From NCBI GenBank assembly GCA_964562615.1, contig CAZLUD010000002.1, positions 153,300-217,299 of the forward strand: a stretch of 64,000 bases of DNA, given 5' to 3'. The DNA is from an uncultured Candidatus Saccharibacteria bacterium (GTDB taxonomy: Bacteria > Patescibacteriota > Minisyncoccia > Phycocordibacterales > UBA12088). This document shows, one piece after another, positions 1-64,000 of the stretch (positions are counted from its first letter, which is position 1; every line of letters starts with the position of its first letter). The notes beneath the pieces are model-generated. The model was not told the DNA's origin, did no database searches, and saw nothing but the letters and a program-made list of their open reading frames with translations. The translations under genes were made by a program, and so were the position numbers.

Positions 1-1
1 A

Positions 2-2656
2 ACCCGCCATGATGAATTTGCTGGGCATGCATCACGCATGAATGAATTACGCGAGCTTGCTAAGCAATGTGCGGTACGGTGTGTTGCCGCACACGATGTC
101 TATTACCTATCGCCAAGCGATAGAAGGGCGCGCGAGGTAATGGTAAAAATCCAAACTGGTGGAATGGTAGAAGAAAATACCGCTAACGATGAAGATGAGG
201 ACTTTTCTTTTATCTCAAAAGAAACTGCGAATGAGTATTTTAGAGATCACCAAGAGGAGCTTGATGCCACTATAGAGATAGCTAATAAATGTACGCTCAC
301 TATCCCGCTTAAAGAGTGGAAATTCCCCCACTTTATTATTGAAAGTGGACGTACTCCAGATGAAGAGTTGAAAGAGCAAGCCTATAGAGGCGCACAGTGG
401 CGAGGATTGTCACTTGATGATGAGGTGATAAAACAACGCCTCGACTATGAGCTTGCCGTTATCAGCATGAAAAAGTACAGCGCGTACTTTCTTGTGGTGG
501 GAGACTTGGTGCGCGAAGCACGAAGCAGAGGCATACTCTCAACTATTAGAGGGTCAGTAGCCGGCTCACTTACGACCTATGTACTTGGTATTACCACGGT
601 AAACCCTCTTGAATTTGAAATTCCCTTTGAGCGCTTTTTAAATCCCGACAGACCAAGCGCCCCTGATATCGACATGGATTTTGCTGATAACAGAAGAGAC
701 GAGATTATCGAGTACGCAAGGAAAAAATACGGCGAAGACAAGGTGGCACAAATTGGTACCTTTGGAACCATGATGGCACGAGCCGCAGTACGTGACGTTG
801 CGCGAGCACTTGGTCACCCGTACGCCCTTGGCGATACTATCGCTAAGCTTATCCCCATGGGTAGCCAAGGCTTTCCTATGACGATAACGCACGCCTTTGA
901 AATTGAACCCGAGCTTGCCAAGCTATACAAAGACAATAGCGCGGCTAAAGAGGTTATTGACCTAGCCAAAAAAATTGAAGGTAAGGTGCGTCACATCTCG
1001 GTACACGCCGCCGGAGTGGTGATATCACCAGAACCACTTACTAACCATGTGCCACTCCAGCGCGACCCCAAGGGAGGTGATAAGCTCATCACACAGTACG
1101 ACATGTACTCGGTAGGAGAAGACGGTATTGGACTTTTAAAATTTGACTTTCTTGGTATTCGCAACTTATCCATACTCTCTGATGCAGTACGCCGAGTTAA
1201 AAAAATTCGTGGTATCGATGTGGATGTAGAGCACATTCCCTCTGATGATAAAAAAACATTTGACATGCTCGCTCGCGGCGAAACACTTGGACTCTTCCAG
1301 CTAAACGGCGCAGGGATGACCAAATTTTTGAAAGACCTCAAACCAACCACCATTCACGATGTAAACGCGATGGTTGCCCTCTATCGCCCGGGGCCGATGC
1401 AGTTTATCCCCCTCTATATTGAGAGAAAGTCTAATCCCCATCTCATTCGATATCCTGATCCTCTCATGGAACCTATCTTGAGAAAGACGTACGGTATTCT
1501 TGTGTACCAAGATGACCTACTACTCCTCGCACACAAGCTTGCAGGCTACACATGGCTTGAGCTTGATAAATTTAGAAAGGCAGTCGGAAAAAAAATACCA
1601 GAAGAGATGGCAGCGCAAAAAGAGCGTTTCGTCACTGGCTGTATGGAAACAAGCGGATGGGACAGAAAAAAGGCAGAGGGAATTTGGCTATGGATAGAGC
1701 CATTTGCTGCGTACGGCTTTAACAAGGCGCACTCGGTAAGTTATGGGCGAGTTGCCTACCAAACCGCCTACATGAAGGCAAATTATCCTGTCGAATACAT
1801 GAGCGCGGTGCTTACCGCAGAAAGCGGTGACGTAGAAGAGGTTGCAGAAATTATTGCCGAGTGTAAACGAATGAACATTCCAGTTTTGCCACCTGATGTT
1901 AATGAATCCTTTGAAGATTTCTCTGTAGTACCTCAATCACAAACTATCCGCTTTGGACTTACCAGTATTAAAAACTTTGGAGAAGGAATAGCACACACCA
2001 TCGTTGAAGAACGTAAAGCACATGGCACCTACGCTTCCTTGGAAGATTTTCTCACTCGCATTCACTCACAAAACTTAAATAAGCGATCTCTTGAATCTCT
2101 TGTTAAAGCTGGCGCGCTTGATTGTTTTGGCGTATCTCGCAACCGTCTCTTAGAAAATATCGAGTTGGTACTTTCCTACAGCAAATTCGCAAGTGAAGAC
2201 ACCGGGCAATCGTCATTATTTAGCTCGATACACACAGGACCAGAGCCACTCGTCCTTCCTGACGCTCCTGAGCTTGATGCCCGCACGCGTCTTGCGTTTG
2301 AAAAAGAGCTCCTTGGTCTTTATGTCTCAGGACACCCTCTCGATAGCCACAAAGAAAAACTCGAGTCGCGCGCTAAACATATTGGACAAATAAAAACAGA
2401 TGCACCAATTGGGATAGAGGTAATCATTACAGGTATTGTAGAAGAAGCGAAGGTGGTCATCACCAAAAAGGGTGACAAAATGGCATTTGTAAGAATCGCT
2501 GACTTTAATGACACAATTGAAGTAGTTGTATTTCCAAGTATATATACAGAATTTCAACAATTCCTCGTACCTGATACCTGCATTGCGATAAAGGGCAAAA
2601 TGTCGGGCAGAAATGGCGAAAAAAGCGTCGTCGCCGATAAGGTAAAGCTGCTCTAG
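2..2656 (+). CDS. dnaE: DNA polymerase III alpha subunit, 5'-truncated by window edge
   Basis: The frame of ORF 38..2656 stays open back to nt 2 (TRHDEFAGHASR precedes the first Met). Pol III alpha core motifs are present: GLLKFDFLGIRNL, ILVYQDDLLLLA, FNKAHSVSYGRVAYQTAYMKANYP. A C-terminal OB-fold-like tail is present and the PHP domain is missing, consistent with truncation. Confidence 0.9.
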   Translation, partial: TRHDEFAGHASRMNELRELAKQCAVRCVAAHDVYYLSPSDRRAREVMVKIQTGGMVEENTANDEDEDFSFISKETANEYFRDHQEELDATIEIANKCTLTIPLKEWKFPHFIIESGRTPDEELKEQAYRGAQWRGLSLDDEVIKQRLDYELAVISMKKYSAYFLVVGDLVREARSRGILSTIRGSVAGSLTTYVLGITTVNPLEFEIPFERFLNPDRPSAPDIDMDFADNRRDEIIEYARKKYGEDKVAQIGTFGTMMARAAVRDVARALGHPYALGDTIAKLIPMGSQGFPMTITHAFEIEPELAKLYKDNSAAKEVIDLAKKIEGKVRHISVHAAGVVISPEPLTNHVPLQRDPKGGDKLITQYDMYSVGEDGIGLLKFDFLGIRNLSILSDAVRRVKKIRGIDVDVEHIPSDDKKTFDMLARGETLGLFQLNGAGMTKFLKDLKPTTIHDVNAMVALYRPGPMQFIPLYIERKSNPHLIRYPDPLMEPILRKTYGILVYQDDLLLLAHKLAGYTWLELDKFRKAVGKKIPEEMAAQKERFVTGCMETSGWDRKKAEGIWLWIEPFAAYGFNKAHSVSYGRVAYQTAYMKANYPVEYMSAVLTAESGDVEEVAEIIAECKRMNIPVLPPDVNESFEDFSVVPQSQTIRFGLTSIKNFGEGIAHTIVEERKAHGTYASLEDFLTRIHSQNLNKRSLESLVKAGALDCFGVSRNRLLENIELVLSYSKFASEDTGQSSLFSSIHTGPEPLVLPDAPELDARTRLAFEKELLGLYVSGHPLDSHKEKLESRAKHIGQIKTDAPIGIEVIITGIVEEAKVVITKKGDKMAFVRIADFNDTIEVVVFPSIYTEFQQFLVPDTCIAIKGKMSGRNGEKSVVADKVKLL

Positions 2657-2701
2657 CACACATCCAATCATTGTTGGTTTCCCTAACGCAAAAACTATGC
2701 G

Positions 2702-2707
2702 TATAAT
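2702..2707 (+). promoter_or_regulatory. -10 box TATAAT 8 nt upstream of the thrS ATG (possible leaderless start)
   Basis: TATAAT at 2702-2707, then ggcggtat, then ATG at 2716. No Shine-Dalgarno and no clear -35. Confidence 0.4.
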
Positions 2708-2715
2708 GGCGGTAT

Positions 2716-4449
2716 ATGGCATCAATTGAACATGTACGACACACTCTTGCCCACCTTTTAGCACAGGCAGTACTAGAGCACTATCCTCACGCAAAGCCAA
2801 CCATTGGCCCAGCCATAGATACAGGCTTTTATTATGATTTTGATTTTGGCACTGACGGCAAGCCCGGAGACACGGAGTTAAAGGCAATCGAAAAAACAAT
2901 GAAGAAACGCCTTAATACGTGGACGGCATTTACCCATGAGGAGGTTACCCCACAAAAGGCAAAGGAGATTTTTAGTGGTAACCCCTACAAGCTCGAACTC
3001 ATTAATGAGCTCGAGGAGAAAGGCGAAACCATCACCCTCTACACCTGCGGAGGCTTTACTGATCTATGCCGTGGTGGACACACTGATGCGCCTAATAAAG
3101 AAATAGACACTGACGCATTTACACTTGAGCGTGTTGCGGGAGCCTACTGGAGAGGCGATGAACGAAACACCATGCTTACCCGCATCTATGGACTTGCCTT
3201 TTCTAACAAGACAGACCTTGATACCTACCTCCGAGATCGTGAAGAAGCAAAAAAGCGTGATCACAGAAAGATAATAAAAGACCAAGACCTTGTTACCTTT
3301 TCTGAATTAGTTGGCGCCGGACTCCCCTTGTGGACACCCAAAGGCACGCTCATTAGGCACCTCCTTGATACATTTGTATGGCGACTACGTGAGGAGCATG
3401 GATACCAGCGTGTCACTATTCCTCACATCACCAAAAAGGACCTCTATGTCACCTCTGGTCACTGGGAAAAATTTGCTGATGAGCTCTTCCGTATTACTAC
3501 TCGTGAGGGTAAAGAATACGCGCTAAAACCAATGAACTGTCCTCACCACACGCAGATATTTGCACGGCATCCTCACTCCTATAAAGACATGCCTCAGCGG
3601 TATGCAGAGACCACCATGGTCTACAGAGACGAGCAATCAGGAGAGCTTGGTGGCCTTACCCGGGTACTTTCTATTACACAAGATGACAGTCATGTATTTT
3701 GCCGTCATTCTCAAGTAAAAGAGGAATTCTTTAGGATATGGGATATTGTGGACAGATTCTATGGGGCATTCGGATTCTCACTAAGAGTACGCCTCTCATT
3801 CCACGACAAAGACCATTTTGAAAAGTACCTAGGTACCAAAGAGATATGGGAAAAGGCAGAAACCGCACTCCGCGAGATTGCTCATGAGAGAAATGCAGAT
3901 TCATTTGAGGCGCCAGGAGAGGCTGCTATGTACGGGCCAAAACTCGATTTCATGGCAAAGGACTCACTAGGCCGAGAACACCAAGTTGCTACCATACAGC
4001 TTGATATGAATCTCCCAGAGAGATTTGACCTATTTTGCATCAATGAACAAAGCGAAAAAGAGCGTATTGTGATGATTCACTGCGCCATCATGGGCTCGAT
4101 TGAGCGATTCTCTGCAGTACTCTTTGAACACACGGGAGGCGCGTTTCCACTATGGCTTTCACCCGAACAACTTCGCATTCTTCCTATTGCAGAAGCACAT
4201 CATGAATATGCAGAGACCGTAAGAAAGACGCTTGCAGCTAAAGGCTTTAGAGTAAAAATACTTCCTGCAACTGATTCACTTGGTAAGCGAATACGTGCAA
4301 GTTCACTTGAGAAAATTCCTTACACCCTAGTGATTGGAGACGCTGAAATGAACAGCGCAAGTGTCACCCTAGAGAGCCGTGACCATGGGAAATTAGGCAC
4401 CAAAACAATTGATGAAATGTTCGAGCTTCTTCAAAAAGAAATGCAGTAG
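2716..4449 (+). CDS. thrS: threonyl-tRNA synthetase (no N-terminal TGS domain)
   Basis: 577 aa. It starts at the editing/SAD region (HVRHTLAHLLAQAV...GPAIDTGFYYDFDF). Class II core is present (MNCPHHTQIF, YRDEQSGELGGLTRV), followed by an anticodon-binding C-terminus. Confidence 0.95.
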   Translation: MASIEHVRHTLAHLLAQAVLEHYPHAKPTIGPAIDTGFYYDFDFGTDGKPGDTELKAIEKTMKKRLNTWTAFTHEEVTPQKAKEIFSGNPYKLELINELEEKGETITLYTCGGFTDLCRGGHTDAPNKEIDTDAFTLERVAGAYWRGDERNTMLTRIYGLAFSNKTDLDTYLRDREEAKKRDHRKIIKDQDLVTFSELVGAGLPLWTPKGTLIRHLLDTFVWRLREEHGYQRVTIPHITKKDLYVTSGHWEKFADELFRITTREGKEYALKPMNCPHHTQIFARHPHSYKDMPQRYAETTMVYRDEQSGELGGLTRVLSITQDDSHVFCRHSQVKEEFFRIWDIVDRFYGAFGFSLRVRLSFHDKDHFEKYLGTKEIWEKAETALREIAHERNADSFEAPGEAAMYGPKLDFMAKDSLGREHQVATIQLDMNLPERFDLFCINEQSEKERIVMIHCAIMGSIERFSAVLFEHTGGAFPLWLSPEQLRILPIAEAHHEYAETVRKTLAAKGFRVKILPATDSLGKRIRASSLEKIPYTLVIGDAEMNSASVTLESRDHGKLGTKTIDEMFELLQKEMQ

Positions 4450-4481
4450 ACTCCCCTCCCTTACCCTTCCATATCTACATA

Positions 4482-4520
4482 AAAACAAACAGAGCGACAT
4501 GTGTCGCTCTGTTTGTTTTA
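4482..4520. terminator. bidirectional rho-independent terminator between convergent thrS and the giant surface protein gene
   Basis: Perfect palindrome aaaacaaacagagcgaca-tg-tgtcgctctgtttgtttt with A/T runs on both sides. Confidence 0.7.
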
Positions 4521-4542
4521 TACGTACTCGTACGTACCGATA

Positions 4543-7500
4543 CTACTCACCTTTTCTGAAGGTGCGTCCCTTTTGCTTTTCAATAAAGTCTACCACTTTC
4601 GCGATAGCAATTTTTGCGCCTGTTTGTGAGTGGCTGTAGGTATAGTCAACACCACCAGAGAGGATTTCAATGATGTGTTCAAGCTCACCATTGCTCCAGA
4701 TAGCCGTTACCTCAAGAAGATCACGATTTGCGCGTCTTCCGCCCTCGATTCTGTTTTTGAATACATCATCAAGCTCGGTAACTACCTGCATAAGGAAGTT
4801 TTGCGCGTCATAGCCTTGGCCTGCAAGCTTTCTCAAGAAGTTGAATGACTTCTCTTCTTTGCCCTCAGCGAGCCATGAGATAAAGGTTGCGATCGCTGAA
4901 ATAGTAGTCAATCCTTCATGTGATGATGAGACCGCTCGCTCGTGTCGTGGCTCGCTGTGCGGCGTGACATGAGCAGAGAATCGTTCACGTGGCATCTGGT
5001 TCTGTGAGGTAGAACGATTGGTACCATGATATCCATCTCTATCTCTAGAATATCGTTCAAGAGAGAATCTATCAGAAGCAACTGCTGATGCCTGTGGCGC
5101 AGCTGGTGCATACTCTTCTACTGCTTTATCAGTAATGGTGTCAGCTGGTGCTTCTACTACTGTTTCTTCTGTAGTAATAGACGCAGGTACATCATGAGCA
5201 ATTTCTGTATCTCGTCGAGTCTCTCTCGTATCTCGCGCACCGTCAATATCTCGTGTTGCAATACGAAGTGCTTGTATGCGCTCACGGTTAAGCGGTATCC
5301 ATCCATCTTCACGTGGATATAGTTTCTTTGCAGCAAGAATCATTTCTTCAAGAAGCATACGTGCCTTTTGCTCATCACTATCAGAGTACGCAACAATCTG
5401 CGCAAGACCTTCAGGAGAAACAAGAACATCTGATTCATACGCGGTCTTCTCAAGCACTCCTTCAAGATATCTATCTGCAATTGCCTCCTTGTGCCACAGA
5501 CGATCAGCTGGAACAGCTGGTGCCTGTGCTTGAGCAGCAAATTGCATAGTGCCTGTTGGAAGATTGTGAGGCGGGTTGTTTGTTCGAGTTACCGGTGCCT
5601 CAGCGCGTGGCGCATGAGTAGGCGCTGGCATGTATCGTGGCTCTTCAGGTGACACATGATGTGAGTGTGCATAGTGATTATGTATCTCTTGTTGAGGCGC
5701 TCGTGGATATTCAGTTGCTGCCTCACGTGGGCTATCTACGTATCGCATTTTTTCTACTTCTCGCTCATCGAGGTATTCTCCCGCTCGTGTAAACGCGACG
5801 CGAATAAATCGGTGGAGATACTGCCTCACGATAAGGTAGTGCGTCATGATACCGGTTACCACAAGTACAGTAAGCCAGAAGAAGAAGGTAAGCAGTGGGC
5901 CAGCTTCAAATCCTGTGTACGGCACTTGAGAAAGGTACACGAAAGCAAGCGGTTGATCAGTTGGAGGCGTAATAGAAGGTGGGGTGGTTGTTGACGCGAT
6001 AGTCACTCTTGGTGGGTTAAGCCCACCGCCGCCTCCACAATTACCGTTAGGACATAGTGGTTGTAGGTCTATTCGTGCCGTACAGGTAGTAGTACCAAAT
6101 TCACCACTAAATACTCCGGTATATAGCTTGCTACTGTTTGCCACAAACTTTGCTGATCCAGACACACTCACATCATTAAGATCAGGCGTGATAGTGGTCT
6201 TGGTTACATTAGTACCACTCCATGAAAGTGTTACTTCAGTATTTTGACCTTCTACAACACGATTAGGTGTAATAGACATCTCACAGACTGGCACCTTGTT
6301 AGGTACAGTCACCGTTGCCTGACAGGTTACCACTGCGCCCGTTGCGCCTGTTGCAGTAAGGGTGTAGGTGGTGGTTTGTGTTGGTGTTACTTGTGTTGAG
6401 TTATTAGCAGTTACTGAACCGATACCCTTATCAATAGATATAGAAGTTGCTCGTAGGGTTGTCCAGGTAAGCGTTGCAGCATCACCGGCTTTTGCAAGTG
6501 TTTGAGGCGATGCGACAAGCGTACAGAATGGTGGGTCAATTGGAGTTTCTACCGTCACTGTTACCTTACAGGTCACGGTCTTTCCCTTTTCACCAGTAAA
6601 GGTACCCGTGTACTCGGTAGTAACCTCAGGTGAGACTACCTTTGAACCATTAAGCGCGATAGCGCCAATACCAGAATCTATACTTGCACCAAAGGTGTTT
6701 TGACTTGTCCACGTTATGGTTGCGCTCTCGCCTTTCTTTATCGTTGATGGTGCTACGCTCATTGCACAGACAGGATCTTGTGGCTCAGGTAGTTTTTCAA
6801 AGGCAGCACACAACGGCACGATATCGTTAGTAGATGATGCGTCTGGGTACGCAGCATGGACAGCGACCGCAGTCTTGGTGTCTTGTGATATAACCAGTTC
6901 GCTATTTACTACTGATACATCGTAATCTTTTGTATCAGCAAGATCAGGTGATGCATTTGTAGAAACAATAGTTGATCCAACCAAGTCACGCAATTTTACA
7001 AACCACTGCTCTTTTGGCTCGGTAACGATGGTTCTGTCAGTGTGATAGTCAAATGACGCAAGCGTTACTTTGTAGGTACCTTTTGCTAGCTCTGCAGGTA
7101 CTGGAGCGGTTTCTGCCGCTGAACCAGACTGATCAGATCGTATCTTACCAGTAGAGAGGTTTACTATCGTTATTCCTTGTGATGGTGAAAGTGGACATAC
7201 CGGCAATGTGTCTTGCTTTACCACAACTGGTGCAGAACACGTGATAGTCTTTCCGTTTTCTCCAACAAAGGTTCCTGTATAGGTAACGTTGGTTGTTGGT
7301 GAAAGATTTTTAGTACCACTTGCTCCTACTGAACCTACGCCATTGTCTATGGTAACTGACGTTACGTTGGTACCATTCCATGTAAGAGTGATGCTTTCAC
7401 CAAGTTTAATAACACTCTTATCTACGCTCATAGCACAGATAGGATCAGGAATTATTCTAAGTTCTCCAAAGTTGTTTCGCTCACTATGATCTCCAGGAGC

Positions 7501-10500
7501 AAGCACGATACTTGAGAACACATCATTTACTGTGTCATTTCCTCCCTTTGTTCCTATTTGATCAAACCAATCTTCATACCCCGCTGGTTGTGACTCAATA
7601 ACGGTATAAGTTCCCTGCTCAAGATTATCAAAGAGATAACATCCATCCGCGCCGGTAGTGGTGGTCTTAGTTACTGCTGAGCCACTTACCGTGGTGCCAG
7701 TAAGAGAGATGGTAGTACCAGGAATTGGTGCATCGTTAGTGTCTTTTACTTTGTTCTTGTTAGCATCAACATATACGCATCCAGATATTTTAGCTGGTGC
7801 AAGGCTCTCTACTCGCTCAAAGAGCGCACAGATTGGAATGATGCTGTTTGGATTGCTGTTTGGATATGCTGCGTGCTTAGCAGTTACCTGTGTGATGGTC
7901 TGGGTAACTTCTAGTCGATCGTTTACCACTTGTGAAAGATAGTTCTGGTCATCAGGAAGATCTCCTATAGTACCGCTCGTACCAAGTGATATAAGTCCAC
8001 CAAATCGAGCAAATGATAGGAACCATTTCTCATCAGGCTGTACTTGTCCTGGCTTTGCTGAGTGTTCATCAAATGAGGCAAGAGTGACTTTGTAGATACC
8101 ACTTGGGATCTCGGTAGTAAATGGACCCTTCTCTGAATTTGCTTTTGTCTGATCTGATCTGATGAGTCCATCACCAAAGTCAATAAGGATTTTATCCGCA
8201 CCGCCAACAAGTGGGCATGTTGGTGTTTGTGGAGGCGGCAAGACAACTATTGGTGCTGAGCAGGTGATTACTTTTCCATTTACTCCAGTTACTGAAGCTG
8301 TGTACGTAGTACTTTGTGATGGTGTCACACTTTGTGATCCATTTACCGCCACGCTACCAACGCCATTATTTATGGTGACGCTAGATGCATTCTCAGTAGT
8401 CCATACCAATGTTGCTACTCCGCCTTGGGTGATTGTGCCTGGGTTAACGGTGAGCGTACACACTGGCTCTGGCTTAGGAGAAACGGTGATTGTAGTACTG
8501 CAAGAAATAGTCTTGCCCTCATTACCTATAAAGGTAGCGGTGTAGGTGGTTGTTTGTGTTGGAGAAACAGCGCTAGAACCATTTACCGCTATAGAGCCTA
8601 CTCCATTATCAATAGAACCACTTGAAGTGTTACTTGAAGTCCATACGAGTGTTGCAGTGCCTCCTGTTTGAATTGAAGATGGGCTTGCAGAAAGCGCACA
8701 TACTGGATTTGGTGTTGGGTTAACCACAATCGTAGTCACACACGTAACACTCTTTCCTGCTTCACCCATAAAGGTTGCCCTATAGGTGGTAGTTTCTGTT
8801 GGCGCTACTGTCTTTGATCCCTGCACCTCTATGCTGCCGATATTGTTATCAAGCGATGCAGAAAGTGCGTGTTGTGATGTCCAGCTAAGAAGTACTTCTC
8901 CACCCTTTGTGATAGTAGTTGGGAAGCCAGTGAGCGTACAAATTGGATCCTTAGGTTCTGGAAGTTTTTCAAATGCTGCACAGATAGGCACGATACTGTT
9001 TGGGTTGCTGTTTGGATATGCTGCATGAGTTACTACTCCAGTTTTTACATCACCGTCTATCTTGAGATTGCTGTTTACCAGCTCCACAAGATAATCTTGC
9101 GTATCAGGAAGGTCTGCAATCGCCGATGTAGTAACTATTGTTGATCCCGTGATAGAGCGAAGCGCAAGTTCCCATGATTCGTTAGGCTGTACTTGTCCAG
9201 GCTTATTGGTGTGATCATCGTACGAAGCAAGGTATACACGGTACGATCCTTGTGGAAGGTTGAGGGCAAATGGCCCTACGGTAGCACTTGCTTGTGATGA
9301 GTTTGCCGTGATGATGTTTGTGGTAATAGGTACCACGGTAAGTCCATCACGTGGTGCAATAGGACACGTTGGCGATGTTGGTGGAGGTGTTACCGTCACC
9401 TTAGCAGAACAGGTAATGGTCTTTCCGTTGGTACCAACAAATGTTCCGATGTAGGTAGTGGTATCACTTGGCGATACTGACTTTGAACCATTTACTGCAA
9501 CTTGTCCTACCCCATCGCTAATTGATGCTGAAGCAACATTTGATGTTGTCCATGACAGTGTCGCAAGACCACCCTTTACTATCGTGCTTGGTGTAATGGT
9601 CATCTGACAAATAGGGTCTGCAAGCGGTACCACCACAATAGTCTGTGAACAGGTAATAACTGAGTTATCTGTACCAACAAATGTACCAGTGTACGTTGTA
9701 GTCTGTGTTGGAGAAACCACCTTGGTGCCAGTCGTAGAAACTGAACCAACACCACCATCTATACTTGCGCTCTTTGTGTTAGTTGAAGACCATGAAAGCG
9801 TAGTAGAACCTCCCACAGAAATAGTGGTAGGGTTTGCCGACATCGTACAGGTAGGTGGCTTTGGAGTATCAGGCAACTTTTTAAAGGCTGCACAGATAGG
9901 GATAATACTGTTAGGTGAAGAGGTATCTGGGTACGCTGCGTGTACCGCCTTTACTGATGAAGCGCTACCTATAGTGAGTGCGGAGTTTACTTTTTGAGTA
10001 AGATAATCTTGTGAATCAGCCAAATCACTTATTGCGTTTGATTGTACTCCGTTGTTTAGCTCAACAAACCAACGTTCGTTAGGTTGCACCTGCCCCACCT
10101 TGTGGGTGTGATCGTCATACGATGCAAGAGTCACGTCGTATTGTCCTGCTGCAAGGTTTACCGCAACTGGTCCCGCAATAGCACTTGATTGGCTAAGGTC
10201 AGAACGTAGTACGGTTGTACCAAAGTTTACAATGGTAGTATCCGCAGATGGAGTGAGCGGACAAGTTGGTCCTGCTACTGGTTTTTTATCAAATGCGACA
10301 CATACAGGCACGACACTATTGTATTTAGTATTCGGCGTTGCGTGGCGCGCGGTTATTTTTGCGATTGGCTCACCAATGAGTGCATTGGTAGCAAAGTTTG
10401 CAGTTACTGATGCTTCTTTTACTCCATCAGCAAGATCTGCGGTTGGTCCATAGGTCGCGATGGTGTTTCCTACTCCATTATATATATCTAGGTACCACTG

Positions 10501-11319
10501 CTCGCTCTTTTGCTCATTTACATTAGTAGATGCTCTATTTGAGTATCCATCATAAGAATACCCAGTGATGGTGTAGTCACCAGACTCTATAGAGACAAAC
10601 TCGCTGTGGCTTGTTGGTGATCCTGCTTGTCCAGCAATAAGACGCACAAACGCGGTGCCGTCTTTAAACTCAACAATAGTTCTTCCCGCTTGTGGAGTAA
10701 GTGGACAGCTAGGAGTGTAAAACTCTGTGCTTGGAGTAGTTGGGGTAGTAGGAGTGGTTGGTGTGGTAGGAACATCAATTCGTTCAAATGATGCGCACAC
10801 AGGATACACACTGTTTGGCGAACCATTTTTATCAAAGGTGACATGCTGCGCGCGTAGCATCGCAATATCGTTTTTGAGTACAAATCCAGTTTCAACCACG
10901 GTAGTTTTGGTGTCTTGCTCTACAAAATCAGCAAGGTCTGAAGTACCCTTTGCCCATTGCCAGGTAGACTGTGCTCCACTTTCAAAACCTATCGAATATG
11001 ATTCGCTAGGTTGCTTTGCAGTTTGTGTTCTTCCGGTGTATCCATCAAATGATACTGCGGTGATTTTGTAGGTACCCTTAGGTAGATTTGTTGCGGCACG
11101 TACATACCCGTCCTCGTAGGTTCCGGTTGAAATGAGCTTCTTTGTTGGAAACGTCACTATAGTAGTGTTTGCTCCCGCAACAAGTGGACATGTTGGAACC
11201 GAAAAATCAGACGTTCCAGTCCCTGTCGCAGAAACTCGGTCAGATGAAAGGATCACGCTCACGGCGGATACGACAATCATCAAAGAAAGAAATGCTGATC
11301 CAATAAGTACTCGTTTCAT
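4543..11319 (-). CDS. giant modular cell-surface protein (2258 aa): signal peptide, repeat modules, VPYTG motif, TM helix, long cytoplasmic tail
   Basis: Uninterrupted 6.8 kb ORF with an N-terminal signal peptide (MKRVLIGSAFLSLMIVVSAVSVIL). Architecture is A-A-A-B-B-A-B-B-B-A-SdrD-B-A-B-B-B. It then has CPNGNCGGGGG, a T/P linker, VYLSQVPYTGF, a TM helix (aa 1808-1831) and a 427-aa tail. Confidence 0.85.
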   Translation of the reverse strand: MKRVLIGSAFLSLMIVVSAVSVILSSDRVSATGTGTSDFSVPTCPLVAGANTTIVTFPTKKLISTGTYEDGYVRAATNLPKGTYKITAVSFDGYTGRTQTAKQPSESYSIGFESGAQSTWQWAKGTSDLADFVEQDTKTTVVETGFVLKNDIAMLRAQHVTFDKNGSPNSVYPVCASFERIDVPTTPTTPTTPTTPSTEFYTPSCPLTPQAGRTIVEFKDGTAFVRLIAGQAGSPTSHSEFVSIESGDYTITGYSYDGYSNRASTNVNEQKSEQWYLDIYNGVGNTIATYGPTADLADGVKEASVTANFATNALIGEPIAKITARHATPNTKYNSVVPVCVAFDKKPVAGPTCPLTPSADTTIVNFGTTVLRSDLSQSSAIAGPVAVNLAAGQYDVTLASYDDHTHKVGQVQPNERWFVELNNGVQSNAISDLADSQDYLTQKVNSALTIGSASSVKAVHAAYPDTSSPNSIIPICAAFKKLPDTPKPPTCTMSANPTTISVGGSTTLSWSSTNTKSASIDGGVGSVSTTGTKVVSPTQTTTYTGTFVGTDNSVITCSQTIVVVPLADPICQMTITPSTIVKGGLATLSWTTSNVASASISDGVGQVAVNGSKSVSPSDTTTYIGTFVGTNGKTITCSAKVTVTPPPTSPTCPIAPRDGLTVVPITTNIITANSSQASATVGPFALNLPQGSYRVYLASYDDHTNKPGQVQPNESWELALRSITGSTIVTTSAIADLPDTQDYLVELVNSNLKIDGDVKTGVVTHAAYPNSNPNSIVPICAAFEKLPEPKDPICTLTGFPTTITKGGEVLLSWTSQHALSASLDNNIGSIEVQGSKTVAPTETTTYRATFMGEAGKSVTCVTTIVVNPTPNPVCALSASPSSIQTGGTATLVWTSSNTSSGSIDNGVGSIAVNGSSAVSPTQTTTYTATFIGNEGKTISCSTTITVSPKPEPVCTLTVNPGTITQGGVATLVWTTENASSVTINNGVGSVAVNGSQSVTPSQSTTYTASVTGVNGKVITCSAPIVVLPPPQTPTCPLVGGADKILIDFGDGLIRSDQTKANSEKGPFTTEIPSGIYKVTLASFDEHSAKPGQVQPDEKWFLSFARFGGLISLGTSGTIGDLPDDQNYLSQVVNDRLEVTQTITQVTAKHAAYPNSNPNSIIPICALFERVESLAPAKISGCVYVDANKNKVKDTNDAPIPGTTISLTGTTVSGSAVTKTTTTGADGCYLFDNLEQGTYTVIESQPAGYEDWFDQIGTKGGNDTVNDVFSSIVLAPGDHSERNNFGELRIIPDPICAMSVDKSVIKLGESITLTWNGTNVTSVTIDNGVGSVGASGTKNLSPTTNVTYTGTFVGENGKTITCSAPVVVKQDTLPVCPLSPSQGITIVNLSTGKIRSDQSGSAAETAPVPAELAKGTYKVTLASFDYHTDRTIVTEPKEQWFVKLRDLVGSTIVSTNASPDLADTKDYDVSVVNSELVISQDTKTAVAVHAAYPDASSTNDIVPLCAAFEKLPEPQDPVCAMSVAPSTIKKGESATITWTSQNTFGASIDSGIGAIALNGSKVVSPEVTTEYTGTFTGEKGKTVTCKVTVTVETPIDPPFCTLVASPQTLAKAGDAATLTWTTLRATSISIDKGIGSVTANNSTQVTPTQTTTYTLTATGATGAVVTCQATVTVPNKVPVCEMSITPNRVVEGQNTEVTLSWSGTNVTKTTITPDLNDVSVSGSAKFVANSSKLYTGVFSGEFGTTTCTARIDLQPLCPNGNCGGGGGLNPPRVTIASTTTPPSITPPTDQPLAFVYLSQVPYTGFEAGPLLTFFFWLTVLVVTGIMTHYLIVRQYLHRFIRVAFTRAGEYLDEREVEKMRYVDSPREAATEYPRAPQQEIHNHYAHSHHVSPEEPRYMPAPTHAPRAEAPVTRTNNPPHNLPTGTMQFAAQAQAPAVPADRLWHKEAIADRYLEGVLEKTAYESDVLVSPEGLAQIVAYSDSDEQKARMLLEEMILAAKKLYPREDGWIPLNRERIQALRIATRDIDGARDTRETRRDTEIAHDVPASITTEETVVEAPADTITDKAVEEYAPAAPQASAVASDRFSLERYSRDRDGYHGTNRSTSQNQMPRERFSAHVTPHSEPRHERAVSSSHEGLTTISAIATFISWLAEGKEEKSFNFLRKLAGQGYDAQNFLMQVVTELDDVFKNRIEGGRRANRDLLEVTAIWSNGELEHIIEILSGGVDYTYSHSQTGAKIAIAKVVDFIEKQKGRTFRKGE
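4546..5826 (-). other. predicted cytoplasmic tail of the giant protein (aa 1832-2258)
   Basis: It follows the single TM helix. The TM-proximal flank is rich in Arg/His (VRQYLHRFIRVAFTR). Two helical-looking segments are separated by P/A/R/E-rich, apparently disordered linkers. Confidence 0.5.
5911..5925 (-). other. VPYTG sortase-signal-like motif (aa 1799-1803) immediately before the TM helix
   Basis: Codons gtg ccg tac aca gga read on the minus strand. The position relative to the hydrophobic helix mimics LPXTG-type sorting signals. Confidence 0.45.
6061..11190 (-). repeat. intragenic protein-module repeats: 6 A modules (about 135 aa) and 9 B modules (about 80 aa)
   Basis: A modules: 10780-11190, 10285-10707, 9865-10263, 8956-9366, 7804-8217, 6784-7197. 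B modules: 9385-9849 (x2), 8239-8940 (x3), 7216-7437 (x1), 6061-6768 (x3). Recurrent strings are CPL..TIV, HAAYPNSNPNSIxPICAAFEKLPEP and C..S..P..I..GG.ATL.W.S.N..S.SID.G.G.V...GS..VSP...TTY...F.G..GK..TC. Confidence 0.85.
7462..7788 (-). other. SdrD B-like / Cna-B-type domain inside the giant protein (aa 1178-1286)
   Basis: ISGCVYVDANKNKVKDTNDAPIPGTTISLTG...TGADGCYLFDNLEQGTYTVIESQPAGYE...NNFGE matches the SdrD-B-like pattern (G.V..D.N.N...D......G..V.L......T...G.Y.F..L..G.Y.V). Confidence 0.7.
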
Positions 11320-11402
11320 AATATGTATCGTGTTGTCTACCTGCTAGTAATAGTATTCTACATCCCAATCACCACCAATTGCTGGCAGTTGTCCACTATC
11401 AA

Positions 11403-12167
11403 TTATCTTGAGAGCGGATAACTTCCAACAAAATCTGCCTCTACAATAAATCGGTCTTGCTTTGTACCAAACGAATTGCACGTCGCAAGGGTAAGGCGCT
11501 TTCTGTCATTCGTGAAGTCAACACGAACATCAGACGCCTGATCCATACGCACCGCCACTACCTTGTATATATTTTCCTGAGAGCCGTTCTGCACCTTTAT
11601 AAGTGCCCCCTCAGTAAGCTTGCCAATATTATTAAACGCCTTGAAATTTTGGTTTCTAATATTTGGCAATCCTGATGAATGAGCAAAAATAAACATGTTG
11701 CCATTGTCTATCATGCTTCCTGACCCAGGAAATCGAACCGCTCCATATAGGAGTGCGCTATCAAGGACTTCAATGTCTCTTGAGAGCGGATTTTTAACCG
11801 CTACATCAACACCGATATCATCGATGATGATGCGAGTTGGTTTATCAGCAACCGACACCTTTGCCTCCATTGATGCAACTGGGTCGATATATACCCCTGT
11901 TGTTTGCGCAACTCTTTCAGACGTCTGTGCTGGTGTTGGAGTTGACGCTGTAGCTGGTGGCGCTGCCTCAACAAACGTAACTGGCACAAGACGAGAGCTG
12001 AGGGTTACGGTAACTTCTTCCTCTGGTAGCTGCTCTAAAACTTCCTCAGTAGTAATTGTTGTTTCTTCAACCATTACTAGTTCAGGATAAAAATCAATTT
12101 TAAAGAGCAGTATCCCCAACAACGCAAAAATAAGTGCAAACACTCCGATATATTCAAAGATTCTCAT
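11403..12167 (-). CDS. sortase family transpeptidase (membrane-anchored)
   Basis: TM anchor (IGVFALIFALLGILLF). Catalytic triad context is present: His in MFIFAHSSG, Cys in RLTLATCNSF (tgc at 11478-11480) and Arg in KQDRFIV. Start chosen at MRIFEY (12165-12167), because the longer ORF to 12278 overlaps the divergent gene. Confidence 0.8.
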   Translation of the reverse strand: MRIFEYIGVFALIFALLGILLFKIDFYPELVMVEETTITTEEVLEQLPEEEVTVTLSSRLVPVTFVEAAPPATASTPTPAQTSERVAQTTGVYIDPVASMEAKVSVADKPTRIIIDDIGVDVAVKNPLSRDIEVLDSALLYGAVRFPGSGSMIDNGNMFIFAHSSGLPNIRNQNFKAFNNIGKLTEGALIKVQNGSQENIYKVVAVRMDQASDVRVDFTNDRKRLTLATCNSFGTKQDRFIVEADFVGSYPLSR

Positions 12168-12372
12168 GGTTGATGAGGCGCTTCGAAGATTATCATTAGT
12201 GAGTCTATTACTCATGCAAGTGAGGAGTTCAAAGACCAAAAGCGTGTTGACGCATGGCGACAACAGACTACTAGTCACCCGTATATACTACCCCAGATTA
12301 TTGACAAAGTCAAGTTTCCGTGTCGGTCTTCCTTTGTCAGAAATATACGGGTGGTGGTACCATATATATACT

Positions 12373-13500
12373 ATGCAAACACATTCCCCGAAGCCAAAAT
12401 TACCAAACACCCTTCTTACAAGAGACACTGTAGAAAAAGTAGTACTCTACACCGCAATAACTGGAATTGTAGTACTTGCGATTGCCCTTTTTGGTGCTGC
12501 CTTCATAAAAATCCCTACATCAATTCAAACTGCTGCGGTAGAAATTAGCTCGGTGTTTTATCCTGCAGATACTCGTCTACAACTTTCGCTTGAAAGTAGA
12601 TACGTAGAGAACGGTGTCCCTCTTACCCTTTCATGGAGCGCGCCTGCCACTGATATTCCGGGATCATTTTTGTTTGCTTACAAATGCGCACAGGGGCTTA
12701 CCGTGTTTATGGAAAACAGAGATGGTGAGTACGAACCAATTAATTGCGAACAACCAACCGAACCATTAGTAAGTGGCAATCAAGTACGCATTCGCCTCAC
12801 CTCTACTGAAAACCGTTTTCTTGATGTACCCCTTGCGGTTGCCTTTTACCCTGAAGGCGATCCATCACCACTATTTTTCTCACGTGCGTTAGTAACGGTA
12901 GAAAATCCACGCATTGCATTTAGTCCTTCTTTGAGGCCAGATGGCACTGTTGCAACATCAACTACCCCAGATACACCGACACCGCCTGAGACCACCACGC
13001 CTACCCCACCTGCAAAAAAACCTACCGAGCAAACAACACCGCGACAGGGTGCTAGCACCTCAGAATCATTCCAGATTCCTCGCATCGATGGATCTGCGCA
13101 AACCGCCCCTCGTACCCTCACCGGAAAAAGTGATCTGTCAGTAAAAATAATGAATGTAGGATACATTGACGATGCAACAAAAGGATTTGTTATCACCAAT
13201 ACCGTTGAAAAAAACAATGTCAGCGCAGTTATGTTTGCCGTTGAGAACACAGGTACCAATTCATCAGGTTCGTGGGACTTTGCTGCAATACTTCCTACAA
13301 ATCCTCCTTACATATTTCAATCACCAACACAAAGAGAGCTTCTTCCTGGTGAAAGAATTGAATTCACCATGGGCTTTGACCGAGTAAAGGAAGGCGCATC
13401 TTCAGTTGAAATAAAAATCAATATCGACCCTTCACAAAAAATCTCAGAATCAAACGAGACAAACAACTCTACCATCGCTACGATTGGTATCCGTAACTAA
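12373..13500 (+). CDS. membrane-anchored surface protein with C-terminal CARDB domain (paralog 1)
   Basis: N-terminal TM (VVLYTAITGIVVLAIALFGAAF), a conserved about 170-aa domain, a T/P-rich linker and a CARDB-like end (SDLSVKIMNVGY...DPSQKISESNETNNS). Start taken at MQTHSPK (12373). Confidence 0.7.
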   Translation: MQTHSPKPKLPNTLLTRDTVEKVVLYTAITGIVVLAIALFGAAFIKIPTSIQTAAVEISSVFYPADTRLQLSLESRYVENGVPLTLSWSAPATDIPGSFLFAYKCAQGLTVFMENRDGEYEPINCEQPTEPLVSGNQVRIRLTSTENRFLDVPLAVAFYPEGDPSPLFFSRALVTVENPRIAFSPSLRPDGTVATSTTPDTPTPPETTTPTPPAKKPTEQTTPRQGASTSESFQIPRIDGSAQTAPRTLTGKSDLSVKIMNVGYIDDATKGFVITNTVEKNNVSAVMFAVENTGTNSSGSWDFAAILPTNPPYIFQSPTQRELLPGERIEFTMGFDRVKEGASSVEIKINIDPSQKISESNETNNSTIATIGIRN

Positions 13501-13512
13501 AACAAAAGCATA

Positions 13513-13541
13513 CAAGCCGCTGCGGTAACCGCAGCGGCTTG
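13513..13541. terminator. bidirectional terminator hairpin between convergent genes
   Basis: caagccgctgcgg-taa-ccgcagcggcttg perfect stem, followed by ttt. Confidence 0.7.
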
Positions 13542-13548
13542 TTTAGGC

Positions 13549-13995
13549 TTATGTCTCTGGGCGCTTCTTCCAGCCACAGTAGAAAACCCCAGGGCATGGA
13601 CTTGGCCACTGTTCTAAATAGGGTTTTCGTGAGCAAATTACAGCCTCAATTCCTTCTGGCATTTTTATTTTGTCACCCGCTTCTTCCATTTTGTCCAGAA
13701 AGTCTCGAGGAACGGGACACCACGACCCATCAACAAGTACGTGTTCTTTCCCTAGGGCGTCATACTTAATGACGGTCTGTCGGCATTCACCTCCTTTACC
13801 TCCGTCGCAACATGTTCCTCCCTTCAATGTTTCGAGTTGTTCAACAATACGATCGGCATGCAGTAGGCTGTGACCGAAGCCGTAATCCCCCACGTTCTGT
13901 CCTGGTGGTTTTGGCGTCCATTTTTTCTGATCCGCACCAAAGGAAGCGTCGGGAAAAAATAATACCAATGCACAGAGCGTGACGATCTTTTTCAT
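13549..13995 (-). CDS. small secreted cysteine-rich protein, unknown function
   Basis: Signal peptide MKKIVTLCALVLFFPDASFGA. The mature part carries 9 Cys (GGTCCDGGKGGECR, WCPVP, PCPGVFYCGW). By eye it is more GC-rich than its neighbours. Confidence 0.6.
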   Translation of the reverse strand: MKKIVTLCALVLFFPDASFGADQKKWTPKPPGQNVGDYGFGHSLLHADRIVEQLETLKGGTCCDGGKGGECRQTVIKYDALGKEHVLVDGSWCPVPRDFLDKMEEAGDKIKMPEGIEAVICSRKPYLEQWPSPCPGVFYCGWKKRPET

Positions 13996-14101
13996 AACAC
14001 TCTCCTTTACCTCTACTAAGTGAGGCACTGTACCTTTTATGCCCTCTCATGGTGACATCGTCAAATAGACAAACGCTCTCTCGTATTGTAAAAAGGGGTT
14101 C

Positions 14102-14130
14102 TTGACATTACTAAACGAGCGTGTTACTAT
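14102..14130 (+). promoter_or_regulatory. sigma70-like promoter TTGACA-17-TACTAT for CARDB paralog 2
   Basis: TTGACA at 14102-14107, a 17-nt spacer, TACTAT at 14125-14130. It lies inside the 5' extension of ORF 14102..15364, which argues for the downstream ATG at 14195. Confidence 0.5.
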
Positions 14131-14194
14131 GCTCCCGCATCAAGTAGTCGGTGCACACAGACCAATTATTCGTTTCGTATTATCAGTATTCATT

Positions 14195-15364
14195 ATGAAT
14201 CAGCAATATCAGAATCCGGGAGATGTGCAGGTAACCATCGAGCACCGCTCAAAGGTTGAAAGAGCAATAACACGCGCACTAGCAGTTATCGGCGTCATTG
14301 CCATTGTCGTTATTGTTATATGGGCAGGGCTTATGGTGGTTCGATCACTACCAACCGCAATTACCGCAGTACAAAATGCTGCCGTAGGACTTACTCAGGT
14401 GTTTTCACCAAAGAAAGAAGAGGCTATTAGCCTTTCAATGAGCACGCTTGTTGCTCGATCTGGTGCTCCATACACCATTGCGTGGGGACACACTACTACT
14501 GAGTCAACTGGCACCTATGCCCTTACCTACTCATGTAGAGATGGACTTTCAGTAGAATCACCTAATACTGATGGTACCTACCAGAGCGCATTTTGTGATA
14601 CTCCATTTAACTTTGCACGATCAAATAGCGAGATTCGCATTGTGCCTACATCAACACAAAATAGATACCTTGATGTACCAATGACCATCTCATACTTCCC
14701 TGAAGGAGCATCAACTCCAACAGTACAGAAGACATTCGTCATGACCATTGAGAATCCATCTGTATCGGTAAGTCCAAGTACTACTGGTGGAACAGTAGCA
14801 ACATCAACTGCCGCTACAAGCACACCAGTCACCACACCGACTACAACTACTCGCCCTACTACAGGCACCACACGACCAACGGGGACAACCACCGTTACCC
14901 CAGGCACTCGTACAGACAATACCTACCAAATTCCTGGTACTGGTGGCAGTACTCCTGGAAGCACTACCGCAAAACCTATCAATCCTAACGGAAAGCCTGA
15001 CCTTGCTGTCAACGTACTAGACGTTGGATACATTGACGCTGCTACCAACAAGTTTGTTGCTGCAAGCTCAGTAAACCGAAGTGAGCGAGTAGCAGTACGA
15101 TTTGAAATTGAGAACAAAGGAAACAATGTCTCAGACTCATGGATGTTCAGCGCGATACTTCCTACCTATCCTCCATTTGTATTCCAATCTCAAACGCAAC
15201 AGAAGCTAAATCCTGGTGAGAAGATTGAATACACCCTTGGATTCGATAAGGTAGCAACTGGAAACTCAGTAGATCTAAAAATATTTGCTGACCAGAGCCT
15301 CAAGATTAACGAATCTAATGAGGAGAACAACATCAAGATTGTTACTATCAACATCAGAGACTAG
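14195..15364 (+). CDS. membrane-anchored surface protein with C-terminal CARDB domain (paralog 2)
   Basis: Same architecture as 12373..13500: TM (ALAVIGVIAIVVIVIWAGLMVV), shared blocks (NRYLDVPMTISYFPEG, ENPSVSVSPS), a T/P linker and CARDB (KPDLAVNVLDVGY...DQSLKINESNEENN). Confidence 0.7.
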   Translation: MNQQYQNPGDVQVTIEHRSKVERAITRALAVIGVIAIVVIVIWAGLMVVRSLPTAITAVQNAAVGLTQVFSPKKEEAISLSMSTLVARSGAPYTIAWGHTTTESTGTYALTYSCRDGLSVESPNTDGTYQSAFCDTPFNFARSNSEIRIVPTSTQNRYLDVPMTISYFPEGASTPTVQKTFVMTIENPSVSVSPSTTGGTVATSTAATSTPVTTPTTTTRPTTGTTRPTGTTTVTPGTRTDNTYQIPGTGGSTPGSTTAKPINPNGKPDLAVNVLDVGYIDAATNKFVAASSVNRSERVAVRFEIENKGNNVSDSWMFSAILPTYPPFVFQSQTQQKLNPGEKIEYTLGFDKVATGNSVDLKIFADQSLKINESNEENNIKIVTINIRD

Positions 15365-15395
15365 TAACCGGTATACCCTCCATACCGTAGCCTAG

Positions 15396-15431
15396 AATAG
15401 CGGCAGAATTCATACGAATTCTGCCGCTATT
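15396..15431 (+). terminator. rho-independent terminator after CARDB paralog 2
   Basis: aatagcggcagaattc-ata-cgaattctgccgctatt hairpin. Confidence 0.65.
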
Positions 15432-15459
15432 GACATATACCAACATTGTGTAGTATAAT
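15430..15459 (+). promoter_or_regulatory. promoter TTGACA-18-TATAAT placed 6 nt upstream of ATG 15466 (leaderless configuration)
   Basis: TTGACA at 15430-15435 and TATAAT at 15454-15459, then actggt, then ATG. Confidence 0.55.
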
Positions 15460-15465
15460 ACTGGT

Positions 15466-16122
15466 ATGAATAGAGCAATACCAATGTATAGCGCTACCTA
15501 CATACCGTCATCAAGTGTCTCACAAAAGGAGATAGATGCGATTATTACCCGCGCCACTATCTCGTCAAAGAACGAGCTCAAACACTCTGACGCAGATGAA
15601 AAATCATTTGCAGAACACCTCAACATTGATGAGCTGTACTTGAATGAAGATGCGCTCACTGAGGCTATCCGCTCATGTGAAGAGTCTACCCTTCCCCACG
15701 AATTGGATGACGAGCTATTGATGAGTCATGATGACATGTCAGATGCGTTCGGAAATAAGGTGAGTATCTCTCAAAAAGGCAACCACATCCATCTAAGCGA
15801 TGACGCAAAGCTTGATCTACAAAAAGTCATTCCTCGCTCAAAGCTAGCAACAAAGAGTGTTGCGATGCGAAGTAACCATATCCTTAAAGACTTTGTCGAG
15901 TACTTTGGTGGTAGCGTGTACCAGGGCGCAAAAACAATAAGCACTACACTAAGCGCAGAAGGTCATGCATCAATTGCTCAGCATGCAGAGCGTGTCCAAA
16001 ATCGAAAGCGTGCAAACCTTGGAGAAGATGGCTCAGAAATACATACCTTCCTCATCGGATACCCTCTTGTATTCTTCTTCAATCTTCTTGTCCTTGTCGC
16101 ATTTGGACTCTACCCTGCTTAA
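15466..16122 (+). CDS. hypothetical acidic protein with C-terminal TM anchor
   Basis: 218-aa ORF with a promoter directly upstream. C-terminal hydrophobic helix FLIGYPLVFFFNLLVLVAFGLY. I recognise no family. Confidence 0.55.
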   Translation: MNRAIPMYSATYIPSSSVSQKEIDAIITRATISSKNELKHSDADEKSFAEHLNIDELYLNEDALTEAIRSCEESTLPHELDDELLMSHDDMSDAFGNKVSISQKGNHIHLSDDAKLDLQKVIPRSKLATKSVAMRSNHILKDFVEYFGGSVYQGAKTISTTLSAEGHASIAQHAERVQNRKRANLGEDGSEIHTFLIGYPLVFFFNLLVLVAFGLYPA

Positions 16123-16129
16123 ACAATAC

Positions 16130-16405
16130 TTAGCTAACTAGCGATAAGAAAAATAGCGCCATACCTTCACCTAGTGGAGTAAATACAAACAAAGAAAGTG
16201 GTGTGTAGCCGAGGAGAAATCCAAAGGCACACCACTTTTTTTGATCCATGAGTAGTGAGCCAATAAACACAAGACCAATAATCGCAATAAGAAGGCGTGC
16301 AATCATCGCAGGAAAATCAACCACAGCCATAAGTCCCAAGAGTAACAAAGAGAGAAATATTGCGATAGCTGTCCAAGCAAGCGTGTCCCGGAAAAATCTG
16401 TTCAT
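16130..16405 (-). CDS. small integral membrane protein (about 3 TM), unknown function
   Basis: 91-aa ORF that is almost entirely hydrophobic helices. Confidence 0.5.
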   Translation of the reverse strand: MNRFFRDTLAWTAIAIFLSLLLLGLMAVVDFPAMIARLLIAIIGLVFIGSLLMDQKKWCAFGFLLGYTPLSLFVFTPLGEGMALFFLSLVS

Positions 16406-16437
16406 GGTAGTCGTACTGGGTTGATTACGTAATAAGA

Positions 16438-18471
16438 TTAAATATCAAGTGTTGCGTTACGTGCATTTGACTGGATAAATGATTTTCTGTTGGTAACATC
16501 GGTGCCCATAAGAATATCAAATATTTTATCAGCCTCACGAGCATCATCAATAGTCACCTGCTTAAGGACTCTTCGGGCGGGATCCATTGTAGTCTCCCAC
16601 AACTCACCGTAGTTCATTTCTCCAAGACCTTTGTATCGTTGAATAGAAACTTTAACCGCCTTTTTCTTCTCGTCAACAACATCAACCTCTTCTGCTTCTT
16701 CGTTTTCAGATTCTTCAAAATCCGCCTCAATCACCCCAAGAGAAACAAGAATCTTATTCTTTTCTTCATCATTATACGCGTAGTGAAGGTCCTTCCCCTT
16801 GGTGATTTTATACAATGGTGGCTGAGCAATGTAGACATGCCCCGCAGAAATAAGCTGCGGCAAGTATCGATAAAATAGAGTGAGGAATAGGGTGCGTATG
16901 TGCGCGCCGTCTACGTCGGCATCGGTAGCGATAATAATCTTGTGATATCGCAAACGAGAAATATCAAAGGTGTCTCCAATAGCGGTACCGAGCGCGATAA
17001 GTAACTCTTTTACCCCACGCGCGGTCACAATTTTATCAAGGCGTGCACGCTCTACATTTAATACTTTTCCCCACATCGGCAAAACCGCTTGTATTCTTCT
17101 GTCTCTACCCTGCTTTGCTGATCCTCCTGCAGAATCTCCCTCTACAATAAATAGCTCAGCTTCTTCTGCTGCCTTTGTCTGGCAATCAGCAAGCTTTCCT
17201 GGCAAGGTCATACCCTCGAGCATTCCTTTTCGAAGGACGGAATCTTTTGCTGCTTTTGCTGCCTTTCGCGCCTTGAGGGCAAGTATTGATTTACCAATAA
17301 TAAATCGCGCGTCATCAGGATTCTCTTCCAAGTATTCGTTAAACGCTTCTGAGAATACCGTCTCGACAGCTCCCCTTGCCTCAACTGATCCAAGCTTGGC
17401 CTTTGTCTGCCCCTCAAACTGAATCTCGCGTAGCTTTACCGATACCACTGCGGTAAGACCCTCAAGCACATCATCACCAGTAAAGTTTTCGTCCTTCTCT
17501 TTAATGAGATTATTTTTGCGTCCGTAGGTATTAAGCGTACGAGTAAGCGCCGTTTTAAAGCCGGTTATGTGCGTACCGCCTTCTGGGTTGTATATGTTGT
17601 TCGCAAAGCCAAGTATGCGTGGTGAAAAGTCATCAATATATTGAAGAGAAACTTCAACCGCGACATTATCGATTTCTTTCTCTACATAAAAAATATTTTT
17701 GTGTACTGGCTTTTGTGTGTGGTTATAAAACCGCACCAACGACTTAAGTCCGCCCTCAAAGTAAAACGACATTGACGGTACATCGAGTGCCAAGTCTCTA
17801 AACCAAAACACACTGTCAAGATCAATCTTGCCCTCATAGTCTCTGGCATCAAAAATAGAGATACGTAGCGCCTTTACTAAATACGCCTGCTGTCTGAGGT
17901 GGTCTACGATTTTATTCCATGAAAACGCTATCTCAGGAAATATCTCAGCGTCTGGCTCAAAGGTAACAATGGTGCCGTATGCTTTCGATGCTGAAACTTT
18001 CTTAACCGCCGCCTTTCTTTTGCCTCTGCTGTATTCTTGGAAAAACTTTCCTCCGTCGCGATGCACCTCAACACTCGCAAACACAGAGAGCGCATTTACA
18101 ACCGACACACCCACGCCGTGGAGTCCACCAGAAACTTTGTACCCCTCGCCACCAAATTTTCCTCCCGCATGGAGTGTGGTCATGATAGTTTCAAGCGCAG
18201 ACACTTTTGTCTGCTTGTGCATATCGACAGGAATACCGCGTCCATTGTCTGCGACGCGTATTCTATTGTTTGGCAACAACACTACTTCAATATCATTTGC
18301 ATACCCACCCATCGCCTCATCGCGACTGTTATCAAATACCTCCCAGATCAAGTGGTGAAGCCCATCAGGGCCAGTGGTACCAATATACATACCCGGTCGC
18401 TTGCGTACCGGCTCAAGCCCTTCTAGTACTTGAATGTCTTCTGCGCTGTAGTGATGTCCTTTTGCATTCAT
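16438..18471 (-). CDS. gyrB: DNA gyrase subunit B
   Basis: YSAEDIQVLEGLEPVRKRPGMYIG, GLHGVGVSVVNALS, the Toprim motif EGDSAGGSAKQGRDR, and QRYKGLGEMN. Start taken at MNAKGHHY (18469-18471); the ATG at 18513 lies inside a TATAAT-like box. Confidence 0.92.
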   Translation of the reverse strand: MNAKGHHYSAEDIQVLEGLEPVRKRPGMYIGTTGPDGLHHLIWEVFDNSRDEAMGGYANDIEVVLLPNNRIRVADNGRGIPVDMHKQTKVSALETIMTTLHAGGKFGGEGYKVSGGLHGVGVSVVNALSVFASVEVHRDGGKFFQEYSRGKRKAAVKKVSASKAYGTIVTFEPDAEIFPEIAFSWNKIVDHLRQQAYLVKALRISIFDARDYEGKIDLDSVFWFRDLALDVPSMSFYFEGGLKSLVRFYNHTQKPVHKNIFYVEKEIDNVAVEVSLQYIDDFSPRILGFANNIYNPEGGTHITGFKTALTRTLNTYGRKNNLIKEKDENFTGDDVLEGLTAVVSVKLREIQFEGQTKAKLGSVEARGAVETVFSEAFNEYLEENPDDARFIIGKSILALKARKAAKAAKDSVLRKGMLEGMTLPGKLADCQTKAAEEAELFIVEGDSAGGSAKQGRDRRIQAVLPMWGKVLNVERARLDKIVTARGVKELLIALGTAIGDTFDISRLRYHKIIIATDADVDGAHIRTLFLTLFYRYLPQLISAGHVYIAQPPLYKITKGKDLHYAYNDEEKNKILVSLGVIEADFEESENEEAEEVDVVDEKKKAVKVSIQRYKGLGEMNYGELWETTMDPARRVLKQVTIDDAREADKIFDILMGTDVTNRKSFIQSNARNATLDI

Positions 18472-18568
18472 ATACGTATAGTGACTAGAGTATACCACAA
18501 AACCACGCTTCATTATAGCGATAATTCATTGACTAACCCCCAAAAATACGACCTATTGCGGAGTGTAA

Positions 18569-19006
18569 TTAGCGCTTACTTGTCGCCCTTTCTGCAATAA
18601 TTAAGGTCATGGCACTTACAAGCGCCGTAACGAGTATGCCCCAAATGATATCCACAACCGTAACCACTATTGGCCAATCAGCAAGTATAGCCGCGTTGGT
18701 AAACCCATACGTGCCGTAGGCCACAAGCCCAAGCACGGCACCCCTAAATAATGCCCCGTAGGCAGATATCTTTTCGTTATGAGAAGGAATAACCGCAAGG
18801 GTAGCAATACCAATTGGGTATATCGCATAAAAGAGGAATGTGGGTAAAAGACCAATTTGTGGAGCAAGAAGATGAAATAGTGAATCCGCATAAAAGGTAG
18901 TCGCCACAATCCCAAGCCAAATACCATCCATAGTGGTAAGAAGAACAAAGGCAACCGCATACACCATCCAAAATGATAATGATTTTGTGAAAAAGAATCG
19001 TAACAT
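18569..19006 (-). CDS. DUF2177-like integral membrane protein
   Basis: 145 aa, 4 TM, with MDGIWLGIVATTFY near the N-terminus as in DUF2177 proteins as I recall them. Confidence 0.55.
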   Translation of the reverse strand: MLRFFFTKSLSFWMVYAVAFVLLTTMDGIWLGIVATTFYADSLFHLLAPQIGLLPTFLFYAIYPIGIATLAVIPSHNEKISAYGALFRGAVLGLVAYGTYGFTNAAILADWPIVVTVVDIIWGILVTALVSAMTLIIAERATSKR

Positions 19007-19009
19007 ATA

Positions 19010-19402
19010 TTATTCTTTGCGAATAACTCCTCCGTCTGCAGACATTCTATACACAGACAAACGCTCTCCTGTGGTAATCTCTACACGATACCCATCAACA
19101 GTGGCTTGGGTGCACATCTCATCTTTTCCTAGCCCCAGACAACCATCTGGCCATGTTCGCACCTCCGAAGAGGTGATGGTGATATCTTCAATTGCCGAGG
19201 AAGTGTCCTCAACTGCTTTAGTGAGTAGTGCTGCAAGTGCCTTATCAGGGATAGTCGCAAATTCTTCACGCTCTATAGAAGTCTCATGTACTTCTGGTAT
19301 AGATTGCTCCTCTTTTTGCTTTGCGATCATCACCCCATCAACCACATACGCTCCCCCTGCGCCAAATAGTGCTATGAGTACAATAATAGGTATCCATCTC
19401 AT
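19010..19402 (-). CDS. membrane-anchored hypothetical protein
   Basis: Start at MRWIPIIVLIALFGAGGAYV (TM anchor), with an extracytoplasmic about 100-aa domain containing a Cys pair. Confidence 0.5.
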   Translation of the reverse strand: MRWIPIIVLIALFGAGGAYVVDGVMIAKQKEEQSIPEVHETSIEREEFATIPDKALAALLTKAVEDTSSAIEDITITSSEVRTWPDGCLGLGKDEMCTQATVDGYRVEITTGERLSVYRMSADGGVIRKE

Positions 19403-19429
19403 GCACACAGCATACCATGGGTACAACTA

Positions 19430-19621
19430 TTACAGCGAGTACATTGTACCAATAGTGCTCATGAGCATTGGTACCGCAAAGACAAGTCCGATAAGCGGAA
19501 GCACAAAAAATACAATGGTAGCAATAAGTGAGTAAAGAAAGTATTTGCGAATCTTCTCTACCGACACACTCATCATGTCTATCTTATCTTCAAGCGCCTT
19601 GAGTCTATCGTTTTCTTCCAT
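19430..19621 (-). CDS. small membrane protein (63 aa)
   Basis: MEENDRLKALEDKIDMM then the TM segment YSLIATIVFFVLPLIGLVFAVPML. The longer ORF would overlap the end of msrAB. Confidence 0.45.
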   Translation of the reverse strand: MEENDRLKALEDKIDMMSVSVEKIRKYFLYSLIATIVFFVLPLIGLVFAVPMLMSTIGTMYSL

Positions 19622-19634
19622 AGTAGGGTGATTA

Positions 19635-20798
19635 TTAATTAAACAGGGCAAGATACTCGCCATACCCCTCCTTTTCCATATCGCGCGTAGGAATAAATCT
19701 AAGCGCCGCACTGTTCATGCAATATCTAAGTCCCCCTCTGTCTTTTGGACCATCTGAAAACACGTGCCCAAGATGAGAATCTGCAAATCGTGAACGCACC
19801 TCGGTACGTGTACTAAAAAATGATGAATCATCTTTTGTCACAATAAAGAGAGGGTCTATTGGCTTAACAAATGATGGCCATCCCGTACCCGAGTCATACT
19901 TATCCCTCGATGAAAACAGCGGTTCCCCAGACACCACATCAACGTATATACCCTCTTCTTTGTTATCTGCATACTCATTTGCAAACGGTTTTTCTGTGCC
20001 ATCCTTTTGCGTTACTTTGTATGACTCCGGAGAGAGCATTCCTTGTAGTTCTGTATCACTTGGTTTTACAAAACTAGACCATGCGGTGGTAGTGGTAGGC
20101 ATATATTCTGGTGATATGTTATGTAATGTGTCTCCCCAGTACTTCTTTATAAAGGCATCTCTCCCTGATGCGTTTCTATAAAAACCGTATCTGAGTGCGT
20201 TTTCTTTATAGTAATTTTGGTGATACTCCTCAGCGGTATAAAAAGGTGCACGTGGCAATACCTCAACGGCAAGCGGTTTTTCATACACCTTTTGCGCATC
20301 TATATGCGCAAGCACGCGCATGGCAGTGTCTTTTTCATTTTCATCAGCATAGTATATCGCTGGTGAGTATGCCTTTCCTCTATCATGAAAGGATCCATCT
20401 TTATCAGTTGGGTCAATGTGCTTTATAAAATACTCAAGTAACCCCGCATAGGTGAGGACTTGTGGATTATAGGTAACCTCTACCACCTCTCTGTGGTCAT
20501 CTTTGCTGTACGTCTCGTAGGTAGGATTGCTACTAGTACCGCCACTATACCCCGACACCACACTCGCTACTCCATCTAGTTTTTCTAGATCTGCCTCTAC
20601 GCACCAAAAGCATCCACCCGCAACAATAGCAGTGCGCATATCAGAAGCTGAGTTAGTGGTGTGAGAAGTAGTATCCGAGAGCGGCATATCTTGTGTAGTA
20701 ATCATAGAAAAATTGTGTGTATAAAAATAAATACTGATGCCAACCACAACACACGCTACCGCCAGTATAATGCGTTTATTCATGGCTTGTCTTTTCAA
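19635..20798 (-). CDS. msrAB: bifunctional methionine sulfoxide reductase MsrA/MsrB with N-terminal membrane anchor or signal
   Basis: [11 protein letters not shown] (MsrA active site) and [13 protein letters not shown] (MsrB active site). N-terminal hydrophobic segment [17 protein letters not shown]. Confidence 0.9.
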
Positions 20799-21513
20799 TT
20801 ATTTGCGCACTCTTCATTCTTTCTTTTCGCTCACCTTGATACAGAAAAAACGAGTATAGTACGGTAATGACTACCGTACTCATAAGCGGGTAGAAAAATA
20901 GTGCAAACGAATACTGTGGTGCAAAAAGCGCAAGCATACTTATTGCCCCCGAAAACATAAACAAATCTGACGCAAGCAAATGGGTTTTGTCCCACACCGT
21001 ATCACTTGAAAGAGTCCACGGCGTACGGACTCCCATAAACCAATTTCTCCTAGCAAACCTCAGTTCGTACCCAATGATGATAAAAAGGATACCAAGTGGC
21101 GGTACTATCGCACGTGACATAGCAAACTCATACCCCATATTCCATACCAGCACGAGCGCGTGGATGTACGTAAGAAAGGCGATGATAGCAAGGACCACCA
21201 TATTGTAGTGGGGTCGAAACTTTTCAACATTATCCTTAAATGGATCTATGCGGGGGAGCAAAAACAGCACGCCAGAGAGTATTACTGAAAGCAGCGGAAT
21301 AATAAGAAGCGCAAACAGTCGCGGAGTAAACGAATCCGCCTCCCCTGCAACAGTAAAATGAGTTGCCATCTGTTCAGGAAGCTGGTCATACAACAACACC
21401 CCAGATCCTATAGTGATAAGAATCAAGATACCGATGCATGTATAGGTAAGTGTAGTACTCACCCCACTATCATAACCCAAGTGAGTCTGTGTGTCTTTTA
21501 TGTATTCCACCAA
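20776..21513 (-). CDS. SdpI/YhfL-family membrane protein (DUF1648 + SdpI)
   Basis: [19 protein letters not shown] (DUF1648-like) and [24 protein letters not shown] (SdpI hallmark), with multiple TM helices. Confidence 0.65.
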
Positions 21514-21516
21514 TTA

Positions 21517-22239
21517 CTATTTAACCAAAAAGGTAGCCCTTACCGTGATCATCACTTCTTTCTCTATAGTAGAAGTATCGTACATACCATAATCAGCAAC
21601 ATCAATAGAATTATTCTGGAGCACCTGCACCACACCACCCTGCGCGCTCTTCAACTTTCCTACTGATTGTCCGCTTGCGCTTGCTATTTCATTTGCGCGA
21701 GCTTCCGCATCTTTTACCGCGTCAGAAAGTAACGAGACTCTCAGTTCTGGAAGTGTCGATATATAGTACTCTGGCATCATAGGAGAAAACTGCACTGCAC
21801 GCTGCGCAAGCACCACGGTATTGCTGGCAAGTGATTCAATAAGCTCTACTGAGTCGCTCTCTACGGTAACTAGCTGCCTCACAGTCACCTTTCGTGGACC
21901 TTCATTTGTCCAATACTCATCAACTGCTATAGCGCCTTTGGTGATCGCCTCTTCTGGTACTCCCCCTTCGGTAAGAAAGGTCGCCACCTTTGCGCTATCA
22001 CGCGCTACTTCGCTATATGCATTTGCTAGTTCGTAATCATAGACAATTCTGTTTACGGCAATTGCCCACTTGGCAGTATCTGCTGTTGCAACCTGCGTTG
22101 CTGAGCCGGTAACAGAAAGCGTGTTATCAAGTGATCGCACCGCATAAAAGGTATAACTAAACACAAATGCGCACAGCACTAACGAACCCCCCACAATAAC
22201 TGCCGGCAAAGAAACTAATTTGTAGTCTGTTGTAAACAT
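21517..22239 (-). CDS. SIMPL (DUF541) domain protein with N-terminal anchor
   Basis: The TM anchor, LSVTGSATQVATADTA and AVKDAEARANEIASASGQSVGKL resemble SIMPL/26-kDa periplasmic protein family patterns. Confidence 0.55.
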   Translation of the reverse strand: MFTTDYKLVSLPAVIVGGSLVLCAFVFSYTFYAVRSLDNTLSVTGSATQVATADTAKWAIAVNRIVYDYELANAYSEVARDSAKVATFLTEGGVPEEAITKGAIAVDEYWTNEGPRKVTVRQLVTVESDSVELIESLASNTVVLAQRAVQFSPMMPEYYISTLPELRVSLLSDAVKDAEARANEIASASGQSVGKLKSAQGGVVQVLQNNSIDVADYGMYDTSTIEKEVMITVRATFLVK

Positions 22240-22491
22240 ATACAGCTAGTATACACGCAATAATTCACCCTGCACATGCTATGCAAATCAGTACATGAGT
22301 TATAACTCTATTCATCATGTGTGACCTTGATCACAAGAGTGCTTGGATGTATCATTCCCTCAGAAGATGACTCTACACTCAGTTCTCCTAGTGCCGGAAT
22401 GAGCCGATCGAGAAGTCAGTCGCCAAAACTACCTGTCTTGATCAGTTCACTACCGACTCACTGGTTGCAGGTGAGTAGTCCGAGCCCGACG

Positions 22492-22521
22492 TGTATCAGC
22501 ACGTCGGGCTCTTTAACTAAT
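22492..22521 (+). terminator. strong GC hairpin followed by TTT inside a 362-bp gene-free gap
   Basis: gagcccgacgtg-tatcag-cacgtcgggctc then tttaac. The U-run is on the plus strand only, while both flanking genes are on the minus strand. Confidence 0.4.
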
Positions 22522-22601
22522 ATGTATTACTGACACACCTCACGATTCTACCTTCGTGTTTGATTGATAATCTAACCAAGACTTATTCTTTAGTATTCTA
22601 A

Positions 22602-24242
22602 TTACCCCGTATACGTTGCGCGGGCGAGGGAGAGAGTGTCGAAGTCGTAGACTTCTTTGAGGTGTGTATACACGGGGGTTAGTTTTTCAGTGCCGAGTTT
22701 TTTAAAGGCGCTATGGATGTGTGCCAAATCGTCCGCATCAAAAAGTGCAGAGAGCGTAGCCATGTCAGCGGCAAGCAATGCTCCTTTTTTATTGAGAGCA
22801 TCAAGGTGTCCAATAATAGTACGCACTGTCATGCCACGCGCTTTTGCTATCTCAGCAGGCGTCTTTCCGGTTCGGAGTAATTGCAGTGTTTCTTCAGTGG
22901 TAGATAGTTTTTTCTTGCTTTTTTGAGGAGAGAGTCCCACTGTGCCGCCCATGGCGGTGATTGATCGCACGTGAAGCGTGTCTATTTCTTCCTTACTCAT
23001 ACTCATAAACATACGGCGCGCTTGATGAGACTCTTCCTTTACCACCGCATCAGTATCACGCACGAGCGGATGTACCTCGAGCGCTCGTTCGTTAAATCCA
23101 ACAAGATACAGTCCCTCTATTGTCCTAATACGTGAAAGTGCGACGTATCCCTGCCCGTATTCAAATGCTTTACTCAAATCAATATACGCCGCATCAAGAC
23201 TCATACCCTGGCTTTTGTGTATAGTAATAGCCCACGCAAGGCGCAGTGGTAACTGTGTTACTTTAGCAAGTACCTTTCCCTCTTCTTCAAGCGTCCATTC
23301 CATAAATGGCACGTCAATCGTTTTGCCATCGCGGGTTTTAACCACCGGCACGCCATCACGCCTAAATGCCTCAACAACTCCAAGAGTACCGTTCGCAAAT
23401 CCTTCTTCGGGATTGTTTTTGGTAAACATCACCGCGGCACCCTTTTTTATCACAAGCTCAGCAGGTGAGAGGCATCCTTTTTTAATTGCTTCAATATGAT
23501 GTGGTGAGCCTTTCTCAGTCATGCGAAAACGCTTTGCATCTCCTGGTAGCGCGGTAAGCGTTGCATCATTCATGGAGTCTACATCAGCGTTGTGGGTAAA
23601 CAGTTTAGGAATATGTCCTGAGTCAGGTATCACTTGCCTACTCTCTAATACATTCATGATTCGTGCTGTCTTGGTACCTGTACGAATGTGTGACAGTAGC
23701 TCTGTGAGCGCCTCATCCACATGTCGGTGTTGTTCATCTAAATAGCAGACCACGGGGTTAGCCGCACTCCACGCATCAGCGGTAAAGGCAAATTCGGCAT
23801 GTTCACCAATTGGTGGTAATTGAAAAAAATCTCCAACAAATATTACCTGCACACCGCCAAAAGGAAGTGGGTTACCCCGAGCGGTAATAAGTATGGCATT
23901 TACTGCATCAAGCACACCACGCGGAAGCATGGATATTTCGTCAATAATAAGAACGGTGGCTTTTTTCAGGCGCTTCACTACCCGCTCACGTTCTAAAATA
24001 GTATCAATGTCGTATTTTGACACAGAGGACTTAGTGCCCACGCCAGACCATGCGTGTATGGTCATTCCATGAAGGTGGGTTGCCGCAATGCCCGTTGAAG
24101 CAGTAACAGAGGGCTCTATACCTCTATCACGCAAGTATCTAATATACTCCCGAATTGTGTGTGTCTTCCCTGACCCTGGCTCCCCTGTCAAAAATACATT
24201 TGAGCCGGTTTTGAGAATAGTAAGTGCTTCAGCTTGCGTCAT
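22602..24242 (-). CDS. PIF1/RecD-like superfamily 1 DNA helicase with C-terminal helix-turn-helix
   Basis: Walker A TGEPGSGKTHTI, Walker B VLIIDEISML, ITIHKSQGMSLD, and a C-terminal HTH-like segment TPAEIAKARGMTVRTIIGHL. Confidence 0.8.
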   Translation of the reverse strand: MTQAEALTILKTGSNVFLTGEPGSGKTHTIREYIRYLRDRGIEPSVTASTGIAATHLHGMTIHAWSGVGTKSSVSKYDIDTILERERVVKRLKKATVLIIDEISMLPRGVLDAVNAILITARGNPLPFGGVQVIFVGDFFQLPPIGEHAEFAFTADAWSAANPVVCYLDEQHRHVDEALTELLSHIRTGTKTARIMNVLESRQVIPDSGHIPKLFTHNADVDSMNDATLTALPGDAKRFRMTEKGSPHHIEAIKKGCLSPAELVIKKGAAVMFTKNNPEEGFANGTLGVVEAFRRDGVPVVKTRDGKTIDVPFMEWTLEEEGKVLAKVTQLPLRLAWAITIHKSQGMSLDAAYIDLSKAFEYGQGYVALSRIRTIEGLYLVGFNERALEVHPLVRDTDAVVKEESHQARRMFMSMSKEEIDTLHVRSITAMGGTVGLSPQKSKKKLSTTEETLQLLRTGKTPAEIAKARGMTVRTIIGHLDALNKKGALLAADMATLSALFDADDLAHIHSAFKKLGTEKLTPVYTHLKEVYDFDTLSLARATYTG

Positions 24243-24260
24243 ACGAGTAGTCTACCATGA

Positions 24261-24767
24261 CTACATTAGACCAAGTTTTCGCCAAAACGAGAGGAGTGTC
24301 TCTGAAGACACTACCCGCCCTACTCCTTCAGCATTTGTATATTCAGGATCGTGATAGAAATAATCTTTTTTGTGTCGCCCCACTATCACCACCTGGTGAT
24401 ACTTATCACGTAGCGCTTCATCAAACCTGCGAGATACTGAAACAATAACTGGCATTCCACGTTCAAGTGCCTCATCCAAAAAATCCAATACTCGCTCATC
24501 AGAGTATTCTTTGATATCAAATCGATTGATGCTCACGTCAAATGAGTTAGCTACCTCGATAAGCTTGTCATGTACCCATCCAGATGGCCCAAATGCATTT
24601 ATGCGTAGCGCGCGAGCGAGCACTTCATCAGGAGAAATATTCTCTTTGCGATGGTAGGCAATAAGCATAGAGAGTGCCGCGATACCGCACGCACGCGGCT
24701 TCCACTCAATGTCAGTAATATGGTCATACTGTGAATAATATGGAACGATAAGTGTCGCTTCTTTCAT
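24261..24767 (-). CDS. peptidase C39-like (papain-fold) domain protein
   Basis: VPYYSQYD...PRACGIAALSML (catalytic Cys context) and YHQVVIVG (His context). The start lies 1 nt after the pheT stop. Confidence 0.7.
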   Translation of the reverse strand: MKEATLIVPYYSQYDHITDIEWKPRACGIAALSMLIAYHRKENISPDEVLARALRINAFGPSGWVHDKLIEVANSFDVSINRFDIKEYSDERVLDFLDEALERGMPVIVSVSRRFDEALRDKYHQVVIVGRHKKDYFYHDPEYTNAEGVGRVVSSETLLSFWRKLGLM

Positions 24768-24768
24768 G

Positions 24769-27114
24769 TTATCTAACGGTATGTCCTAGACTGGTGAGTG
24801 TGTTAGTGATGGCGGTCATACGCTCAAGAATTTCACTATCGGTAAGTGTTTTGGTGCGAGACAAAAACACCAATCGATACGCGTATGATACCTTGCCTTC
24901 CTTTTCAAATTGATCAAACAAATCAATGCGTGCAAGCAATGCTCCTGCCTGTGTACGAATTATGTCTTCTATCTCAAAAGATGAGACCTCATTAGGTACC
25001 CATAGGGCAATATCTCGAAGGGCAAATGGATACTGAGATATAGGCTGATATCGCACGTCATCAGTCTCTTTCAAAAAATCATACGCGACATCTTCGGGTA
25101 TAGTGACATCAGTAATGTCATACTCCACTACGTTGTCTGATTGATGTACCGCGGCGATATCACCTATCACTTCTTGTATACTCTCTGCACCTTCTTCAAG
25201 CATGGTGCGTAGTGTCGCTTCTCGCTTTTTTTGTGTTGTTTCAGCTGCGTATGCAACATGAAGCCGCTCTCCTTCTTTACTAAAGACAATACCAATTTCA
25301 AATATCATAATGTCACTACCTCCCCACAATGGCGCGTGCGGGAGATTCTTTTTTGCCGTAAGGGCGAGTGTCTCGTGTAGTGATTCTCGCAAATGTGATT
25401 TGTCTGAGGCAAGCGCGTTTTTAAGTTCTACCGCTCCTTTATCAAGTAGCGTAGAGGTGATGACTTCATTCCATCCACGTGCAACAAACGCTGCGCGAAG
25501 TCGGTGTGCAATATAGTGATGTGGGTGCGGTACAACCGGCCCATCAAATGGTGGTAACGTGGCAGATGCAATTGCTCGATATCCAGCTATTCTTCCAATC
25601 TCCTCAATAACATCTTCTCTGATACGGATGTCTCTGCGTTCAGCAGGTACAGCAATAACAAATCGCTCATCCTCAGTACCCAACCCCAACATAGAGCGGT
25701 ACCCAACAATGGTAGTAAATCGCTCACTTGTTTGTAGTGGTTCCATCACCACACCGCTACCACCTGTGGAGTGGAGCACCATACCATCTCCCATATAGAT
25801 ACCAACATGATCAACACCAACGGGGACCTTGGTACCCTTTTTGTATTCGATGCTTTCGTAATGAATGGTACCAACACCGGTGTTCGCAAACACCAAATCA
25901 CCAGGCTGAGGGTCAGTGACCTCTGTGCCAAACACATATTGATCTACCGACATACGTGGGATAGCAACCCCACTCATTGCGTACACATATGCCGTAAGTG
26001 ATGAACAATCAAATGTCTCTGGCGCATCGTACCGTATACGCGCGCCAAGCTTGTACGCCTTACCAAGGAGTGTTGGTGCATGCGCGCAGATATGCTGACG
26101 CGGCGCTATTACTTCAAAAGGAAGCTGCGCCCTTGTGAGTAAGGCAACTACTTCTTCTTTGGTGTACGACGTACCAAGGAGTGCATGTATCTCACGCAGT
26201 GAGACGCCTACTTTGTAGGGTGCAGGTAGAGGTACTTCTTGTATCGCCTCACCCACAAGCGTACCCGAAGCTATATCCATAATAAGAGAAACCACTTCAC
26301 GAAGGGCAATGGCAGTGAGTTCGATTGGTGGTTGGTTTTGAAAACGAACAGACGCATCAGTAGCAAGCTTTAATCGTTGTGAGGTTGCGCGTATTGATGC
26401 GTAGTTAAAGTGCCCCGCTTCAACCAAAATAGTTTTTGTGTTTGTATCCACCTCTGCGTGCTTGCCGCCTTTGACGCCTGCTATCCCTATTGGAGTGCTT
26501 GTCACCGCATCATAGATTAGCAGCGTGTCCTTGTTTAGCGTGTAGGTATCACCCGTAAGGGTGGTGATAGATTCGCCATCTTTTGCAGATTGAACCGCTA
26601 GGTTGTACTTCCCTTGTTCATCTTTACCAAGCTTGTCTGCATCAAATGCATGCAGTGGTTGTCCAAGCTCATACATGACATAGTTTGTCGCATCTACGAC
26701 ATTATTGATGCTTTTTTGTCCAAGACGAGTAAGATACTGCCGCAGCCACTCGGGCGATGGTTCAACAGACACCCCTTCAAGAAGCGCTATACGATATGAA
26801 TCACACAGTGAAGGCGACTCAACCGCAACACGCACTCTATCTGTAGCAGGTAGTAGTTGCGGGTGTGGTTGTCGTAGTGGATCTTTTACAAGTGGTATCG
26901 AGAGTATTACAGAGAGCTCACGAGCAATACCAAGGTGACACAGGCAATCACCTGATCTGTTTGCAAGTACATCAACATCAATTATGTCATCGCCATCAAC
27001 ATGAGCTACTCCCTCAATTTCAAATGAGTGAAAGGTGAGTAGTTCAACAAGCTTCTCGCTTGATGGAAGCGTGTCGGCAAAATAGGTCTGAAGCTGAGCG
27101 CGAGAAACTTTCAT
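24769..27114 (-). CDS. pheT: phenylalanyl-tRNA synthetase beta subunit carrying an inserted NlpC/P60-like domain
   Basis: B3_4 region (NNVVDATNYVMYELGQPLHAFD), B5 halves (SLREIHALLGTSYTKEEVVALL ... VPAERRDIRIREDVIEEIGRIAGY) and a C-terminal FDX-ACB-like end. No N-terminal tRNA-binding OB domain. Confidence 0.92.
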   Translation of the reverse strand: MKVSRAQLQTYFADTLPSSEKLVELLTFHSFEIEGVAHVDGDDIIDVDVLANRSGDCLCHLGIARELSVILSIPLVKDPLRQPHPQLLPATDRVRVAVESPSLCDSYRIALLEGVSVEPSPEWLRQYLTRLGQKSINNVVDATNYVMYELGQPLHAFDADKLGKDEQGKYNLAVQSAKDGESITTLTGDTYTLNKDTLLIYDAVTSTPIGIAGVKGGKHAEVDTNTKTILVEAGHFNYASIRATSQRLKLATDASVRFQNQPPIELTAIALREVVSLIMDIASGTLVGEAIQEVPLPAPYKVGVSLREIHALLGTSYTKEEVVALLTRAQLPFEVIAPRQHICAHAPTLLGKAYKLGARIRYDAPETFDCSSLTAYVYAMSGVAIPRMSVDQYVFGTEVTDPQPGDLVFANTGVGTIHYESIEYKKGTKVPVGVDHVGIYMGDGMVLHSTGGSGVVMEPLQTSERFTTIVGYRSMLGLGTEDERFVIAVPAERRDIRIREDVIEEIGRIAGYRAIASATLPPFDGPVVPHPHHYIAHRLRAAFVARGWNEVITSTLLDKGAVELKNALASDKSHLRESLHETLALTAKKNLPHAPLWGGSDIMIFEIGIVFSKEGERLHVAYAAETTQKKREATLRTMLEEGAESIQEVIGDIAAVHQSDNVVEYDITDVTIPEDVAYDFLKETDDVRYQPISQYPFALRDIALWVPNEVSSFEIEDIIRTQAGALLARIDLFDQFEKEGKVSYAYRLVFLSRTKTLTDSEILERMTAITNTLTSLGHTVR
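25669..26109 (-). other. NlpC/P60-like cysteine peptidase/acyltransferase-fold insertion in PheT (aa about 336-482)
   Basis: GKAYKLGARIRYDAPETFDCSSLTAYVY (Cys370), PGDLVF, DHVGIYMGDGMVLHS (His436, His448). The canonical NlpC/P60 motif order and catalytic residues are intact. Confidence 0.7.
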
Positions 27115-27115
27115 A

Positions 27116-27826
27116 CTAAAATTGTGTCACTAGTCGCAGGTCGCCATAATGAAATAGTCGTACGTCTTCAATGCCGTACTTAACTGCAACCAGACGCTCT
27201 ATTCCTGCCCCAAAGGCAAAGCCCTGATATAGCTCTGGATCAAGTCCTGCATTTTTAAGCACGGTTGGATGCACCATCCCCGCCCCCATAACCTCAAGCC
27301 AACGTTCAGTACCGTCCTTTTTCTTTAGATACATATCCACCTCGACACCGGGCTCAACAAAAGGAAAGTACCCAGGGCGAAACCTCACCGGAACGGATGC
27401 TCCATAAAACTCACTAAAGAATTGTTCAAGGGTACCCTTAAGATGCGCAAGCGTCACCGCCCCCTTCTTATCAATAACAAGTCCTTCAACCTGAAAAAAC
27501 TGTGCTTCATGCGTTGCGTCGGTTGCTTCATTTCTGTAGACGCGCCCCGGCACAATAATCCGTATTGGTGGGGTGTGTGTTTCCATATACCTAATCTGTA
27601 CCGGTGAGGTGTGTGTGCGTAATACAGTCTCTTCTCTATCTTTAACAAAAAAGGTATCTTGCGCGTCTCTCGCGGGATGATTTTTTGGCACATTAAGGGC
27701 ATCAAAGTTATACCACTCACTTTCTATAATTGGACCCTCCGCAAGGGTAAATCCCATACCAGAAAAAATCTCCGTGATGCGAGATATTGCCATCGATATT
27801 GGATGTACGTGTCCCTTTTCCTTCAT
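27116..27826 (-). CDS. pheS: phenylalanyl-tRNA synthetase alpha subunit (short form)
   Basis: HPARDAQDTFF, LRTHTSPVQIR, FRPGYFPFVEPG and GAGMVHP class II motifs. Start at MKEKGHVHP. The N-terminal coiled-coil is absent. Confidence 0.9.
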   Translation of the reverse strand: MKEKGHVHPISMAISRITEIFSGMGFTLAEGPIIESEWYNFDALNVPKNHPARDAQDTFFVKDREETVLRTHTSPVQIRYMETHTPPIRIIVPGRVYRNEATDATHEAQFFQVEGLVIDKKGAVTLAHLKGTLEQFFSEFYGASVPVRFRPGYFPFVEPGVEVDMYLKKKDGTERWLEVMGAGMVHPTVLKNAGLDPELYQGFAFGAGIERLVAVKYGIEDVRLFHYGDLRLVTQF

Positions 27827-27974
27827 GTGTAAGAAGTATAGCAAAAATGTCACATTTGGCGACTTTACAATACATCATCATATGATAAGCGCGCAGTTTT
27901 TTACCAAGGTGACAAATCTGATTTTGTTATTACAAGCCTCGCTTTTTTGGTAGTTTCTGCTACAGTTTATAGTA

Positions 27975-29219
27975 ATGAGTGGAGTAATCGAGGCGCTCAT
28001 GTACATATTCCTCTTCACCACCCTCTATTTTGAGGTGTTTCTCCTATTGGCATTTTTAGAGCGAGGAAAGGGTACCGACAAAGGCGAGGACGCGCCCGAG
28101 CTTACCCGCTACCCGCACGTCTCAATTATCGTACCTGCCTTCAATGAAGAGCAAGCGGTTATAGATACAATTCACTCTCTTCTTAATCTTAATTACCCAA
28201 AGCATAAGCTGTCTATCATTGCCGTTGATGACGGAAGTACCGACGACACTTGGCAAAAACTGCAAGCCTTCAGTAGTCATCCGATGGTCACTCTTCTCCG
28301 AAAAGAAAACGGGGGCAAACACACCGCACTCAATCTCGGTATTAAAGACTGCAAGAGTGAGCTTATTGGATGCCTGGATTCAGATTCTACGGTCCACAAA
28401 GACGCGCTTCGCTACATAGTGAGAGAGTTCTTGCTTAACGAAAAAGTTGACGCAGTCACCCCCGCTATGCGCATACAATCACCGCGCACCATACTTGAAA
28501 GAGTACAAGCGGCAGAATACACCCTAGGTATTTTTATGCGCAGGACCTTTTCATTCATGAATACCCAGATAGTTACCCCGGGGCCATTTTCGCTATTTCG
28601 TCGCTCCACCTTTGAAAAATTGGGCCCCTACAAAAAGGCGCACAACACCGAGGATCTTGAGTACGCGCTTCGTATCCAAGCATCACAAGGCCAGATCGCT
28701 AATGCGCCACACGCGCTCGTATACACACCCGGTAAGCGCGGTCTCTCTAACCTTCTTAACCAGCGAGTACGTTGGACCTATGGTTTTTTAAGAAATGCCC
28801 GCGACTACAAGCATCTCTTTTTTAACAAAGCGTATGGTGATTTGAGCTTTTTTGTACTTCCTAGCGCACTCCTTGCTATTGGGAGCGCAATCACACTTGC
28901 CGTCCTAAGCCTTTACACCTTTGGTATGAATATCGCAGAGAGAATAGCGCAATACTACTATGGCGGATTTAATTTTTCGTTTGGCATAAACTGGTTTTTC
29001 ATCAATACGGACGCGCTCATTTTTGTCATCGTAGTAGTACTCACCCTTACCCTATCGCTTATGATTCTTGGATTTGCGTTGGCGCGTGACAAGGTAAATC
29101 CAATCAACATAGGCGCCTACTTTGCTCTCTATGGACTCATTGCCCCGTTGTGGCTAGCACAGGCAGTAATACGAGTACTGCTAAAACGAGAATCAAGTTG
29201 GCAGCAAGAGCGCTCATAA
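27975..29219 (+). CDS. processive family-2 glycosyltransferase (membrane-embedded synthase type)
   Basis: VSIIVPAFNEE, AVDDGSTDDT, LDSDS and QRVRWTYG (the Q-x-x-R-W motif), with flanking TM helices. Confidence 0.85.
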   Translation: MSGVIEALMYIFLFTTLYFEVFLLLAFLERGKGTDKGEDAPELTRYPHVSIIVPAFNEEQAVIDTIHSLLNLNYPKHKLSIIAVDDGSTDDTWQKLQAFSSHPMVTLLRKENGGKHTALNLGIKDCKSELIGCLDSDSTVHKDALRYIVREFLLNEKVDAVTPAMRIQSPRTILERVQAAEYTLGIFMRRTFSFMNTQIVTPGPFSLFRRSTFEKLGPYKKAHNTEDLEYALRIQASQGQIANAPHALVYTPGKRGLSNLLNQRVRWTYGFLRNARDYKHLFFNKAYGDLSFFVLPSALLAIGSAITLAVLSLYTFGMNIAERIAQYYYGGFNFSFGINWFFINTDALIFVIVVVLTLTLSLMILGFALARDKVNPINIGAYFALYGLIAPLWLAQAVIRVLLKRESSWQQERS

Positions 29220-29231
29220 TCCCTAAACTCT

Positions 29232-29906
29232 ATGCGAGAAACTAATCTAACCAGATACATATCGGCATTCCTTATTACGGGAACAATATTTGCTACTGCC
29301 TTTTACGTGAGCAATAACCTTAATCAAAAGCGTATAGAGCAAATACGCCAAATTGAGGAGAAGATTTCCGTTGATATTCTTTCTCTTGAAACACAGTTTG
29401 ACCTGCTTGAACAACTCTCCTGCAACCAAATAAAAGAAAACCCTGTTCTCTCGCAAGAGCTTCAGGGGCTAGCCGACAGACTACAGTACGCAGAAGAAGA
29501 GCTTGGTACAGATGACGAGCGTGTTATTGAGCTAAAAAAATCTTACTCTCTGCTCCTTATAAAGGACGCCGTCTTGATGGAGCGTGTTAAAGAAAAATGT
29601 GACATCACCCCAATCGTGATGTACTACTTCTATTCAAATGAAGGTGACTGTGAGGATTGTACCAAGCAAGGCTATGTACTTACCCGCATAGGTAGAGAGT
29701 ACCCTGCTGCTCGTATTTATGCCTTTGACTACAACCTCGACCTCTCTGCGCTACGCACCCTTATCGCTATTCATGAGGTGAAAAACACCCTTCCTGCACT
29801 CATTATTGATGATGTCGTTCATTATGGATTTAATGATTTTGAAACTCTTCAAGAGCGTATACCGTCGCTAGTAGCAACCACCACCGCTACATCAACCGAG
29901 CGATAG
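29232..29906 (+). CDS. membrane-anchored hypothetical protein with coiled-coil and a CxxC (thioredoxin-like?) region
   Basis: TM anchor ISAFLITGTIFATAFYV and the motif YFYSNEGDCEDCTKQGYVL. It sits 12 nt downstream of the GT2 gene. Confidence 0.5.
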   Translation: MRETNLTRYISAFLITGTIFATAFYVSNNLNQKRIEQIRQIEEKISVDILSLETQFDLLEQLSCNQIKENPVLSQELQGLADRLQYAEEELGTDDERVIELKKSYSLLLIKDAVLMERVKEKCDITPIVMYYFYSNEGDCEDCTKQGYVLTRIGREYPAARIYAFDYNLDLSALRTLIAIHEVKNTLPALIIDDVVHYGFNDFETLQERIPSLVATTTATSTER

Positions 29907-29911
29907 TGTGG

Positions 29912-30409
29912 CTATGCTTTAGGGGTTGCGTTTATTTCTCTCTCTGCTCGTTCTGCAAAAGCAAGAAAATCTGCTATCTCTTCTACTGTCATTGTTTTTG
30001 GTGTGTCACCCTTTATACAAAACACTCCCACTGCTTTGCCTGTTGCCTGATCATACAAAGACTTACCCGCATAAAATCGAACATACGGCTCTCCTAACAC
30101 CATAGGATTATCTTTGAAACGATCATCCAATAGCGTGTCGGGGACTACAAGCATTACTTCAGAAATAAGCGCATGTCCACAGAATGAGGTTGCTCGTGGT
30201 GCCTCCTTTTCAGTAAGGCCTTGTACGGATTTGTACCATTCTCTACCCTCATCAACTAACGTAATGGTAGATATGGGGACAGAAAATCTTGCCACCGCCT
30301 CTCTGGTTATTCGATCAAATCGCTCTTCATTTGAGGTATCAAGTAGTGATAACCCATGAAGTGCACACAAACGCTCCTTCTCATCCCTTGGTAAAGGTGC
30401 ATGTAACAT
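29912..30409 (-). CDS. stand-alone GAF domain protein
   Basis: EKERLCALHGLSLLDTSNEERFDRITREA...REWYKSVQGL...TSFCGHAL...DDRFKDNPMV...VRFYAG is a classic GAF sensor pattern. Confidence 0.8.
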   Translation of the reverse strand: MLHAPLPRDEKERLCALHGLSLLDTSNEERFDRITREAVARFSVPISTITLVDEGREWYKSVQGLTEKEAPRATSFCGHALISEVMLVVPDTLLDDRFKDNPMVLGEPYVRFYAGKSLYDQATGKAVGVFCIKGDTPKTMTVEEIADFLAFAERAEREINATPKA

Positions 30410-30535
30410 ACTGTGATAAAACTAAGTAAATAAATTACTGAGTCACATGTCCGACACCTAGATGGCATCAGTACACGAACACATACCCATGAGCTTCAGG
30501 AGCTTCTATTGCTAGCAATAATACCGCAATCGTAT

Positions 30536-31045
30536 TTAGTCGACAACTATCTCTACCCCAACAAAAAACAAAACATTTTTATTAGTATCTAAAATGGGTG
30601 AAATCTGTAGCGTCACATTATAAAACTGACCATCCTTTCTCCTGTTTGCGATATTAAGGGTTATTGGGGATTTGTTCGCGATCATCACTGACCACGCCTC
30701 ATCATAAAATTCTTTTGGCATGTGCCCTCCCCAAAGCTCAGACGGTCTTTTACCGATAATCTCTTGTATGGGGTACTGAGTAGCTTCGACTACTGCATTG
30801 TTAACAAACATAATTGCTCCTGTGCTATCAGTGATGATGACTTGCTCTTTCATGGTCTCAAACACACGATTAAGCGTGCCACATCGCAGGCACTTTATCT
30901 CAGCACCATCAAGGCCATGATGCTTTGCTAACAACTTACCGCACTTCATACACCGAACATCTTTAAGTACAGATGGAAGAATGTCTGATGTGGCTACGGA
31001 TGGGTTGTTCATAGGCGAGTAACCACTATATGGTATACCAACCAC
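30536..31045 (-). CDS. Com-like zinc-ribbon fused to a PAS domain
   Basis: CMKCGKLLAKHHGLDGAEIKCLRCGTLN (CxxC...CxxC), then a PAS-like segment IITDSTGAIMFVNNAVVEATQYPIQEIIGKRPSELWGG...RRKDGQFYNVTLQISPI. The start is uncertain (31045 or 31012). Confidence 0.65.
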   Translation of the reverse strand: MVGIPYSGYSPMNNPSVATSDILPSVLKDVRCMKCGKLLAKHHGLDGAEIKCLRCGTLNRVFETMKEQVIITDSTGAIMFVNNAVVEATQYPIQEIIGKRPSELWGGHMPKEFYDEAWSVMIANKSPITLNIANRRKDGQFYNVTLQISPILDTNKNVLFFVGVEIVVD

Positions 31046-31100
31046 GGTTACTAATAAATAGAGACATACTTGCGGTATAACTCTCTACCACTCTTACTCT

Positions 31101-31176
31101 TGGAGCCAGCAGTCAGATTCGAACTGACGACCTGCCGCTTACAAGGCGGCTGCTCTACCAACTGAGCTATGCTGGC
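31101..31176 (-). tRNA. tRNA-Thr (anticodon UGU), CCA encoded
   Basis: The reverse complement folds as a cloverleaf: acceptor GCCAGCA/TGCTGGC, D stem GCTC/GAGC, anticodon stem GCCGC/GCGGC with loop CTTGTAA, T arm GTCAG-TTCGAAT-CTGAC, discriminator T and CCA. Total 76 nt. Confidence 0.9.
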
Positions 31177-31189
31177 GCTTGGTACTACT

Positions 31190-31555
31190 TTACTTCCTTC
31201 CTCTCCTCCCTACTTCCTCTAAAAACTCTGACGTCTCTGTCTTGCCTCGCTTTGGTGTATATTTACCTCGTATAAACATAACCACATTGGTAAGTCTCCG
31301 TTCTAGCGCTCGCACCACTAAAAGTGATGTGTACGCCACCGTATGACTGCCATATGTTAGCATTTTTTTTACCGCATCGCGAAGGGTGTGTTCGGTAAAG
31401 CGCTTCAACGCAAGCACCGTACGAATAACTGCAGAATCCAACATACTGCGTACGTCCTTAAAAAAGACAACGTCTCTTCTAATTTCATACGACCGTACAG
31501 TAAATAGTACTGCAATACCCCAAAGCGACACCAAAAAGACCCATGTAAGTATCAT
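31190..31555 (-). CDS. hypothetical membrane-anchored protein
   Basis: 121-aa ORF with an N-terminal TM (MILTWVFLVSLWGIAVLFTV) and a basic helical remainder. Confidence 0.45.
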   Translation of the reverse strand: MILTWVFLVSLWGIAVLFTVRSYEIRRDVVFFKDVRSMLDSAVIRTVLALKRFTEHTLRDAVKKMLTYGSHTVAYTSLLVVRALERRLTNVVMFIRGKYTPKRGKTETSEFLEEVGRRGRK

Positions 31556-31570
31556 GGTAATAATTGCGTA

Positions 31571-32152
31571 TTAGCGCACTCCCAAACGAACACATTCGGT
31601 TACCTCAATACGCTCACCAAACTTTTGCGTTGCCTCTTCAACGAGATCACGAATAGTCTTTGATGAGTCTTTCACAAATGGTTGTTCAAGAAGAACCTTT
31701 TCTTTAAGGTAATCGTTAAGTTTACCTTCAACAATTTGTGCTCGTATATTTTCAGGCTTCTCTTCAGCCTCTCGTTCAAACACCTCTTTCGCTGCGCGGA
31801 TGTCTTCTGGCTTTACCTGCTCCTTAGACACAAACTGTGGCGCCATAGCAGCTGCATGTAGCGCTATCTCGTACGCGAGCTTTTTGAAGTCCTCGTTCTT
31901 AGAAACAAAATCTGTTTCTGAAGAAAGAAGCACCATAGCGCCAACATCACCAGAGGCGTGTATGTAGGCAGCTACCGCACCTGCACCAAGTGTTCTGTCT
32001 GCTTTTTTCTCTGCTGCTCTGCTTGATTTTTTGCGGAGCAACACGAGTGCTTTCTCGTCATCGCCACCCGCTTCTTCAAGCGCCTTTTTACACTCCATGA
32101 CAGATACTCCCGTTTTGTCACGAAGTGCCTTGATTTGATCAGTTGATACCAT
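31571..32152 (-). CDS. tsf: translation elongation factor Ts (short form)
   Basis: IKALRDKTGVSVMECKKALEEAGGDDEKALVLLRKK (UBA-like N-terminus) plus a dimerisation core. Only 193 aa. Confidence 0.9.
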   Translation of the reverse strand: MVSTDQIKALRDKTGVSVMECKKALEEAGGDDEKALVLLRKKSSRAAEKKADRTLGAGAVAAYIHASGDVGAMVLLSSETDFVSKNEDFKKLAYEIALHAAAMAPQFVSKEQVKPEDIRAAKEVFEREAEEKPENIRAQIVEGKLNDYLKEKVLLEQPFVKDSSKTIRDLVEEATQKFGERIEVTECVRLGVR

Positions 32153-32184
32153 AGAGCAATGTTAAACCTGATTATTGTACTCGC

Positions 32185-32907
32185 TTATTGTACCACAGGC
32201 GCATTCTTCATGCCGTGTTCATACGCCTCTTTTAGCTCTTCCAAAATAATAGAAATTGTTTTTTGTGAGCTGTCATTAGCAAGCACCGGAAAGGATACTG
32301 CGGTAAGGTCACAGTCTGAATTACCAATACCGAGCACAGGGATATTTCTTGCCTTTGCTTCATTGATAGCAATTTCTTCGTGTTTGGTGTCTACCACCAC
32401 AAGAAGTGCAGGCAATTGATCCTTCATAGGAAGGAGACCTGAAAACTGCAATTCAAGCTTCGCAATCTCTCTATCAATAAGTAGTCGCTCTTTCTTGGTG
32501 TACTTCTTCTGAAATTCGCCCTTTTCTCTGCTTATGCGAAGTGACTCAAGGCGAGCGATTCTTTTCTTTATTTCTGCAAAGTTAGTGAGGGTACCACCAA
32601 TCCATCTACCGGCAACAAATGGCATTGAAAGCTCACCTGCTACCGCTCGTACTGGCTTTTGTGCCTCTTGTTTGCCTCCAACAAAAAGAACCACCTTTTT
32701 GTCCTTTCCATAATTAGCAATAGCCTCCTTTGCCTTTTCGATAAGGTCAGAAGCTTTTTCAAGGTCTAATATTTCAGTGTTGTTTTTCACTCCAAAGATA
32801 AACTTTGTTGTGCTTGGATGGCGTCGTGATCGGCTATAGCCAAAGTGCGCCCCTGCTCCGAATAGGCGTTCAATAAGCTTTTCTTTATTTGGTGTCGTTT
32901 GACTCAT
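32185..32907 (-). CDS. rpsB: 30S ribosomal protein S2
   Basis: LFGAGAHFGYSRSRRHPS, VLFVGGKQEA, FVAGRWIGGTLTNF. Start taken at MSQTTPN. Confidence 0.92.
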   Translation of the reverse strand: MSQTTPNKEKLIERLFGAGAHFGYSRSRRHPSTTKFIFGVKNNTEILDLEKASDLIEKAKEAIANYGKDKKVVLFVGGKQEAQKPVRAVAGELSMPFVAGRWIGGTLTNFAEIKKRIARLESLRISREKGEFQKKYTKKERLLIDREIAKLELQFSGLLPMKDQLPALLVVVDTKHEEIAINEAKARNIPVLGIGNSDCDLTAVSFPVLANDSSQKTISIILEELKEAYEHGMKNAPVVQ

Positions 32908-32936
32908 GTTGCAGTACTGTACCAAAGATGGCGACT

Positions 32937-33923
32937 TTAGGCAACCCCATCTCCTTGGTGCTGGAGGGCACTCTCGGCTGCCTCTAGGGCGGCTACCACA
33001 GCCTCAATATCCCCTAGCATAATACCCTCGATATTGTGCCATGACTCCTTTATCCGGTGATCGGTAACTCTATCCTGCAAAAAATTGTAGGTTCGTATTT
33101 TTTCAGATCTATCAGCGGTACCCACCTGCTCTTTTCGAGTTGCGGCGTACTTTTTTGCCTCTTCTTCCTCGTAATACTTTTCAAGCTTGGCAGTCAAAAT
33201 CATAAGTGCCTTTTCGCGATTGGCTAGCTGTGATCGCTCAGAGGTAGAGCGCACATCAATACCGGTAGGTTTATGGATAAGCCTCACGGCAGTTTCCACC
33301 TTGTTAACATTTTGCCCTCCCGCACCTCCCGATCGTGAAAATTCCATTTCAAGATCAGTAGGAGGAATTTCTAATTTACTTTTCTTCCTAATAGGAAGCA
33401 CCGCAACTGATGCGGTAGACGTGTGGATGCGTCCTGTCTTTTCGGTTGCAGGTATTCTTTGAACTCTATGTACTCCCGTCTCAAATCTGAGCGCCTTATA
33501 TACACCTAGTCCGTGTATCTCAAAAGACGCTTCTTTGTACCCGCCAAGCGCTGCAGGAGAGGTGGCGAGTTTCTTCATACTCCATCCTTTTGTCTCGGCA
33601 TACCGCTCATACATAACCGCTAATTCTTCAGCAAAGAGTGCCGCTTCTTCACCTCCTGCACCTGCACGCACCTCAAGTATTGCCTCATTAGGAAAGGCAT
33701 CCTCCTCCTCTTCTTGTTTAGCAATAGATTTGAGTTGATCTACCAGTGCATCAAGTTGCGCTTGGATATTATGGAGATCATCCTCAGCTAGTGCTTTCAT
33801 TTCTTCATCATGCTCCATGAGAAGCACTGTTTCTTGTTTGTTTTTTATCAAACGTTCATACTCACCTGCAAGGTATGCGGTTTTTTGATTTTCTTTAAAG
33901 GGTGATATATCAAAGTCTTCCAT
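32937..33923 (-). CDS. prfA: peptide chain release factor 1
   Basis: The GGQ motif ([18 protein letters not shown]) and the RF1-type PxT tripeptide context ([16 protein letters not shown]). Confidence 0.88.
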
Positions 33924-33936
33924 GGTTTTTAGTATA

Positions 33937-33970
33937 CAAAAATGCGCCTCGCGGAGCGAGGCGCATTTTT
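33937..33970. terminator. bidirectional terminator downstream of rpmE
   Basis: aaaaatgcgcctcgc-ggag-cgaggcgcattttt, flanked by gtatac on both sides. Confidence 0.7.
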
Positions 33971-33986
33971 GTATACGGGTGCATCA

Positions 33987-34256
33987 TTACGCCTTACTTT
34001 CTTTACCCTTTGCTGCAGCTGCTCGCTTCTTAAATTTATCTACGCGTCCTGCGGTGTCGATAACTGTCTCCTTTCCTGTATAAAATGGGTGTGATGCGCT
34101 TGAGATTTCAACACTTGCGTATGGGTACTCATTGCCGTCTTTTGCCTTCTTGGTACCGCTCGTTTTAAGGGTTGAGGCAATAATATACTGCTCCCCGCTT
34201 GAGATATCCTCAAAAAGGACCGGTCGATATTCTTTTGGATGTATGTCTTTCTTCAT
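33987..34256 (-). CDS. rpmE: 50S ribosomal protein L31 (type B, no Zn motif)
   Basis: [10 protein letters not shown]...[27 protein letters not shown]. Confidence 0.9.
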
Positions 34257-34317
34257 GTCAGAAAACTATACCAGAGAAGCGATAAAAGGCAAGAATGTCT
34301 AGCCAGTGACAAGGTCA

Positions 34318-34782
34318 CTACCACAACCGTGCTGCTGGGGTATAAATCGCGCCTGTTCTTTGGCCGGTTCTTGCAGGATCCTGTAGCGGGCAAGATCCGG
34401 GGGTACATGCTTCAAGGGCTCCGTGGATAAGTATCTTGTAGTCAACTCCATTAGAGTAGTAGAGATAACAAATACCACTACTTGCCGTACTTGGGAGTGG
34501 GTCCATTGGCATACTAGAAATGTAGGTAGGTACAATACCCGGAATACCAGCGCCACCATAACAGCCAGGACTAGTTCCTTGCCACCCACCCACGACAGGA
34601 TAGTTTCCAAAATCGTTATAGTACATTTCAACTGCTCTTTCTATTTGGCGTACGTCAGCAATACGCCGAGCGTCTCTAGCTTTACCACGCGCACTATTAA
34701 GTGACGCAAACACTACTGAGGAAAGAAGTCCTATGATCGCAATGACGACAAGTAGTTCAATAAGGGTAAATCCTCTTTTCAT
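34318..34782 (-). CDS. type IV pilin-like protein (prepilin N-terminal cleavage/methylation domain), paralog P1
   Basis: MKRG|FTLIELLVVIAIIGLLSSVVFASLNSAR class III signal, with a variable Cys-containing C-terminal domain. Confidence 0.85.
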   Translation of the reverse strand: MKRGFTLIELLVVIAIIGLLSSVVFASLNSARGKARDARRIADVRQIERAVEMYYNDFGNYPVVGGWQGTSPGCYGGAGIPGIVPTYISSMPMDPLPSTASSGICYLYYSNGVDYKILIHGALEACTPGSCPLQDPARTGQRTGAIYTPAARLW

Positions 34783-34797
34783 AAATAAAGTAATGTA

Positions 34798-35274
34798 CTA
34801 GTAACCCCGAGCTCCGGTAGACCAATTACCATACGCCCAACAATCTCTCACTGGGTCTATAAGTCCTGGTGCTTGCGCCTTTACCCCCGCGCAATCTTGA
34901 GGATTATGCCAAATGAGTTTGTAGTCAGCTCCATTGTCTGAACGATAAATATAATTATCACTACAATTAGTAGAATTATTTGGTGACCGAGGGAGTGTAG
35001 GGATATAGTTTGGAGCAAGTCCTGGTATCCAGTTTGTCGTACTGTTGCCCCAGCAGGTATACAACCCGTCATATCTCCCCGATGTGCTTGGGTACGCATT
35101 ATTGTCGTTATAATACAATTCTAGTGCTATTTTTAGCTGCTCAAGATCTGCGATACTTCGAGCATTTCGAGCTTTTTGTCGTGCACTATTAAGTGACGCA
35201 AACACCACCGAAGAGAGTAGTCCGATAATAGCAATCACAACAAGTAGTTCAATGAGGGTGAATCCTCTTTTCAT
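34798..35274 (-). CDS. type IV pilin-like protein, paralog P2
   Basis: MKRG|FTLIELLVVIAIIGLLSSVVFASLNSAR. In tandem with P1, separated by a 15-nt spacer. Confidence 0.85.
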   Translation of the reverse strand: MKRGFTLIELLVVIAIIGLLSSVVFASLNSARQKARNARSIADLEQLKIALELYYNDNNAYPSTSGRYDGLYTCWGNSTTNWIPGLAPNYIPTLPRSPNNSTNCSDNYIYRSDNGADYKLIWHNPQDCAGVKAQAPGLIDPVRDCWAYGNWSTGARGY

Positions 35275-35297
35275 ACCTTACAGCATACCAAATATAC

Positions 35298-36707
35298 CTA
35301 TTCTCGAGAAAGGATATCTAGTTGTTTTTGGAAGTATGCTGCATGCTCCATCACCCCATCACCATAAAAGGCATAGGCGGGCTTGGTGGCATTACCCCAC
35401 CCCGCAAAGTATCTAAGAGCAGCGAGTCGCTCTGCGGCATACGTGCCAGCATCTGCACCATTATCCATCATGAGTACCCCGCTTGCCATAAAGGCATCAG
35501 CGTTTTTCCATGGATCAGAGGGGCTATTTTTGCCAAGAAGTTTTCGTATTCTGTCTTTGCTTGCAGAATATTCCCATGGCCCCGCCCAAAATTCATCCCA
35601 GCTCATTGTACGCTTTGCATTATTACAATCGTTGGTTTTTGAATTGATATAACCGCCATAACACGCCCACGTTGAAGGGATAAACTGTGCCGGCCCCATA
35701 GCGCCGCCCCACCCGTACCCTGGTTGTTTTGATACTGGCATTCTGTCTGGGTTGTAGCCAAGGGTAGAGGTTATTGCCTGAAAGAGTGGCCTATCTCGAG
35801 TAGGGTGCATATCCTCCTTCCATGTACCGGTACCAAGATACTCACCAAGCCTTGTCTCTTGTTTTAATACCCCAAGGATAAGCGCGGGGCGTACCCCCGT
35901 TGCCTTACCTGCTTGCCCTGCAAAGGTAACCGCATCACCAAAAGGTATCGCCGCAGAGTCTCGTAGTGAAAATAGCTCTGAACGAATTTCTGCAGCACTC
36001 TTTTCTTTTTGGTTGATAAGTGCTTGATATGATTTTTCTTGTCCTTTTGTTACAGAAAGAATATTTTGCTTTTGCTTTTCTTGTTGTTCAATTTTCTGCT
36101 TTTCAAGTAATTGCAGATTACGAAGCTCAGTTTCGTCAGAGCGTTTTGATTCAAGGGTGCTCTTTGCCTCTTCTGTGGTTACGACGGTATTTTCTATTTC
36201 TTCAAATGAATCTTGTAGGGCAATCTTTAATTGTGTAAACGAATCTAATTCTTCAAATACATCTGAAAGTGATTGGTTGCCAATAATAATCTCAACCATC
36301 GTAAGATCATCTATCTGATCTGTTCTACGTATGAGCTGCGCAAGAGAATTTTTCTCTCGCGTGAGTTTATCAGCAAGGCTGCCAATGGTGACCAGCTTTT
36401 CGCCTATATCGCCATTGATTTGTTGGATAGCAAGATCGCGTTGTCGTATGGCTAGCTTAGCTTTTGCAATTTGTGCATCAAGAATAGCAACGTCTCTCTC
36501 AAGCGAGACTCGCTCTTTTTGTTTACCTTCTAGTAGTACTCCCTGCGCTTGTATCTCCTTTTCTATCTGCTGTAATTGCGCTTCAAGCTCAGCGCGGCGC
36601 CGTGCTACATCTTCACTAGTTACCTGTGCTTGAAGGGTAGGCGCGTACGAATACACACCCATGCACAGTGAAAGTATAGTGATTGTGATATATCCAAAAC
36701 GCTTCAT
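35298..36707 (-). CDS. secreted coiled-coil protein with C-terminal lytic transglycosylase-like domain
   Basis: Signal peptide, about 250 aa of heptad-rich coiled coil, then LGVLKQETRLGEYLG (catalytic Glu context) and GAMGPAQFIPSTW, typical of SLT/MltB-type transglycosylases. Confidence 0.7.
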   Translation of the reverse strand: MKRFGYITITILSLCMGVYSYAPTLQAQVTSEDVARRRAELEAQLQQIEKEIQAQGVLLEGKQKERVSLERDVAILDAQIAKAKLAIRQRDLAIQQINGDIGEKLVTIGSLADKLTREKNSLAQLIRRTDQIDDLTMVEIIIGNQSLSDVFEELDSFTQLKIALQDSFEEIENTVVTTEEAKSTLESKRSDETELRNLQLLEKQKIEQQEKQKQNILSVTKGQEKSYQALINQKEKSAAEIRSELFSLRDSAAIPFGDAVTFAGQAGKATGVRPALILGVLKQETRLGEYLGTGTWKEDMHPTRDRPLFQAITSTLGYNPDRMPVSKQPGYGWGGAMGPAQFIPSTWACYGGYINSKTNDCNNAKRTMSWDEFWAGPWEYSASKDRIRKLLGKNSPSDPWKNADAFMASGVLMMDNGADAGTYAAERLAALRYFAGWGNATKPAYAFYGDGVMEHAAYFQKQLDILSRE

Positions 36708-36727
36708 GGTAGTCGTATTCTATCATA

Positions 36728-36759
36728 AAACAACACACCCCTTAAGGGGTGTGTTGTTT
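36728..36759 (-). terminator. terminator hairpin downstream of rplY
   Basis: aaacaacacacccc-ttaa-ggggtgtgttgttt. Confidence 0.6.
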
Positions 36760-36780
36760 AACGTCACTCTTTTGTGTTCA

Positions 36781-37431
36781 TTACTCGTCTGCTTTTGCAT
36801 CTGACTCTTCATCAGTCTTGCCTTTTTTGATTACTTCTATTGTAGAAAGGTCAGGTGCCACAGCATCTTCATCTTTTTCTTCAGTTACTGCAGCAACAAG
36901 TGCTACCACTTCTTCTGCGTTAGTGATAAGCGTAACACCCGTACTTAGCTTCAAATCCTTAGCGAGAATTTGACTCTCAAATGTCTCAAGAGTAGAAATA
37001 TCAACCTCGATACTATGAGGTAGATTCTTAGGAAGTGCTTCAATTGATACTTCGTGAAGTACTTTTACAAGGTTTCCTCCAAGTAGTTTTACTGCTGGCG
37101 CTTCACCAACGTATTCAAGTGGTACCTCCACTTCTACCATTTTGTCCGCCTCAATTGCATAAAAATCAACATGCACCGGAAGTCCTGAGATGTGATCAAT
37201 TGACACCTCTTGGATGAGTACGTCAATACCCTTTCCAAGGCCATCAAGCGTAACCACCGTTGACTCTCCCGCCTCTTCCCATACCTTTTTAAAATTAATT
37301 ACTGACACCGCGATTGGTGTTGACGCCTCCTTCTTTCCATAGACAACCGCAGGAATCATCGCCTCCTTTCTGAGGGATGCTCGCGCAGACTTTGATGTCT
37401 CTCGTTTTATTGCTTCTAGTTTTACTACCAT
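36781..37431 (-). CDS. rplY: 50S ribosomal protein L25 / general stress protein Ctc
   Basis: LRKEAMIPAVVYGKKE, the two-domain Ctc form and an acidic C-terminal tail. Confidence 0.9.
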   Translation of the reverse strand: MVVKLEAIKRETSKSARASLRKEAMIPAVVYGKKEASTPIAVSVINFKKVWEEAGESTVVTLDGLGKGIDVLIQEVSIDHISGLPVHVDFYAIEADKMVEVEVPLEYVGEAPAVKLLGGNLVKVLHEVSIEALPKNLPHSIEVDISTLETFESQILAKDLKLSTGVTLITNAEEVVALVAAVTEEKDEDAVAPDLSTIEVIKKGKTDEESDAKADE

Positions 37432-37500
37432 ACCGCAAAACTATACCTAATTATGGATATTTGGCAACCCACACGAGGTAGTATTACTAATATAATACGG

Positions 37501-38076
37501 TTACCACCCACTGCAGGTGCCTACGCCAATACAATAGTATGGGTCATTACAACCTCCGTTATTGTTATAGTAACTACCGTCCAAATCCCCTGCAAGGCTC
37601 TGATTATTAGCATTTTCAAGACGTACAGCGAGTCGATAACTCTGACCAGTACCGCATCCTGATGGCCACGCATAATAATAGGTTGGGTCCGCATCTGAAA
37701 ACCCTGATGGACTATCTTGTGGGTCTTGAGGAACCTCAGACATAAATACCGGTCGAGAAGATAGACCAAATCCACACGATGCATCACTTGCGGTTTCTAG
37801 ACATTGCGCAAAGTAATCCCAATGCTGATCCCATGTAGGTGCTCCGGGACTACTTGGATAGCGTCCATGGGTGTCATAAAACAATTCTAGTGCGGTGCGA
37901 ATCTGCTGAAAGTCTGCTATACGTTTTGCATCACGTGCTTTACTGCGCGCGCTATTAAGTGACGCAAACACCACCGAAGAGAGTAGTCCGATGATAGCAA
38001 TGACAACAAGAAGCTCGATGAGAGTAAATCCCATCGTGGAGGATTGTCTATGATTTCTCTGTAACAAATTATGCAT
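37501..38076 (-). CDS. type IV pilin-like protein, paralog P3
   Basis: Leader MHNLLQRNHRQSSTMG|FTLIELLVVIAIIGLLSSVVFASLNSAR. The longer ORF to 38157 would run into the divergent kinase gene. Confidence 0.8.
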   Translation of the reverse strand: MHNLLQRNHRQSSTMGFTLIELLVVIAIIGLLSSVVFASLNSARSKARDAKRIADFQQIRTALELFYDTHGRYPSSPGAPTWDQHWDYFAQCLETASDASCGFGLSSRPVFMSEVPQDPQDSPSGFSDADPTYYYAWPSGCGTGQSYRLAVRLENANNQSLAGDLDGSYYNNNGGCNDPYYCIGVGTCSGW

Positions 38077-38132
38077 AACTGCTACACTATATATACAGCA
38101 ATAATAGTATATCAGCTTACCAGTATTTACAC

Positions 38133-39128
38133 ATGGAAAAACTTGATTTTGTAGCAATTGGCGACATCGTAAATGATGAATTCATTGAGCTCTCACCAGA
38201 GTGGACTAAAGTAGTAACAGATACTGAAAGTGGGCGCGAGCTCCTTGCTATGAATTTTGGAGACAAAATTGAGTTTAAAGACTTTGTCATTGTTCCTGCA
38301 GTAGGCAATAGTCCAAATGCTGCAGTAAGTGCGCACCGCTTGGGTCTGCGTAGCGCGCTAGTAACTGATATGGGAGATGATGACGAGGGCGATCAGATGA
38401 TGCGCCAACTTGAGCACGAGGGTGTTGATAGACAATTTATACGAAGACATCCAGGGAAAAAATCAAATCATCATTACGTACTACGCCTTGCCCCTGAACG
38501 AACCATTTTGATTAAGCACGAAGAGTACCCCTACTCACTTCCTGATCTTGGTGAGCCATCATGGATATATTTCAGCTCGGTAGGAAATAACTCCCTCCCG
38601 TATCACCAGGAAATTGCCACGTATGTAAAAAATCACCCAGCAAGCAAATTGGTATTTCAGCCTGGATCGTTCCAAATCAAATTAGGATACGAAGTACTTA
38701 AATCAATATATGAAGCATCTACATTATTCTTTTGTAACAAAGAAGAAGCGCAGAGTATTGTAGGAAAAAAGGAGCTTGATATAAAACAATTACTGACAGC
38801 AATCCATGAAAAGGGTCCAAAAATCGTAGTGATTACTGATGGCCCACGAGGTGCCTACGCAAGCGATGGTACAAACGCCTGGCACATGCCTATGTATCCT
38901 GACATTGCCCCACCTGTTGATAGAACTGGTGCTGGTGATTCATTCTCTTCAACATTTACAAGCGCGCTTGCATTAGGACATGACATACCAACGGCATTGA
39001 GTTGGGGTCCAATTAACTCAATGTCTGTAGTACAAGAGATTGGCGCACAAAAGGGACTCCTCTCTCAAGAAGCAATACAGCAATACCTCCAAAACGCACC
39101 TGCAGAGTACACTCCGACGCTCCTATAG
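38133..39128 (+). CDS. PfkB-family carbohydrate/nucleoside kinase (ribokinase-like)
   Basis: GDIVNDEF near the N-terminus, and the PfkB signature 2 context VDRTGAGDSFSSTFTSAL. Confidence 0.85.
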   Translation: MEKLDFVAIGDIVNDEFIELSPEWTKVVTDTESGRELLAMNFGDKIEFKDFVIVPAVGNSPNAAVSAHRLGLRSALVTDMGDDDEGDQMMRQLEHEGVDRQFIRRHPGKKSNHHYVLRLAPERTILIKHEEYPYSLPDLGEPSWIYFSSVGNNSLPYHQEIATYVKNHPASKLVFQPGSFQIKLGYEVLKSIYEASTLFFCNKEEAQSIVGKKELDIKQLLTAIHEKGPKIVVITDGPRGAYASDGTNAWHMPMYPDIAPPVDRTGAGDSFSSTFTSALALGHDIPTALSWGPINSMSVVQEIGAQKGLLSQEAIQQYLQNAPAEYTPTLL

Positions 39129-39135
39129 CAAAAAG

Positions 39136-39336
39136 CTATTCTTTGTAGAGATCAACATCATCAAAATCTCTGCCCTTTAAGATTTGATCATTTTGTACTC
39201 GTGTTGCTGAGATATCAGCAATGAATGCTTCGCTGTGCGATACTTTGTAAATAAGAAACATCGCACCACCCGCTAGTAATCCGAGAAATATTCCACTGAA
39301 CCAAAAATTTAATTTTATTGCGTGTAAATTTCTCAT
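39136..39336 (-). CDS. small membrane protein (66 aa)
   Basis: MRNLHAIKLNFWFSGIFLGLLAGGAMFLIY, then a soluble tail. The TTG-extended ORF has no support. Confidence 0.4.
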   Translation of the reverse strand: MRNLHAIKLNFWFSGIFLGLLAGGAMFLIYKVSHSEAFIADISATRVQNDQILKGRDFDDVDLYKE

Positions 39337-39349
39337 GGTGATTATCTTA

Positions 39350-39481
39350 TTAATACACAAGCATTGAGTGGGATATTGTCCAAAGAAAGTAGTATGCTCC
39401 TGCGGTGACTGATGATATAAAAAACCATGCAACAATTGGTCTTACTTCGTATGCCTTCATTGCTGAGAATTTCTTTTTCAT
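39350..39481 (-). CDS. possible 43-aa membrane peptide (not in the ORF track)
   Basis: ATG lies 2 nt after the transketolase stop. Translation: MKKKFSAMKAYEVRPIVAWFFISSVTAGAYYFLWTISHSMLVY, ending at TAA (39350-39352). Confidence 0.3.
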   Translation of the reverse strand: MKKKFSAMKAYEVRPIVAWFFISSVTAGAYYFLWTISHSMLVY

Positions 39482-39483
39482 GA

Positions 39484-40476
39484 TTACGCTTGTGTTAAGG
39501 AAATAGCTTTTTGTATGATACTAGGCACATCTAGCCCATACGCAGTGTATAACTCTTGTGTGGTACCAGACTGGCCAAATCGGTTTTGTACCCCTACAAA
39601 CGCCATCTTTGTTGGTCGATTGAGTGATAGGGTTTCTGCTACCGCTCCTCCGAGCCCGGCAATCACTTGATGCTCTTCAACGGTAAGGATGGCGTTAGTT
39701 TCATTTGCAAGTGCTACTATCGCATCGGTATCAAGAGGTTTTATAGTATGTACTGAAAGTACCACCGAGCTAATACCAAGACGAGTCTCTAATTCAACCG
39801 CAGCCTGTATGGCCTGATACACCATGCTTCCCATCGCAATGATACCTACCGTTGGCGCATTTCCTTGCCACACTCTATAGGCCTTCCCTATTTCAAATGG
39901 AGTATCTTTGGTAGTAAGTAATGGGGTATTTTCTCTTGCAAATCTAAGGTACATGGGGCGCTTACTTGTTGCAGCAGCAAGGGTTGCCTTTCTTGCTTCT
40001 TCCATGTCGGATGGGACAATCACGGTCATATTAGGTATCACCCGCATAAGCGCGACATCCTCAAGTGCTTGATGTGTTGCACCATCAGGACCCACCGAGA
40101 GGCCGGCATGCATACCACAAACCACTACTGGTTGCTCATTAAGCGCAATGGTGGTGCGTATCTGTTCATTATTGCGTCCAGGATTAAAAGCGGCGTAGGA
40201 GGTGATAAACGGCACCTTTCCCATTGATGCCATACCACTTGCTACTCCTGCAAGATTTTGTTCGGCAACCCCAAGCTCAATGTACCTATCAGGAAATTTT
40301 TCTTTAAACCAATGACTGCGGGTACTCTCTGCCAAGTCCGCACACAGCACTACTACATTGTGGTCACGCTCACCCGCCTCTACTACCCCCTTACCAAAAC
40401 CATCGCGTGTAGCACCTTCTTCTCTCGCGGTGGCATCAAGTATTCCTTTATGTAATCGGGCTTCTCCTACCAGCAT
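39484..40476 (-). CDS. transketolase, C-terminal (pyrimidine-binding) subunit
   Basis: ATRDGFGKGVVEAG, FPDRYIELGVAEQNLAGVASGMA. Forms a split transketolase with the gene upstream. Confidence 0.9.
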   Translation of the reverse strand: MLVGEARLHKGILDATAREEGATRDGFGKGVVEAGERDHNVVVLCADLAESTRSHWFKEKFPDRYIELGVAEQNLAGVASGMASMGKVPFITSYAAFNPGRNNEQIRTTIALNEQPVVVCGMHAGLSVGPDGATHQALEDVALMRVIPNMTVIVPSDMEEARKATLAAATSKRPMYLRFARENTPLLTTKDTPFEIGKAYRVWQGNAPTVGIIAMGSMVYQAIQAAVELETRLGISSVVLSVHTIKPLDTDAIVALANETNAILTVEEHQVIAGLGGAVAETLSLNRPTKMAFVGVQNRFGQSGTTQELYTAYGLDVPSIIQKAISLTQA

Positions 40477-40477
40477 A

Positions 40478-41341
40478 TTAGTCGTGGTTACTTGGAGTTA
40501 TCTTTCCTCCTAATGTACGAAGTTCTTTGAGCCATCTTAGTTCTTGCTCTTTATTTGGTGGCATACCATGCCATTTATAATCGTACTCGATCTCTTTTAT
40601 TCCCTTACCGGCTATTGCGTGCGCAATAATAAGCGTGGGCTTTTCGTACACTGCTTTTGCTTGTTCTACCGCATCAACAATTGCCTCCATGTTGTGCGCG
40701 TCTATATCAATAACATTCCAATTAAATGCTTCGTACTTGTCTTTGAGTGGCTCAAGAGGCATCACATCTTCGGTCATGCCGTTTATTTGTATATTGTTTC
40801 TGTCTATTATAGCGGTGAGATTTGATAGCTTGTACTTACCCGCAAACATAACCGCCTCCCACACATTACCTGCATCCTGCTCACCATCACCCATCATGCA
40901 ATACGTGCGAAATGGTTTTTTATCCATTCGGGCGGCAAGTGCAATTCCTGCTGCTTGAGAAAGTCCAGTACCCAACGGACCAGAAGTGGTTTCCATTTCT
41001 GGTAACAAAATACGTTCAGGGTGTCCCTGCATACGTGATCCAAATTTTCTAAGTGTTTTAGCTTCTTCAACACTAAAATAACCCGCAAGCGCCATCGTTG
41101 CGTACCGTATAGGAACAATATGTCCGTTAGAGAGGATGAATCTATCCCTCTCCTCAAACATTGGTTCTTTTGGCGAATGATTTAATATATGAAAATAAAA
41201 TGCAGTAAACACATCCGCCATACCAAGCGGACCTGCGGTGTGCCCTGACCCAGCATCCTCAAGCATGTCGATAAGCAATTGCCGTACTTCGTTTGCTTTG
41301 TTTTCAAGAAAAAGTCTTTTTTCTTCTGTGAGATATGCCAT
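40478..41341 (-). CDS. transketolase, N-terminal (TPP-binding) subunit
   Basis: GSGHTAGPLGMADVFTAFYF, SNGHIVPIRYA, MMGDGEQDAGNVWEA. Confidence 0.9.
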   Translation of the reverse strand: MAYLTEEKRLFLENKANEVRQLLIDMLEDAGSGHTAGPLGMADVFTAFYFHILNHSPKEPMFEERDRFILSNGHIVPIRYATMALAGYFSVEEAKTLRKFGSRMQGHPERILLPEMETTSGPLGTGLSQAAGIALAARMDKKPFRTYCMMGDGEQDAGNVWEAVMFAGKYKLSNLTAIIDRNNIQINGMTEDVMPLEPLKDKYEAFNWNVIDIDAHNMEAIVDAVEQAKAVYEKPTLIIAHAIAGKGIKEIEYDYKWHGMPPNKEQELRWLKELRTLGGKITPSNHD

Positions 41342-41384
41342 TACTACTATGATACCTCAAATAGACGCTTTCGGTATCCACACA

Positions 41385-41858
41385 CTAGCGTTCAAAGCCT
41401 CCTAAGACATAATCAAATTCTCCTTGCCAGTATCGTGATGGACAACTCCATCCAGGTGAATCTGGGTGTGGGTTAGGAGATGTCTCCATGTCCCGTACCC
41501 CAAGTACAAAATATGCCCCACGAGCACTATCGCACCCTGCATAGCCCGCTGGGTACCGGTAGTAATTGTATCCTTGGCAGTCAGCAGTAAATCCCTCGTC
41601 GATGGGCACTCTCCCTCCAAAATAGGTGTCCATACCCCTTCCGTTAAGTAGTGGGTATGTACGGTTGCCATTATCCCACCCACCGCATCCATCAAAATCT
41701 GAATCTGGGTAGGCGTTATAATCTGAATAATACAACGCGAGCGCTTTTACGATTTCTTGAATCTCTGCCAATCGTGCGGCATCTCGTGCCTTTGTGCGCG
41801 CACTATTAAGCGAGGCAAATACCACCGATGAAAGTAGTCCGATGATGGCGATAACCAC
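41385..41858 (-). CDS. type IV pilin-like paralog P4 lacking a canonical start codon and leader (possible pseudogene or atypical initiation)
   Basis: Homology (SGA-FTLIELLVVIAIIGLLSSVVFASLNSAR) extends in frame up to 41888, where it abuts the rpe stop. The codons between the in-frame TGA and FTLIE are AGC ATA AGC GGT GCG, with no ATG/GTG/TTG. The first ATG (41858) falls inside the hydrophobic helix. Confidence 0.55.
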   Translation of the reverse strand: MVIAIIGLLSSVVFASLNSARTKARDAARLAEIQEIVKALALYYSDYNAYPDSDFDGCGGWDNGNRTYPLLNGRGMDTYFGGRVPIDEGFTADCQGYNYYRYPAGYAGCDSARGAYFVLGVRDMETSPNPHPDSPGWSCPSRYWQGEFDYVLGGFER

Positions 41859-41887
41859 AAGTAGCTCAATGAGGGTAAACGCACCGC

Positions 41888-42583
41888 TTATGCTTCATGG
41901 ATAGCGTCTTCTGCTATGGTGAGTAATGTGTGGTACGCATCTTTTGGTGACGCATCTGCAAAGATTGCTGACCCTGCGGCAAAGTGCGTGGCGCCTGCTG
42001 TGATTAGTTTTTTAATGGTGCGCTTACTAACACCAATATCCACTCCAATCACAACCTCGCTCATTGCATGTATACGCGAGATGATGTCATATACTCGCTC
42101 ATCAAGTGATGTACCCTGTCTACCTATAGTATCGCTTCCCATTACTTGGAGAAGGTCAATCTCATTGAGTAATGTCTCATAACCTTGTGACGATGGGGTA
42201 ATTGCAAGACCTACTCGTGTCCCGCGCTCGCGCGCACGACTAATACATTCACTTAGTTCACTTGCTGAGCATGAGGTAAAGTGAAATATAAGTGTTGACG
42301 ACCCGGCATCAATCCATGCATCAATATGCTCTTTTGGATTTGCTACCATAAGGTCAATTTCATACTCAACTCTATCCCATTTTGGAAGACCTGTATCTTG
42401 CGCGAGAATTTCTTGCCACTCACCATCTGCCTTAGCACCTATCGGCCACGTTGATGGTGTCGCAAACACACCATCAACAATATCAATTTGTATATGCGTT
42501 GCAGGAGGTGCAATAAGAGAGACTTTTTCGCTCAGATCTGCGTATGACGTTGGCAATATGGCGGGTAAAAGCTGGATAGTCAT
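41888..42583 (-). CDS. rpe: ribulose-phosphate 3-epimerase-like TIM-barrel protein
   Basis: THIQIDIVDGVF (the H-x-D...DG metal/active-site context), DLMV, VGLAITP, DLLQVM, a GxD...G phosphate-binding end, and an insertion after the first strand. Confidence 0.7.
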   Translation of the reverse strand: MTIQLLPAILPTSYADLSEKVSLIAPPATHIQIDIVDGVFATPSTWPIGAKADGEWQEILAQDTGLPKWDRVEYEIDLMVANPKEHIDAWIDAGSSTLIFHFTSCSASELSECISRARERGTRVGLAITPSSQGYETLLNEIDLLQVMGSDTIGRQGTSLDERVYDIISRIHAMSEVVIGVDIGVSKRTIKKLITAGATHFAAGSAIFADASPKDAYHTLLTIAEDAIHEA

Positions 42584-42593
42584 ATACGTACAG

Positions 42594-43100
42594 TTATCGC
42601 GAACAAACGGCGTAATTCATATTATACCCTGGGTTAACTGGTACTGTGGCAAAACGAGCAGTATCCTCAGGAGTAGGACTTTCAAGCTGTGCGTACACGC
42701 ACACACTCGTCTGTGATCCATATGGGTGATAAATCATGTAATGATTGCCAGGATCTGGATGCTTTATTTCACCTGATGTAAAACCTGCGTTCATAAGTGC
42801 TCTTGAAACAGACAATGCATAGCTTCCAGTGTCTTGATAATCAAACCAACCACATGAGCATCCCTGCCACCCTGACCCAGCAACTTGAAATGTATTATAC
42901 GTATCATAATACAATTGGAGCGCAGTCATTGCCTGCGAAAGATCTTGCTTTCGCTTTGCATCTCGCGCCTTTCCACGAGCACTATTAAGCGACGCAAATA
43001 CCACCGATGAAAGTAGCCCGATGATGGCGATAACCACGAGTAGCTCAATGAGGGTAAATCCTTTTTTGTTTTTTGCGCGCTGTTGATAATAGGTAAACAT
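42594..43100 (-). CDS. type IV pilin-like protein, paralog P5
   Basis: Leader MFTYYQQRAKNKKG|FTLIELLVVIAIIGLLSSVVFASLNSAR. Confidence 0.85.
   Translation of the reverse strand: MFTYYQQRAKNKKGFTLIELLVVIAIIGLLSSVVFASLNSARGKARDAKRKQDLSQAMTALQLYYDTYNTFQVAGSGWQGCSCGWFDYQDTGSYALSVSRALMNAGFTSGEIKHPDPGNHYMIYHPYGSQTSVCVYAQLESPTPEDTARFATVPVNPGYNMNYAVCSR
42974..43052 (-). repeat. 79-nt segment identical to 44495..44573 (pilin constant region)
   Basis: cacgagcactattaagcgacgcaaataccaccgatgaaagtagcccgatgatggcgataaccacgagtagctcaatgag occurs in both P5 and P6. P4 differs at 3 positions over the same span. Confidence 0.9.
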
Positions 43101-43204
43101 TGGTATTCTCTAAGAAATAAAATAGTACATTAATAGTAACATACCCTTGCTTTTTTTTATTTTTTGTATAGTATTAATCATACAAATGGCCACTAGGCCC
43201 CCGA

Positions 43205-43228
43205 GAAACCCCGCTTAGGCGGGGTTTC
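43205..43228 (-). terminator. hairpin 5 nt downstream of the mazF-like stop (no clear U-tract on the minus strand)
   Basis: gaaaccccgc-ttag-gcggggtttc. Confidence 0.4.
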
Positions 43229-43233
43229 GACTT

Positions 43234-43620
43234 TTATAACTTTGGAAAGAATTGCTGAACTTGAGCCAAAATTTTCTTGAACTGATTTTTCGGTAATTTA
43301 TACATAAGACGTTCTAGACGTTTGCTACTAACAAGTCTAAGTTGAGAAAGGATAACTGCCGATCCTTCTTGTCCGCCAATCGGAAAATAATACTGATTTC
43401 GCTTATCTGATGTAGTAAGTGGAAGTGCCCAAAAAACGTCCCTATTAAATTTCTTTATTACCAGAACGGGCCTTTCGAACTTTTCTCCACCATCTTGCTC
43501 ATACCCCACGTTTAGCCCAAGCGAACACCACCATATCTCTCGCTCATGAAAGAACGGAACATTCTCTCTTTCATGAATAATTTTCTTTTTCTTATTCCAG
43601 ACTTCAAAATCTTTTTTCAT
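43234..43620 (-). CDS. PemK/MazF-family toxin-like protein
   Basis: REIWWCSLGLNVGYEQDGGEKFERPVLVIKKF...ALPLTT...SAVILSQLRLVSSKRL aligns by eye with the MazF/EndoA pattern (G.EQ.G.RPVL.I ... P.T ... S..L..Q.R....RL). Confidence 0.7.
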   Translation of the reverse strand: MKKDFEVWNKKKKIIHERENVPFFHEREIWWCSLGLNVGYEQDGGEKFERPVLVIKKFNRDVFWALPLTTSDKRNQYYFPIGGQEGSAVILSQLRLVSSKRLERLMYKLPKNQFKKILAQVQQFFPKL

Positions 43621-43628
43621 GCTACCAC

Positions 43629-44078
43629 CTATAACGTATCAAGCTTGTGATTACGTCTACTATGTCGCTCCTCATTTGGAAAAATTGTCGTAAGAAATAT
43701 TTTAACCGCCGCCTTTGCCTCATCATGAGTCAAAAACCTTGCGCCGAGTGATAACGCATTTGCATCATTATGCTCTCTACTCAAGGTTATAAGCTCAAGG
43801 TTGTTGGTATTGTAAGATACTGCTCGTACCCCCTTAAAACGGTTTGCCATAATCGCCTCTCCATACCCTGATCCACCAAGTATGATTGCTCGAGTGTCTT
43901 CATCTGCGTGTGAGAGTTCTTTTGCAGCAAGTGCAATGTAGTCATTGTAATCATCATCCGCGACAAGAGCACTTGCTCCCATATCAACAACTTCGTGCCC
44001 TAATACATGAGCTACATACTCAACAAGCACCTCTTTTAGAGCGAAGCCTGCGTGATCTGTTGCAAATAATATTTTCAT
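43629..44078 (-). CDS. rpiB: ribose-5-phosphate isomerase B
   Basis: MKILFATDHAGFALKEVL, ILGGSGYGEAIMANRFKGVRA (RpiB/LacA/LacB family). Confidence 0.9.
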   Translation of the reverse strand: MKILFATDHAGFALKEVLVEYVAHVLGHEVVDMGASALVADDDYNDYIALAAKELSHADEDTRAIILGGSGYGEAIMANRFKGVRAVSYNTNNLELITLSREHNDANALSLGARFLTHDEAKAAVKIFLTTIFPNEERHSRRNHKLDTL

Positions 44079-44087
44079 AAATGAATT

Positions 44088-44621
44088 TTAGTGGTCAGCA
44101 AACATATACGGGCTATAGCCGTAGCCGCCTCCCGCATAACTGCACCAATAAGTTTCTCCTCCCCAATCATGATATCGCCAACCTCGTACCGCGCATCGCT
44201 CAGGATGACTTGTGTTTTCAAATTGTCCAACGAGGTCATATTTTTGACCTGAACCAGAGCCGTATACATACGTATAGTAGCCATTATTCCACGGACCAGC
44301 ACATGAGGTATTGATAGGATCCTTTGGCAAACTTGGCATATATGCTGTTAAAGCACTTTGTAAGTTATTCCATGACGAATCACAGCTATACCACCACCCT
44401 CCAATTGGATACGCACCATTTGCATCATAATAAAGCTCAAGCGCTATTCTTACCTGCTGTAAATCAGCCTGTCTTTTTGCATCTCGCGCCTTTGCACGAG
44501 CACTATTAAGCGACGCAAATACCACCGATGAAAGTAGCCCGATGATGGCGATAACCACGAGTAGCTCAATGAGTGTAAACCCCTTTCTTGTATTATTACT
44601 TAATGAAGAGAAAGTACCCAT
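44088..44621 (-). CDS. type IV pilin-like protein, paralog P6
   Basis: Leader MGTFSSLSNNTRKG|FTLIELLVVIAIIGLLSSVVFASLNSAR. Confidence 0.85.
   Translation of the reverse strand: MGTFSSLSNNTRKGFTLIELLVVIAIIGLLSSVVFASLNSARAKARDAKRQADLQQVRIALELYYDANGAYPIGGWWYSCDSSWNNLQSALTAYMPSLPKDPINTSCAGPWNNGYYTYVYGSGSGQKYDLVGQFENTSHPERCAVRGWRYHDWGGETYWCSYAGGGYGYSPYMFADH
44495..44573 (-). repeat. 79-nt segment identical to 42974..43052 (pilin constant region)
   Basis: Direct comparison of the two stretches in the sequence shows no mismatch. Confidence 0.9.
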
Positions 44622-44626
44622 TATAG

Positions 44627-45664
44627 TTATATATACTTTCCCGCTTCTTTGACGTGCTGTATAAGCGAGTGAGTGTAGCCCATTTCATTGTCGTACCACG
44701 CAAGTACCTTAACAAGGTCACCATCTACCACCTGCGTAAGGGAGAGATCCGCTATTGAGGCAAAGGGCTGTCCCAACACATCACTTGATACTATAGGTTC
44801 TTCTGTGAATGAAAACACATCTTTCCACCGAGGAGTAAGTGCCGCTTCTTTAAGTGCGGTGTTTACTTCTGCTACTGAGGTACGTCTTTTTGCAACAAAT
44901 GTAATATCAGCAATTGACCCTGCGATTACAGGCACTCGCATTGCCACCCCATCAAATTTTCCTGCAAGATCGGTAATAGCCTTGGTGGTAGCAACCGCTG
45001 CGCCGGTAGTGGTGGGTACAATGTTGTGTGCTGCAGCTCTCCCTTCTTTCCAATCTTTTGGTTTGGTACCGTCGACAATAGATTGACTTGCGGTATAAGC
45101 ATGGGTGGTGTTAAGCATTGCCTTTTCTATGCCAATAGCCTCATGCAATATTTGTATCACAGGAGACACGGCATTAGTGGTGCATGATGCATTAGAAGAT
45201 ATATCTGCGTCTTTAAGAAGCTCGGTATTAATACCCATTAGCGCGGTAACTCCAACAATTCCATTTGGTGCCTCGTCTTTTACCGGAGCGCTGATAACCA
45301 CTCGTTTAGCTCCTGCCTCAAGATGTACTCGCGCCTTTTCATAACTTGCAAATACACCGGTAGATTCAAGGACTATATCAATATCTAATTCACCCCACGG
45401 CAACATGGTGGGATCTTTTTCTGATAAAAATCTCGTATGATTACCCTCAACATCCATAAACACCGCACTCCCCTCCTTTTTTATTTTTGGGTCAAACCCG
45501 CTTCGCCCATACACCGTGTCGTATTTAAGCAGATACGCAAGATTTTCTGCGTCGCCTAAGTCATTAATGGCGATTATTTGTAATTCAGGAATATTTTTAG
45601 CAACACTAAAAAATGCCCTTCCTATTCTTCCAAATCCATTTATTGCTACTCGTATTCTTTTCAT
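44627..45664 (-). CDS. gap: glyceraldehyde-3-phosphate dehydrogenase
   Basis: VAINGFGRIGR, SNASCTTNAVSP (active-site Cys) and WYDNEMGY. Confidence 0.95.
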   Translation of the reverse strand: MKRIRVAINGFGRIGRAFFSVAKNIPELQIIAINDLGDAENLAYLLKYDTVYGRSGFDPKIKKEGSAVFMDVEGNHTRFLSEKDPTMLPWGELDIDIVLESTGVFASYEKARVHLEAGAKRVVISAPVKDEAPNGIVGVTALMGINTELLKDADISSNASCTTNAVSPVIQILHEAIGIEKAMLNTTHAYTASQSIVDGTKPKDWKEGRAAAHNIVPTTTGAAVATTKAITDLAGKFDGVAMRVPVIAGSIADITFVAKRRTSVAEVNTALKEAALTPRWKDVFSFTEEPIVSSDVLGQPFASIADLSLTQVVDGDLVKVLAWYDNEMGYTHSLIQHVKEAGKYI

Positions 45665-45728
45665 TGTATCTAGTATACATTACTTTTTTTCAACATATCA
45701 CCTTTATTCCCATTCTTTTGTTCTGCCG

Positions 45729-46259
45729 TTATATACCCCCCGTCGTTACTTTATAATTTGGTCTATTAGAAGAGCCGCACGCACCCGCCCCACCTCGCAA
45801 CCAATTATCTGTACCACTTGCTGGGTTGAGATTATTTTGGGTCTGATCTTCAAGAGTGGCATACAGCGCGTACTGTGTTGCTCCTGCATTTGGCGCAGAA
45901 CAATTGTTATATACGTTGCTTATATATAAATATGAATTGTTGTAACAGCTTCCATCTTGTGGGTCCTTAGGAAAAGTAGGAAGAAACTGTAACATTTTTG
46001 ACTCCATAGCAAGACTTGTCTCAATTTGATAATCAACCGCTGGACATGCGCTAGATGGGTATCCACCATACGTGTCGTAATACAATTCGAGCCCTTTCTG
46101 AAGCTCAGCTAGATCGGCTTTTCTTCGAGCATCGCGAGCCTTTCCACGCGCGGTATTTAATGACGCAAATACTACCGACGAAAGTAGCCCGATGATGGCG
46201 ATAACCACCAGAAGCTCGATGAGGGTAAATCCATGTTTGTATCTTAAAAATTTATGCAT
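45729..46259 (-). CDS. type IV pilin-like protein, paralog P7
   Basis: Leader MHKFLRYKHG|FTLIELLVVIAIIGLLSSVVFASLNTAR. Confidence 0.85.
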   Translation of the reverse strand: MHKFLRYKHGFTLIELLVVIAIIGLLSSVVFASLNTARGKARDARRKADLAELQKGLELYYDTYGGYPSSACPAVDYQIETSLAMESKMLQFLPTFPKDPQDGSCYNNSYLYISNVYNNCSAPNAGATQYALYATLEDQTQNNLNPASGTDNWLRGGAGACGSSNRPNYKVTTGGI

Positions 46260-46571
46260 AGAATATTGTGCACAGTATACTATATTGATTACTCGATTGG
46301 CGCTGCAGCTGGCGCATCACCTAATATACATCCCATACACTTATAAGTGGTGGTAATGTCGAGTTTTATTACAATAGTGGAGATTACACCAACGTATCAA
46401 GCTACCTATTTAAAAGGATCAAGCGTATCTATATATTCTATTAGTAAGAGTAATTTACCACTCTCTGATTATGAAAATTTAAGTAGGAAATTGTACAAAA
46501 ATACACTCACATCTTCACGCTTAAGTTGGCATCCCTTGAAAATCTATCTCGTCTAAACGAGATACGTTGAT

Positions 46572-47195
46572 TTATAAAGATATTTCGGATGCTGATACCA
46601 CCTGGACTCCTCGGGTAAGTCCTTCTGAATCAGAGTATGAGTATGTTGCTTCAAGCCCGAAAGTAGCGATTGCAAACAGTAGTACCGCGGCAGCTGGTAG
46701 CAAAATGCCCTGCATAGTAAATCTAACACTGCGAGGAGTGTGTCGTACCTGAATTGGCGACAGTATCTCTCTTTTAACCGGCACTGTCTCTACTGGTGAG
46801 ACTAGCGACTCTGTTTTTTGTGGCAAATCCTTTGATACCATTGGATAGAGGGGTGCATCGTCATATTCAAACATTATTTGCTCCTCATTTTTAGGAATAA
46901 ATGATGATCTTTTTGATAATTCCTCAACAAGGTACTTTTGCCTCTCGGTGTAGGTGCCCTTTCTCTTAATTTCTACAGCCATACCCCTTGGAGAATTCTC
47001 AGAAATTCGCTTTTGAACCTTTCTGCCGCAAAGAGATGTCTGCTCGACGTACCAAGTACGCCCAACCAACCTACAGTCTGCTCTGTTAGCTCTACAAAGC
47101 TGACCAATGTAATCAGTAGTATATCCAGTAAGCTGTGACGCTCGTACTGAAGATACATACGCCTTACCATTAAAGACTAGTGCATTCTCCTTCAT
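46572..47195 (-). CDS. hypothetical protein with N-terminal HTH-like (excisionase/MerR-like) segment and C-terminal TM
   Basis: YVSSVRASQLTGYTTDYIGQLCRANRADCRLVGRTWYV resembles a small HTH. The C-terminal helix is GILLPAAAVLLFAIATFGL. Confidence 0.5.
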   Translation of the reverse strand: MKENALVFNGKAYVSSVRASQLTGYTTDYIGQLCRANRADCRLVGRTWYVEQTSLCGRKVQKRISENSPRGMAVEIKRKGTYTERQKYLVEELSKRSSFIPKNEEQIMFEYDDAPLYPMVSKDLPQKTESLVSPVETVPVKREILSPIQVRHTPRSVRFTMQGILLPAAAVLLFAIATFGLEATYSYSDSEGLTRGVQVVSASEISL

Positions 47196-47267
47196 GTGGT
47201 AATTATACCACCAAGCACCCTCTAGAGCACAAGGTATTTGTGCACAGGTCGGCTAGACGAGATATTT

Positions 47268-48665
47268 TTATGATTTTACAGCACTTATTATTGCCTCACG
47301 CAGCTTCTGCGGATTTGCTGAGCCTTTAGATAACTTCATTCCTTGCCCTACCAAAAACTGTAGTGAGCTATCCTTGCCTTTAGTATATTCAACAACTACA
47401 GCAGCATTCACCGCAATCACCTCTTTTGCAATAGCAATAAGTAGCGAATCATCATTTACCTGAAGCAGCCCAAGGCTAGTAGCAATAGCTTTTGCATCAT
47501 TATCTCCTGATTCATTTAATGATTTGAGCAAATCTTTAGCCCCTCTTGAAGATAGCTCGCCAGATTCAAGTAGACCAATAAGGGAACGCATACCAAGGGT
47601 GGTAAGCTGATTTCTACCCCCTAATCCATTTAGATCCGAGGTAAGATAATTGGCTGCCTTAGTAACAAATGAAGTAACTGACTCATTACCACTTATAACC
47701 TCATCAAAAAAGTGACCTAATTCAATCTGATTAGTGAGCGTATCCCGTACATCAGCAGCAATACCATACGAGTCGAGGCGCCTTCTTCTCTCTTCAGGTA
47801 ATTCTGGCATCAACGCTTTAAGTGCCTCAACAGAAAATTCTGGGATTTCTGAGATTACATATTTTGGAATGTCTGGATCTGGAAAATATCGATAGTCGTG
47901 CGCGCTTTCCTTTTTTCTTTGAGAGAATGTTTTTTCACCCATTTCGTCCCACCCTCGTGTCTCCTGAACTATCTCGTCTCCCCGAGATATCGCTTCAATA
48001 TGACGTTTTATTTCGAACTCAATCGCCCTCTCTACTGACTTAAATGAATTGAGATTTTTTACTTCTACCTTGGTGCCAAGTGCGTCGGTTGCACTTACTG
48101 ATATGTTTGCCTCAACTCGCATCTCACCTCTTTCCATATTTGCATCAGAGACACCAAGTGTTCGAAGAAGTAACTGTAGCTCCTTAGCAAAGGCACTTGC
48201 CTCCTCACCACTGTGGAGCACTGGCTCTGTCACCAACTCCATAAGAGGCACTCCTGCTCTGTTAAAATCAACGAGGCTGCCGCTTATACTCTCGTGTGAT
48301 GACTTTGCCGTATCCTCCTCAAGATGGATACGTGTTAGCAAAACGCCTTTTATGCTACCTCCAGATACTAGTGGATGCTTGTACTGGCTTATCTGGTAGC
48401 CTTTTGGAATATCTGGGTAGAAATAGTTCTTTCTATCAAATTCTGTGTAGTCAGCTAGAGTGCCGCCAACCGCAACACCAACAGTAAGCACCTTTTTAAC
48501 TGCTTCTTTGTTAACCCGAGGAAGTACCCCTGGATGCCCCATACATACTGGGCAAATATTAGTATTTGGCTCTGCTGATGGGTCATTAGCAGAGTTACAA
48601 AACATCTTTGTTTTAGTCTTTAGCTCTACGTGTATTTCAAGACCGATAGTAGGTTTAAATTCCAT
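47268..48665 (-). CDS. gatB: Asp-tRNA(Asn)/Glu-tRNA(Gln) amidotransferase subunit B
   Basis: PTIGLEIHVELKTKTKMFC, DFNRAGVPLMELVTEP, RVEANISV and a C-terminal YqeY-like tail. Confidence 0.92.
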   Translation of the reverse strand: MEFKPTIGLEIHVELKTKTKMFCNSANDPSAEPNTNICPVCMGHPGVLPRVNKEAVKKVLTVGVAVGGTLADYTEFDRKNYFYPDIPKGYQISQYKHPLVSGGSIKGVLLTRIHLEEDTAKSSHESISGSLVDFNRAGVPLMELVTEPVLHSGEEASAFAKELQLLLRTLGVSDANMERGEMRVEANISVSATDALGTKVEVKNLNSFKSVERAIEFEIKRHIEAISRGDEIVQETRGWDEMGEKTFSQRKKESAHDYRYFPDPDIPKYVISEIPEFSVEALKALMPELPEERRRRLDSYGIAADVRDTLTNQIELGHFFDEVISGNESVTSFVTKAANYLTSDLNGLGGRNQLTTLGMRSLIGLLESGELSSRGAKDLLKSLNESGDNDAKAIATSLGLLQVNDDSLLIAIAKEVIAVNAAVVVEYTKGKDSSLQFLVGQGMKLSKGSANPQKLREAIISAVKS

Positions 48666-48687
48666 ACCGACACTATAGCAGAGCGCC

Positions 48688-49659
48688 CTATTTGCTCAAA
48701 ATCGTAAGGAGAACTTCACGAAGATGCTTCATGCTAGCATCATCAATCACTGAAACTGGGATCATGTCCTTGCCGGTTTTTGATTTGAATTCTTGTATGA
48801 GTCTTGTTGCCTCCTCAAAAGAAACAGTATCAACCTGAGAAAGTAGTACAAGCTCCTCCTTCTTTAGCAAATCATCGCTAAACGCTCCGAGCTCATCTCG
48901 TATTGATTTATAGCTTAAAACTTGGTTTTCTCGGCTAGCCGAGATAAGATGGACAAGTATTTTTGTTCTGGTTACATGCTTTAAAAACTTGTGACCAAGC
49001 CCCTTACCTTCTGACGCACCCTCTATAAGTCCTGGTATGTCGGCAATGACATACTTGTCCATCACGCCTAGTGATGGCTCGAGTGTAGTAAACGGATAGT
49101 CACCAACTTTAGAGTGAGAATTAGTTAGCGCATTAAGGAGTGATGATTTTCCGGCATTTGGAAACCCTATGAGTCCTATATCAGCAATAAGCTCAAGCTC
49201 TATTAAAAAGGAGCCTTCCTCGCCACCTTCACCAGGCGTGAATTCCATTGGTGTGGTATTGCGAGAGCTTTTAAACTCGGTATTCCCAAGTCCTCCCTTT
49301 CCTCCTTTTAAAAGGAGCTCAATCTGCCCCTCGTTATCAATTCGAATCTGTCTATCGGAGTCTCGTTGTGTGATGATGCTTCCAGTGGGTACCTCTATAT
49401 ATAGGTCTTGTCCATTCTTTCCATGCTCATTATTTTTTCTCCCTGACTCACCGTGGGCTGCAGCAAAATTAGTATCTCCTTTATATCGCGCGAGTATCAT
49501 TCGATCACGTACCCCCTTGAGGTATACGTCACCACCCTTACCACCATTACCTCCTGCAGGGCCACCAAGTGGGACAAACTTCTCTCTACGCCAACGCACC
49601 ACACCGGTGCCACCGTTGCCTGCCTTTGCTTGTATGAGTAATTCGTCTACGAATGCCAT
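48688..49659 (-). CDS. obg: GTPase Obg/CgtA
   Basis: FVDELLIQAKAGNGGTGVVRWRREKF, the Gly-rich Obg fold, and G1 GFPNAGKSSL. Confidence 0.92.
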   Translation of the reverse strand: MAFVDELLIQAKAGNGGTGVVRWRREKFVPLGGPAGGNGGKGGDVYLKGVRDRMILARYKGDTNFAAAHGESGRKNNEHGKNGQDLYIEVPTGSIITQRDSDRQIRIDNEGQIELLLKGGKGGLGNTEFKSSRNTTPMEFTPGEGGEEGSFLIELELIADIGLIGFPNAGKSSLLNALTNSHSKVGDYPFTTLEPSLGVMDKYVIADIPGLIEGASEGKGLGHKFLKHVTRTKILVHLISASRENQVLSYKSIRDELGAFSDDLLKKEELVLLSQVDTVSFEEATRLIQEFKSKTGKDMIPVSVIDDASMKHLREVLLTILSK

Positions 49660-49699
49660 GTATCACACAGACTACAGTGCATAATGAACTCCTGCAAGT

Positions 49700-49739
49700 C
49701 ATATAAAAACACTTCTCGATTGAGAAGTGTTTTTATATG
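49700..49739 (-). terminator. terminator palindrome between the holin-like gene and obg
   Basis: catataaaaacacttctc-gatt-gagaagtgtttttatatg. Confidence 0.65.
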
Positions 49740-49756
49740 ACATACTCGTATGTGTT

Positions 49757-50095
49757 TTATGGGAGCACCTTGTTCCCTACCCATGTTACCAGCGAGATGA
49801 TGAGCGCGCCCAAGAGCGCCGGAATAAATCCATCAATGTGGAAACCTTCGACAAATGACGCAACAAACCAAAGAAGCAGTGCATTAAGGACAAACGCAAA
49901 CAATCCGAGTGTGAGAATAGTCACTGGTAGAGTGAGTACAAAGAGGATTGGCTTGAGGGTGATGTTGATGAGCCCAAGCAAGAGGGCGACAATGAGCGTA
50001 GTAGTGAGTCCATCCACGGACACACCAGGAACAAGCCGCGCAACAAGGAGGATGCTAAACACTATAAGAAGGTATCGCGTGATGAGGTGAGTCAT
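49757..50095 (-). CDS. Phage_holin_4_2 / YvlD-like (DUF360) membrane protein
   Basis: 112 aa and 4 TM. LVARLVPGVSVDG...LLGLINITLKPIL..LTLPVTILTLGLF..VLNALLLW is typical of this widespread family. Confidence 0.7.
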   Translation of the reverse strand: MTHLITRYLLIVFSILLVARLVPGVSVDGLTTTLIVALLLGLINITLKPILFVLTLPVTILTLGLFAFVLNALLLWFVASFVEGFHIDGFIPALLGALIISLVTWVGNKVLP

Positions 50096-50104
50096 AGAGT
50101 GAGA

Positions 50105-52606
50105 TTATTTGTTTTCAATAATCCTAAAACCTTGTGCTATTTTTGCTTCTGCCTTTTTATACTTTACCGTCTCGGTAGTCACTCCATCGGTGATAGTGAC
50201 AAGGTCATTTCTACCATACTCCGTGGTACTGTCAGTCACTGGTGAGGTGGTGCCAGTACTTGGCTGTATAGCCTGCACCTTTATCTGCCCTATCGGCATT
50301 GCGCTAGGGGCAAGGGTAGGTAATTTATTTCTGATATCCTCTTCTATATTTTCTTCTAGCTCTTTAAAGAGTCTAAGTCCTTCCTTTCTGTATTCAATAA
50401 GCGGGTCTCGTTGGCCGTACGCTCGTAGGTTAACACTTGAGCGTAGGTACTCCATGCTCTCAAGATGATCCATCCAAAGCGTATCTATAGTGCGCATAAT
50501 CAATCGACGTGCTTGTGTATACATCATCACTGCGCCAAGCTCACTCTTTTTACCCTCTAGTATACGCGTAAGTGCCTCTGTATCACGAGAACACGATATC
50601 AAAAGCTCATCGACTTCAGCGTCGCTTCCGAGTAGCGCAATCATGCGCTTTTTATATATTGCCTGTCGCTGATGATTCATTACATTGTCGTAGGCAAGTA
50701 CATGCTTTCGAGAATCAAAATTGAATCCTTCTATTCTCTTTTGAGCGGTTTCAAGTGACTTAGAAATGCGACCGTGTGTTATCGCTTCATCTTCTGGCAA
50801 TTTATCCATCACCATTCGTATGAGCTCATTGTTACCAAAGACGCGCATAAGATCATCGTCGAGCGAAACAAAGAATTGTGTCTCACCTGGATCCCCTTGC
50901 CTACCCGAGCGACCTCTGAGCTGGTTGTCGATACGACGAGCTTCGTGACGCTCTGTACCAAGCACAAAGAGACCACCAAGCGCCTTAACCTCTTCTCTGC
51001 CTTCTGGGGTTGCTGGTACACCACCTAGTTTTATATCAACACCTCTTCCTGCCATGTTGGTTGCCACGGTGACATTGCCCTTCTTTCCTGCTTGCGCGAT
51101 TATCTCTCCTTCGCGTTCATGGTTTTTAGCATTAAGCACTTCATGAGGTACTCCCTCTTTATGAAGATATGCACTGAGTAGTTCATTCTTTTCTATTGAA
51201 ACCGTACCAATGAGTACTGGCTGTCCAAGGGCATTTACTTCTTTAACCTTTTTAGCTACCGCGCTAAATTTGGCATTTTCGTTTTTATATATAAGATCAT
51301 TCTTGTCTATCCTAGAAATTGTGCGATGGGTCGGTATAACAATTGTCTCCAAGTTATATACCGTTTGAAATTCTTCTGCTGAAGTCTCTGCGGTACCGGT
51401 CATACCTGCGAGCTTTTTATACATTCTGAAATAATTCTGAAATGTTACAGACGCGTAGGTACGACTCTCTCTTTGTACCGGCATACCTTCTTTTGCTTCT
51501 ATTGCTTGGTGAAGTCCCTCACTCCAGCGTCTTCCAGGCTGTAATCTACCGGTAAACTCGTCCACAATGACTATTTGCCCATCTTTGACTACATACTGCT
51601 TATCCTTTGTATACAACGCCTTGGCGCGTATTGCCGTCTCGAGGTGATGTACATATTTGATTCCCTTTTGGGTATAAATGTCAGTTACCCCGAGCATTTT
51701 TTCAGCTTTCTCTATCCCCTTATCAGTTATTGAAATTGATCTTGATTTTTCTTCCTTTTCAAAATCTTCTCCTTCATTCAAGGAGCGAGCTATTTCAGCA
51801 AATGTCTGATAGAGATTCTCAGACTCTGCTGCGGGACTTGAAATGATAAGCGGTGTTCTTGCCTCGTCTATTAATATAGAGTCTATTTCGTCGACAATGG
51901 CATAGTGATGTCCACGCTGTCGGAGTGCCTGTGGTTCATACTCAATATTATCTCGTAGGTAGTCAAAGCCGTACTCATTATTAGTGCCGTAGGTAATGTC
52001 GGCATGATAGGCGTCCTTTTTTGATGCGGGTCGTAGATATTCATGCACCACCTTAAAAGAACCAAGCGCATCTCGTACCTCATCTTCATTTGATTCTTCA
52101 GGCTTAGCGGTCGCGTCATACAAATATGCCCCATCACCGTTGATGATACCGACGCGTAGTCCTAAAAAGGAGTATATTTGCCCCATCCATACCGCGTCGC
52201 GACGAGCAAGGTAATCATTAACAGTGATGACGTGAACGCCATCACCAACAAGCGCATTAAGGTACACAGGGAGTGTAGCTACCAAGGTCTTTCCTTCTCC
52301 TGTTTTCATTTCTGCAATGTTTCCTTCATGAAGGGCAATACCTCCCATGAGCTGGACATCATAGTGTCGCTCGCCACTTAGGCGTCTTGATACTTCTCTT
52401 ACTACCGCAAACGCCTCTGGGAGGAGCATGGCGGTAGTCTCACCTTTTGCAAGGCGTGCTTTAAACTCGGTTGTTTTTTGACGAAGCTCGTCATCACTAA
52501 GCGCCAGTAGCCCTTGTTCTAGCGCATTGATTTTAGCCACTATTGGCTTATAGCGCTTTATCGCCTTTGTAGAGGGGGTGCCGAATATAGTGTCAAATAT
52601 TTTCAT
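50105..52606 (-). CDS. secA: preprotein translocase ATPase SecA
   Basis: EMKTGEGKTLVATLP, DEIDSILIDEARTPLIIS, TNMAGRGVDIKLGG. Start at MKIFDTIFG. Confidence 0.95.
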   Translation of the reverse strand: MKIFDTIFGTPSTKAIKRYKPIVAKINALEQGLLALSDDELRQKTTEFKARLAKGETTAMLLPEAFAVVREVSRRLSGERHYDVQLMGGIALHEGNIAEMKTGEGKTLVATLPVYLNALVGDGVHVITVNDYLARRDAVWMGQIYSFLGLRVGIINGDGAYLYDATAKPEESNEDEVRDALGSFKVVHEYLRPASKKDAYHADITYGTNNEYGFDYLRDNIEYEPQALRQRGHHYAIVDEIDSILIDEARTPLIISSPAAESENLYQTFAEIARSLNEGEDFEKEEKSRSISITDKGIEKAEKMLGVTDIYTQKGIKYVHHLETAIRAKALYTKDKQYVVKDGQIVIVDEFTGRLQPGRRWSEGLHQAIEAKEGMPVQRESRTYASVTFQNYFRMYKKLAGMTGTAETSAEEFQTVYNLETIVIPTHRTISRIDKNDLIYKNENAKFSAVAKKVKEVNALGQPVLIGTVSIEKNELLSAYLHKEGVPHEVLNAKNHEREGEIIAQAGKKGNVTVATNMAGRGVDIKLGGVPATPEGREEVKALGGLFVLGTERHEARRIDNQLRGRSGRQGDPGETQFFVSLDDDLMRVFGNNELIRMVMDKLPEDEAITHGRISKSLETAQKRIEGFNFDSRKHVLAYDNVMNHQRQAIYKKRMIALLGSDAEVDELLISCSRDTEALTRILEGKKSELGAVMMYTQARRLIMRTIDTLWMDHLESMEYLRSSVNLRAYGQRDPLIEYRKEGLRLFKELEENIEEDIRNKLPTLAPSAMPIGQIKVQAIQPSTGTTSPVTDSTTEYGRNDLVTITDGVTTETVKYKKAEAKIAQGFRIIENK

Positions 52607-52684
52607 AGGTAAAACATGTGCATGGTAGCACATTTTTTGCTGATTCGGAACCCAGTCTTAGCGGATTTTGACATTAACCACTCC

Positions 52685-53194
52685 TCAATAGAAGGGGCGT
52701 CTCATTATGATTTCATCAAGGTGCACCTTGTCTGTTACCCTATATAGTGACGTTTCTCCCGTTGGAACAAAACCGTGCGCGGTATAAAAAGCAATAGCGC
52801 GATCATTATTGGCTACTACTGATAACTCAATATCGGCTTGAGCCAGGCGAATTGACTCCTGCATCAACAACGTGCCGATACCCATCCTTAGACGAGTTGG
52901 ATCAACATAAAACTGTGACAATCTCCAGAGCGCATCCTTCTTGCTAAGAACACATACACCACAAACCACCCCATCGCTATCCTCTGCCACAAGCACAACG
53001 CGTAATGATACGTCTTGCGCTTCTATATATTGCACATAGGTGTCTACTTTTTTATCTCTAGCACCAAATGACTCAGTGATAGCTTCTATGCATACACCTA
53101 GTGGAACATACGTGGCACACCACGCTCGAAACAATACATCTACTATTGCTGAGGCATCATCTGGTTTTGCGATTCGTATATGCACCTGCGTCAT
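52685..53194 (-). CDS. GNAT family N-acetyltransferase
   Basis: The acetyl-CoA binding context QFYVDPTRLRMGIGTLLM and the overall GNAT length and pattern. Confidence 0.8.
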   Translation of the reverse strand: MTQVHIRIAKPDDASAIVDVLFRAWCATYVPLGVCIEAITESFGARDKKVDTYVQYIEAQDVSLRVVLVAEDSDGVVCGVCVLSKKDALWRLSQFYVDPTRLRMGIGTLLMQESIRLAQADIELSVVANNDRAIAFYTAHGFVPTGETSLYRVTDKVHLDEIIMRRPFY

Positions 53195-53247
53195 AGTTAT
53201 ACCCTAGCACAAACAACTACACCGAATGAATACTCCCTACAAAAAAA

Positions 53248-53271
53248 CAAAACCCCTCAAGAGGGGTTTTG
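53248..53271 (-). terminator. rho-independent terminator for the 38-aa basic protein gene
   Basis: caaaacccc-tcaaga-ggggttttg, followed on the minus strand by a 7-T run (plus-strand A-run at 53241-53247). Confidence 0.7.
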
Positions 53272-53291
53272 TTTTCTCAAAGAGAGTAGAG

Positions 53292-53408
53292 TTATCGGCG
53301 GCGGCGTGCTGCCTTCTTTGCTACCTTCTTTGTAGCCTTCTTAGCTACTCGCTTCTTTGCTACTTTCTTTGTAGCTTTCTTAGCTACTCGTTTCTTTTTT
53401 GCTGGCAT
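53292..53408 (-). CDS. 38-aa Lys/Arg-rich basic protein (histone-H1-like composition), absent from the ORF track
   Basis: Minus-strand ATG at 53406-53408 and TAA at 53292-53294. Translation: MPAKKKRVAKKATKKVAKKRVAKKATKKVAKKAARRRR. It contains a 39-nt tandem duplication and has its own terminator. Confidence 0.6.
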   Translation of the reverse strand: MPAKKKRVAKKATKKVAKKRVAKKATKKVAKKAARRRR

Positions 53409-53614
53409 GATTTTTTTTATGCAAATTTACCAATTAAAGGCGAACGATATCCGACCAGTAACACATCATGTTACATAGTATCGCTGCTCGTTATAATTAT
53501 CATGCACAACAATGTAAGTAACAATAATATTTACTCAATTTATGTGGATAACTTTTTTAACAAATTTTTTATGTGTAGATGACATCATAAAAAATTTTGC
53601 ATACATGTGTCGCG

Positions 53615-54643
53615 TTAAAATTTTTTCTTGTGTGTTGTGGTGATGATAGTTACCTCTGGTACAACATTGATAGCAGTTGCAGCAAAAACTTTTTTGATAA
53701 CTTCATCAGCTAGTGCGAGTATCTCTTGTGTTGTTGCGCCACGCGTAGCAACCATCACTAATGGTTGTCGTTCATACAATGATGCGTGTCCGTGTGTGTA
53801 TCCCTTGAGATGTAGGACGTTATCCAATATCCACGCAAGTGGCACCTTTACCAAATCCCCTTCTATATAGCCAGGAATTAGAGGGTACCGCTCTTTAAGG
53901 CGTGCGTATGCTGCGTGGGTAATATGTGGGTTTTTAAAAAATGACCCCGCAGTACCATGGGTATCAAGTGAAGGAAACTTTTGGTTACGTATCGCTAACA
54001 CCACATCGCGCACCTCATGTACTGAAGATTCGGCAGTAAGTGTACTCTGCGCAAGGTCTTTGTATGAGAGTTGTGGTTGCCCTTTTGTAGTGAGTGCAAA
54101 GGTAACCTGAGTAATGATGAGATGTTCATTATCTTGAAACATGCTGTGACGATAGGCAAAGTCAGCATCATGTATGGTTACGGTACGTACATCATGTAGT
54201 GTGGTATCAAGCACTTGTGCAGATACAAATACATCTTTTACTTCAGCACCATATGCACCAATGTTTTGCACCAGTGATGCGCCAACGTATCCCGGTATAC
54301 CAGAAAGATTTTCTAATCCCCACAAATTGTTTTTAACCGCATACGCAACTATGTCATCCCATGACTCTCCGGCGCCAACGCATAAAGTCGAAACGTCTCT
54401 TTCACCACTGGTGAGCTGTATACCTTTTATATGTATATGTATAACTAATCCATCAAATCCATTGTCATCAAACAACACATTGGAACCACCAGAAAGAACA
54501 ATCCATGGCAACTTATTTGTGTTTGCAAATGCAATTGCTTCTTTGAGTATATCTACGCTGGTAGCAGAAATAAAAAAGCGGGCGTTGCCGCCAGTCTTAA
54601 ATGTAGAGTACTCTCTAAGTGGTATATATTCTCTGAGTTCCAT
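53615..54643 (-). CDS. murB: UDP-N-acetylenolpyruvoylglucosamine reductase
   Basis: LREYSTFKTGGNARFF, the FAD-binding segment VLSGGSNVLF, GLENLSGIPGYVGASLVQNIGAYG, and the C-terminal MurB domain. Confidence 0.9.
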   Translation of the reverse strand: MELREYIPLREYSTFKTGGNARFFISATSVDILKEAIAFANTNKLPWIVLSGGSNVLFDDNGFDGLVIHIHIKGIQLTSGERDVSTLCVGAGESWDDIVAYAVKNNLWGLENLSGIPGYVGASLVQNIGAYGAEVKDVFVSAQVLDTTLHDVRTVTIHDADFAYRHSMFQDNEHLIITQVTFALTTKGQPQLSYKDLAQSTLTAESSVHEVRDVVLAIRNQKFPSLDTHGTAGSFFKNPHITHAAYARLKERYPLIPGYIEGDLVKVPLAWILDNVLHLKGYTHGHASLYERQPLVMVATRGATTQEILALADEVIKKVFAATAINVVPEVTIITTTHKKKF

Positions 54644-54798
54644 AGTTCCGAAAAGATATGGGGAGCGGGAGCGAGCTCCAAGTGAAAATCTATGTGAGTG
54701 CCACCGCCCCCCGTACCTGTTAAGAACCTATCTATAGTAACGAATATGAGTAAAGTTGCAACCAAGCACCAGCATACCATCCTTTAATACAGCAAGAT

Positions 54799-54828
54799 GC
54801 CAGAAGTAGTACGAATACTACTTCTGGC
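54799..54828 (-). terminator. 13-bp hairpin just downstream of the 78-aa gene
   Basis: gccagaagtagta-cgaa-tactacttctggc. No clear U-tract. Confidence 0.4.
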
Positions 54829-54834
54829 CTTAGT

Positions 54835-55071
54835 TCAAATGCCCCATGTTTCCTTTACTCTTTTCGCTTGATCATTGCAGACACCTAACAGATTAAATAT
54901 TGTTCGCCAACATTGCACGTAATACTGAATAATATATAAAGCGCTAGGTTCAATATATACCGGAGGAGTATTTGGAGGAATATTTGATATCCCACCTGCA
55001 GCCCTATTTTCATTTGCTGCAGGCGTGGCCATACCTGAACAAGTAATACTAGATGCTGTTAGTAAACTCAT
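54835..55071 (-). CDS. 78-aa hypothetical protein with perfect Shine-Dalgarno
   Basis: AGGAGG (plus-strand cctcct at 55078-55083) lies 6 nt upstream of the ATG. The product has 3 Cys and matches no family I recognise. Confidence 0.55.
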   Translation of the reverse strand: MSLLTASSITCSGMATPAANENRAAGGISNIPPNTPPVYIEPSALYIIQYYVQCWRTIFNLLGVCNDQAKRVKETWGI

Positions 55072-55204
55072 CGGAAACCTCCTAACCTGGGGTTACGCTA
55101 CCTAAAGTGAACCACTTTTTGAAAAGGACGCAAGTCGACAATTCGCCCTTCTAAATTTCTAAAAATCATGTAGTCTGTGTTGGGTCAAATACCTGGAGGT
55201 GGTG

Positions 55205-55609
55205 ATGGGTAAACAAATTGCCCGTGTGCTCTTTGAAAAACTTGTGTTAGTGAACAGCATACTCAAAAGAGAAATTATTGCTGCTAACAAAAAGGATATT
55301 AAAACAATAGTATCCAGTCTTGGAAGCAAGATAGACAGTGCCAAAGCACTAGATGATGCCTGGCGTAACTGGCTCACAATGTGTTGTGATACTCCAGAAA
55401 TTTGCGCGGCAATTAGTATGGTAATACGAATAAGAATATTCGAGCAGCTTGTAGAGTTACATCAAAACTTTAGATCGAATTATGATGCGTTGCAACAACT
55501 GTATGATGAAGGTTGCACAAGTAAAGCAGTGCGTGAATCTCTATTTTTAGTAACACCACCTCCAATAGAAGAAGCCGAGGTGATACATGTTAAGTTCGGA
55601 AAGCGTTAA
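55205..55609 (+). CDS. 134-aa helical hypothetical protein
   Basis: GGAGG at 55195-55199 lies 5 nt upstream of ATG 55205. Divergent from the 78-aa gene. Confidence 0.6.
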   Translation: MGKQIARVLFEKLVLVNSILKREIIAANKKDIKTIVSSLGSKIDSAKALDDAWRNWLTMCCDTPEICAAISMVIRIRIFEQLVELHQNFRSNYDALQQLYDEGCTSKAVRESLFLVTPPPIEEAEVIHVKFGKR

Positions 55610-55623
55610 TTCGCTTTCCGAAC
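55594..55623. terminator. bidirectional hairpin enclosing the stop codons of two convergent, overlapping genes
   Basis: gttcggaaagcg-ttaatt-cgctttccgaac. The TAA of the plus gene and the TTA (stop of the minus gene) lie in the loop. Confidence 0.55.
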
Positions 55624-56058
55624 TCTTCCTTTTATAAGCGCATACACATAGATAATTGCTGAGTATATTGCAAGCGCATATGAGGCAATTCTTGTTCGAT
55701 GAGTTATTTCAACAGTTGCTCCAAAGGCAACATCATAATTTGGGAAGAAGTATATAAACAATATAGTTACAAGAAGTCCTATCAAAAATAGATTTCTAAA
55801 AATTCTAAATTGTCTTGAATTGAAAAAGAGTGATAGTAAAAAAGTAATGAACAGTACTAATCCTAAATTGAGTATGATTGTACGGTCTCCACTCAAAAAA
55901 CTTAATTCACACCAATAAACAGAGCCAAATAACCAATGCGTGTGATTCATTACAGCTTGGCATAACCCAAACGTCCCCGGACTCCATAACACATAGCTTG
56001 TAAATAAAAGCAAAGCCCCTACTACTATGAAAGCTATTTTTTGTATCATGTTTTCCAT
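55606..56058 (-). CDS. integral membrane protein (about 4 TM), unknown function
   Basis: 150-aa hydrophobic ORF that is very AT-rich relative to the rest of the window. Confidence 0.55.
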   Translation of the reverse strand: MENMIQKIAFIVVGALLLFTSYVLWSPGTFGLCQAVMNHTHWLFGSVYWCELSFLSGDRTIILNLGLVLFITFLLSLFFNSRQFRIFRNLFLIGLLVTILFIYFFPNYDVAFGATVEITHRTRIASYALAIYSAIIYVYALIKGRVRKAN

Positions 56059-56062
56059 ATTG

Positions 56063-58492
56063 TTATTTTATCCTACTTCTTAAACTTTCATAAAGCTCTT
56101 TATACAGTGCTCTAAATGCATTCATCTCAGGACTTGCCCACGTACCCATGGTGCGCTTTTTCATTATCTTGTAGCCACCATTAATAACTATAGATGCGGT
56201 ATAGGGGCGGTCCATAGCAATGTACCGTCGTGCATAGTAGAGCTTGTGCAAAAATACCACCTGAAAGTAGCGTGATATAGGAAGCGTAGGTGCCATGGCG
56301 GTTATGTCTGCCATAATAGCTTCTGGATCTCGGTGTCCACTAGTAGGCGTGGGAGTATTTGCGAGTATGTCCTTTTCATAATTTCCATCACCCTCAGTAT
56401 CAACCAAGAATGACGTAAGGGTGCCATCTGGTGCAATAGTAATCTTGGCATCAGTATCAGTAGACACTGGGATATCTGGGTAATTTTTTCCTTGAGTCAC
56501 ACCCGCTTGTGTGACGGTATCAAATGATACTGAGAAAGTACCACTCCCTGTACCAGCTAACTCTAGGTGGTACTCCTCGCCAGTAGGCAAGACTACGTAC
56601 TTGGCATCCCCCACCTCTAGGTAGGCACTGTTAGGGATATCTTCTGTATACGACACCACTTGAGGAGTGTGGATCTGTTTGCCAGTATATTGGCCACTAG
56701 TATTAGTTGCGGCAATACTTATTGGTGAATGAACACCTATGAGGGTGCCTTTAGGGATAAATGATGGTGATGGCTTATTTTTTTCTATAAACATAGTTCC
56801 GAGGTTCTCCTCACGAACTAAATTTTTTATGAGTGAAGCAACTTCCTTTGCTTCGAACAACATTCCATGATCAATATTAATATTATTTAATTTGTTAAAC
56901 CCAAAAACATTAAAATAATACGTCACATTATTATTACTATCCCCCACTACCGTACCGTCCCCATCAAAGGTAAGTTGCGGGGTGTATCGTATAGCATTAT
57001 TTGATGGTGGCTCACCTTCATAGGTAATACCCTCTATCGTTGGTATACCCCACCCTACCACCGTTGTCACCTCTATATTGTTTGGTGCCGTCCATGCATC
57101 AAGGGTGTCATGGAGTAATTGCGCTCTGCTTAATAGCCCTTGATGCAAAGTTGCAGGGGTTTGAATATCATCAAACACAGGTGTATTTCGTAGGTCATGA
57201 CTATCTGTTAAAAAAGTCTCGAGTGATTCTCGTGAAGAGATGTTTTCTCCGTAGGCAAGTCCCCATGTGGAAAGTTTTTGATTATGTGGAAGTATACGCA
57301 CCGCGCTTGTGCCCGCATGCACAAAGTACTCATGTGATGGAAGAAGCACATGTGCACTAATCATATTGTGTATCGCGTCACGCGCATATGGCTCACTAAG
57401 AGCAAGCCCAAAGAAAAACCGTTGTCCATGCCCATGCAGGAGCGACCCTACCGCACTTGGCGTGCCAGTCTCTGGCGTACCTACCGTTACAAATTTATCT
57501 ACTAAGTCTTCTTTGCCTTGGCGAACAAGTTCATCGATAAGAAGCTTTCCTACCAAGCCTCCCATTGAGTGCGCGACAATGGTTACCTTTCCTGTTTGCG
57601 ATTTCTCAGCTAGGCTCTCTAATTCATGCACCATGGTGGTACCTCCGTCCTTCGTATTAATCACCCCACGCGCAATAGTCTCTATATCTAATCGCCAATC
57701 ATATGGTTGCGCATGCCATTCATTAATATCTCGGGTTTCTTTAAGAGCATCTAACGAAGCAAAAAACTGGGTATAAAAATGCGACGAACCAGCACTCGCT
57801 ATTACCTCATTGGTATAGATATCTTTTTTGCTTGTACCATCACTATTCATGGCAAGCTCTGAGGAGTCATAGTTCCCTACAAACAATTGCGGTGGCCATA
57901 GCTGATCATTGCTATCTTGCACATACAAATCACTTCCTGAAATACCAGGGATAAAAAAGACGTTCGAGCAACAATCTTCAGTACGATTTTCTGCGTAGGT
58001 GAAGGTAATAGTGTCATACGAGAGTGGCGGATTCCCTTTTGTACCTCCAGAGGTAAACCAGTCATATCCATTTTGCGGATTTCCTGGTTGTGGCTTCGTT
58101 ACTACCACAGTATACGTACCAAATGGTGCACTTTTTAGTGACAAAAATCTATTTGATAACACCACGGACCCTGCATTCCATCCCTTAAATCCAAACCCAG
58201 AGTACGCGGGATCAGTATTACCAAAGGTTCCCTTAAACACTCCTATTCCTCCATCAGGAAAAATAGCCGGTGCATCAGATGTAAATCGAAATGTCCAACT
58301 ATCCCCCATGTTAGTAAGGTCTTCAGGAACTATAACTGCCCCATCAGTAATCACCTTGCCGCCGGTGGTTACCGACGTAAAGAGCACAGAAGCAAATGCA
58401 GGTGTTGGAACAAAAAAAGCACCAACGGTGCATACAAAAACTACGTATAAAAAAATATGGTGGAGCCCCCTATAATGTGCCAAAGGCGACAT
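56063..58492 (-). CDS. secreted LCAT/PGAP1-like alpha/beta-hydrolase (lipase/acyltransferase) with N- and C-terminal beta-rich extensions
   Basis: AQPYDWRLD (the LCAT-family YDWR motif) and the nucleophile elbow VTIVAHSMGGLVG (Ser codon at 57566-57568). Start at MSPLAHYRGLHHIFLYVVFVCTVGAFFVPTPAFA (signal peptide), with TAGTAT 8 nt upstream. Confidence 0.72.
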   Translation of the reverse strand: MSPLAHYRGLHHIFLYVVFVCTVGAFFVPTPAFASVLFTSVTTGGKVITDGAVIVPEDLTNMGDSWTFRFTSDAPAIFPDGGIGVFKGTFGNTDPAYSGFGFKGWNAGSVVLSNRFLSLKSAPFGTYTVVVTKPQPGNPQNGYDWFTSGGTKGNPPLSYDTITFTYAENRTEDCCSNVFFIPGISGSDLYVQDSNDQLWPPQLFVGNYDSSELAMNSDGTSKKDIYTNEVIASAGSSHFYTQFFASLDALKETRDINEWHAQPYDWRLDIETIARGVINTKDGGTTMVHELESLAEKSQTGKVTIVAHSMGGLVGKLLIDELVRQGKEDLVDKFVTVGTPETGTPSAVGSLLHGHGQRFFFGLALSEPYARDAIHNMISAHVLLPSHEYFVHAGTSAVRILPHNQKLSTWGLAYGENISSRESLETFLTDSHDLRNTPVFDDIQTPATLHQGLLSRAQLLHDTLDAWTAPNNIEVTTVVGWGIPTIEGITYEGEPPSNNAIRYTPQLTFDGDGTVVGDSNNNVTYYFNVFGFNKLNNINIDHGMLFEAKEVASLIKNLVREENLGTMFIEKNKPSPSFIPKGTLIGVHSPISIAATNTSGQYTGKQIHTPQVVSYTEDIPNSAYLEVGDAKYVVLPTGEEYHLELAGTGSGTFSVSFDTVTQAGVTQGKNYPDIPVSTDTDAKITIAPDGTLTSFLVDTEGDGNYEKDILANTPTPTSGHRDPEAIMADITAMAPTLPISRYFQVVFLHKLYYARRYIAMDRPYTASIVINGGYKIMKKRTMGTWASPEMNAFRALYKELYESLRSRIK

Positions 58493-58513
58493 ACCACTAC
58501 ATACTACCACAAA

Positions 58514-58541
58514 CGAAAAAGCCCCCGAAGGGGCGTTTTCG
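58514..58541 (-). terminator. rho-independent terminator after the Wzy_C/TPR gene
   Basis: Minus-strand reading: cgaaaacgcccc-ttcg-ggggc, followed by tttttcg. Confidence 0.7.
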
Positions 58542-58615
58542 TAGATTTTCTTGGAAGCCTCACAACTTTCGAGGCACTCACAAAAGAAGTATAGCAGACA
58601 AATCGTAAATGTCAA

Positions 58616-60781
58616 TTACCGCATTGCATCAACCTCTTGTAGATAGGACGCAATTTCTTCTGCTCTATCAGGGAATGCCTCCTGCATTCGCACCAGTGTC
58701 TCTCGAGCCTTTTTCTTATCACCACTATTTAGATATGCCGCCGCAAGTCCTAGGAGTGATTCGTTATCAGTTGATGCTCTAAGCTCCCATATAGCAACCA
58801 CTGATGCCATATCCTTAGCATTGTAGTAGCTAGTGAGAAGTGTGTTGTTGTCTAGTATATGCGTACCTACCTGCTCGGTTAAAAATGCTTTCGCCTCAGC
58901 AAGTCTGTCATCATAGATAAGGGCTACGGCATAAAAGACAGCAGCTTGTTCATTTGAAGGAGCGAGATCGAATGCCGTCTTCATATACTCGACACCCATC
59001 TTGGTGTCGCCTCCGTTTATACTTGCAAGTCCAAGCTCATAGTAGATAGTCTGTTTTTTTGGAGAAAGCGCTAGCGCTTTTTTGAGCGACTCACTTGCTT
59101 CACCTGGCTGACCTGCGCCATTGAGGAATGTCCCGAGGAAAAGTTGTAGTCGTGCATCATCTGGGTATTGATCAATCTCTGATTGCAATATCGCCACCGC
59201 ACCCGCAGAAAACTTTTGCTTTTCTTCCTGTGTTACGGTGTCTGCATTTACCACCTGTAGCGCAGCTTGAATTACTTGCTCGGCAGTTTCTTGCCTTCCT
59301 ACGCTATTTTTTGCATACGCTTCCTGGTACATCGCAAGATTAACCAGCACCCCTCCCTCTTGTGGAGAATAGGTATCAATCAGCAATCGAGCTGTTTGAA
59401 TACCAGGAATGTTAATCGCATACACACTCACTGCAGTTATCACAAACACCGCAGGAGCCACCATTGTATAGACGGTCTGTTCACTGATTCTTTTTTCTGC
59501 AAAGAGGGTCGGTTCGTCCTTGGTAGTGCGTGTGTGTAGATAGGCAAGCAAACTCACAAAGAACACATAGCTGATCAAGTTGTCGAACACAAAGATGTTG
59601 TGCACCATATAGGCACCAAGTAGCCCGGTGAATATTGCCTTCTCAGTGGCGGTAAAGTCACCCTTTTTAGAAAGCCACAGATAATAGAGTGCGATTCCAA
59701 AAAGAGATAGATAGAGCGCAAACCCAAGGACGCCGCCCGCAATAAGCCAATCAAGGAAAATATTATGCACCCTATCAAACCACTGCTCTTGCTTGTACAT
59801 GAGCGGGTTGTAGTGCTGGTTAAAGACATAGTTAAAACTCTCTTGTCCCCACCCAAGTACAGGCCTCTCTTTAAAGCCTTCGTACGCCATGTTCCATATC
59901 ATGAATCGAGAAATGGTAGTGGTGTCAGTAAGGGATATAGAGGCAAAACGATTGAGTACCGGTGAAGACGTAACAAAGGCACTATCGCGATTCATGAAGA
60001 ATACCCCCGCACCAAGCGCAAGGAGGATAAGCAGTATGCCTGATCCGTATCTGAGTTGCTTTTTTTGTGAAAGGAATGCAGCGATAATTGCCGCAAGAGT
60101 GATGCCACCCAAAAATCCAAGTATCGCTCCGCGAGTCGCTGTGTAATAGAGCGTCACCAGCATCAAGAGAACAAAGAATGCGTACGGCAGACGGTAAAAC
60201 CATCTAAGCCCATCCCGTAGCGCATACTGAATAGCGATAAATATATGAAAGAGCGTATACACCGCAAGGTATGTTGGGTTACCAAGAGTAACATCAATAC
60301 GTGACCCCCCTACTCCATTAAATAGATACTCTCGTATCTCAAGCATGCCTTGTATACCGATTACCGTAGCTACCGCAATTGAGATATGCCAAAACCAATA
60401 CCACAAACGCTCGGTAGTAAGTACGCTTATCGTAATGACAAAATAGAGCAACAAGTGGAAGAGCGTAATCCAGCCCTCCATTCGCTCAAAGTTTGAAAAG
60501 AAACTCTTAAAGACATTTGGACTAAAGAGGTCTGCCACAAATATCCACCCCACAAACATGGCAAGCGACGCAAGAAGCCATGAAAATTTTGGACGATACG
60601 CGGGCTCCATGATGGCGAGTACCACCCATACCCCAAAGAGAACTTCTACTAATATTCTGAATGAAAATCCCTTCCCGGTAATATACGGAAAGAACATCGA
60701 CTCACTAACAATAAGTGGAATAAAAGGTACCAAAAAGGTACCAGCAATAAGCGTATAACGCAGTGCATCTTTAATAGTCAT
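58616..60781 (-). CDS. O-antigen ligase/Wzy_C-like polytopic membrane protein with C-terminal TPR repeats
   Basis: YYTATRGAILGFLGG and RVHNIFLDWLIAGGVLGF (Wzy_C hallmarks), at least 10 TM helices, and C-terminal TPR-like repeats (ASESLKKALALSPKKQTIYYELG...). Confidence 0.8.
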   Translation of the reverse strand: MTIKDALRYTLIAGTFLVPFIPLIVSESMFFPYITGKGFSFRILVEVLFGVWVVLAIMEPAYRPKFSWLLASLAMFVGWIFVADLFSPNVFKSFFSNFERMEGWITLFHLLLYFVITISVLTTERLWYWFWHISIAVATVIGIQGMLEIREYLFNGVGGSRIDVTLGNPTYLAVYTLFHIFIAIQYALRDGLRWFYRLPYAFFVLLMLVTLYYTATRGAILGFLGGITLAAIIAAFLSQKKQLRYGSGILLILLALGAGVFFMNRDSAFVTSSPVLNRFASISLTDTTTISRFMIWNMAYEGFKERPVLGWGQESFNYVFNQHYNPLMYKQEQWFDRVHNIFLDWLIAGGVLGFALYLSLFGIALYYLWLSKKGDFTATEKAIFTGLLGAYMVHNIFVFDNLISYVFFVSLLAYLHTRTTKDEPTLFAEKRISEQTVYTMVAPAVFVITAVSVYAINIPGIQTARLLIDTYSPQEGGVLVNLAMYQEAYAKNSVGRQETAEQVIQAALQVVNADTVTQEEKQKFSAGAVAILQSEIDQYPDDARLQLFLGTFLNGAGQPGEASESLKKALALSPKKQTIYYELGLASINGGDTKMGVEYMKTAFDLAPSNEQAAVFYAVALIYDDRLAEAKAFLTEQVGTHILDNNTLLTSYYNAKDMASVVAIWELRASTDNESLLGLAAAYLNSGDKKKARETLVRMQEAFPDRAEEIASYLQEVDAMR

Positions 60782-60839
60782 TGAAAAGACTATACCACGG
60801 CAGTATCCCTATTGCGAATCGGGAGTTACAATACAGTAC

Positions 60840-62117
60840 ATGCTCACATCGCTTAAAACCCGCCTGCTGGCGATCCTCAAAAAATCAGAGCGCTACACCA
60901 AAACCGACATGAAATACCTTCTTGGTGGAGGGTTTTGGATTACCTTTGGACAACTGATTACGGGTGTCTCAGGGCTTATTTTATCCTACGCATTTGCTAA
61001 CCTTGTTTCCCCTGAAGTCTTTGGTAACTACCGATTTATTCTCTCTGTTGTTGGTGTGTTGGGCGCCCTTACCCTACCTGGTCTTGCCACATCAATAGTA
61101 CGGGCGGTTGCCCTTAACGAAAGGGGGGTATTTGCTCACAGCCTTATGGTGCGCATGCGTTGGGGTGTCCTTGCGTCAGTCATAGCTCTTGGTATCGCTA
61201 CCTACTACTATGGTGTTGAGCAAAATATTGAATTAGCACTAGCGCTTGTCGTCGCAGCGATATTTCTTCCCTTGTTTGAGCCGGTCCAGATGTACTCATC
61301 GTACCTAAGTGGAAAAAAAGATTTCAAGCGAACAAGTATGTACCTCACTCTTGCACACCTTGCTGGCACGCTAGGAGTCATCGGGACACTGTTTTACTCA
61401 ACAGAGTTACTCATTCTTGTTATTGCCTACTTTGTCTCGTATACCACCGCGCATGCAATGATGCTTGTGTTTGTCATTAACAAGTACCGCGAAGTACTTG
61501 TACACGACGCGACACATACAGAAACCATTGAATACGGCAAACACCTTAGTTATATAAATGGCTTCTATGTAATCACCACACACATAGACAAGGTCTTAGT
61601 CTTCTACTTTTTAGGACCAATTGATCTTGCGATATACACCTTTGCGACCTTATTTCCCGACTATATACGCAACATGACCCGCACCATAAGCACTGTTGCC
61701 CTGCCAAAATTTGCAGAGCGTTCAATGAAGGAAATTGGCCACACTATCTATGCCCGAATGACACTCTTTGGTGTGTTCCTTCTTGGTATCGCCGGTATCT
61801 ACGCACTACTTGCACCGTATCTATTTGAATTACTATTCCCACAATATCTTGCAAGCATTCCTTACACGCAATTGTTGTCACTCACCATACTCGGCGCGCT
61901 CATGTCTATACCAAACACCATTCTACGAGCACATAAAAAAGTAAAAGAGCTGTACACACTACAAATCTCAGGATCCGTAATTCAGATTTTTTCACTCGTT
62001 ATAGGTGTTGCGTTTTTTGGCATCATGGGTGCCATTGTTGCGCGCATAGGCGCACGACTCCTCCAAGCAGGGCTAGGATCTATATATCTCAATAAGATGT
62101 TTAGAACGGCAGATTAA
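60840..62117 (+). CDS. oligosaccharide flippase (MOP/Wzx-like polysaccharide biosynthesis protein)
   Basis: 425 aa and about 12 TM, with the N-terminal pattern LLGGGFWITFGQLITGVSGLILSYAFANLVSPEVFGNY typical of Wzx-type proteins. TACAAT lies 7 nt upstream of the ATG. Confidence 0.75.
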   Translation: MLTSLKTRLLAILKKSERYTKTDMKYLLGGGFWITFGQLITGVSGLILSYAFANLVSPEVFGNYRFILSVVGVLGALTLPGLATSIVRAVALNERGVFAHSLMVRMRWGVLASVIALGIATYYYGVEQNIELALALVVAAIFLPLFEPVQMYSSYLSGKKDFKRTSMYLTLAHLAGTLGVIGTLFYSTELLILVIAYFVSYTTAHAMMLVFVINKYREVLVHDATHTETIEYGKHLSYINGFYVITTHIDKVLVFYFLGPIDLAIYTFATLFPDYIRNMTRTISTVALPKFAERSMKEIGHTIYARMTLFGVFLLGIAGIYALLAPYLFELLFPQYLASIPYTQLLSLTILGALMSIPNTILRAHKKVKELYTLQISGSVIQIFSLVIGVAFFGIMGAIVARIGARLLQAGLGSIYLNKMFRTAD

Positions 62118-62758
62118 CTCTTCTTTCTTGCGCTAAAGACTAAGTCAAACGCAAACCACGAAGGAAAATGTTTTGATAGTAATGCGTACTTACCAAGTCC
62201 ATATATCGTTACCTCGTCAAAGTGTTTAAGGAGTAGTGTTCGTAACTCATCGACAGAAAAATGGTTTATATGAGTAGGGTCTGAAAGAGGTGTATGTTTT
62301 TTTGAGGCAAACAAATAACGGAGTCGATGCTTGAGGGTAAATGCATTAGGAACTGAACCAACAAATACACCGTGGGGGTGTAAGTGTGCAGAAACCCTTG
62401 CACACACTTCTTGTGGAAAAAATAGATGCTCTACAACCTCTCCTGCAACTACCACATCAAACTTTTTTTCTCCTAATTCACTCCATGAACCATTAAGATC
62501 AAAGATGATGGTTTCTATACCTAATTGTTTTCGTGCCTCATTAAGTAGCTCAGCGTCTATATCCACTCCGAGCACGGAATTGTTTTTTGTGAAATAACGA
62601 GTAAGCGTCCCATCTCTACACCCAATATCAAGCACTTGCTTGCCCTCTCCCACAAGGGATGTAAATAGCTTTCCTCTATCAGCTTCAAGAATTGAAAAGC
62701 CCTTTCTTCTTCCCCCTTTATGGTGGGTAGTGTACATGTCTTCGAGTGGTGATACCAT
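62114..62758 (-). CDS. class I SAM-dependent methyltransferase
   Basis: Motif I VLDIGCRDGTL, motif II-like FDVVVAGEVVEHL, and post-II PHGVFVGSVPN. Confidence 0.85.
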   Translation of the reverse strand: MVSPLEDMYTTHHKGGRRKGFSILEADRGKLFTSLVGEGKQVLDIGCRDGTLTRYFTKNNSVLGVDIDAELLNEARKQLGIETIIFDLNGSWSELGEKKFDVVVAGEVVEHLFFPQEVCARVSAHLHPHGVFVGSVPNAFTLKHRLRYLFASKKHTPLSDPTHINHFSVDELRTLLLKHFDEVTIYGLGKYALLSKHFPSWFAFDLVFSARKKS

Positions 62759-62815
62759 GGAAAAACCATACCATAAAAAGTCTTTAGTGACATATTTTTG
62801 CGCTTCAACACAACC

Positions 62816-64000
62816 ATGAAATCAATACCTCACCTAGAACATATATTGAATGACGAGTGCACAGCGCTTATAGAGGCACTCCCTAACGCACATGAAAAGC
62901 TAGAAATTCTTGCCGCTCAATATCAAACACTATTTTGTAACAAAGTAGCAGCATTAGGGTGTGATATCTCTTCACCTGATGCAGCGGTGTGTGCGCACAA
63001 AAAAATGATCGCGCTCATAAAAGAAATTGAGCGATCATTAGAAATGAGATACTCAGCACTTAATTGCTCAAATAGCGATGCTCTTTTAGCATTTGGCTCT
63101 TCGCTACACACCCTACTTCCACACAACACAAACACTCACTACCTCACTGAAAGTGCGATAGTGAGATTACTTGAAACAAATCCGCCTCATGCCCTCATGA
63201 GGCTTCATCACGTAGACACCATAAAGGACTTGCAACAAAAACTCCCCTTACGAATGGCGCTTGCCGCAACGAGACATACAGAAAGTGATGTCTGGCAACA
63301 GACATACCTAACGACACTTAGCACGTGCGCTATAGAGGACTTTGAAGAGCGAACATTAACGATACAGGTTATAGACATGACGCATTACTCACAAACACTC
63401 ATTGACGCAGGCAAGACACCCAAACCCTGGCGAATGAGCCATAGTAAAGAGACCGGCGTTATCACCTTCTTTACCGCAGACAAATACGCACACCACATTG
63501 CACCTTTACTTACCCGCATAGCGGTATTCCTTCATTATTATTATGAAGTCACTAGTGTTGGCGAATTTATTGCAAATCGCTCACACCACACCAGCGAAGA
63601 ATCATTAGGTGCTACATTAGTTGCAATCATACACAATCACCGAGATTCATTTGCCCACTTTACAACTCCAAACATATACGACGAAAATTTGTACTGGAAA
63701 CACGCACTCCTCGCATTTGATGCACTGTTTGCCATACCTGCATTTGATTTTTTTAAGGATACCGCATCACTTGGCGGAAGGTGCGCCGACACCGGTGAGC
63801 TACTATCACTAAATATAATAGATGTGCTATGGGATATTAGCCTCAGCGCCACAGACATAGAGTCGTATTTTGGAAACAACCCAAAACGATTTCTTTATCA
63901 CATGCAAGAATCCCTTTGGTATGACCTCCTGCAAAACCTGCTTGCAATTACACCTGATGCTATGGAGAAATTGGTAAAAGCATCACTACACATTGGCGAT
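62816..64000 (+). CDS. hypothetical protein, 3'-truncated by window edge
   Basis: From ATG 62816 the frame stays open for 395 codons to the end of the window (translated by hand: MKSIPHLEHILNDECTALIEALPNAHEKLEIL...). I recognise no family. Confidence 0.6.
   Translation, partial: MKSIPHLEHILNDECTALIEALPNAHEKLEILAAQYQTLFCNKVAALGCDISSPDAAVCAHKKMIALIKEIERSLEMRYSALNCSNSDALLAFGSSLHTLLPHNTNTHYLTESAIVRLLETNPPHALMRLHHVDTIKDLQQKLPLRMALAATRHTESDVWQQTYLTTLSTCAIEDFEERTLTIQVIDMTHYSQTLIDAGKTPKPWRMSHSKETGVITFFTADKYAHHIAPLLTRIAVFLHYYYEVTSVGEFIANRSHHTSEESLGATLVAIIHNHRDSFAHFTTPNIYDENLYWKHALLAFDALFAIPAFDFFKDTASLGGRCADTGELLSLNIIDVLWDISLSATDIESYFGNNPKRFLYHMQESLWYDLLQNLLAITPDAMEKLVKASLHIGD

Follow-up and report, generated by a model that had tools for sequence, protein, structure and literature searches.

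Organization of the surface protein and its gene

The window (the whole stretch of 64,000 nucleotides that was analysed) carries on its minus strand an ORF encoding a surface protein of 2258 aa (4543..11319), and a sortase gene lies directly upstream on the same strand (11403..12278, minus; PF04203, E 1.5e-16). The protein contains a signal peptide (SP), six A modules, nine Ig-like B modules, one SdrD_B domain, a VPYTG motif with a transmembrane (TM) helix and a 426-aa cytoplasmic tail, and its modules are arranged in the order SP-A-A-A-B-B-A-B-B-B-A-SdrD_B-B-A-B-B-B. The N-terminal signal peptide (11224..11319, minus; approximately aa 1–32, MKRVLIGSAFLSLMIVVSAVSVILSS...) was read directly from the translation. 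The sortase-signal-like anchor, consisting of an LSQVPYTG motif, a TM helix and basic residues (5824..5928, minus; aa 1798–1832), is followed by the tail (4546..5823, minus; aa 1833–2258).

The A modules are all encoded in one frame of this minus-strand ORF, at the places where the earlier note had put them: module 1 (10780..11190, minus; aa 44–180; HMM domain E 2.8e-41), module 2 (10285..10707, minus; aa 205–345; E 9.8e-40), module 3 (9865..10263, minus; aa 353–485; E 3.6e-48), module 4 (8956..9366, minus; aa 652–788; the copy modelled with AlphaFold2), module 5 (7804..8217, minus; aa 1035–1172; E 6.5e-46) and module 6 (6784..7197, minus; aa 1375–1512; E 9.1e-49). When all six frames of the window were scanned with the HMM, these six copies were recovered (domain E 1e-39 to 1e-49) and no A module was found elsewhere. 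The modules are ~135 residues long; their six-way alignment has 137 columns, with 29–53% identity to module 4, and 15 columns are invariant, including C1, P2, G40, Y42, D50, E63, D85, L86, D88, H114 and C129. The described Cys bracketing was found in full, all six copies starting with CPL or CPI and having the second Cys in a P[IVL]C motif ~129 residues on. Three internal blocks that had been reported as common to the copies (SYDDHT.KPGQVQP.E.W, DLPD.QDYL and HAAYP.S.PNSI) hold as written for modules 3–6, module 3 being of a 'DDH..K' subtype, whereas in modules 1 and 2 they are recognizable but divergent, with SFDGYTGR.. and SYDGYSNR.. in the first block (a 'DGY..R' subtype). The repeat is far above chance, since a profile built from the six copies and one homologue retrieved 1158 protein clusters (see below).

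B modules 1–2 (9409..9849, minus; aa 491–557 and 571–637), 3–5 (8260..8940, minus; aa 794–860, 874–940 and 954–1020), 6 (7237..7437, minus; aa 1295–1361) and 7–9 (6082..6768, minus; aa 1518–1584, 1599–1666 and 1679–1746) form an Ig-like stalk together with a prealbumin-like domain of SdrD_B/CnaB type (7540..7791, minus; aa 1177–1260; PF17210, E 2.4e-13). As proposed from the sequence, the B modules are Cys-bracketed too, with 66–67 residues between the Cys in all nine; their mean pairwise identity is 46%, and B7 gave a weak Pfam match to Ig_ADGRF3. The 'fixed grammar' attributed to A and B modules applies to the spacing, the Cys-to-Cys linker measuring 12–14 residues at 13 of 15 module junctions, but the order of the modules given above follows it only approximately. 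Signal peptide, repeated stalk domains and surface anchor thus occur together in one long protein, the combination by which fibrillar adhesins are recognized, and the same pattern was seen in homologues.

Family size, annotation and range

The family was searched exhaustively with HMMER using the profile of the six window copies and one homologue, and matches were clustered at 50% identity. The search yielded 1158 clusters at E ≤ 1e-3, 774 at E ≤ 1e-10 and 163 at E ≤ 1e-30. A word-indexed protein search had returned a single homologue with a six-module profile and none with a profile of 66 modules, a yield that reflects the sensitivity limit of that tool and not rarity of the family, because the exhaustive search recovered so many clusters. 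When the whole protein was used as query for related loci, only a 93%-identical orthologue was obtained.

Neither the six window modules nor 66 diverse family members had a significant match in Pfam-A. NCBIfam gave no match for two A modules or for the whole protein, and PDB sequences were not matched by A-module profiles; the queries comprised single modules and profiles of 6, 7 and 66 modules. Precomputed annotations of homologues from a newer Pfam release (containing PF26918 and PF27535) showed only Ig-like and stalk families, or nothing, over A-bearing proteins. The possibility that PF26918, annotated on homologue P0157, is a recent Pfam entry covering the A module was considered and rejected, as this family is Ig_Eae, and the faint match fits the B modules. 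The A module therefore belongs to a large domain family that has no name in the libraries searched. This agrees with the earlier note, in which the module had been left unassigned; the outcome named there as removing the novelty, namely that profiles would confidently match an adhesin or carbohydrate-binding family already described, did not occur in these libraries. The HMM survey recommended in the same place brought out the size of the family and, as partners, stalk and adhesion domains.

Where sources carried an organism name, they were Patescibacteria (Saccharibacteria, Campbellbacteria), a Woesearchaeota archaeon and unclassified 'bacterium' MAGs, which places the family in ultrasmall bacteria and at least one archaeon; most matches were metagenome proteins without a name. 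Copy number in the family ranges from 1 to 4: among 149 representatives, 79 have one A module and 59 have two. The first A module starts at a median residue of 70 (149 representatives), usually N-terminal and ahead of the stalk domains. An N-terminal hydrophobic segment is present in 118 of 144 complete homologues, and members of the family are secreted. Partner domains comprise DUF11/CLIPPER, DUF7507 (CLIPPER_2), SpaA_2, PKD, SdrD_B, cadherin-like domains and others; a carbohydrate-active catalytic domain (Polysacc_deac_1) was found in only 2 of 149 homologues, the rest having stalk or adhesion domains. Between two orthologues, 23 of 824 residues (2.8%) were substituted in the A modules versus 40 of 605 (6.6%) in the B modules.

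Predicted fold and conserved residues

Structure prediction for one A module, also recommended in the earlier note, was performed with AlphaFold2 on module 4 and gave a confident beta-jelly-roll, an 8-strand beta-sandwich with pLDDT 87.9 and pTM 0.83. Foldseek searches with this model returned weak jelly-roll matches only (best TMq 0.57). The top match was the Ena subunit Ena2A (PDB 9i0y; E 2e-4, TMq 0.31, 14% identity), TNF/C1q-like and viral capsid jelly-rolls were also among the matches, and the nearest solved relatives of the predicted fold are Ca-dependent carbohydrate-binding modules (CBMs). As judged from the model, the similarity to known jelly-rolls is generic.

Conservation was determined over 227 A modules. 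C1 and C129 are present in 100% of them, G40 and Y42 in 99%, D85 in 98% and H114 in 96%, followed by E63 (93%), D50 (89%), Q60 (87%) and S124 (87%). No Lys is conserved across these modules. In the model of module 4 most of the conserved polar residues map to the loops 50–64, 80–91 and 115–123, which, going by strand order alone, probably lie at the same end of the sandwich. A putative binding site would consist of D50, Q60, E63, D85, D88, H114, N123 and S124 with the aromatic positions 49, 52, 65 and 117. From the predicted topology, Cys1, the first residue, probably pairs with Cys129 in the last strand and would thereby close the jelly-roll. No Dsb- or VKOR-type oxidoreductase was found among the 20 ORFs of the window that were scanned.

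Comparison with known systems

In the model the A module resembles CBM36, CBM6 and CBM35 (PDB 1ux7, 7ay3, 1uxz, 2w46) in being a beta-jelly-roll of the galactose-binding-domain-like kind. It differs from them in sequence (~10% identity) and reaches Foldseek TM-scores of only 0.4–0.5; unlike CBM6/35/36 it has an invariant N- and C-terminal Cys pair, and unlike CBMs on glycoside hydrolases it is joined to adhesin stalks. CBM families were absent from the Pfam matches listed for the six window and 66 family modules, even at E ≤ 1–10, and from the PDB profile search.

The window protein and its homologues share the plan of fibrillar adhesins, namely signal peptide, adhesive domain, a repeated stalk of CLIPPER/DUF11 or CnaB domains, and anchor (PMC12617251), and CLIPPER domains form the stalks of such adhesins (PMC12617251). 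In the homologues this likeness extends to DUF11/CLIPPER, DUF7507/CLIPPER_2, SpaA_2, SdrD_B and PKD domains and to C-terminal LPXTG-like signals. In contrast to known fibrillar adhesins, the A family lies outside the libraries searched, and in the window protein its six copies are interspersed with the stalk. Adhesin stalks of the isopeptide-stabilized type also differ from the stalk of the window protein, which has Cys pairs, and from CnaA, CnaB and CLIPPER isopeptide domains the A module is set apart by lacking a conserved Lys (227 modules) and by being a jelly-roll and not Ig-like.

With its VPYTG pentapeptide, hydrophobic helix and basic residues, and with a sortase gene adjacent, the protein resembles classical LPXTG sortase substrates and is, on these sequence features, a putative substrate; in some homologues VPYTG or LPETG precedes a short tail of the normal kind. 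Instead of the short charged tail of classical substrates, the window protein has a folded cytoplasmic region of 200–460 residues after the helix, and so do the 28 of 149 homologues that have PYTG, the TM helix and a long tail; 21 of the 149 combine a short tail with an LPXTG-like signal. The [LVI]PYTG motif was present in the 28 long-tail and in 4 short-tail homologues. A sortase gene also adjoins the homologue at L005 (the sortase being 53% identical) and is located two genes upstream at L007; the flanks of L003, L006, L008 and L009 contained none. A candidate sortase of 291 aa, encoded upstream of the archaeal homologue, was rejected for want of similarity.

In the endospore appendage subunits known as Ena, N-terminal Cys form disulfides in the extracellular fibre and link separate subunits. 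The A module is similarly a small jelly-roll with an N-terminal Cys in a predicted disulfide (compare PDB 9i0y). Unlike Ena subunits, A modules follow one another within a single polypeptide, and both Cys are retained even in homologues that have only one module. Homology to Ena (DUF3992) was rejected, given the TMq of 0.31, 14% identity and no Pfam match.

Proposed role of the A modules

To our knowledge, how ultrasmall episymbiotic bacteria and archaea recognize and hold their hosts is largely unknown, and most of their large surface proteins are without annotation. The explanation that we favour, at about even probability, is that the A modules form a new family of adhesive modules that are lectin-like, possibly metal-assisted and stapled by a disulfide. 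They would serve as the ligand-binding, adhesive parts of a fibrillar surface protein associated with a sortase, and the stalk of this protein would be built from one CnaB-type domain and the Ig-like, Cys-bracketed B modules. By analogy to CBM36, CBM35 and CBM6, the putative site probably accommodates a metal ion (Ca2+), a sugar from an envelope glycan of a partner cell, or both; the six copies would allow multivalent binding, and the disulfides together with the short Pro-rich linkers of 12–14 residues would protect the chain against mechanical force and proteolytic attack. For one cultivated Saccharibacterium, it has been proposed that essential envelope proteins bearing glycan-binding domains target host glycans (PMC10633639). 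The suggestion in the earlier note that the fold binds a ligand or metal and is not a simple spacer gains indirect support from the CBM-like jelly-roll of the model, the polar loops at one predicted end, the usual N-terminal placement in the family and the slower change of A than of B modules. It counts against an adhesive role that the A modules of the 2258-aa protein are interspersed along the stalk and not placed at its tip. Judged by sequence, the near-invariant polar residues, kept across very divergent members, would fit a structural metal, a catalytic or a cross-linking role equally well.

That interspersed arrangement, with B modules at regular linkers of 12–14 residues, is what would be expected if the A module were itself a structural bead of the stalk, in which Ca2+ and disulfide only stiffen or protect the chain while binding is located elsewhere or absent. 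Folds of the CBM6/35/36 type typically have near-invariant D/E residues at their structural Ca sites, and the D/E residues of the A modules match this pattern. We nevertheless regard a pure spacer as unlikely, if still deserving of some weight: family-wide the module occurs mostly once or twice near the N-terminus, before genuine stalk repeats, it is more strongly conserved than B, and its conserved His, Gln, Ser, Tyr and aromatic positions are not needed by a simple Ca site. The same architecture could also serve adhesion to a protein ligand such as a host surface protein, a pilus, the S-layer or, in self-association, the fibre itself. Many fibrillar adhesin tips bind proteins, and jelly-rolls include protein-binding domains, TNF/C1q-like and viral capsid ones and the Ena subunit, all of which were among the Foldseek matches; we consider a protein ligand quite unlikely all the same.

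An autocatalytic or enzymatic module is judged very unlikely. Here Ser, Gln, His, Asp and Glu would form an ester-type intramolecular cross-link, for which the Thr-Gln ester-bond domains of adhesins are a precedent, or else a small active site directed at polymers of the envelope. The residue set for an ester-type bond (S124, Q60, H114, D50, D85 and E63) is indeed conserved over 227 modules, but the fold differs from that of known ester-bond domains; known cross-link domains have Ig-like folds of CnaA/CnaB type and not jelly-rolls, an invariant Cys pair is already present, and an isopeptide bond is excluded because the A modules have no invariant Lys. As to an enzyme, neither sequence nor profile searches connected the module with an enzyme family. 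A lipid-binding beta-sandwich that extracts or shuttles host lipids for a lipid-auxotrophic episymbiont appears highly improbable, since the likeness is at the generic beta-sandwich level only and the conserved positions are occupied by charged or polar residues in loops, which do not line a hydrophobic cavity.

The A-module family is well defined: it comprises more than 1100 clusters, its fold is predicted with confidence, its Cys pair is invariant and its putative binding site is sharply conserved. Naming it would annotate hundreds of surface proteins now called 'hypothetical', and the A module offers a tangible candidate, amenable to expression, for studies of host binding in cultivable Saccharibacteria. 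The regular chain of modules, each closed by a predicted disulfide, would represent an alternative to isopeptide-stabilized adhesin stalks.

The favoured lectin-like reading may be extended, at what we consider a decidedly low probability, to an attachment domain common to CPR/Patescibacteria and DPANN episymbionts, with an invariant metal or polar site for a shared envelope feature, which in this subfamily would be coupled via the VPYTG-TM segment to a cytoplasmic, clamp-loader-like oligomerization domain (AAA+ lid and collar). If this were true, the protein would be an organized attachment device, possibly one for signalling or clustering, and not a passive fibre. The cytoplasmic tail, for which no Pfam match and no PDB sequence match was found, has two conserved folded domains (aa ~1950–2025 and ~2137–2255) with a disordered linker between them, and in fold comparison, which alone was informative for it, the tail resembled clamp-loader domains II–III.

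Module copies and layout of the protein

The interval 6784-11190 lay wholly within a single minus-strand ORF (4543..11319, 2258 aa; hereafter the window protein), whose in-frame translation gave an N-terminal signal peptide and A modules 1-6 (the ~135-residue Cys-bracketed units) at aa 44-180, 205-345, 353-485, 652-788, 1035-1172 and 1375-1512. The six copies described in the earlier note were confirmed, since frame, Cys motifs, alignment and HMM scan agreed: all six intervals shared the frame of the ORF; each module began, as claimed, with CPL or CPI and carried its second Cys about 129 residues on in P[IVL]C; identity to module 4 (aa 652-788) was 29-53% with 15 invariant alignment columns; and scanning the full window (64 kb) in six frames with an HMM returned exactly six copies and no further one. 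The internal blocks proposed as common to all copies (SYDDHT.KPGQVQP.E.W, DLPD.QDYL and HAAYP..S.PNSI.P.CAAF) were found in modules 3-6, whereas modules 1-2 formed a divergent subtype with S[FY]DGY..R. The alternation with Ig-like B modules, previously taken as a fixed grammar, was looser (signal peptide, A-A-A-B-B-A-B-B-B-A-SdrD_B-B-A-B-B-B), but it was correct that both kinds of module are Cys-bracketed: two Cys enclosed nearly every module, and regular Cys-to-Cys linkers of 12-14 residues were present at 13 of the 15 junctions. The protein contained 34 Cys, arranged in pairs. Straight after the last B module, a segment holding two additional Cys plus a run of Gly (aa 1747-1761, window 6037-6081, minus strand; CPNGNCGGGGG / LCPNGNCGGGGG) was followed by a Pro/Thr-rich linker and was unchanged in the 93% identical orthologue.

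Family size, database assignment and taxonomic range

An HMMER profile of the six copies and one homologue was used for an exhaustive search of 1.84 billion cluster representatives and matched 1158 proteins at E<=1e-3 (774 at <=1e-10, 163 at <=1e-30). Among the best 149 of these 1158, 79 carried one A module, 59 two, 9 three and 2 four; the six copies of the window protein exceed this maximum. That the module belongs to no known domain family was borne out for the libraries searched (Pfam, NCBIfam and PDB sequences). With the whole window protein as query, Pfam matches were limited to SdrD_B with its prealbumin-like relatives, at aa 1177-1260, and a weakly scoring Ig family; with the six A modules alone there was none, even at E<=10. 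NCBIfam gave no match, nor did profiles built from 6 A modules or from 66 diverse ones against PDB sequences, and the 66 family members run one at a time against Pfam gave scattered chance matches only. Precomputed annotation of A-bearing homologues with a newer Pfam (containing PF26918 and PF27535) listed Ig-like or stalk families or none. Source names of members ('hypothetical protein', 'Ig-like domain-containing protein', 'DUF11 domain-containing protein', 'uncharacterized repeat protein (TIGR01451 family)', 'peptidoglycan/xylan/chitin deacetylase') all described regions other than the A module.

Most matches were metagenome proteins, so the range given here, from sources carrying an organism name, is provisional. 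These were an uncultured Candidatus Saccharibacteria MAG (L002) with a syntenic, 93% identical orthologue of the whole window protein, Candidatus Campbellbacteria, 'Patescibacteria group bacterium', two unclassified 'bacterium' MAGs and one Candidatus Woesearchaeota archaeon. The archaeal protein (1295 aa, three A modules) was encoded at 10001-13888 of locus L003 on Woesearchaeota contig JBKHAC010000005.1. Because this contig also encodes TFIIE-alpha and Lhr helicase and was recovered in two independent assemblies (L003 and L004), the evidence argues against a binning artefact, and the A module therefore appears to be shared between bacteria and archaea of ultrasmall lineages. The adjoining genes of 2020 aa and 291 aa had no Pfam match.

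Predicted fold and conserved residues

AlphaFold2 modelling of module 4 with a 7-sequence alignment alone gave a confident model (pLDDT 87.9, pTM 0.83) of one short helix and eight beta-strands (residues 9-13, 29-37, 40-49, 65-70, 76-79, 92-103, 107-114 and 124-134). Foldseek returned weak matches only (Ena2A fibre subunit, birnavirus VP2, CBM6 and TNF-like domains; best TM-score as reported for the query 0.57), so the predicted fold is of a known kind without a close solved relative. At the sequence level, placing it in a CBM family had no support.

Conservation was scored over 227 full-length A modules from 147 proteins. Cys1 and Cys129 were conserved in 100%, G40 and Y42 in 99%, D85 in 98%, H114 in 96%, E63 in 93%, D50 in 89%, and Q60 and S124 in 87%; D88, N123, P127 and the aromatic positions 65 and 117 reached 63-82%. 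In the model, loops 50-64, 80-91 and 115-123 join consecutive antiparallel strands and would sit together at one end of the sandwich; since strand order brings these loops together, nearly all conserved polar residues are predicted to converge there. In CBM36, CBM35 and CBM6 a loop site binds Ca2+ and sugar, and the conserved polar end of the A module presumably takes the position of that site. Single-module proteins also keep the invariant Cys pair, and its simplest reading is a disulfide within the module that ties the N-terminus to the last strand. When the window protein was compared with its 93% orthologue, 2.8% of residues were changed in A modules, 6.6% in B modules and 26-34% in the signal peptide and cytoplasmic linkers; as the A modules changed least, they are consistent with being the functionally constrained part.

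Partner domains, anchor and sortase

Partner domains in the 149 homologues were DUF11 (renamed CLIPPER), DUF7507 (CLIPPER_2), SpaA_2, DUF7619, PKD, He_PIG, SdrD_B, cadherin-like, fn3, VWA, SLH and PG_binding_1; the only catalytic one was Polysacc_deac_1, in two proteins. Fibrillar adhesins canonically run from signal peptide through adhesive domain and stalk to anchor, and CLIPPER-type domains, stabilised by isopeptide bonds, belong to the stalk (PMC12617251). The first A module started at a median residue of 70, within 60 residues of the N-terminus in 67 of 144 homologues, and in the family it occupies the place expected of the adhesive domain.

In the C-terminal part of the window protein, LSQVPYTG preceded a transmembrane helix, after which came basic residues and a tail of 426 residues; the motif L.Q[VIL]PYTG[FV] and the helix lie at window 5824-5928 (aa 1798-1832, minus strand). 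The same motif and helix were found in 28 of 149 homologues with tails of 200-425 aa, and in four more with a short tail, as in a classical sorting signal. The cytoplasmic tail was conserved in at least 28 of the 149, always after [LVI]PYTG and a transmembrane helix. Taken together with the adjacent sortase gene (11403..12278, minus strand), the PYTG motif looks like an LPXTG variant; cleavage there would part the ectodomain from the folded cytoplasmic domain, an unusual arrangement behind a sortase-type signal.

The sortase gene is directly upstream of the A-protein gene on the same strand. A more distantly related genome (L005) has the pair too, with a 53% identical sortase and with ThrRS and DnaE on either side, the same neighbours as in the window; at locus L007 a sortase was two genes upstream, and it was absent from the flanks at other homologue loci (L003, L006, L008 and L009). 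The listed 5' end of the sortase ORF (GTG at 12278) overlaps an opposite-strand CARDB gene and the homologues have 268 and 225 aa, so the true start is probably further downstream. That gene (12166-13500) and a second at 14102-15364, both on the plus strand and divergent from the sortase/A-protein pair, encode CARDB-domain proteins of 444 and 420 aa, probably further envelope proteins.

Proposed function

Saccharibacteria live attached to Actinobacteria. We give an even chance to the A modules being disulfide-stapled, lectin-like adhesive units on a fibrillar surface protein, the adhesive part of this reading being more secure than the 'carbohydrate/metal' part. At one jelly-roll end, each module would expose a site of conserved polar and aromatic residues that possibly holds Ca2+, and the six modules, carried by a Cys-clamped stalk of Ig-like domains, would make multivalent contact with a repetitive polymer of the partner cell's envelope. 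The putative disulfide would tie the N- and C-terminal segments of each module together, chain tension would run chiefly along the short linkers and S-S bonds, and the Cys-clamped chain may be a disulfide analogue of isopeptide-stabilised stalks. An existing proposal for Saccharibacteria is that essential envelope proteins bearing glycan-binding domains target glycans of the host (PMC10633639).

What speaks most strongly against a host-specific ligand site is that the polar set is almost invariant across very divergent members, the archaeon included; such near-invariance fits a metal site, and specificity would then come from variable parts of the loops. That the module is a purely structural Ca-binding bead of the stalk is unlikely, and that it is adhesive and binds protein is slightly less likely again. 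An autocatalytic cross-link or enzymatic site is improbable, and a lipid-binding sandwich highly improbable. The lectin-like adhesive unit might be likened in action to a CBM36/CBM35-type module or to the adhesive domain of a fibrillar adhesin, but it is not a member of either by any sequence test. We rate the A module as a new family of a known kind, the jelly-roll binding modules that fibrillar surface proteins carry outside the cell, and as not categorically new; the family is large, nameless in the libraries searched and immediately testable, with a function that we infer.

Other genes in the window

No Dsb/VKOR-type disulfide oxidoreductase was found among the 20 window ORFs scanned. A fusion of methionine sulfoxide reductases A and B (MsrA-MsrB; 19635-20798, minus strand) has an N-terminal extension of ~55 residues and may be envelope-directed. 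A small protein with a Mu Com-like zinc ribbon and a PAS domain (30536-31045) is encoded beside a stand-alone GAF-domain protein (29912-30409; both on the minus strand) and a tRNA-Thr gene (31101-31176). In the PheRS beta chain (24769..27114, minus strand; B3_4, B5 and FDX-ACB domains), a domain of the NlpC/P60 cell-wall peptidase type is inserted at aa 351-463 (E 8e-16), an unusual fusion.

Follow-up and report, generated by a model that had tools for sequence, protein, structure and literature searches.

The phenylalanyl-tRNA synthetase (PheRS) beta subunit encoded in the window (the whole stretch of 64,000 nucleotides that was analysed) carries an NlpC/P60 cysteine hydrolase nested within its B5 domain, and its gene is followed by a gene coding for a C39-like peptidase. 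The analysis establishes this architecture, the conservation of the catalytic residues, the pairing of the two enzymes and the autonomy of the module that they form. Judging from sequence, there is about an even chance that the two constitute a pair of cytoplasmic amidases for small peptides of the gamma-glutamyl/murein type, with PheT as the host scaffold.

The window belongs to a bacterium of the Paceibacterota (Candidate Phyla Radiation, CPR). Three genes are packed together on its minus strand, namely pheS (27116..27853), which encodes a short PheRS alpha subunit of 245 aa without the N-terminal coiled coil (tRNA-synt_2d, 319 bits; TIGR00468, 301 bits for a cutoff of 237), pheT (24769..27114), which encodes the beta subunit of 781 aa, and an ORF of 168 aa coding for the C39-like protein (24261..24767). 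The letters of the junctions read TAG-t-ATG between pheS and pheT and TAA-c-ATG between pheT and the 168-aa ORF, i.e. a 1-nt spacer in both cases, which confirms that a C39-like papain-type gene lies in the same tightly packed operon, 1 nt past the pheT stop, as proposed in the initial annotation.

The domain order of PheT is B1, B3/4, B5 N-terminal half, NlpC/P60, B5 C-terminal half, CLM and FDX-ACB. In brief, these include: (i) a B3/4 editing domain (26269..26805, minus strand; aa 104-282; PF03483, 172.7 bits) containing the editing residues T143, N144, H155 and E232, which correspond to T249, N250, H261 and E334 of the T. thermophilus beta subunit (alignment to 2iy5_B) and are shared by 33-36 of 36 orthologues; (ii) a B5 N-terminal half (26110..26217, minus strand; aa 300-335: YKVGVSLREIHALLGTSYTKEEVVALLTRAQLPFEV), aligning to the T. 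thermophilus beta subunit up to residue 436; (iii) a B5 C-terminal half (25579..25668, minus strand; aa 483-512: ERFVIAVPAERRDIRIREDVIEEIGRIAGY), which is the most conserved stretch of PheT (mean pairwise identity 69.5%) and the only part of B5 matched by Pfam (aa 477-512, profile positions 29-67 of 67, 47.3 bits); (iv) a CLM (B6/7) domain scoring 31.5 bits; and (v) an anticodon-binding FDX-ACB (B8) domain (24784..25038, minus strand; PF03147, 65.9 bits). Compared with the bacterial PheT of T. thermophilus (1b70/2iy5) and S. haemolyticus (2rhs), the window protein has the same order of B1, B3/4, B5, CLM and FDX-ACB, the same editing residues and a gene located after pheS, but its B5 is split by an enzyme domain of 147 aa instead of being contiguous, its TIGR00472 score (382.7) is just under the curated equivalog cutoff (402.65), and B2 (tRNA_bind, PF01588) was not found, the alignment with T. 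thermophilus beginning at residue 155. A tRNA_bind match is also absent from the insert-less PheT of a close relative (L076). No PheT that has been solved or characterised is known to us to contain a nested hydrolase. Apart from the insertion, the window PheT looks functional, the editing and interface motifs being retained, and its place in the operon and its conserved motifs speak for a putative role as the sole housekeeping beta subunit. As the canonical editing site has kept its residues, the insert does not serve as a substitute for it.

The insert (25669..26109, minus strand; aa 336-482, 147 aa) is a p60-type NlpC/P60 cysteine hydrolase domain. In the alignment with T. thermophilus PheT (2iy5_B), query residues 44-334 correspond to residues 155-436 and query residues 483-621 to residues 440-586, so that about 148 residues replace a 3-residue turn; the boundaries first proposed between the two B5 halves are therefore right. 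The insertion point is a beta-hairpin turn exposed on B5, a peripheral domain. The NLPC_P60 match covers aa 351-463 with 58.3 bits (gathering cutoff 23, E 8.3e-16), and this score, together with a papain-like alpha+beta fold, places the insert in the p60-like family (PF00877, MEROPS C40). The triad is in canonical, non-permuted order and consists of Cys370 (codon 26005..26007, minus strand; FDCSSL), His436 (25807..25809, minus strand; VDHVGIY) and His448 (25771..25773, minus strand; VLHST). Each of the three is invariant in 36/36 orthologues, as is the upstream Y354; Cys370 is also present in all stand-alone forms (see below). Indeed, besides the triad, another six motif residues show no variation in these 36 orthologues, which go down to 39% identity. 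The p60 motifs PY..G, FDCS, (I/L)PR...Q, GDL.F, HVG.Y and.H. were all found, and FDCS, HVGIY and H-A/S line up with those of 7cfl and 4xcm. The initial annotation of an NlpC/P60 domain with preserved catalytic residues thus holds, and since these residues are conserved among orthologues, the domain is not decayed. The invariance of the triad, together with a mean pairwise identity (45.7%) on par with that of the rest of PheT (46.5%), indicates that the insert is under purifying selection, and the nested domain is predicted to be a complete, catalytically competent hydrolase with a Cys370-His436-His448 triad.

All PDB sequence matches of the insert are of peptidoglycan DL-endopeptidase types (Acd24020, the TTHA0266-like 4xcm, RipB, YkfC 3h41 and CwlO). 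With the p60-type DL-endopeptidases (Clostridioides difficile Acd24020, 7cfl; Bacillus subtilis LytE/CwlO; Escherichia coli MepS; Bacillus cereus YkfC, 3h41), it shares the Cys-His-His triad, the flanking motifs and up to 40% identity. YkfC, too, is a cytoplasmic enzyme, and its substrates are free murein peptides. Unlike these enzymes, the insert has no export signal and no cell-wall-targeting module (SH3b, LysM or coiled coil), being located inside the cytoplasmic PheT or wrapped by B5 when free. It also differs from them by a family-specific extra segment of 13-37 residues ahead of the catalytic His (approximately aa 417-433 in the window protein, between GDLVF and DHVG), which lies beside the active site, and by a Ser/Ser pair which replaces the Asp/Arg pair in a subset of the family. 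At these covarying positions (D369/R386), D..R was found in 162 proteins, S..S in 24 and N..R in 7. The substrate pocket may therefore differ from that of the classical p60 enzymes. The window PheT has no LRAT match (PF04970) at E<=0.01, and relatives score only 13.7-19.4 bits, under the cutoff of 24.3.

Each of the 120 top-ranking homologues of PheT (Paceibacterota, CPR; lowest identity 39%) has the insert, and comparison of the orthologues thus shows a clade-wide spread. With E<=1e-10 as threshold, an exhaustive search yielded 278 representative clusters (50% identity), and insert-bearing PheTs make up the majority of those listed; the insert was seen in well over 100 independent assemblies (NCBI, JGI, ENA and Logan). 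A literature search retrieved no published description of a hydrolase nested in PheT or of its pairing with a C39-like gene. The architecture itself is not rare, as the 120 homologues demonstrate. Public pipelines label the insert-bearing proteins 'beta subunit-related protein', 'C40 family peptidase', 'PheT-related protein' or 'hypothetical', an inconsistency which the nested-hydrolase architecture explains. Close relatives (L076) have PheTs of 635 aa that lack the insert and whose B5 is contiguous; these interleave with insert-bearing ones in the tree. A second, distant lineage (L014) has a full-length, B2-containing PheT with the insert at the same site.

The 168-aa protein encoded downstream of pheT matches Peptidase_C39_2 with 41.7 bits (cutoff 24). 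Its predicted model (pLDDT 96.1) has the C39-like peptidase 3erv as best PDB fold match (TM 0.72, Foldseek probability 1.00), and the nearest group to the family by fold is the uncharacterised 3erv/YvpB-like group. Fold matches with TM 0.61-0.72 include the leader-peptide peptidase domains of ComA and PCAT1; Alr0975 (phytochelatin-synthase-like) and CtaG are among the other PDB fold neighbours. The catalytic residues are Q13, C27, H124 and D140; across the family, Q, C and H are invariant (47/47), and position 140 is D or E in 46/47. The family consists of single-domain proteins of 168-234 aa, with faint precomputed Pfam matches to ACTMAP-like_C and Peptidase_C70, and its source-named members all belong to Parcubacteria or Patescibacteria. 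Only 3-15 residues precede the first catalytic motif in the 44/47 proteins where this motif was located, from which the C39-like enzyme is predicted to be cytoplasmic and devoid of a signal peptide. It resembles the C39-like peptidases (PF13529; Bacillus anthracis 3erv, YvpB-like) and the ComA/PCAT1 domains by its papain-like fold and its Gln-Cys-His-Asp set, but differs in being a lone cytoplasmic domain of 168-210 aa with neither an ABC transporter nor a double-glycine substrate nearby. Assignment to the bacteriocin-processing C39 peptidases (PF03412; ComA/PCAT type), for which the 168-aa protein scores only 23 bits (cutoff 22) with partial profile coverage, was rejected, as the protein is single-domain and none of the neighbourhoods contained an ABC transporter. 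PheT, the C39-like protein and a stand-alone form of the insert (P0248) gave no match with the defence models of PADLOC-DB.

The C39-like gene adjoins or lies just downstream of approximately 70% of the insert-bearing pheT genes; approximately 30% of these loci have no C39-like gene in the flank retrieved. It is located directly 3' of pheT in the window and in loci L001, L004, L005, L006, L007, L012 and L081-L084. Of 53 non-redundant metagenome loci, 29 have it adjacent to pheT, 8 carry it at a distance of 0.6-3.3 kb and 16 lack it. Two loci were examined for the genes that separate pheT from the C39-like gene, and these genes are not the same in both. In contrast to the insert-bearing loci, none of the 66 insert-less pheT loci was matched by the HMM of the C39-like family (0/66). 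The C39-like gene, for its part, was found beside the NlpC/P60 module in every neighbourhood retrieved.

Furthermore, the domain occurs as a gene of its own. These stand-alone proteins of 199-233 aa begin directly at the B5 half and are composed of the B5 N-terminal half, the NlpC/P60 domain with its triad intact and a diverged B5 C-terminal half, with no other Pfam domain. Both B5 halves are retained in every one of them, and the PheRS-specific motif of the C-terminal half (P..R.D...EDLIEE.GR.YGY) has decayed in most. In L085, the stand-alone gene is followed by a C39_2 gene, with no PheRS gene within the 10.6 kb retrieved; in L086 and L090 it is likewise followed by the C39-like gene; in L091, the order is a single-chain PheRS (tRNA-synt_2d + FDX-ACB, 382 aa), B5-NlpC/P60, C39_2 and gyrB, with no pheT; in L087 and L088, it occupies this same former pheT slot and the C39-like gene is absent. 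In four loci, which represent three contexts because two are near-identical, the stand-alone gene abuts a PheRS gene, once with a stop/start overlap. The NlpC/P60 and C39-like enzymes thus form an autonomous two-enzyme module, the pair being kept even where the rest of PheT has been lost. This persistence, along with the intact editing residues, favours an autonomous module hosted by PheT over an activity dependent on the synthetase. The stubborn linkage to PheRS genes and the B5 wrap kept in all stand-alone forms count against an amidase pair hosted by PheT, and both are also predicted by a function linked to PheRS or tRNA.

In the preferred reading of an amidase pair hosted by PheT, the conserved two-enzyme module would have been selected for its own sake, because the pair outlasts the loss of PheT, outlasts relocation away from PheRS genes and is dispensable to the interleaved insert-less PheTs. 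Both enzymes would be located in the cytoplasm, since PheRS is cytoplasmic and the N-termini of the C39-like proteins are short, and could work one after the other, as amidases or peptidases, on small peptides containing gamma-glutamyl or D-amino-acid bonds. Murein-type stem peptides, turned over or salvaged by these auxotrophic episymbionts, would be the likeliest substrates, and PheT would mainly provide a constitutively expressed scaffold and an operon, not the substrate. The assignment to murein/gamma-glutamyl peptides comes only from the homology with DL-endopeptidases; no peptide transporter, LD-carboxypeptidase or other recycling gene was seen in the neighbourhoods examined.

An activity coupled to Phe-tRNA, as suggested in the initial annotation, is unlikely by comparison. 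The NlpC/P60 domain, alone or together with the C39-like protein, would then target the ester or amide bond of an aminoacyl- or peptidyl-tRNA produced by PheRS, either as an extra proofreading enzyme or deacylase, by hydrolysis of N-blocked Phe-tRNA, or by relaying Phe through a thioester to an acceptor; the B5 winged-helix wrap would dock on PheRS or tRNA. Such a coupling would fit the covalent inclusion of the domain in an aminoacyl-tRNA synthetase throughout a clade, its recurrence at the same site in the distant L014 lineage, the persistence of B5-NlpC/P60 beside single-chain PheRS after the loss of PheT and B3/4 (the three contexts mentioned above), the two B5 halves of all stand-alone forms, and the presence of Alr0975 and CtaG among the fold neighbours of the C39-like model. 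Papain-like and NlpC/P60 folds do include acyltransferases, e.g. LRAT. However, the closest relatives in sequence and structure are all peptidoglycan amidases, the LRAT matches are sub-threshold, and the intact canonical editing site makes a replacement unneeded. The insert-less PheTs of interleaved lineages and the L085 pair, whose 10.6 kb of retrieved sequence contain no PheRS gene, also count against it, the linkage to PheRS can be accounted for by fission in place, and the decay in most stand-alone forms of a B5 motif so well conserved within PheT argues against a conserved docking surface. Likewise doubtful is a more precise version, in which the domain would be a thiol enzyme of a hitherto unknown, synthetase-associated kind that uses the PheRS product: Cys370 would react with the aminoacyl ester, either of Phe-tRNA(Phe) itself or of a mischarged or N-blocked form, with hydrolysis or thioester transfer as the outcome. 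Hydrolysis would then represent a second, fold-unrelated proofreading activity, and transfer of Phe to an acceptor would be aided by the C39-like partner; the free-standing forms would keep the B5 wrap because it docks on tRNA or PheRS, and the module would outlive the beta subunit, B3/4 included, in single-chain lineages because its function is still needed.

Quite improbable is the processing of proteins or peptides, in which PheT would be a carrier only and both enzymes would be cytoplasmic endopeptidases maturing or degrading specific proteins or ribosomal peptides, e.g. by removal of leader peptides or N-terminal processing. The ComA and PCAT1 domains among the best fold matches, the faint ACTMAP-like_C and Peptidase_C70 matches and the conserved pairing of two proteases, which suggests a pathway, are consistent with it, but no ABC exporter, precursor peptide or RiPP gene was found in any neighbourhood, window included, and the C39-like family is nearest to the 3erv/YvpB-like group. 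In addition, p60-type NlpC/P60 enzymes are known for cleaving gamma-D-glutamyl and related isopeptide bonds, not protein backbones. That the insert would be a non-catalytic passenger, i.e. a structural or decaying relic without an enzymatic role, or an artefact of assembly or annotation, is scarcely credible. The insertion site, a hairpin on the surface of a peripheral domain, is tolerant and related PheTs lack the insert, but this reading is effectively refuted by the conservation data: the invariant triad and motif residues, a conservation that equals the remainder of an essential enzyme, the number of independent assemblies and the retention of the domain as its own gene after the loss of PheT.

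Few enzymes have been studied as intensively as the aminoacyl-tRNA synthetases, and their added domains (editing, tRNA-binding, cytokine-like) have repeatedly revealed new biology. To our knowledge, no other member hosts an intact cysteine peptidase/amidase domain throughout a clade and with a dedicated partner enzyme. If murein/gamma-glutamyl peptides are handled, the module bears on the acquisition or recycling of cell-wall building blocks in ultra-small auxotrophic CPR episymbionts; if aminoacyl-tRNA is handled, it would represent a novel class of enzymes for quality control in translation or for aminoacyl transfer. The insert-less PheTs, the free B5-wrapped copies and the single-chain-PheRS lineages that keep the module are natural experiments which make its function and evolution directly testable.

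Similar associations are known elsewhere. In glutathionylspermidine synthetase/amidase, a CHAP-type amidase is fused N-terminally to an ATP-dependent ligase and the two activities share a substrate; this is likewise a Cys-His amidase of the papain/NlpC superfamily joined to a ligase of opposing chemistry, whereas the hydrolase described here is nested in a non-catalytic beta subunit and a shared substrate is only conjectural. The editing modules of aminoacyl-tRNA synthetases (CP1 of class Ia, B3/4 of PheT and the trans-editing B3/4-like CtdA, 9f7e) are also inserted hydrolytic domains with free-standing copies, but the insert has an unrelated fold and a thiol nucleophile, and the native B3/4 site is still intact. 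Finally, the single-chain PheRS of L087 and L091, unlike that of the window, shares tRNA-synt_2d, FDX-ACB and the absence of a beta subunit with the mitochondrial-type enzyme (human 3cmq; TIGR00469), from which it differs in being bacterial (CPR), in scoring below the TIGR00469 and SrmL cutoffs and in having a leftover B5-NlpC/P60 gene alongside.

An NlpC/P60 domain is nested in the PheRS beta subunit (PheT) encoded in the window, and a C39-like gene follows in the same operon. Indeed, the three ORFs reported in the initial annotation are all present on the minus strand, namely pheS (27116..27853; 245 aa), pheT (24769..27114; 781 aa) and a C39-like ORF (24261..24767; 168 aa). Read directly from the DNA, the pheS/pheT junction is TAG-t-ATG and the junction of pheT with the 168-aa ORF is TAA-c-ATG; the spacers are 1 nt throughout, and the C39-like start lies 1 nt past the pheT stop, as had been described. 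The following domains were matched by Pfam in PheT: a B3_4 domain (aa 104-282), an NLPC_P60 domain (aa 351-463; 58.3 bits, with a gathering threshold of 23; E 8.3e-16), the C-terminal half only of a B5 domain (aa 477-512; profile positions 29-67 of 67), and also CLM and FDX-ACB. When aligned to Thermus thermophilus PheT, residues 44-334 correspond to residues 155-436 and residues 483-621 to residues 440-586; therefore, about 148 residues stand in place of the three-residue turn of the B5 hairpin, which agrees with the insert boundaries first proposed (aa 336-482; nt 25669-26109). The GC content of the insert (0.48-0.50 versus ~0.45) is only slightly raised. An intein or a mobile insertion was ruled out, the segment being in frame, ~46% identical among orthologues and endowed with p60 motifs rather than intein motifs.

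The residues previously put forward as catalytic, Cys370 (codon 26005-26007), His436 (25807-25809) and His448 (25771-25773), were verified in the DNA, and each is invariant in an alignment of 36 orthologues, as are Y354, F368, G382 and D406. The insert averages 45.7% pairwise identity and the remainder of PheT 46.5%, from which it follows that purifying selection is as strong on the insert as on the essential enzyme around it. These data show a surface hairpin of PheT hosting a p60-type Cys-His-His hydrolase that is predicted, from its sequence, to be catalytically competent. Between the GDLVF and DHVG motifs lies a family-specific segment of 13-37 residues, extra relative to classical p60 enzymes and absent from 7cfl and 4xcm (IHYESIEYKKGTKVPVG in the window, aa 417-433, about 25816-25866; longer by ~20 residues in some orthologues), which may reshape the substrate groove. 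In addition, Asp369 (FDC) and Arg386 (IPR) (window 25957-26010) covary: 162 proteins carry FDC...PR, 24 FSC...PS and 7 FNC...AR, with almost no mixed pairs, and the variant types are found in both hosted and stand-alone forms. This covariation suggests that the two residues may interact and that the substrate pocket could exist in two or three 'flavours'. LRAT matches were sub-threshold, and an LRAT-type acyltransferase was ruled out as the family. Replacement of a dead editing site was likewise ruled out, since the editing residues of PheT are intact: T143, N144, H155 and E232 of the window protein correspond to T249, N250, H261 and E334 of T. thermophilus, and these canonical residues are conserved across the 36-sequence alignment.

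Alignment to PheT orthologues, the check proposed in the initial annotation, revealed the same architecture clade-wide rather than a singleton. PF00877 is present in 120/120 of the best PheT homologues, down to 39% identity, the named sources of which are Paceibacterota/Parcubacteria (Campbell-, Yonath-, Kaiser- and Zambryskibacteria). With the insert alone as HMMER query, an exhaustive search of 1.84 billion cluster representatives gave 278 matches at E<=1e-10; among the matches listed, most are PheTs of 750-830 aa, matched at about residues 330-480. In a distant member of the Patescibacteria (UBA7522; L014:4365-7253), PheT is 962 aa long, still has its B2 tRNA_bind domain and contains an NlpC/P60 insert (about 30% identity) in the same hairpin of B5; either the insert therefore predates B2 loss or it was exchanged between lineages. 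On another contig (L007:4690-7443), a 917-aa ORF opens with pheS sequence (alignment to residues 11-166) and then runs on with pheT sequence starting near residue 54; either alpha and beta are genuinely fused there, with a deletion, or the assembly is at fault. In three Oscillospiraceae/Clostridia genomes, a separate NlpC/P60 gene is located ~1 kb downstream of an ordinary pheT (L015:5371-6357; L016:3371-4342; L017:5392-6369); this proximity is probably coincidental, as Firmicutes often carry NlpC/P60 genes.

Scanning a single genome per species with a B5 C-half pattern common to all PheTs recovered at least 14 insert-bearing loci and many insert-less controls. Many CPR PheTs match the window PheT up to the insert and again beyond it, yet do not contain it, such as a 635-aa PheT of Kaiserbacteria (L076) with a contiguous B5 (profile positions 1-67); PheRS evidently functions without the insert. 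With the insert masked, the similarity of the window PheT to insert-less PheTs (~45%) is on a par with that to insert-bearing ones (~37-43%), and the two types interleave in a neighbour-joining tree that is crude and cannot tally gains against losses. This interleaving indicates that the module formed by the NlpC/P60 domain and the C39-like enzyme was gained, lost or exchanged more than once.

The downstream 168-aa protein had been proposed to adopt a C39-like peptidase fold, on which profile and structure matches agree. It is a member of Peptidase_C39_2 (41.7 bits versus a cutoff of 24), and its model (pLDDT 96.1) has the C39-like peptidase 3erv as top PDB match (TM 0.72), followed by the ComA and PCAT1 peptidase domains. 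A single-sequence search gave 4 relatives and a profile search 334; the family thus comprises at least 334 members, all single-domain and 168-234 aa long, with all named sources belonging to Parcubacteria or Patescibacteria. Q13, C27 and H124 are invariant in 47/47 sequences, position 140 is D or E in 46/47, and in the 44/47 in which the first motif was located it starts after only 3-15 residues. These features mark the C39-like protein as an intact cytoplasmic enzyme. The protein identical to it (P0121) is labelled 'ABC-type bacteriocin/lantibiotic exporter with double-glycine peptidase domain' at JGI, a misleading name because no ABC or membrane domain is present.

The C39-like gene lies directly after pheT in the window, in six comparison loci (L001, L004, L005, L006, L007, L012) and in 3/3 cases among family members picked at random and looked up by protein (loci L081-L084); pheT runs directly into gyrB in four others (L002, L003, L011, L013). 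A metagenome scan, matching PheT-hosted copies only, yielded 80 insert-bearing pheT loci (65 non-redundant), 53 of them with at least 700 nt downstream. The C39-like gene is immediately next in 29 of these 53 loci and 0.6-3.3 kb downstream on the same strand in 8, while none was found in the flank of the remaining 16. The family HMM matched 0/66 insert-less pheT loci. In the two loci compared, what separates the C39-like gene from pheT differs, namely a membrane-protein gene (L100) or an unrelated 167-aa ORF (L103), and a conserved third gene was ruled out there.

Furthermore, complete proteins of 199-233 aa were found among the matches to the insert query (P0248, P0259, P0262, P0271, P0292, P0303, P0341, P0355), each built of a B5 N-half, an NlpC/P60 domain whose triad is intact and a B5 C-half that has diverged; in P0271, B5 is still above the Pfam threshold. 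On contig L085, a C39_2 gene begins before the end of such a stand-alone gene; the latter is preceded by Dus and AAA+ genes (the AAA+ gene matching the RuvB_N / DNA pol III delta' families), and the 10.6 kb retrieved contain no PheRS gene. The stand-alone gene is followed by a C39-like gene in L086 and L090, and then by gyrB in L090. In L091, a single-chain PheRS (L091:3853-5001; 382 aa) is followed by a stand-alone B5-NlpC/P60 gene (overlapping stop/start), a C39_2 gene and gyrB; a single-chain PheRS also adjoins a stand-alone gene in the old pheT slot in L087 (L087:3794-4963, minus strand), in L088 (same position and strand) and in one more JGI contig. The enzymes of these CPR contigs (L087, L088, L091) are 382-389 aa long, with tRNA-synt_2d fused to FDX-ACB, the same architecture as mitochondrial-type PheRS, and no pheT is present. 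Their top NCBIfam matches are both sub-cutoff, namely 'PheS-related mystery ligase SrmL' at 235 bits against a cutoff of 300 and pheS_mito at 221 bits against one of 258. In these lineages, the beta subunit is dismantled: B8 moved to the alpha chain, and B1, B3/4 and B6/7 are lost. The B5-wrapped hydrolase, usually with its C39-like partner, was kept despite this loss, which shows that the module itself is under selection. These loci show that the NlpC/P60 and C39-like proteins are an autonomous, genetically paired unit persisting without PheT. A literature search for a bacterial monomeric or single-chain PheRS in Patescibacteria returned no description, and one for SrmL/PheS likewise nothing relevant.

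All components are drawn from known families (PheT, NlpC/P60 (C40) and C39-like), and public annotation pipelines already flag these domains automatically. What is new is an intact peptidase-family domain nested clade-wide in an aaRS subunit, its dedicated partner enzyme and the fission products; no description of NlpC/P60 with PheRS, PheT, aaRS, CPR or Parcubacteria was found in the literature available outside subscription. NCBI names for the PheT orthologues vary between 'beta subunit-related protein', 'C40 family peptidase' and 'hypothetical'. The hydrolase nested in PheT is a firm observation and would be unexpected to aaRS specialists, and its function now lends itself to sharp tests.

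The most economical reading, of moderate confidence, is that the NlpC/P60 and C39-like proteins could work in the cytoplasm as a pair of amidases that process small gamma-glutamyl or D-amino-acid peptides in two steps; PheT would serve as their scaffold and keep them constitutively co-expressed. It is preferred because every close relative of the NlpC/P60 domain, by sequence or structure, is a peptidoglycan gamma-D-glutamyl-type endopeptidase, including YkfC, a cytoplasmic murein-peptide recycling enzyme. The main rival, a Phe-tRNA-linked hydrolase or transferase, would account for the stand-alone gene persistently adjoining PheRS even after fission, for the B5 wrap kept in all free forms and for the module persisting in lineages that lost B3/4 editing, but seems rather unlikely because the native editing site of PheT is intact, the B5 motif specific to PheRS has decayed in most free forms, the pair of L085 has been relocated and insert-less PheTs exist. 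A role in protein or peptide processing is improbable, no supporting neighbour (exporter, precursor peptide) having been found, and the data effectively eliminate a non-catalytic relic or an artefact. A known defence system was ruled out as well, since PADLOC matched neither PheT nor the C39-like protein nor P0248, a stand-alone form.

With regard to the surrounding genes, a PIF1/RecD-like helicase with a C-terminal HTH_40 is encoded 18 nt after the C39-like gene (22602-24242, minus strand), in the position occupied by gyrB in most relatives; among PADLOC models it matches those for RecD-like and candidate defence (PDC) proteins, the best at E 1.8e-20. On the other side, a family-2 glycosyltransferase with a membrane C-terminus (27975-29219, plus strand) adjoins pheS. 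This neighbour of pheS is kept, usually on the opposite strand, in nine comparison loci (L006, L007, L013, L035, L044, L064, L067, L069, L087), and the arrangement is a stable neighbourhood.

Follow-up and report, generated by a model that had tools for sequence, protein, structure and literature searches.

In cultivated or enriched Patescibacteria, type IV pilus (T4P) genes have been described at four loci of Nanosynbacter lyticus TM7x and in the pilin/pilBCDMT clusters of the family UBA5633 (PMC11623550, PMC9763046). The pilins are reported to be highly expressed (PMC11623550, PMC9763046, PMC10936435), and in two Paceibacteria genomes pilins rank in the top five by expression of signal-peptide genes without known function (PMC10936435). 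The locus analysed here, within a 64-kb stretch of DNA (the window) from an ultrasmall Patescibacteria/CPR bacterium, resembles these systems in encoding short prepilins that combine a class III signal peptide and a hydrophobic N-terminal helix with variable globular domains, and in carrying many paralogues for a small genome (seven type IV pilin genes, P1 to P7). However, the described pilins lie in dedicated loci beside pilB, pilC, pilD, pilM or pilT, whereas those of the window lie between housekeeping genes with no assembly gene nearby. Likewise, the comG pseudopilins and GspG-type proteins of T2SS share an operon with an ATPase and a platform protein, neither of which is found near the window's pilins, although the N_methyl motif is common to both, P2 has a weak T2SSG match and a role in DNA uptake is possible. 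We found no description in open-access full text of pilins interleaved with pentose phosphate pathway (PPP) or glycolysis genes, or located inside ribosomal-protein operons.

The pilE/pilS system of Neisseria also comprises multiple pilin copies with conserved and divergent parts and gene conversion between copies. In Neisseria, however, the silent copies have neither promoter nor 5′ coding part, and it is the variable 3′ parts that conversion transfers, while the copies in the window are all complete, conversion homogenises their conserved 5′ part and their variable domains remain stable from one species to the other. Small accessory or selfish genes of the toxin-antitoxin and 23S-rRNA-IVS-type (four-helix-bundle) kinds occupy the same junctions in relatives, and in the window a MazF-like gene separates RpiB from P5. 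Unlike these, the window's pilins are not selfish elements: they are old and conserved, act at the cell surface and evolve under strong purifying selection.

Based on the list of ORFs and Pfam analysis, the minus-strand order of the block is P7-GAPDH-P6-RpiB-MazF-P5-Rpe-P4-TktN-TktC, followed beyond TktC by PfkB (plus strand)-P3-L25-469aa-P2-P1-L31, in which L25, the 469-aa protein, P2, P1 and L31 lie just outside positions 37501-46259 (Table 1). An earlier, sequence-only reading had gene order, strand and identities right, and its spacers of 5-64 nt with one of 133 nt were essentially correct; the measured spacers from P7 to TktC are 64, 5, 9, 8, 133, 10, -4, 43 and 1 nt, mostly within -4 to 64 nt. 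The block is located on the leading strand, as indicated by GC skew, and all the pilins point the same way as the operon. The one-for-one alternation proposed by that reading holds as interleaving but not strictly: RpiB and MazF are paired, as are TktN and TktC, and P2 and P1 are adjacent. The probability that no two pilins are adjacent is 35/210 = 0.17 for four pilins among 10 genes, and that of at most one pilin-pilin adjacency is 0.20 for seven pilins among 18 genes; the alternation by itself is therefore not significant. The non-random part is instead the clustering, as 12 kb contains all seven pilin motifs of the window (approximate p = 3e-4). No pilins were present in its other housekeeping strings (RF1-S2-Tsf, PheS-PheT and GatB-Obg-SecA).

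Table 1. Features of the pilin-bearing block and its surroundings (window positions; a slash separates the leader from FTLIE)
Feature	Position	Strand	Remarks
P7 pilin	45729..46259	-	Pfam N_methyl E=4.9e-9; leader MHKFLRYKHG/FTLIE
GAPDH (gap)	44627..45664	-	Pfam Gp_dh_N/C
P6 pilin	44088..44621	-	Pfam N_methyl; 5 nt after GAPDH
RpiB (ribose-5-phosphate isomerase B)	43629..44078	-	Pfam LacAB_rpiB
PemK/MazF-like toxin gene	43234..43620	-	Pfam PemK_toxin E=3.5e-12
MazF-P5 spacer, 133 nt	43101..43233	-	10-bp G+C-rich hairpin 43205-43228
P5 pilin	42594..43100	-	Pfam N_methyl
Rpe-like ribulose-phosphate 3-epimerase	41888..42583	-	Pfam Ribul_P_3_epim E=3.3e-20; 10 nt after P5
P4 pilin	41385..41896	-	N_methyl E=3.2e-5 on extended frame
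TktN, transketolase N-terminal half	40478..41341	-	Pfam Transketolase_N
TktC, transketolase C-terminal half	39484..40476	-	Pfam Transket_pyr + Transketolase_C; 1 nt after TktN
PfkB-family sugar/nucleoside kinase	38133..39128	+	Pfam PfkB E=8.8e-35; divergent from P3
P3 pilin	37501..38076	-	Pfam N_methyl; leader MHNLLQRNHRQSSTMG/FTLIE
Ribosomal protein L25	36781..37431	-	
469-aa secreted coiled-coil protein	35298..36707	-	Between L25 and L31 in relatives (synteny)
P2 pilin	34798..35274	-	Pfam N_methyl + T2SSG; MKRG/FTLIE
P1 pilin	34318..34782	-	Pfam N_methyl; MKRG/FTLIE; 15 nt after P2
Ribosomal protein L31	33987..34256	-	

The assignment of the pilins agrees with an AF2 model of P6, which has the pilin ‘lollipop’ shape (pLDDT 93.4) and for which the top 15 Foldseek matches in the PDB were all pilins or pseudopilins, with weak E-values. 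A 29-aa N-terminal segment is identical in all seven pilins, while the C-terminal domains of the paralogues are only 17-37% identical; together with a GC3 that matches that of the housekeeping genes, this divergence marks the pilins as old residents and not recent imports. The 5′ segments of neighbouring pilins are homogenised by gene conversion, paralogues being closer there than orthologues: the first ~110 nt of P5 are homogenised with P6, the 5′ 87 nt of this pair being identical at 85/87 positions against 72-74 in orthologue pairs, and in the close relative L007 P1 and P2 match at 82/87 against 73-75. The start of P3 is probably at 38076 (MHNLLQR..., conserved in L007) rather than at the TTG at 38157. 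The mature frame of P4 opens only four codons upstream of A/FTLIE with no canonical in-frame start, and the ATG at 41896 (MKHKR...) is one frame off, with identical sequence in the independent assemblies L001 and L003. The pattern resembles a 1-nt frameshift within the leader, and at least one embedded pilin may therefore not be expressed as assumed in the window's species; in the L007 orthologue the leader is normal (MRQNSA/FTLIE), and dN/dS between the two is 0.029.

L007 is the only close relative among the loci compared (~80% nucleotide identity; TktN 96% identical in amino acids), and its interleaved order is the same. The pilin orthologues are 92-97% identical, except for P5 (78%), with dN/dS of 0.01-0.08 at saturated synonymous sites (dS > 1). 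The value for P7 is 0.011 (97% identity), and it is at P7 that synteny with L007 breaks upstream. The layout is thus old and the pilin genes are functional, and the layout has been kept in one sister species under strong purifying selection.

We compared about 170 related loci. The backbone GAPDH-RpiB-Rpe-TktN-TktC-(PfkB)-L25-469aa-L31 is found widely among Patescibacteria, usually as a contiguous string without pilins, as in L169 (Obg-GatB-x-GAPDH-RpiB-Rpe-TktN-TktC, gaps of 0-5 nt). Loci were collected with TktN or GAPDH as the anchor, some of them being counted in both collections; the junctions were contiguous in 57/79 cases for GAPDH/RpiB, 59/93 for RpiB/Rpe, 95/115 for Rpe/TktN and 77/141 for TktN/TktC. 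A pilin was present inside the cluster in only 19 of 141 non-redundant loci; most relatives have none. In an unbiased sample, in which contig-end cases are undercounted, pilin density inside the cluster exceeded that outside by a ratio of only 1.6 (p = 0.09). The same junctions are occupied by unrelated genes in other lineages, including small TM proteins, 23S-rRNA-IVP proteins and toxin/antitoxin pairs. By similarity, these small-ORF inserts sort into at least 59 groups, of which 37 are singletons and some may be spurious; 23S_rRNA_IVP-type genes were found at three different junctions, and L167 carries a non-pilin small gene at every junction.

Pilins recur in the sugar-phosphate cluster of the window's genus, of a clade with the RpiB/Rpe slot, of L170 and L171 and of one further contig, and this recurrence could reflect function rather than permissiveness. 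Full-length homologues of P6 are widespread (46-73% identity), and both P6 and P4 have orthologues in other lineages. Among eight P6 homologues from other lineages, chosen for long contigs, three lie in the same cluster at other slots, two interrupt the spc ribosomal-protein operon between L5 and S14/S8, and three are elsewhere or stand alone. The spc operon of L174 has a small TM ORF, PIL, a P6-type and a P4-type gene in tandem, and in L171 the L25 gene has a P1-type orthologue just upstream. The pilins therefore appear to associate with core housekeeping operons generally and not with pentose metabolism.

In 29 of 46 window genes, a TAnnnT motif has its last base 6-10 nt upstream of the start codon, compared with 8% of random positions (p = 1e-20); a generic sigma-70 scan gave 21 promoter-like sites against 28.8 in shuffled sequence, with no excess. 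In the block, such -10-like boxes precede GAPDH (TATACT, 7 nt before ATG), RpiB, TktN (TATCAT, 7 nt before ATG, in a 43-nt spacer conserved in L007), P3 (promoter-like CTGATA-18-TATAGT, 9 nt before ATG), L25 (promoter-like TTGCCA-16-TATAGT), P2 and L31 (TTGCCT-16-TATAGT, within 45 nt identical in L007). The comparison with L007 covered the boxes of GAPDH, TktN, P3, P2 and L31, and all five are conserved there. No box precedes P6, MazF, Rpe, P4 or TktC, each of which lies at most 10 nt behind the upstream gene. It seems that GAPDH, RpiB and TktN each retain a -10-like promoter, but the spacers before P6 and P4 leave no room for one. The expression of these two pilins would therefore depend on the host operon, and the fact that both are under selection implies that it matters.

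Taken together, the pattern suggests that the pilins are later additions to a conserved sugar-phosphate/ribosomal-protein string, probably using housekeeping transcription. We consider it reasonably probable that ancient pilin paralogues moved into permissive core-operon junctions, the downstream genes of which seem to keep leaderless-type promoters. The ancestral Patescibacteria string GAPDH-RpiB-Rpe-TktN-TktC ... PfkB-L25-469aa-L31 would have received the seven paralogues in one orientation. The position of the -10-like box before most start codons suggests leaderless-type transcripts, and with a promoter right before the start, an inserted small gene would leave the promoter of the downstream gene intact. 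The inserted gene itself would rely on read-through of its upstream neighbour for transcription and on close coupling, over spacers of -4 to 10 nt, for translation. The predicted units are [GAPDH-P6-RpiB-MazF], [P5-Rpe-P4], [TktN-TktC], [P3], [L25], [469aa-P2-P1] and [L31], and RpiB may also have its own transcription start within the first. Pilins would be expressed constitutively with the core genes, making a dedicated regulator unnecessary. The identical N-terminal helix is probably due mainly to purifying selection, presumably so that the variants fit one assembly machine, with an added contribution from occasional conversion between neighbours, and the differing globular domains would give one filament type with several surface variants. 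Co-transcription and coupled translation we infer from spacing and motif matches, and a selective benefit of position and the route of pilin movement are likewise proposed. As the seven pilins of the window are all in one cluster, a model in which any core operon serves must add local spread.

The sequence-only reading had offered functional coupling, in which pili take up DNA or nucleosides and so feed ribose into the non-oxidative PPP and lower glycolysis; on this view the interleaved Rpi, Rpe, Tkt, GAPDH and PfkB would catabolise the ribose and selection would keep uptake and catabolic genes on common transcripts. CPR are thought to scavenge DNA, and pili and ComEC are widespread among them (PMC6744442); the recurrence of pilins at different slots of the sugar-phosphate cluster in several lineages, the membership of the PfkB kinase in this cluster and purifying selection on the layout in two species would all fit. 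However, many relatives have GAPDH-RpiB-Rpe-TktN-TktC contiguous without pilins (the metabolic genes lack them in about 85% of non-redundant related loci), pilin slots vary by lineage, unrelated small genes fill the same slots, and the same pilin subfamily is found in the spc operon or alone. The N-terminal sequences of the long ORFs in the window revealed no recognisable ComEC, PilB or PilC, nor did Pfam for the minority scanned. Independent promoters are indicated in part, by the boxes of GAPDH, RpiB and TktN but not for P6 and P4. A specific pilus-PPP coupling is thus not supported, and we regard this explanation as improbable. The other proposal of that reading, that pilin cassettes repeatedly insert or duplicate via their conserved 5′ segment in a metabolic landing pad, survives in part: the diversity of junction inserts and the recombination of 5′ segments between neighbours agree with it, but repeated or strain-specific insertion on a short time scale does not, since the exact order is common to two species with saturated synonymous sites; the divergent C-terminal domains and the P6 and P4 orthologues of other lineages mark the paralogues as ancient, and nothing indicates that the 5′ segment mediates insertions. 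Simple neutral drift of pilins, the commonest small gene family in these genomes, into tolerant junctions without positional benefit is an unlikely account. The toxin/antitoxin-type and 23S_rRNA_IVP genes among the junction groups, a MazF-like gene absent from L007 and an alternation within chance expectation are consistent with it; the strong purifying selection on the arrangement and seven pilins, their uniform orientation and the lack of promoter room for P6 and P4 argue against it.

The ~100-nt conversion tracts joining neighbouring paralogues, and an identical N-terminus with differing globular domains, might also suggest a variation system in which the shared 5′ segment is a recombination site for swapping 3′ cassettes, as in Neisseria pilE/pilS. 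This is very improbable, as all copies are complete with leader and N-terminus and none is a 5′-truncated silent cassette, the tracts fall in the conserved part and leave out the variable one, the C-terminal domains of orthologues stay stable (92-97% between the two species), and neither repeats at cassette boundaries nor a recombinase gene turned up near the pilins. Repeated 5′ segments of ~100 nt could in principle mislead short-read assemblers into mixing pilin-rich and metabolic contigs, but several samples, assembled independently (JGI 3300043411, SRR13076504/5, SRR8640622 and others), gave the same order, as did a different species, L007, so that we give an assembly or binning artefact practically no weight.

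The PemK/MazF-like gene has the lowest GC of the block (0.37), with no antitoxin gene adjoining it. In a scan for terminator-like structures, the hairpin of the MazF-P5 spacer was detected directly 3′ of MazF; the spacer folds with -38.6 kcal/mol (z = -3.4), matches no Rfam family at threshold and is a probable transcript boundary. Pfam gave no family for the 469-aa protein. RpiB and its L007 counterpart share only 53% identity, which points to xenologous replacement in one lineage, and a perfect palindrome lies downstream of L25 (36728-36759).

The interleaving of pilin and sugar-phosphate genes proposed in the sequence-only reading was confirmed by the order and identities of the genes, as obtained from ORFs and Pfam. 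On the minus strand, which is the leading strand at this block according to GC skew, the order is P7-GAPDH-P6-RpiB-MazF-P5-Rpe-P4-TktN-TktC-99aa, where P1 to P7 are the seven type IV pilin-like genes of the window and TktN and TktC are the halves of a split transketolase. From P7 to TktC, the spacers are 64, 5, 9, 8, 133, 10, −4, 43 and 1 nt. PfkB (plus strand) follows 99aa, and then P3, L25, a gene for a 469-aa protein, P2, P1 and L31. All seven pilin motifs of the 64-kb window were confined to one part of it (see the table), an unusual degree of clustering (approximate p = 3e-4). Contrary to what had been claimed, the alternation was not strictly one-for-one, and it was statistically ordinary given the gene counts (p = 0.17–0.20). 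A provisional label of the 469-aa gene as an 'M23 peptidase' was dropped; Pfam gives no family.

Coordinates of features in the window and in related loci
Locus	Feature	Coordinates	Strand	Remarks
Window	Pilin motifs (7/7)	34.3-46.3 kb	minus	
Window	RpiB	43629-44078	minus	
L007	RpiB	7768-8256		
Window	MazF-like gene	43234-43620	minus	
Window	P4 leader	41879-41896	minus	reads ATGAAGCATAAGCGG-T-GCGTTTACC
Window	P3 start	38076	minus	probable; corrects an earlier reading
Window	TAnnnT box	45672-45677		
Window	TAnnnT box	37440-37445		
Window	TAnnnT box	34265-34270		
Window	Perfect palindrome	33932-33976		21-nt arms, 3-nt loop; downstream of L31, upstream of RF1
Window	Perfect palindrome	36728-36759		16-nt arms, loop absent; directly past L25
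Window	2258-aa ORF	4543-11319	minus	signal-like N-terminal sequence
L167	GAPDH-RpiB-Rpe-TktN-TktC with inserts	3023-6450		
L170	Small membrane protein	5723-5998		
L174	Small membrane protein	6031-6327		
L174	Insert in spc operon	6031-8046		
L175	Pilin inside spc operon	7001-7522		

The genes are ordinary type IV pilins, and their arrangement is real and stable, but derived. All seven passed the Pfam N_methyl model (PF07963) with 23.8–37.2 bits, against a gathering cut-off of 21.2 bits. Six carry the motif G/FTLIE preceded by leaders of 4–16 residues, in agreement with the class III pattern of a short basic leader closed by Gly/Ala (−1), then Phe (+1) and Glu (+5); P4 has A/FTLIE both in the window and in L007, the only close relative. 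An identical 29-residue segment, FTLIELLVVIAIIGLLSSVVFASLNSAR, is common to all seven behind leaders ending in G or A. Modelling of the fold was performed for P6 alone, from 66 homologues, and the AF2 model (pLDDT 93.4) showed a helix at residues 17–68 with strands after it, the 'lollipop' fold of pilins. In a Foldseek search of the PDB with this model, the best 15 matches were pilins or pseudopilins only, including PilA4, gonococcal pilin, EpsG and C. difficile PilA1, with weak E-values of 0.05–3. The C-terminal cysteine pair (disulfide loop), examined in P6 (C143 and C160), was at least 90% conserved among the 66 homologues. Between the seven copies, the globular domains show no more than 17–37% identity, indicating that the pilins are ancient paralogues. 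No PilB, PilC, PilD or PilM was recognized among the long ORFs of the window, as judged by N-terminal sequence, with Pfam scans of a minority of them.

To place this arrangement among relatives, approximately 165 related loci (L-numbers) were gathered via TktN or GAPDH anchors, on which the anchors and pilins were mapped. The backbone GAPDH-RpiB-Rpe-TktN-TktC-(PfkB)-L25-469aa-L31 was widespread, and its metabolic genes were contiguous or overlapping in most loci. Contiguity was found for GAPDH–RpiB in 57/79, RpiB–Rpe in 59/93, Rpe–TktN in 95/115 and TktN–TktC in 77/141 cases, counts that include some loci shared by the two collections. Pilins lie within the cluster in only 19 of the 141 non-redundant loci. 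Nearly all of these pilin-bearing loci represent one clade, in which a small TM ORF and a single pilin occupy the RpiB-Rpe slot. Locus L169 has the same Obg-GatB upstream context as the window, yet is pilin-free. Pilin density inside the cluster compared with the 10-kb flanks showed a weak excess over the 141 non-redundant loci (ratio 1.6, p = 0.09), most of the pilin-positive loci being one clade with one shared insertion.

The window belongs to a genome of the Patescibacteria (CPR). Exact copies of its TktN were found on metagenome contigs from several samples, and the samples with this organism include JGI 3300043411, SRR13076504/5 and SRR8640622. Beyond L007, the relatives were MAGs labelled Kaiserbacteria, Nomurabacteria or Parcubacteria, with TktN identity of at most 76%. 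Among relatives sought for dating the insertions, the metagenome scan gave none above 74% TktN identity, and a search of 5.8 billion proteins gave one GAPDH cluster at 98%, the rest being at most 71% identical. Since the nearest TktN and GAPDH relatives are of Kaiserbacteria, Nomurabacteria and Parcubacteria type, the depositor labels 'Candidatus Saccharibacteria' and 'Gammaproteobacteria' (L007 and several TPA_asm loci) look unreliable.

The sole close genome, L007 (CAYPBQ010000004.1; TktN 96% identical), has the same gene order as the window despite approximately 20% nucleotide difference and saturation of synonymous sites. The pilins are 92–97% identical between the two (P5, 78%), with dN/dS of 0.01–0.08, similar to housekeeping genes. 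The retention of order and of low dN/dS in the face of saturated synonymous sites indicates that the interleaving is old and that the pilins are functional. No foreign composition was seen in the pilins, whose GC and GC3 agree with those of the housekeeping genes. One short region departs from this conservation. The window and L007 versions of RpiB share only 53% identity, whereas their flanking genes are 92–98% identical, and both copies are equally far (about 52–55%) from all relatives, which argues for foreign replacement in one lineage. The MazF-like gene next to it is present in the window and missing from L007. Its product contains the toxin domain PemK_toxin, and the adjacent antitoxin gene of a MazEF type II toxin-antitoxin module was not found: on the upstream side RpiB stops 8 nt away, and downstream the 133 nt contain hairpins only. 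It looks as if foreign DNA had locally replaced the RpiB and MazF-like region within a conserved string.

The sequence-only reading had also proposed that pilin cassettes inserted or duplicated repeatedly via their conserved 5' segment. In this segment, just 10–15 of the 29 third-codon positions agree in most pairs of paralogues, which means that selection maintains the identical peptide. Some neighbouring copies were more alike than orthologues: P5 and P6 of the window share 85 of 87 nt (orthologue pairs, 72–74), P4 shares 80 of 87 with each of these two, and P1 and P2 of L007 share 82 of 87 (orthologue pairs, 73–75). These values indicate gene conversion between neighbouring copies. The pilin 5' segment (family D1) was the only repeat found; neither flanking repeats nor att-like sites were found, no tRNA was present, and no Rfam family reached the threshold. 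Nothing shows a role of the 5' segment in mediating insertion. Silent cassettes of the Neisseria pilE/pilS type were also considered and rejected; these have neither a promoter nor the 5' part of the coding sequence, whereas every copy here has the full conserved 5' coding segment.

In relatives, the same junctions hold a variety of other small ORFs, which clustered into 59 similarity groups; 37 groups had a single member, and some of the ORFs may be spurious. Among these inserts are small TM proteins, PPC-like proteins, Cys-rich TM proteins, HTH/toxin pairs and 23S_rRNA_IVP four-helix-bundle genes, the last type occurring in three different junctions across loci. In L167, each of the four junctions of GAPDH-RpiB-Rpe-TktN-TktC is occupied by a different non-pilin gene, encoding a 93-aa TM protein, a 120-aa 23S_rRNA_IVP/bAvd-like protein, a 116-aa coiled-coil protein and a 106-aa TM protein. 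We also observed that TktN and TktC are split by 250–1300 nt in about 64 of the 141 related loci (e.g. L024, L033 and L119), the recurrent inserts including PPC-like proteins of ~140–160 aa, Cys-rich TM proteins of ~85 aa and HTH/toxin pairs. Separately, a conserved small membrane protein of ~60–100 aa (...EFGRPP...DLTGKLI.WGLVS..QQAEYVLIG...) lies directly 5' of the pilins wherever this pilin module occurs, namely, in the RpiB-Rpe slot of L023, L037, L047, L048, L053 and others, and in L170 and L174. It is missing from the window. It may be an unrecognized pilus accessory travelling with the pilins.

P6 has many full-length homologues (46–73% identity), and the genomic context was checked for eight of them. 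Three lay in the sugar-phosphate/L25 neighbourhood in slots different from those of the window, with the orders (PIL, pilin) TktN-PILx4-TktC, RpiB-91aa-PIL-Rpe-TktN-PIL and FBA-PIL-PIL-dehydrogenase-PIL-PIL-PIL-L25. Two were co-oriented within the spc ribosomal-protein operon, in the gap from L5 to S14/S8 (L174 and L175, from two other Patescibacteria lineages), and three were in other places. In L174, the spc insert has a small TM ORF first and then three pilins in tandem, the second of P6 type (56%) and the third of P4 type (50%). The occurrence of P6- and P4-type copies in other lineages, where the subtypes form tandem arrays, indicates that these subtypes are older than the genus of the window. 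Of the eight contexts sampled, five place the family in core housekeeping operons, and not next to pentose metabolism only. In the literature, CPR pilins are abundant and highly expressed, and typically adjoin pilBCDMT genes (PMC6744442, PMC11623550, PMC9763046, PMC10936435). No description of pilins interleaved with PPP (pentose-phosphate pathway)/glycolysis genes or located within ribosomal operons was found in open-access full text, and the wider pattern of pilins riding in core operons, spc included, appears to be undescribed. A preprint on Pam pili (2026), which uses gene neighbourhood to propose pilus–metabolism coupling, was set aside as irrelevant to these pilins, the system being different and chaperone-usher-like.

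A generic sigma-70 promoter scan showed no enrichment over shuffled sequences, and it was replaced by a position-specific test for a −10 box 5' of start codons. The sequence TAnnnT, often (T)GGTATAGT-like (three examples are in the table), ended 6–10 nt 5' of the start in 29 of the 46 window genes, against 8% of random positions (p = 1e-20). Shine-Dalgarno-like sequences were not evident at the window genes. The enrichment near starts points to leaderless-type transcription starts, and suggests that the transcripts of this genome may be mostly leaderless. GAPDH, RpiB, TktN, P3, L25, P2 and L31 have the box, and those compared in L007 (GAPDH, TktN, P3, P2 and L31) keep it there. P6, MazF, Rpe, P4 and TktC lack the box and have an upstream stop at most 10 nt away (spacers of −4 to 10 nt). 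Together with a strong hairpin 3' of MazF, the −10-like boxes at GAPDH, RpiB and TktN suggest several short transcription units in place of one operon. As predicted from these signals, the units would be [GAPDH-P6-RpiB-MazF], [P5-Rpe-P4], [TktN-TktC], [P3], [L25], [469aa-P2-P1] and [L31], with RpiB possibly having an additional start of its own within the first.

Two explanations of the arrangement had been offered. Under the first, pili and the PPP would form a functional unit. Most relatives have the metabolic genes contiguous and without pilins, and unrelated small ORFs fill the same junctions; by the synteny criterion that the sequence-only reading itself had set, these observations argue against a pilus–PPP unit and for permissive junctions, and the coupling proposal is not supported. 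Under the second, the metabolic operon would be a landing pad for pilin cassettes. This proposal is supported in a modified form, in which the passengers are old, conserved genes and not cassettes acquired recently by single strains. The reading that we prefer is that of permissive junctions holding old pilin passengers, and the position of the promoters would explain it. If every housekeeping gene has its promoter right at the start codon, insertion of another gene on the upstream side would be harmless, and the insert could be expressed by read-through, so that junctions would gather passengers and pilins would become trailing cistrons.

In ultrasmall CPR bacteria, whose genomes are regulator-poor, type IV pili are thought to have a central part in attaching to hosts and feeding on them. 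A far-reaching version of the above would be that Patescibacteria lodge pilins as trailing cistrons in their most constitutive operons (spc, sugar-phosphate and L25/L31), deliberately hard-wiring the pilus supply to core expression, with pilus output scaling with growth and carbon flux without a regulator; in its strongest form, the sugar-phosphate placement would couple nucleic-acid uptake to ribose catabolism. We consider this unlikely. If pilins do routinely ride ribosomal and central-metabolic operons, their expression would be constitutive and growth-coupled, and the 'conserved' core operons of CPR would be far more open to insertion than those of other bacteria, possibly because downstream genes seem to retain their own leaderless-type promoters. 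The result also warns that gene adjacency in CPR genomes should not be equated with functional coupling.

Finally, we analysed the P4 leader, which has no in-frame start codon in the window. Its ATG (MKHKR) is one frame away from A/FTLIE, as though a single T had been inserted. The leader sequence is the same in two independent assemblies (L001 and L003), while the P4 leader of L007 is normal. The window P4 could be a recent pseudogene, or could use a non-ATG start or +1 frameshifting. Outside the pilin genes, the window contains two perfect palindromes, both probably terminators, and a 2258-aa ORF that probably encodes a giant surface protein.
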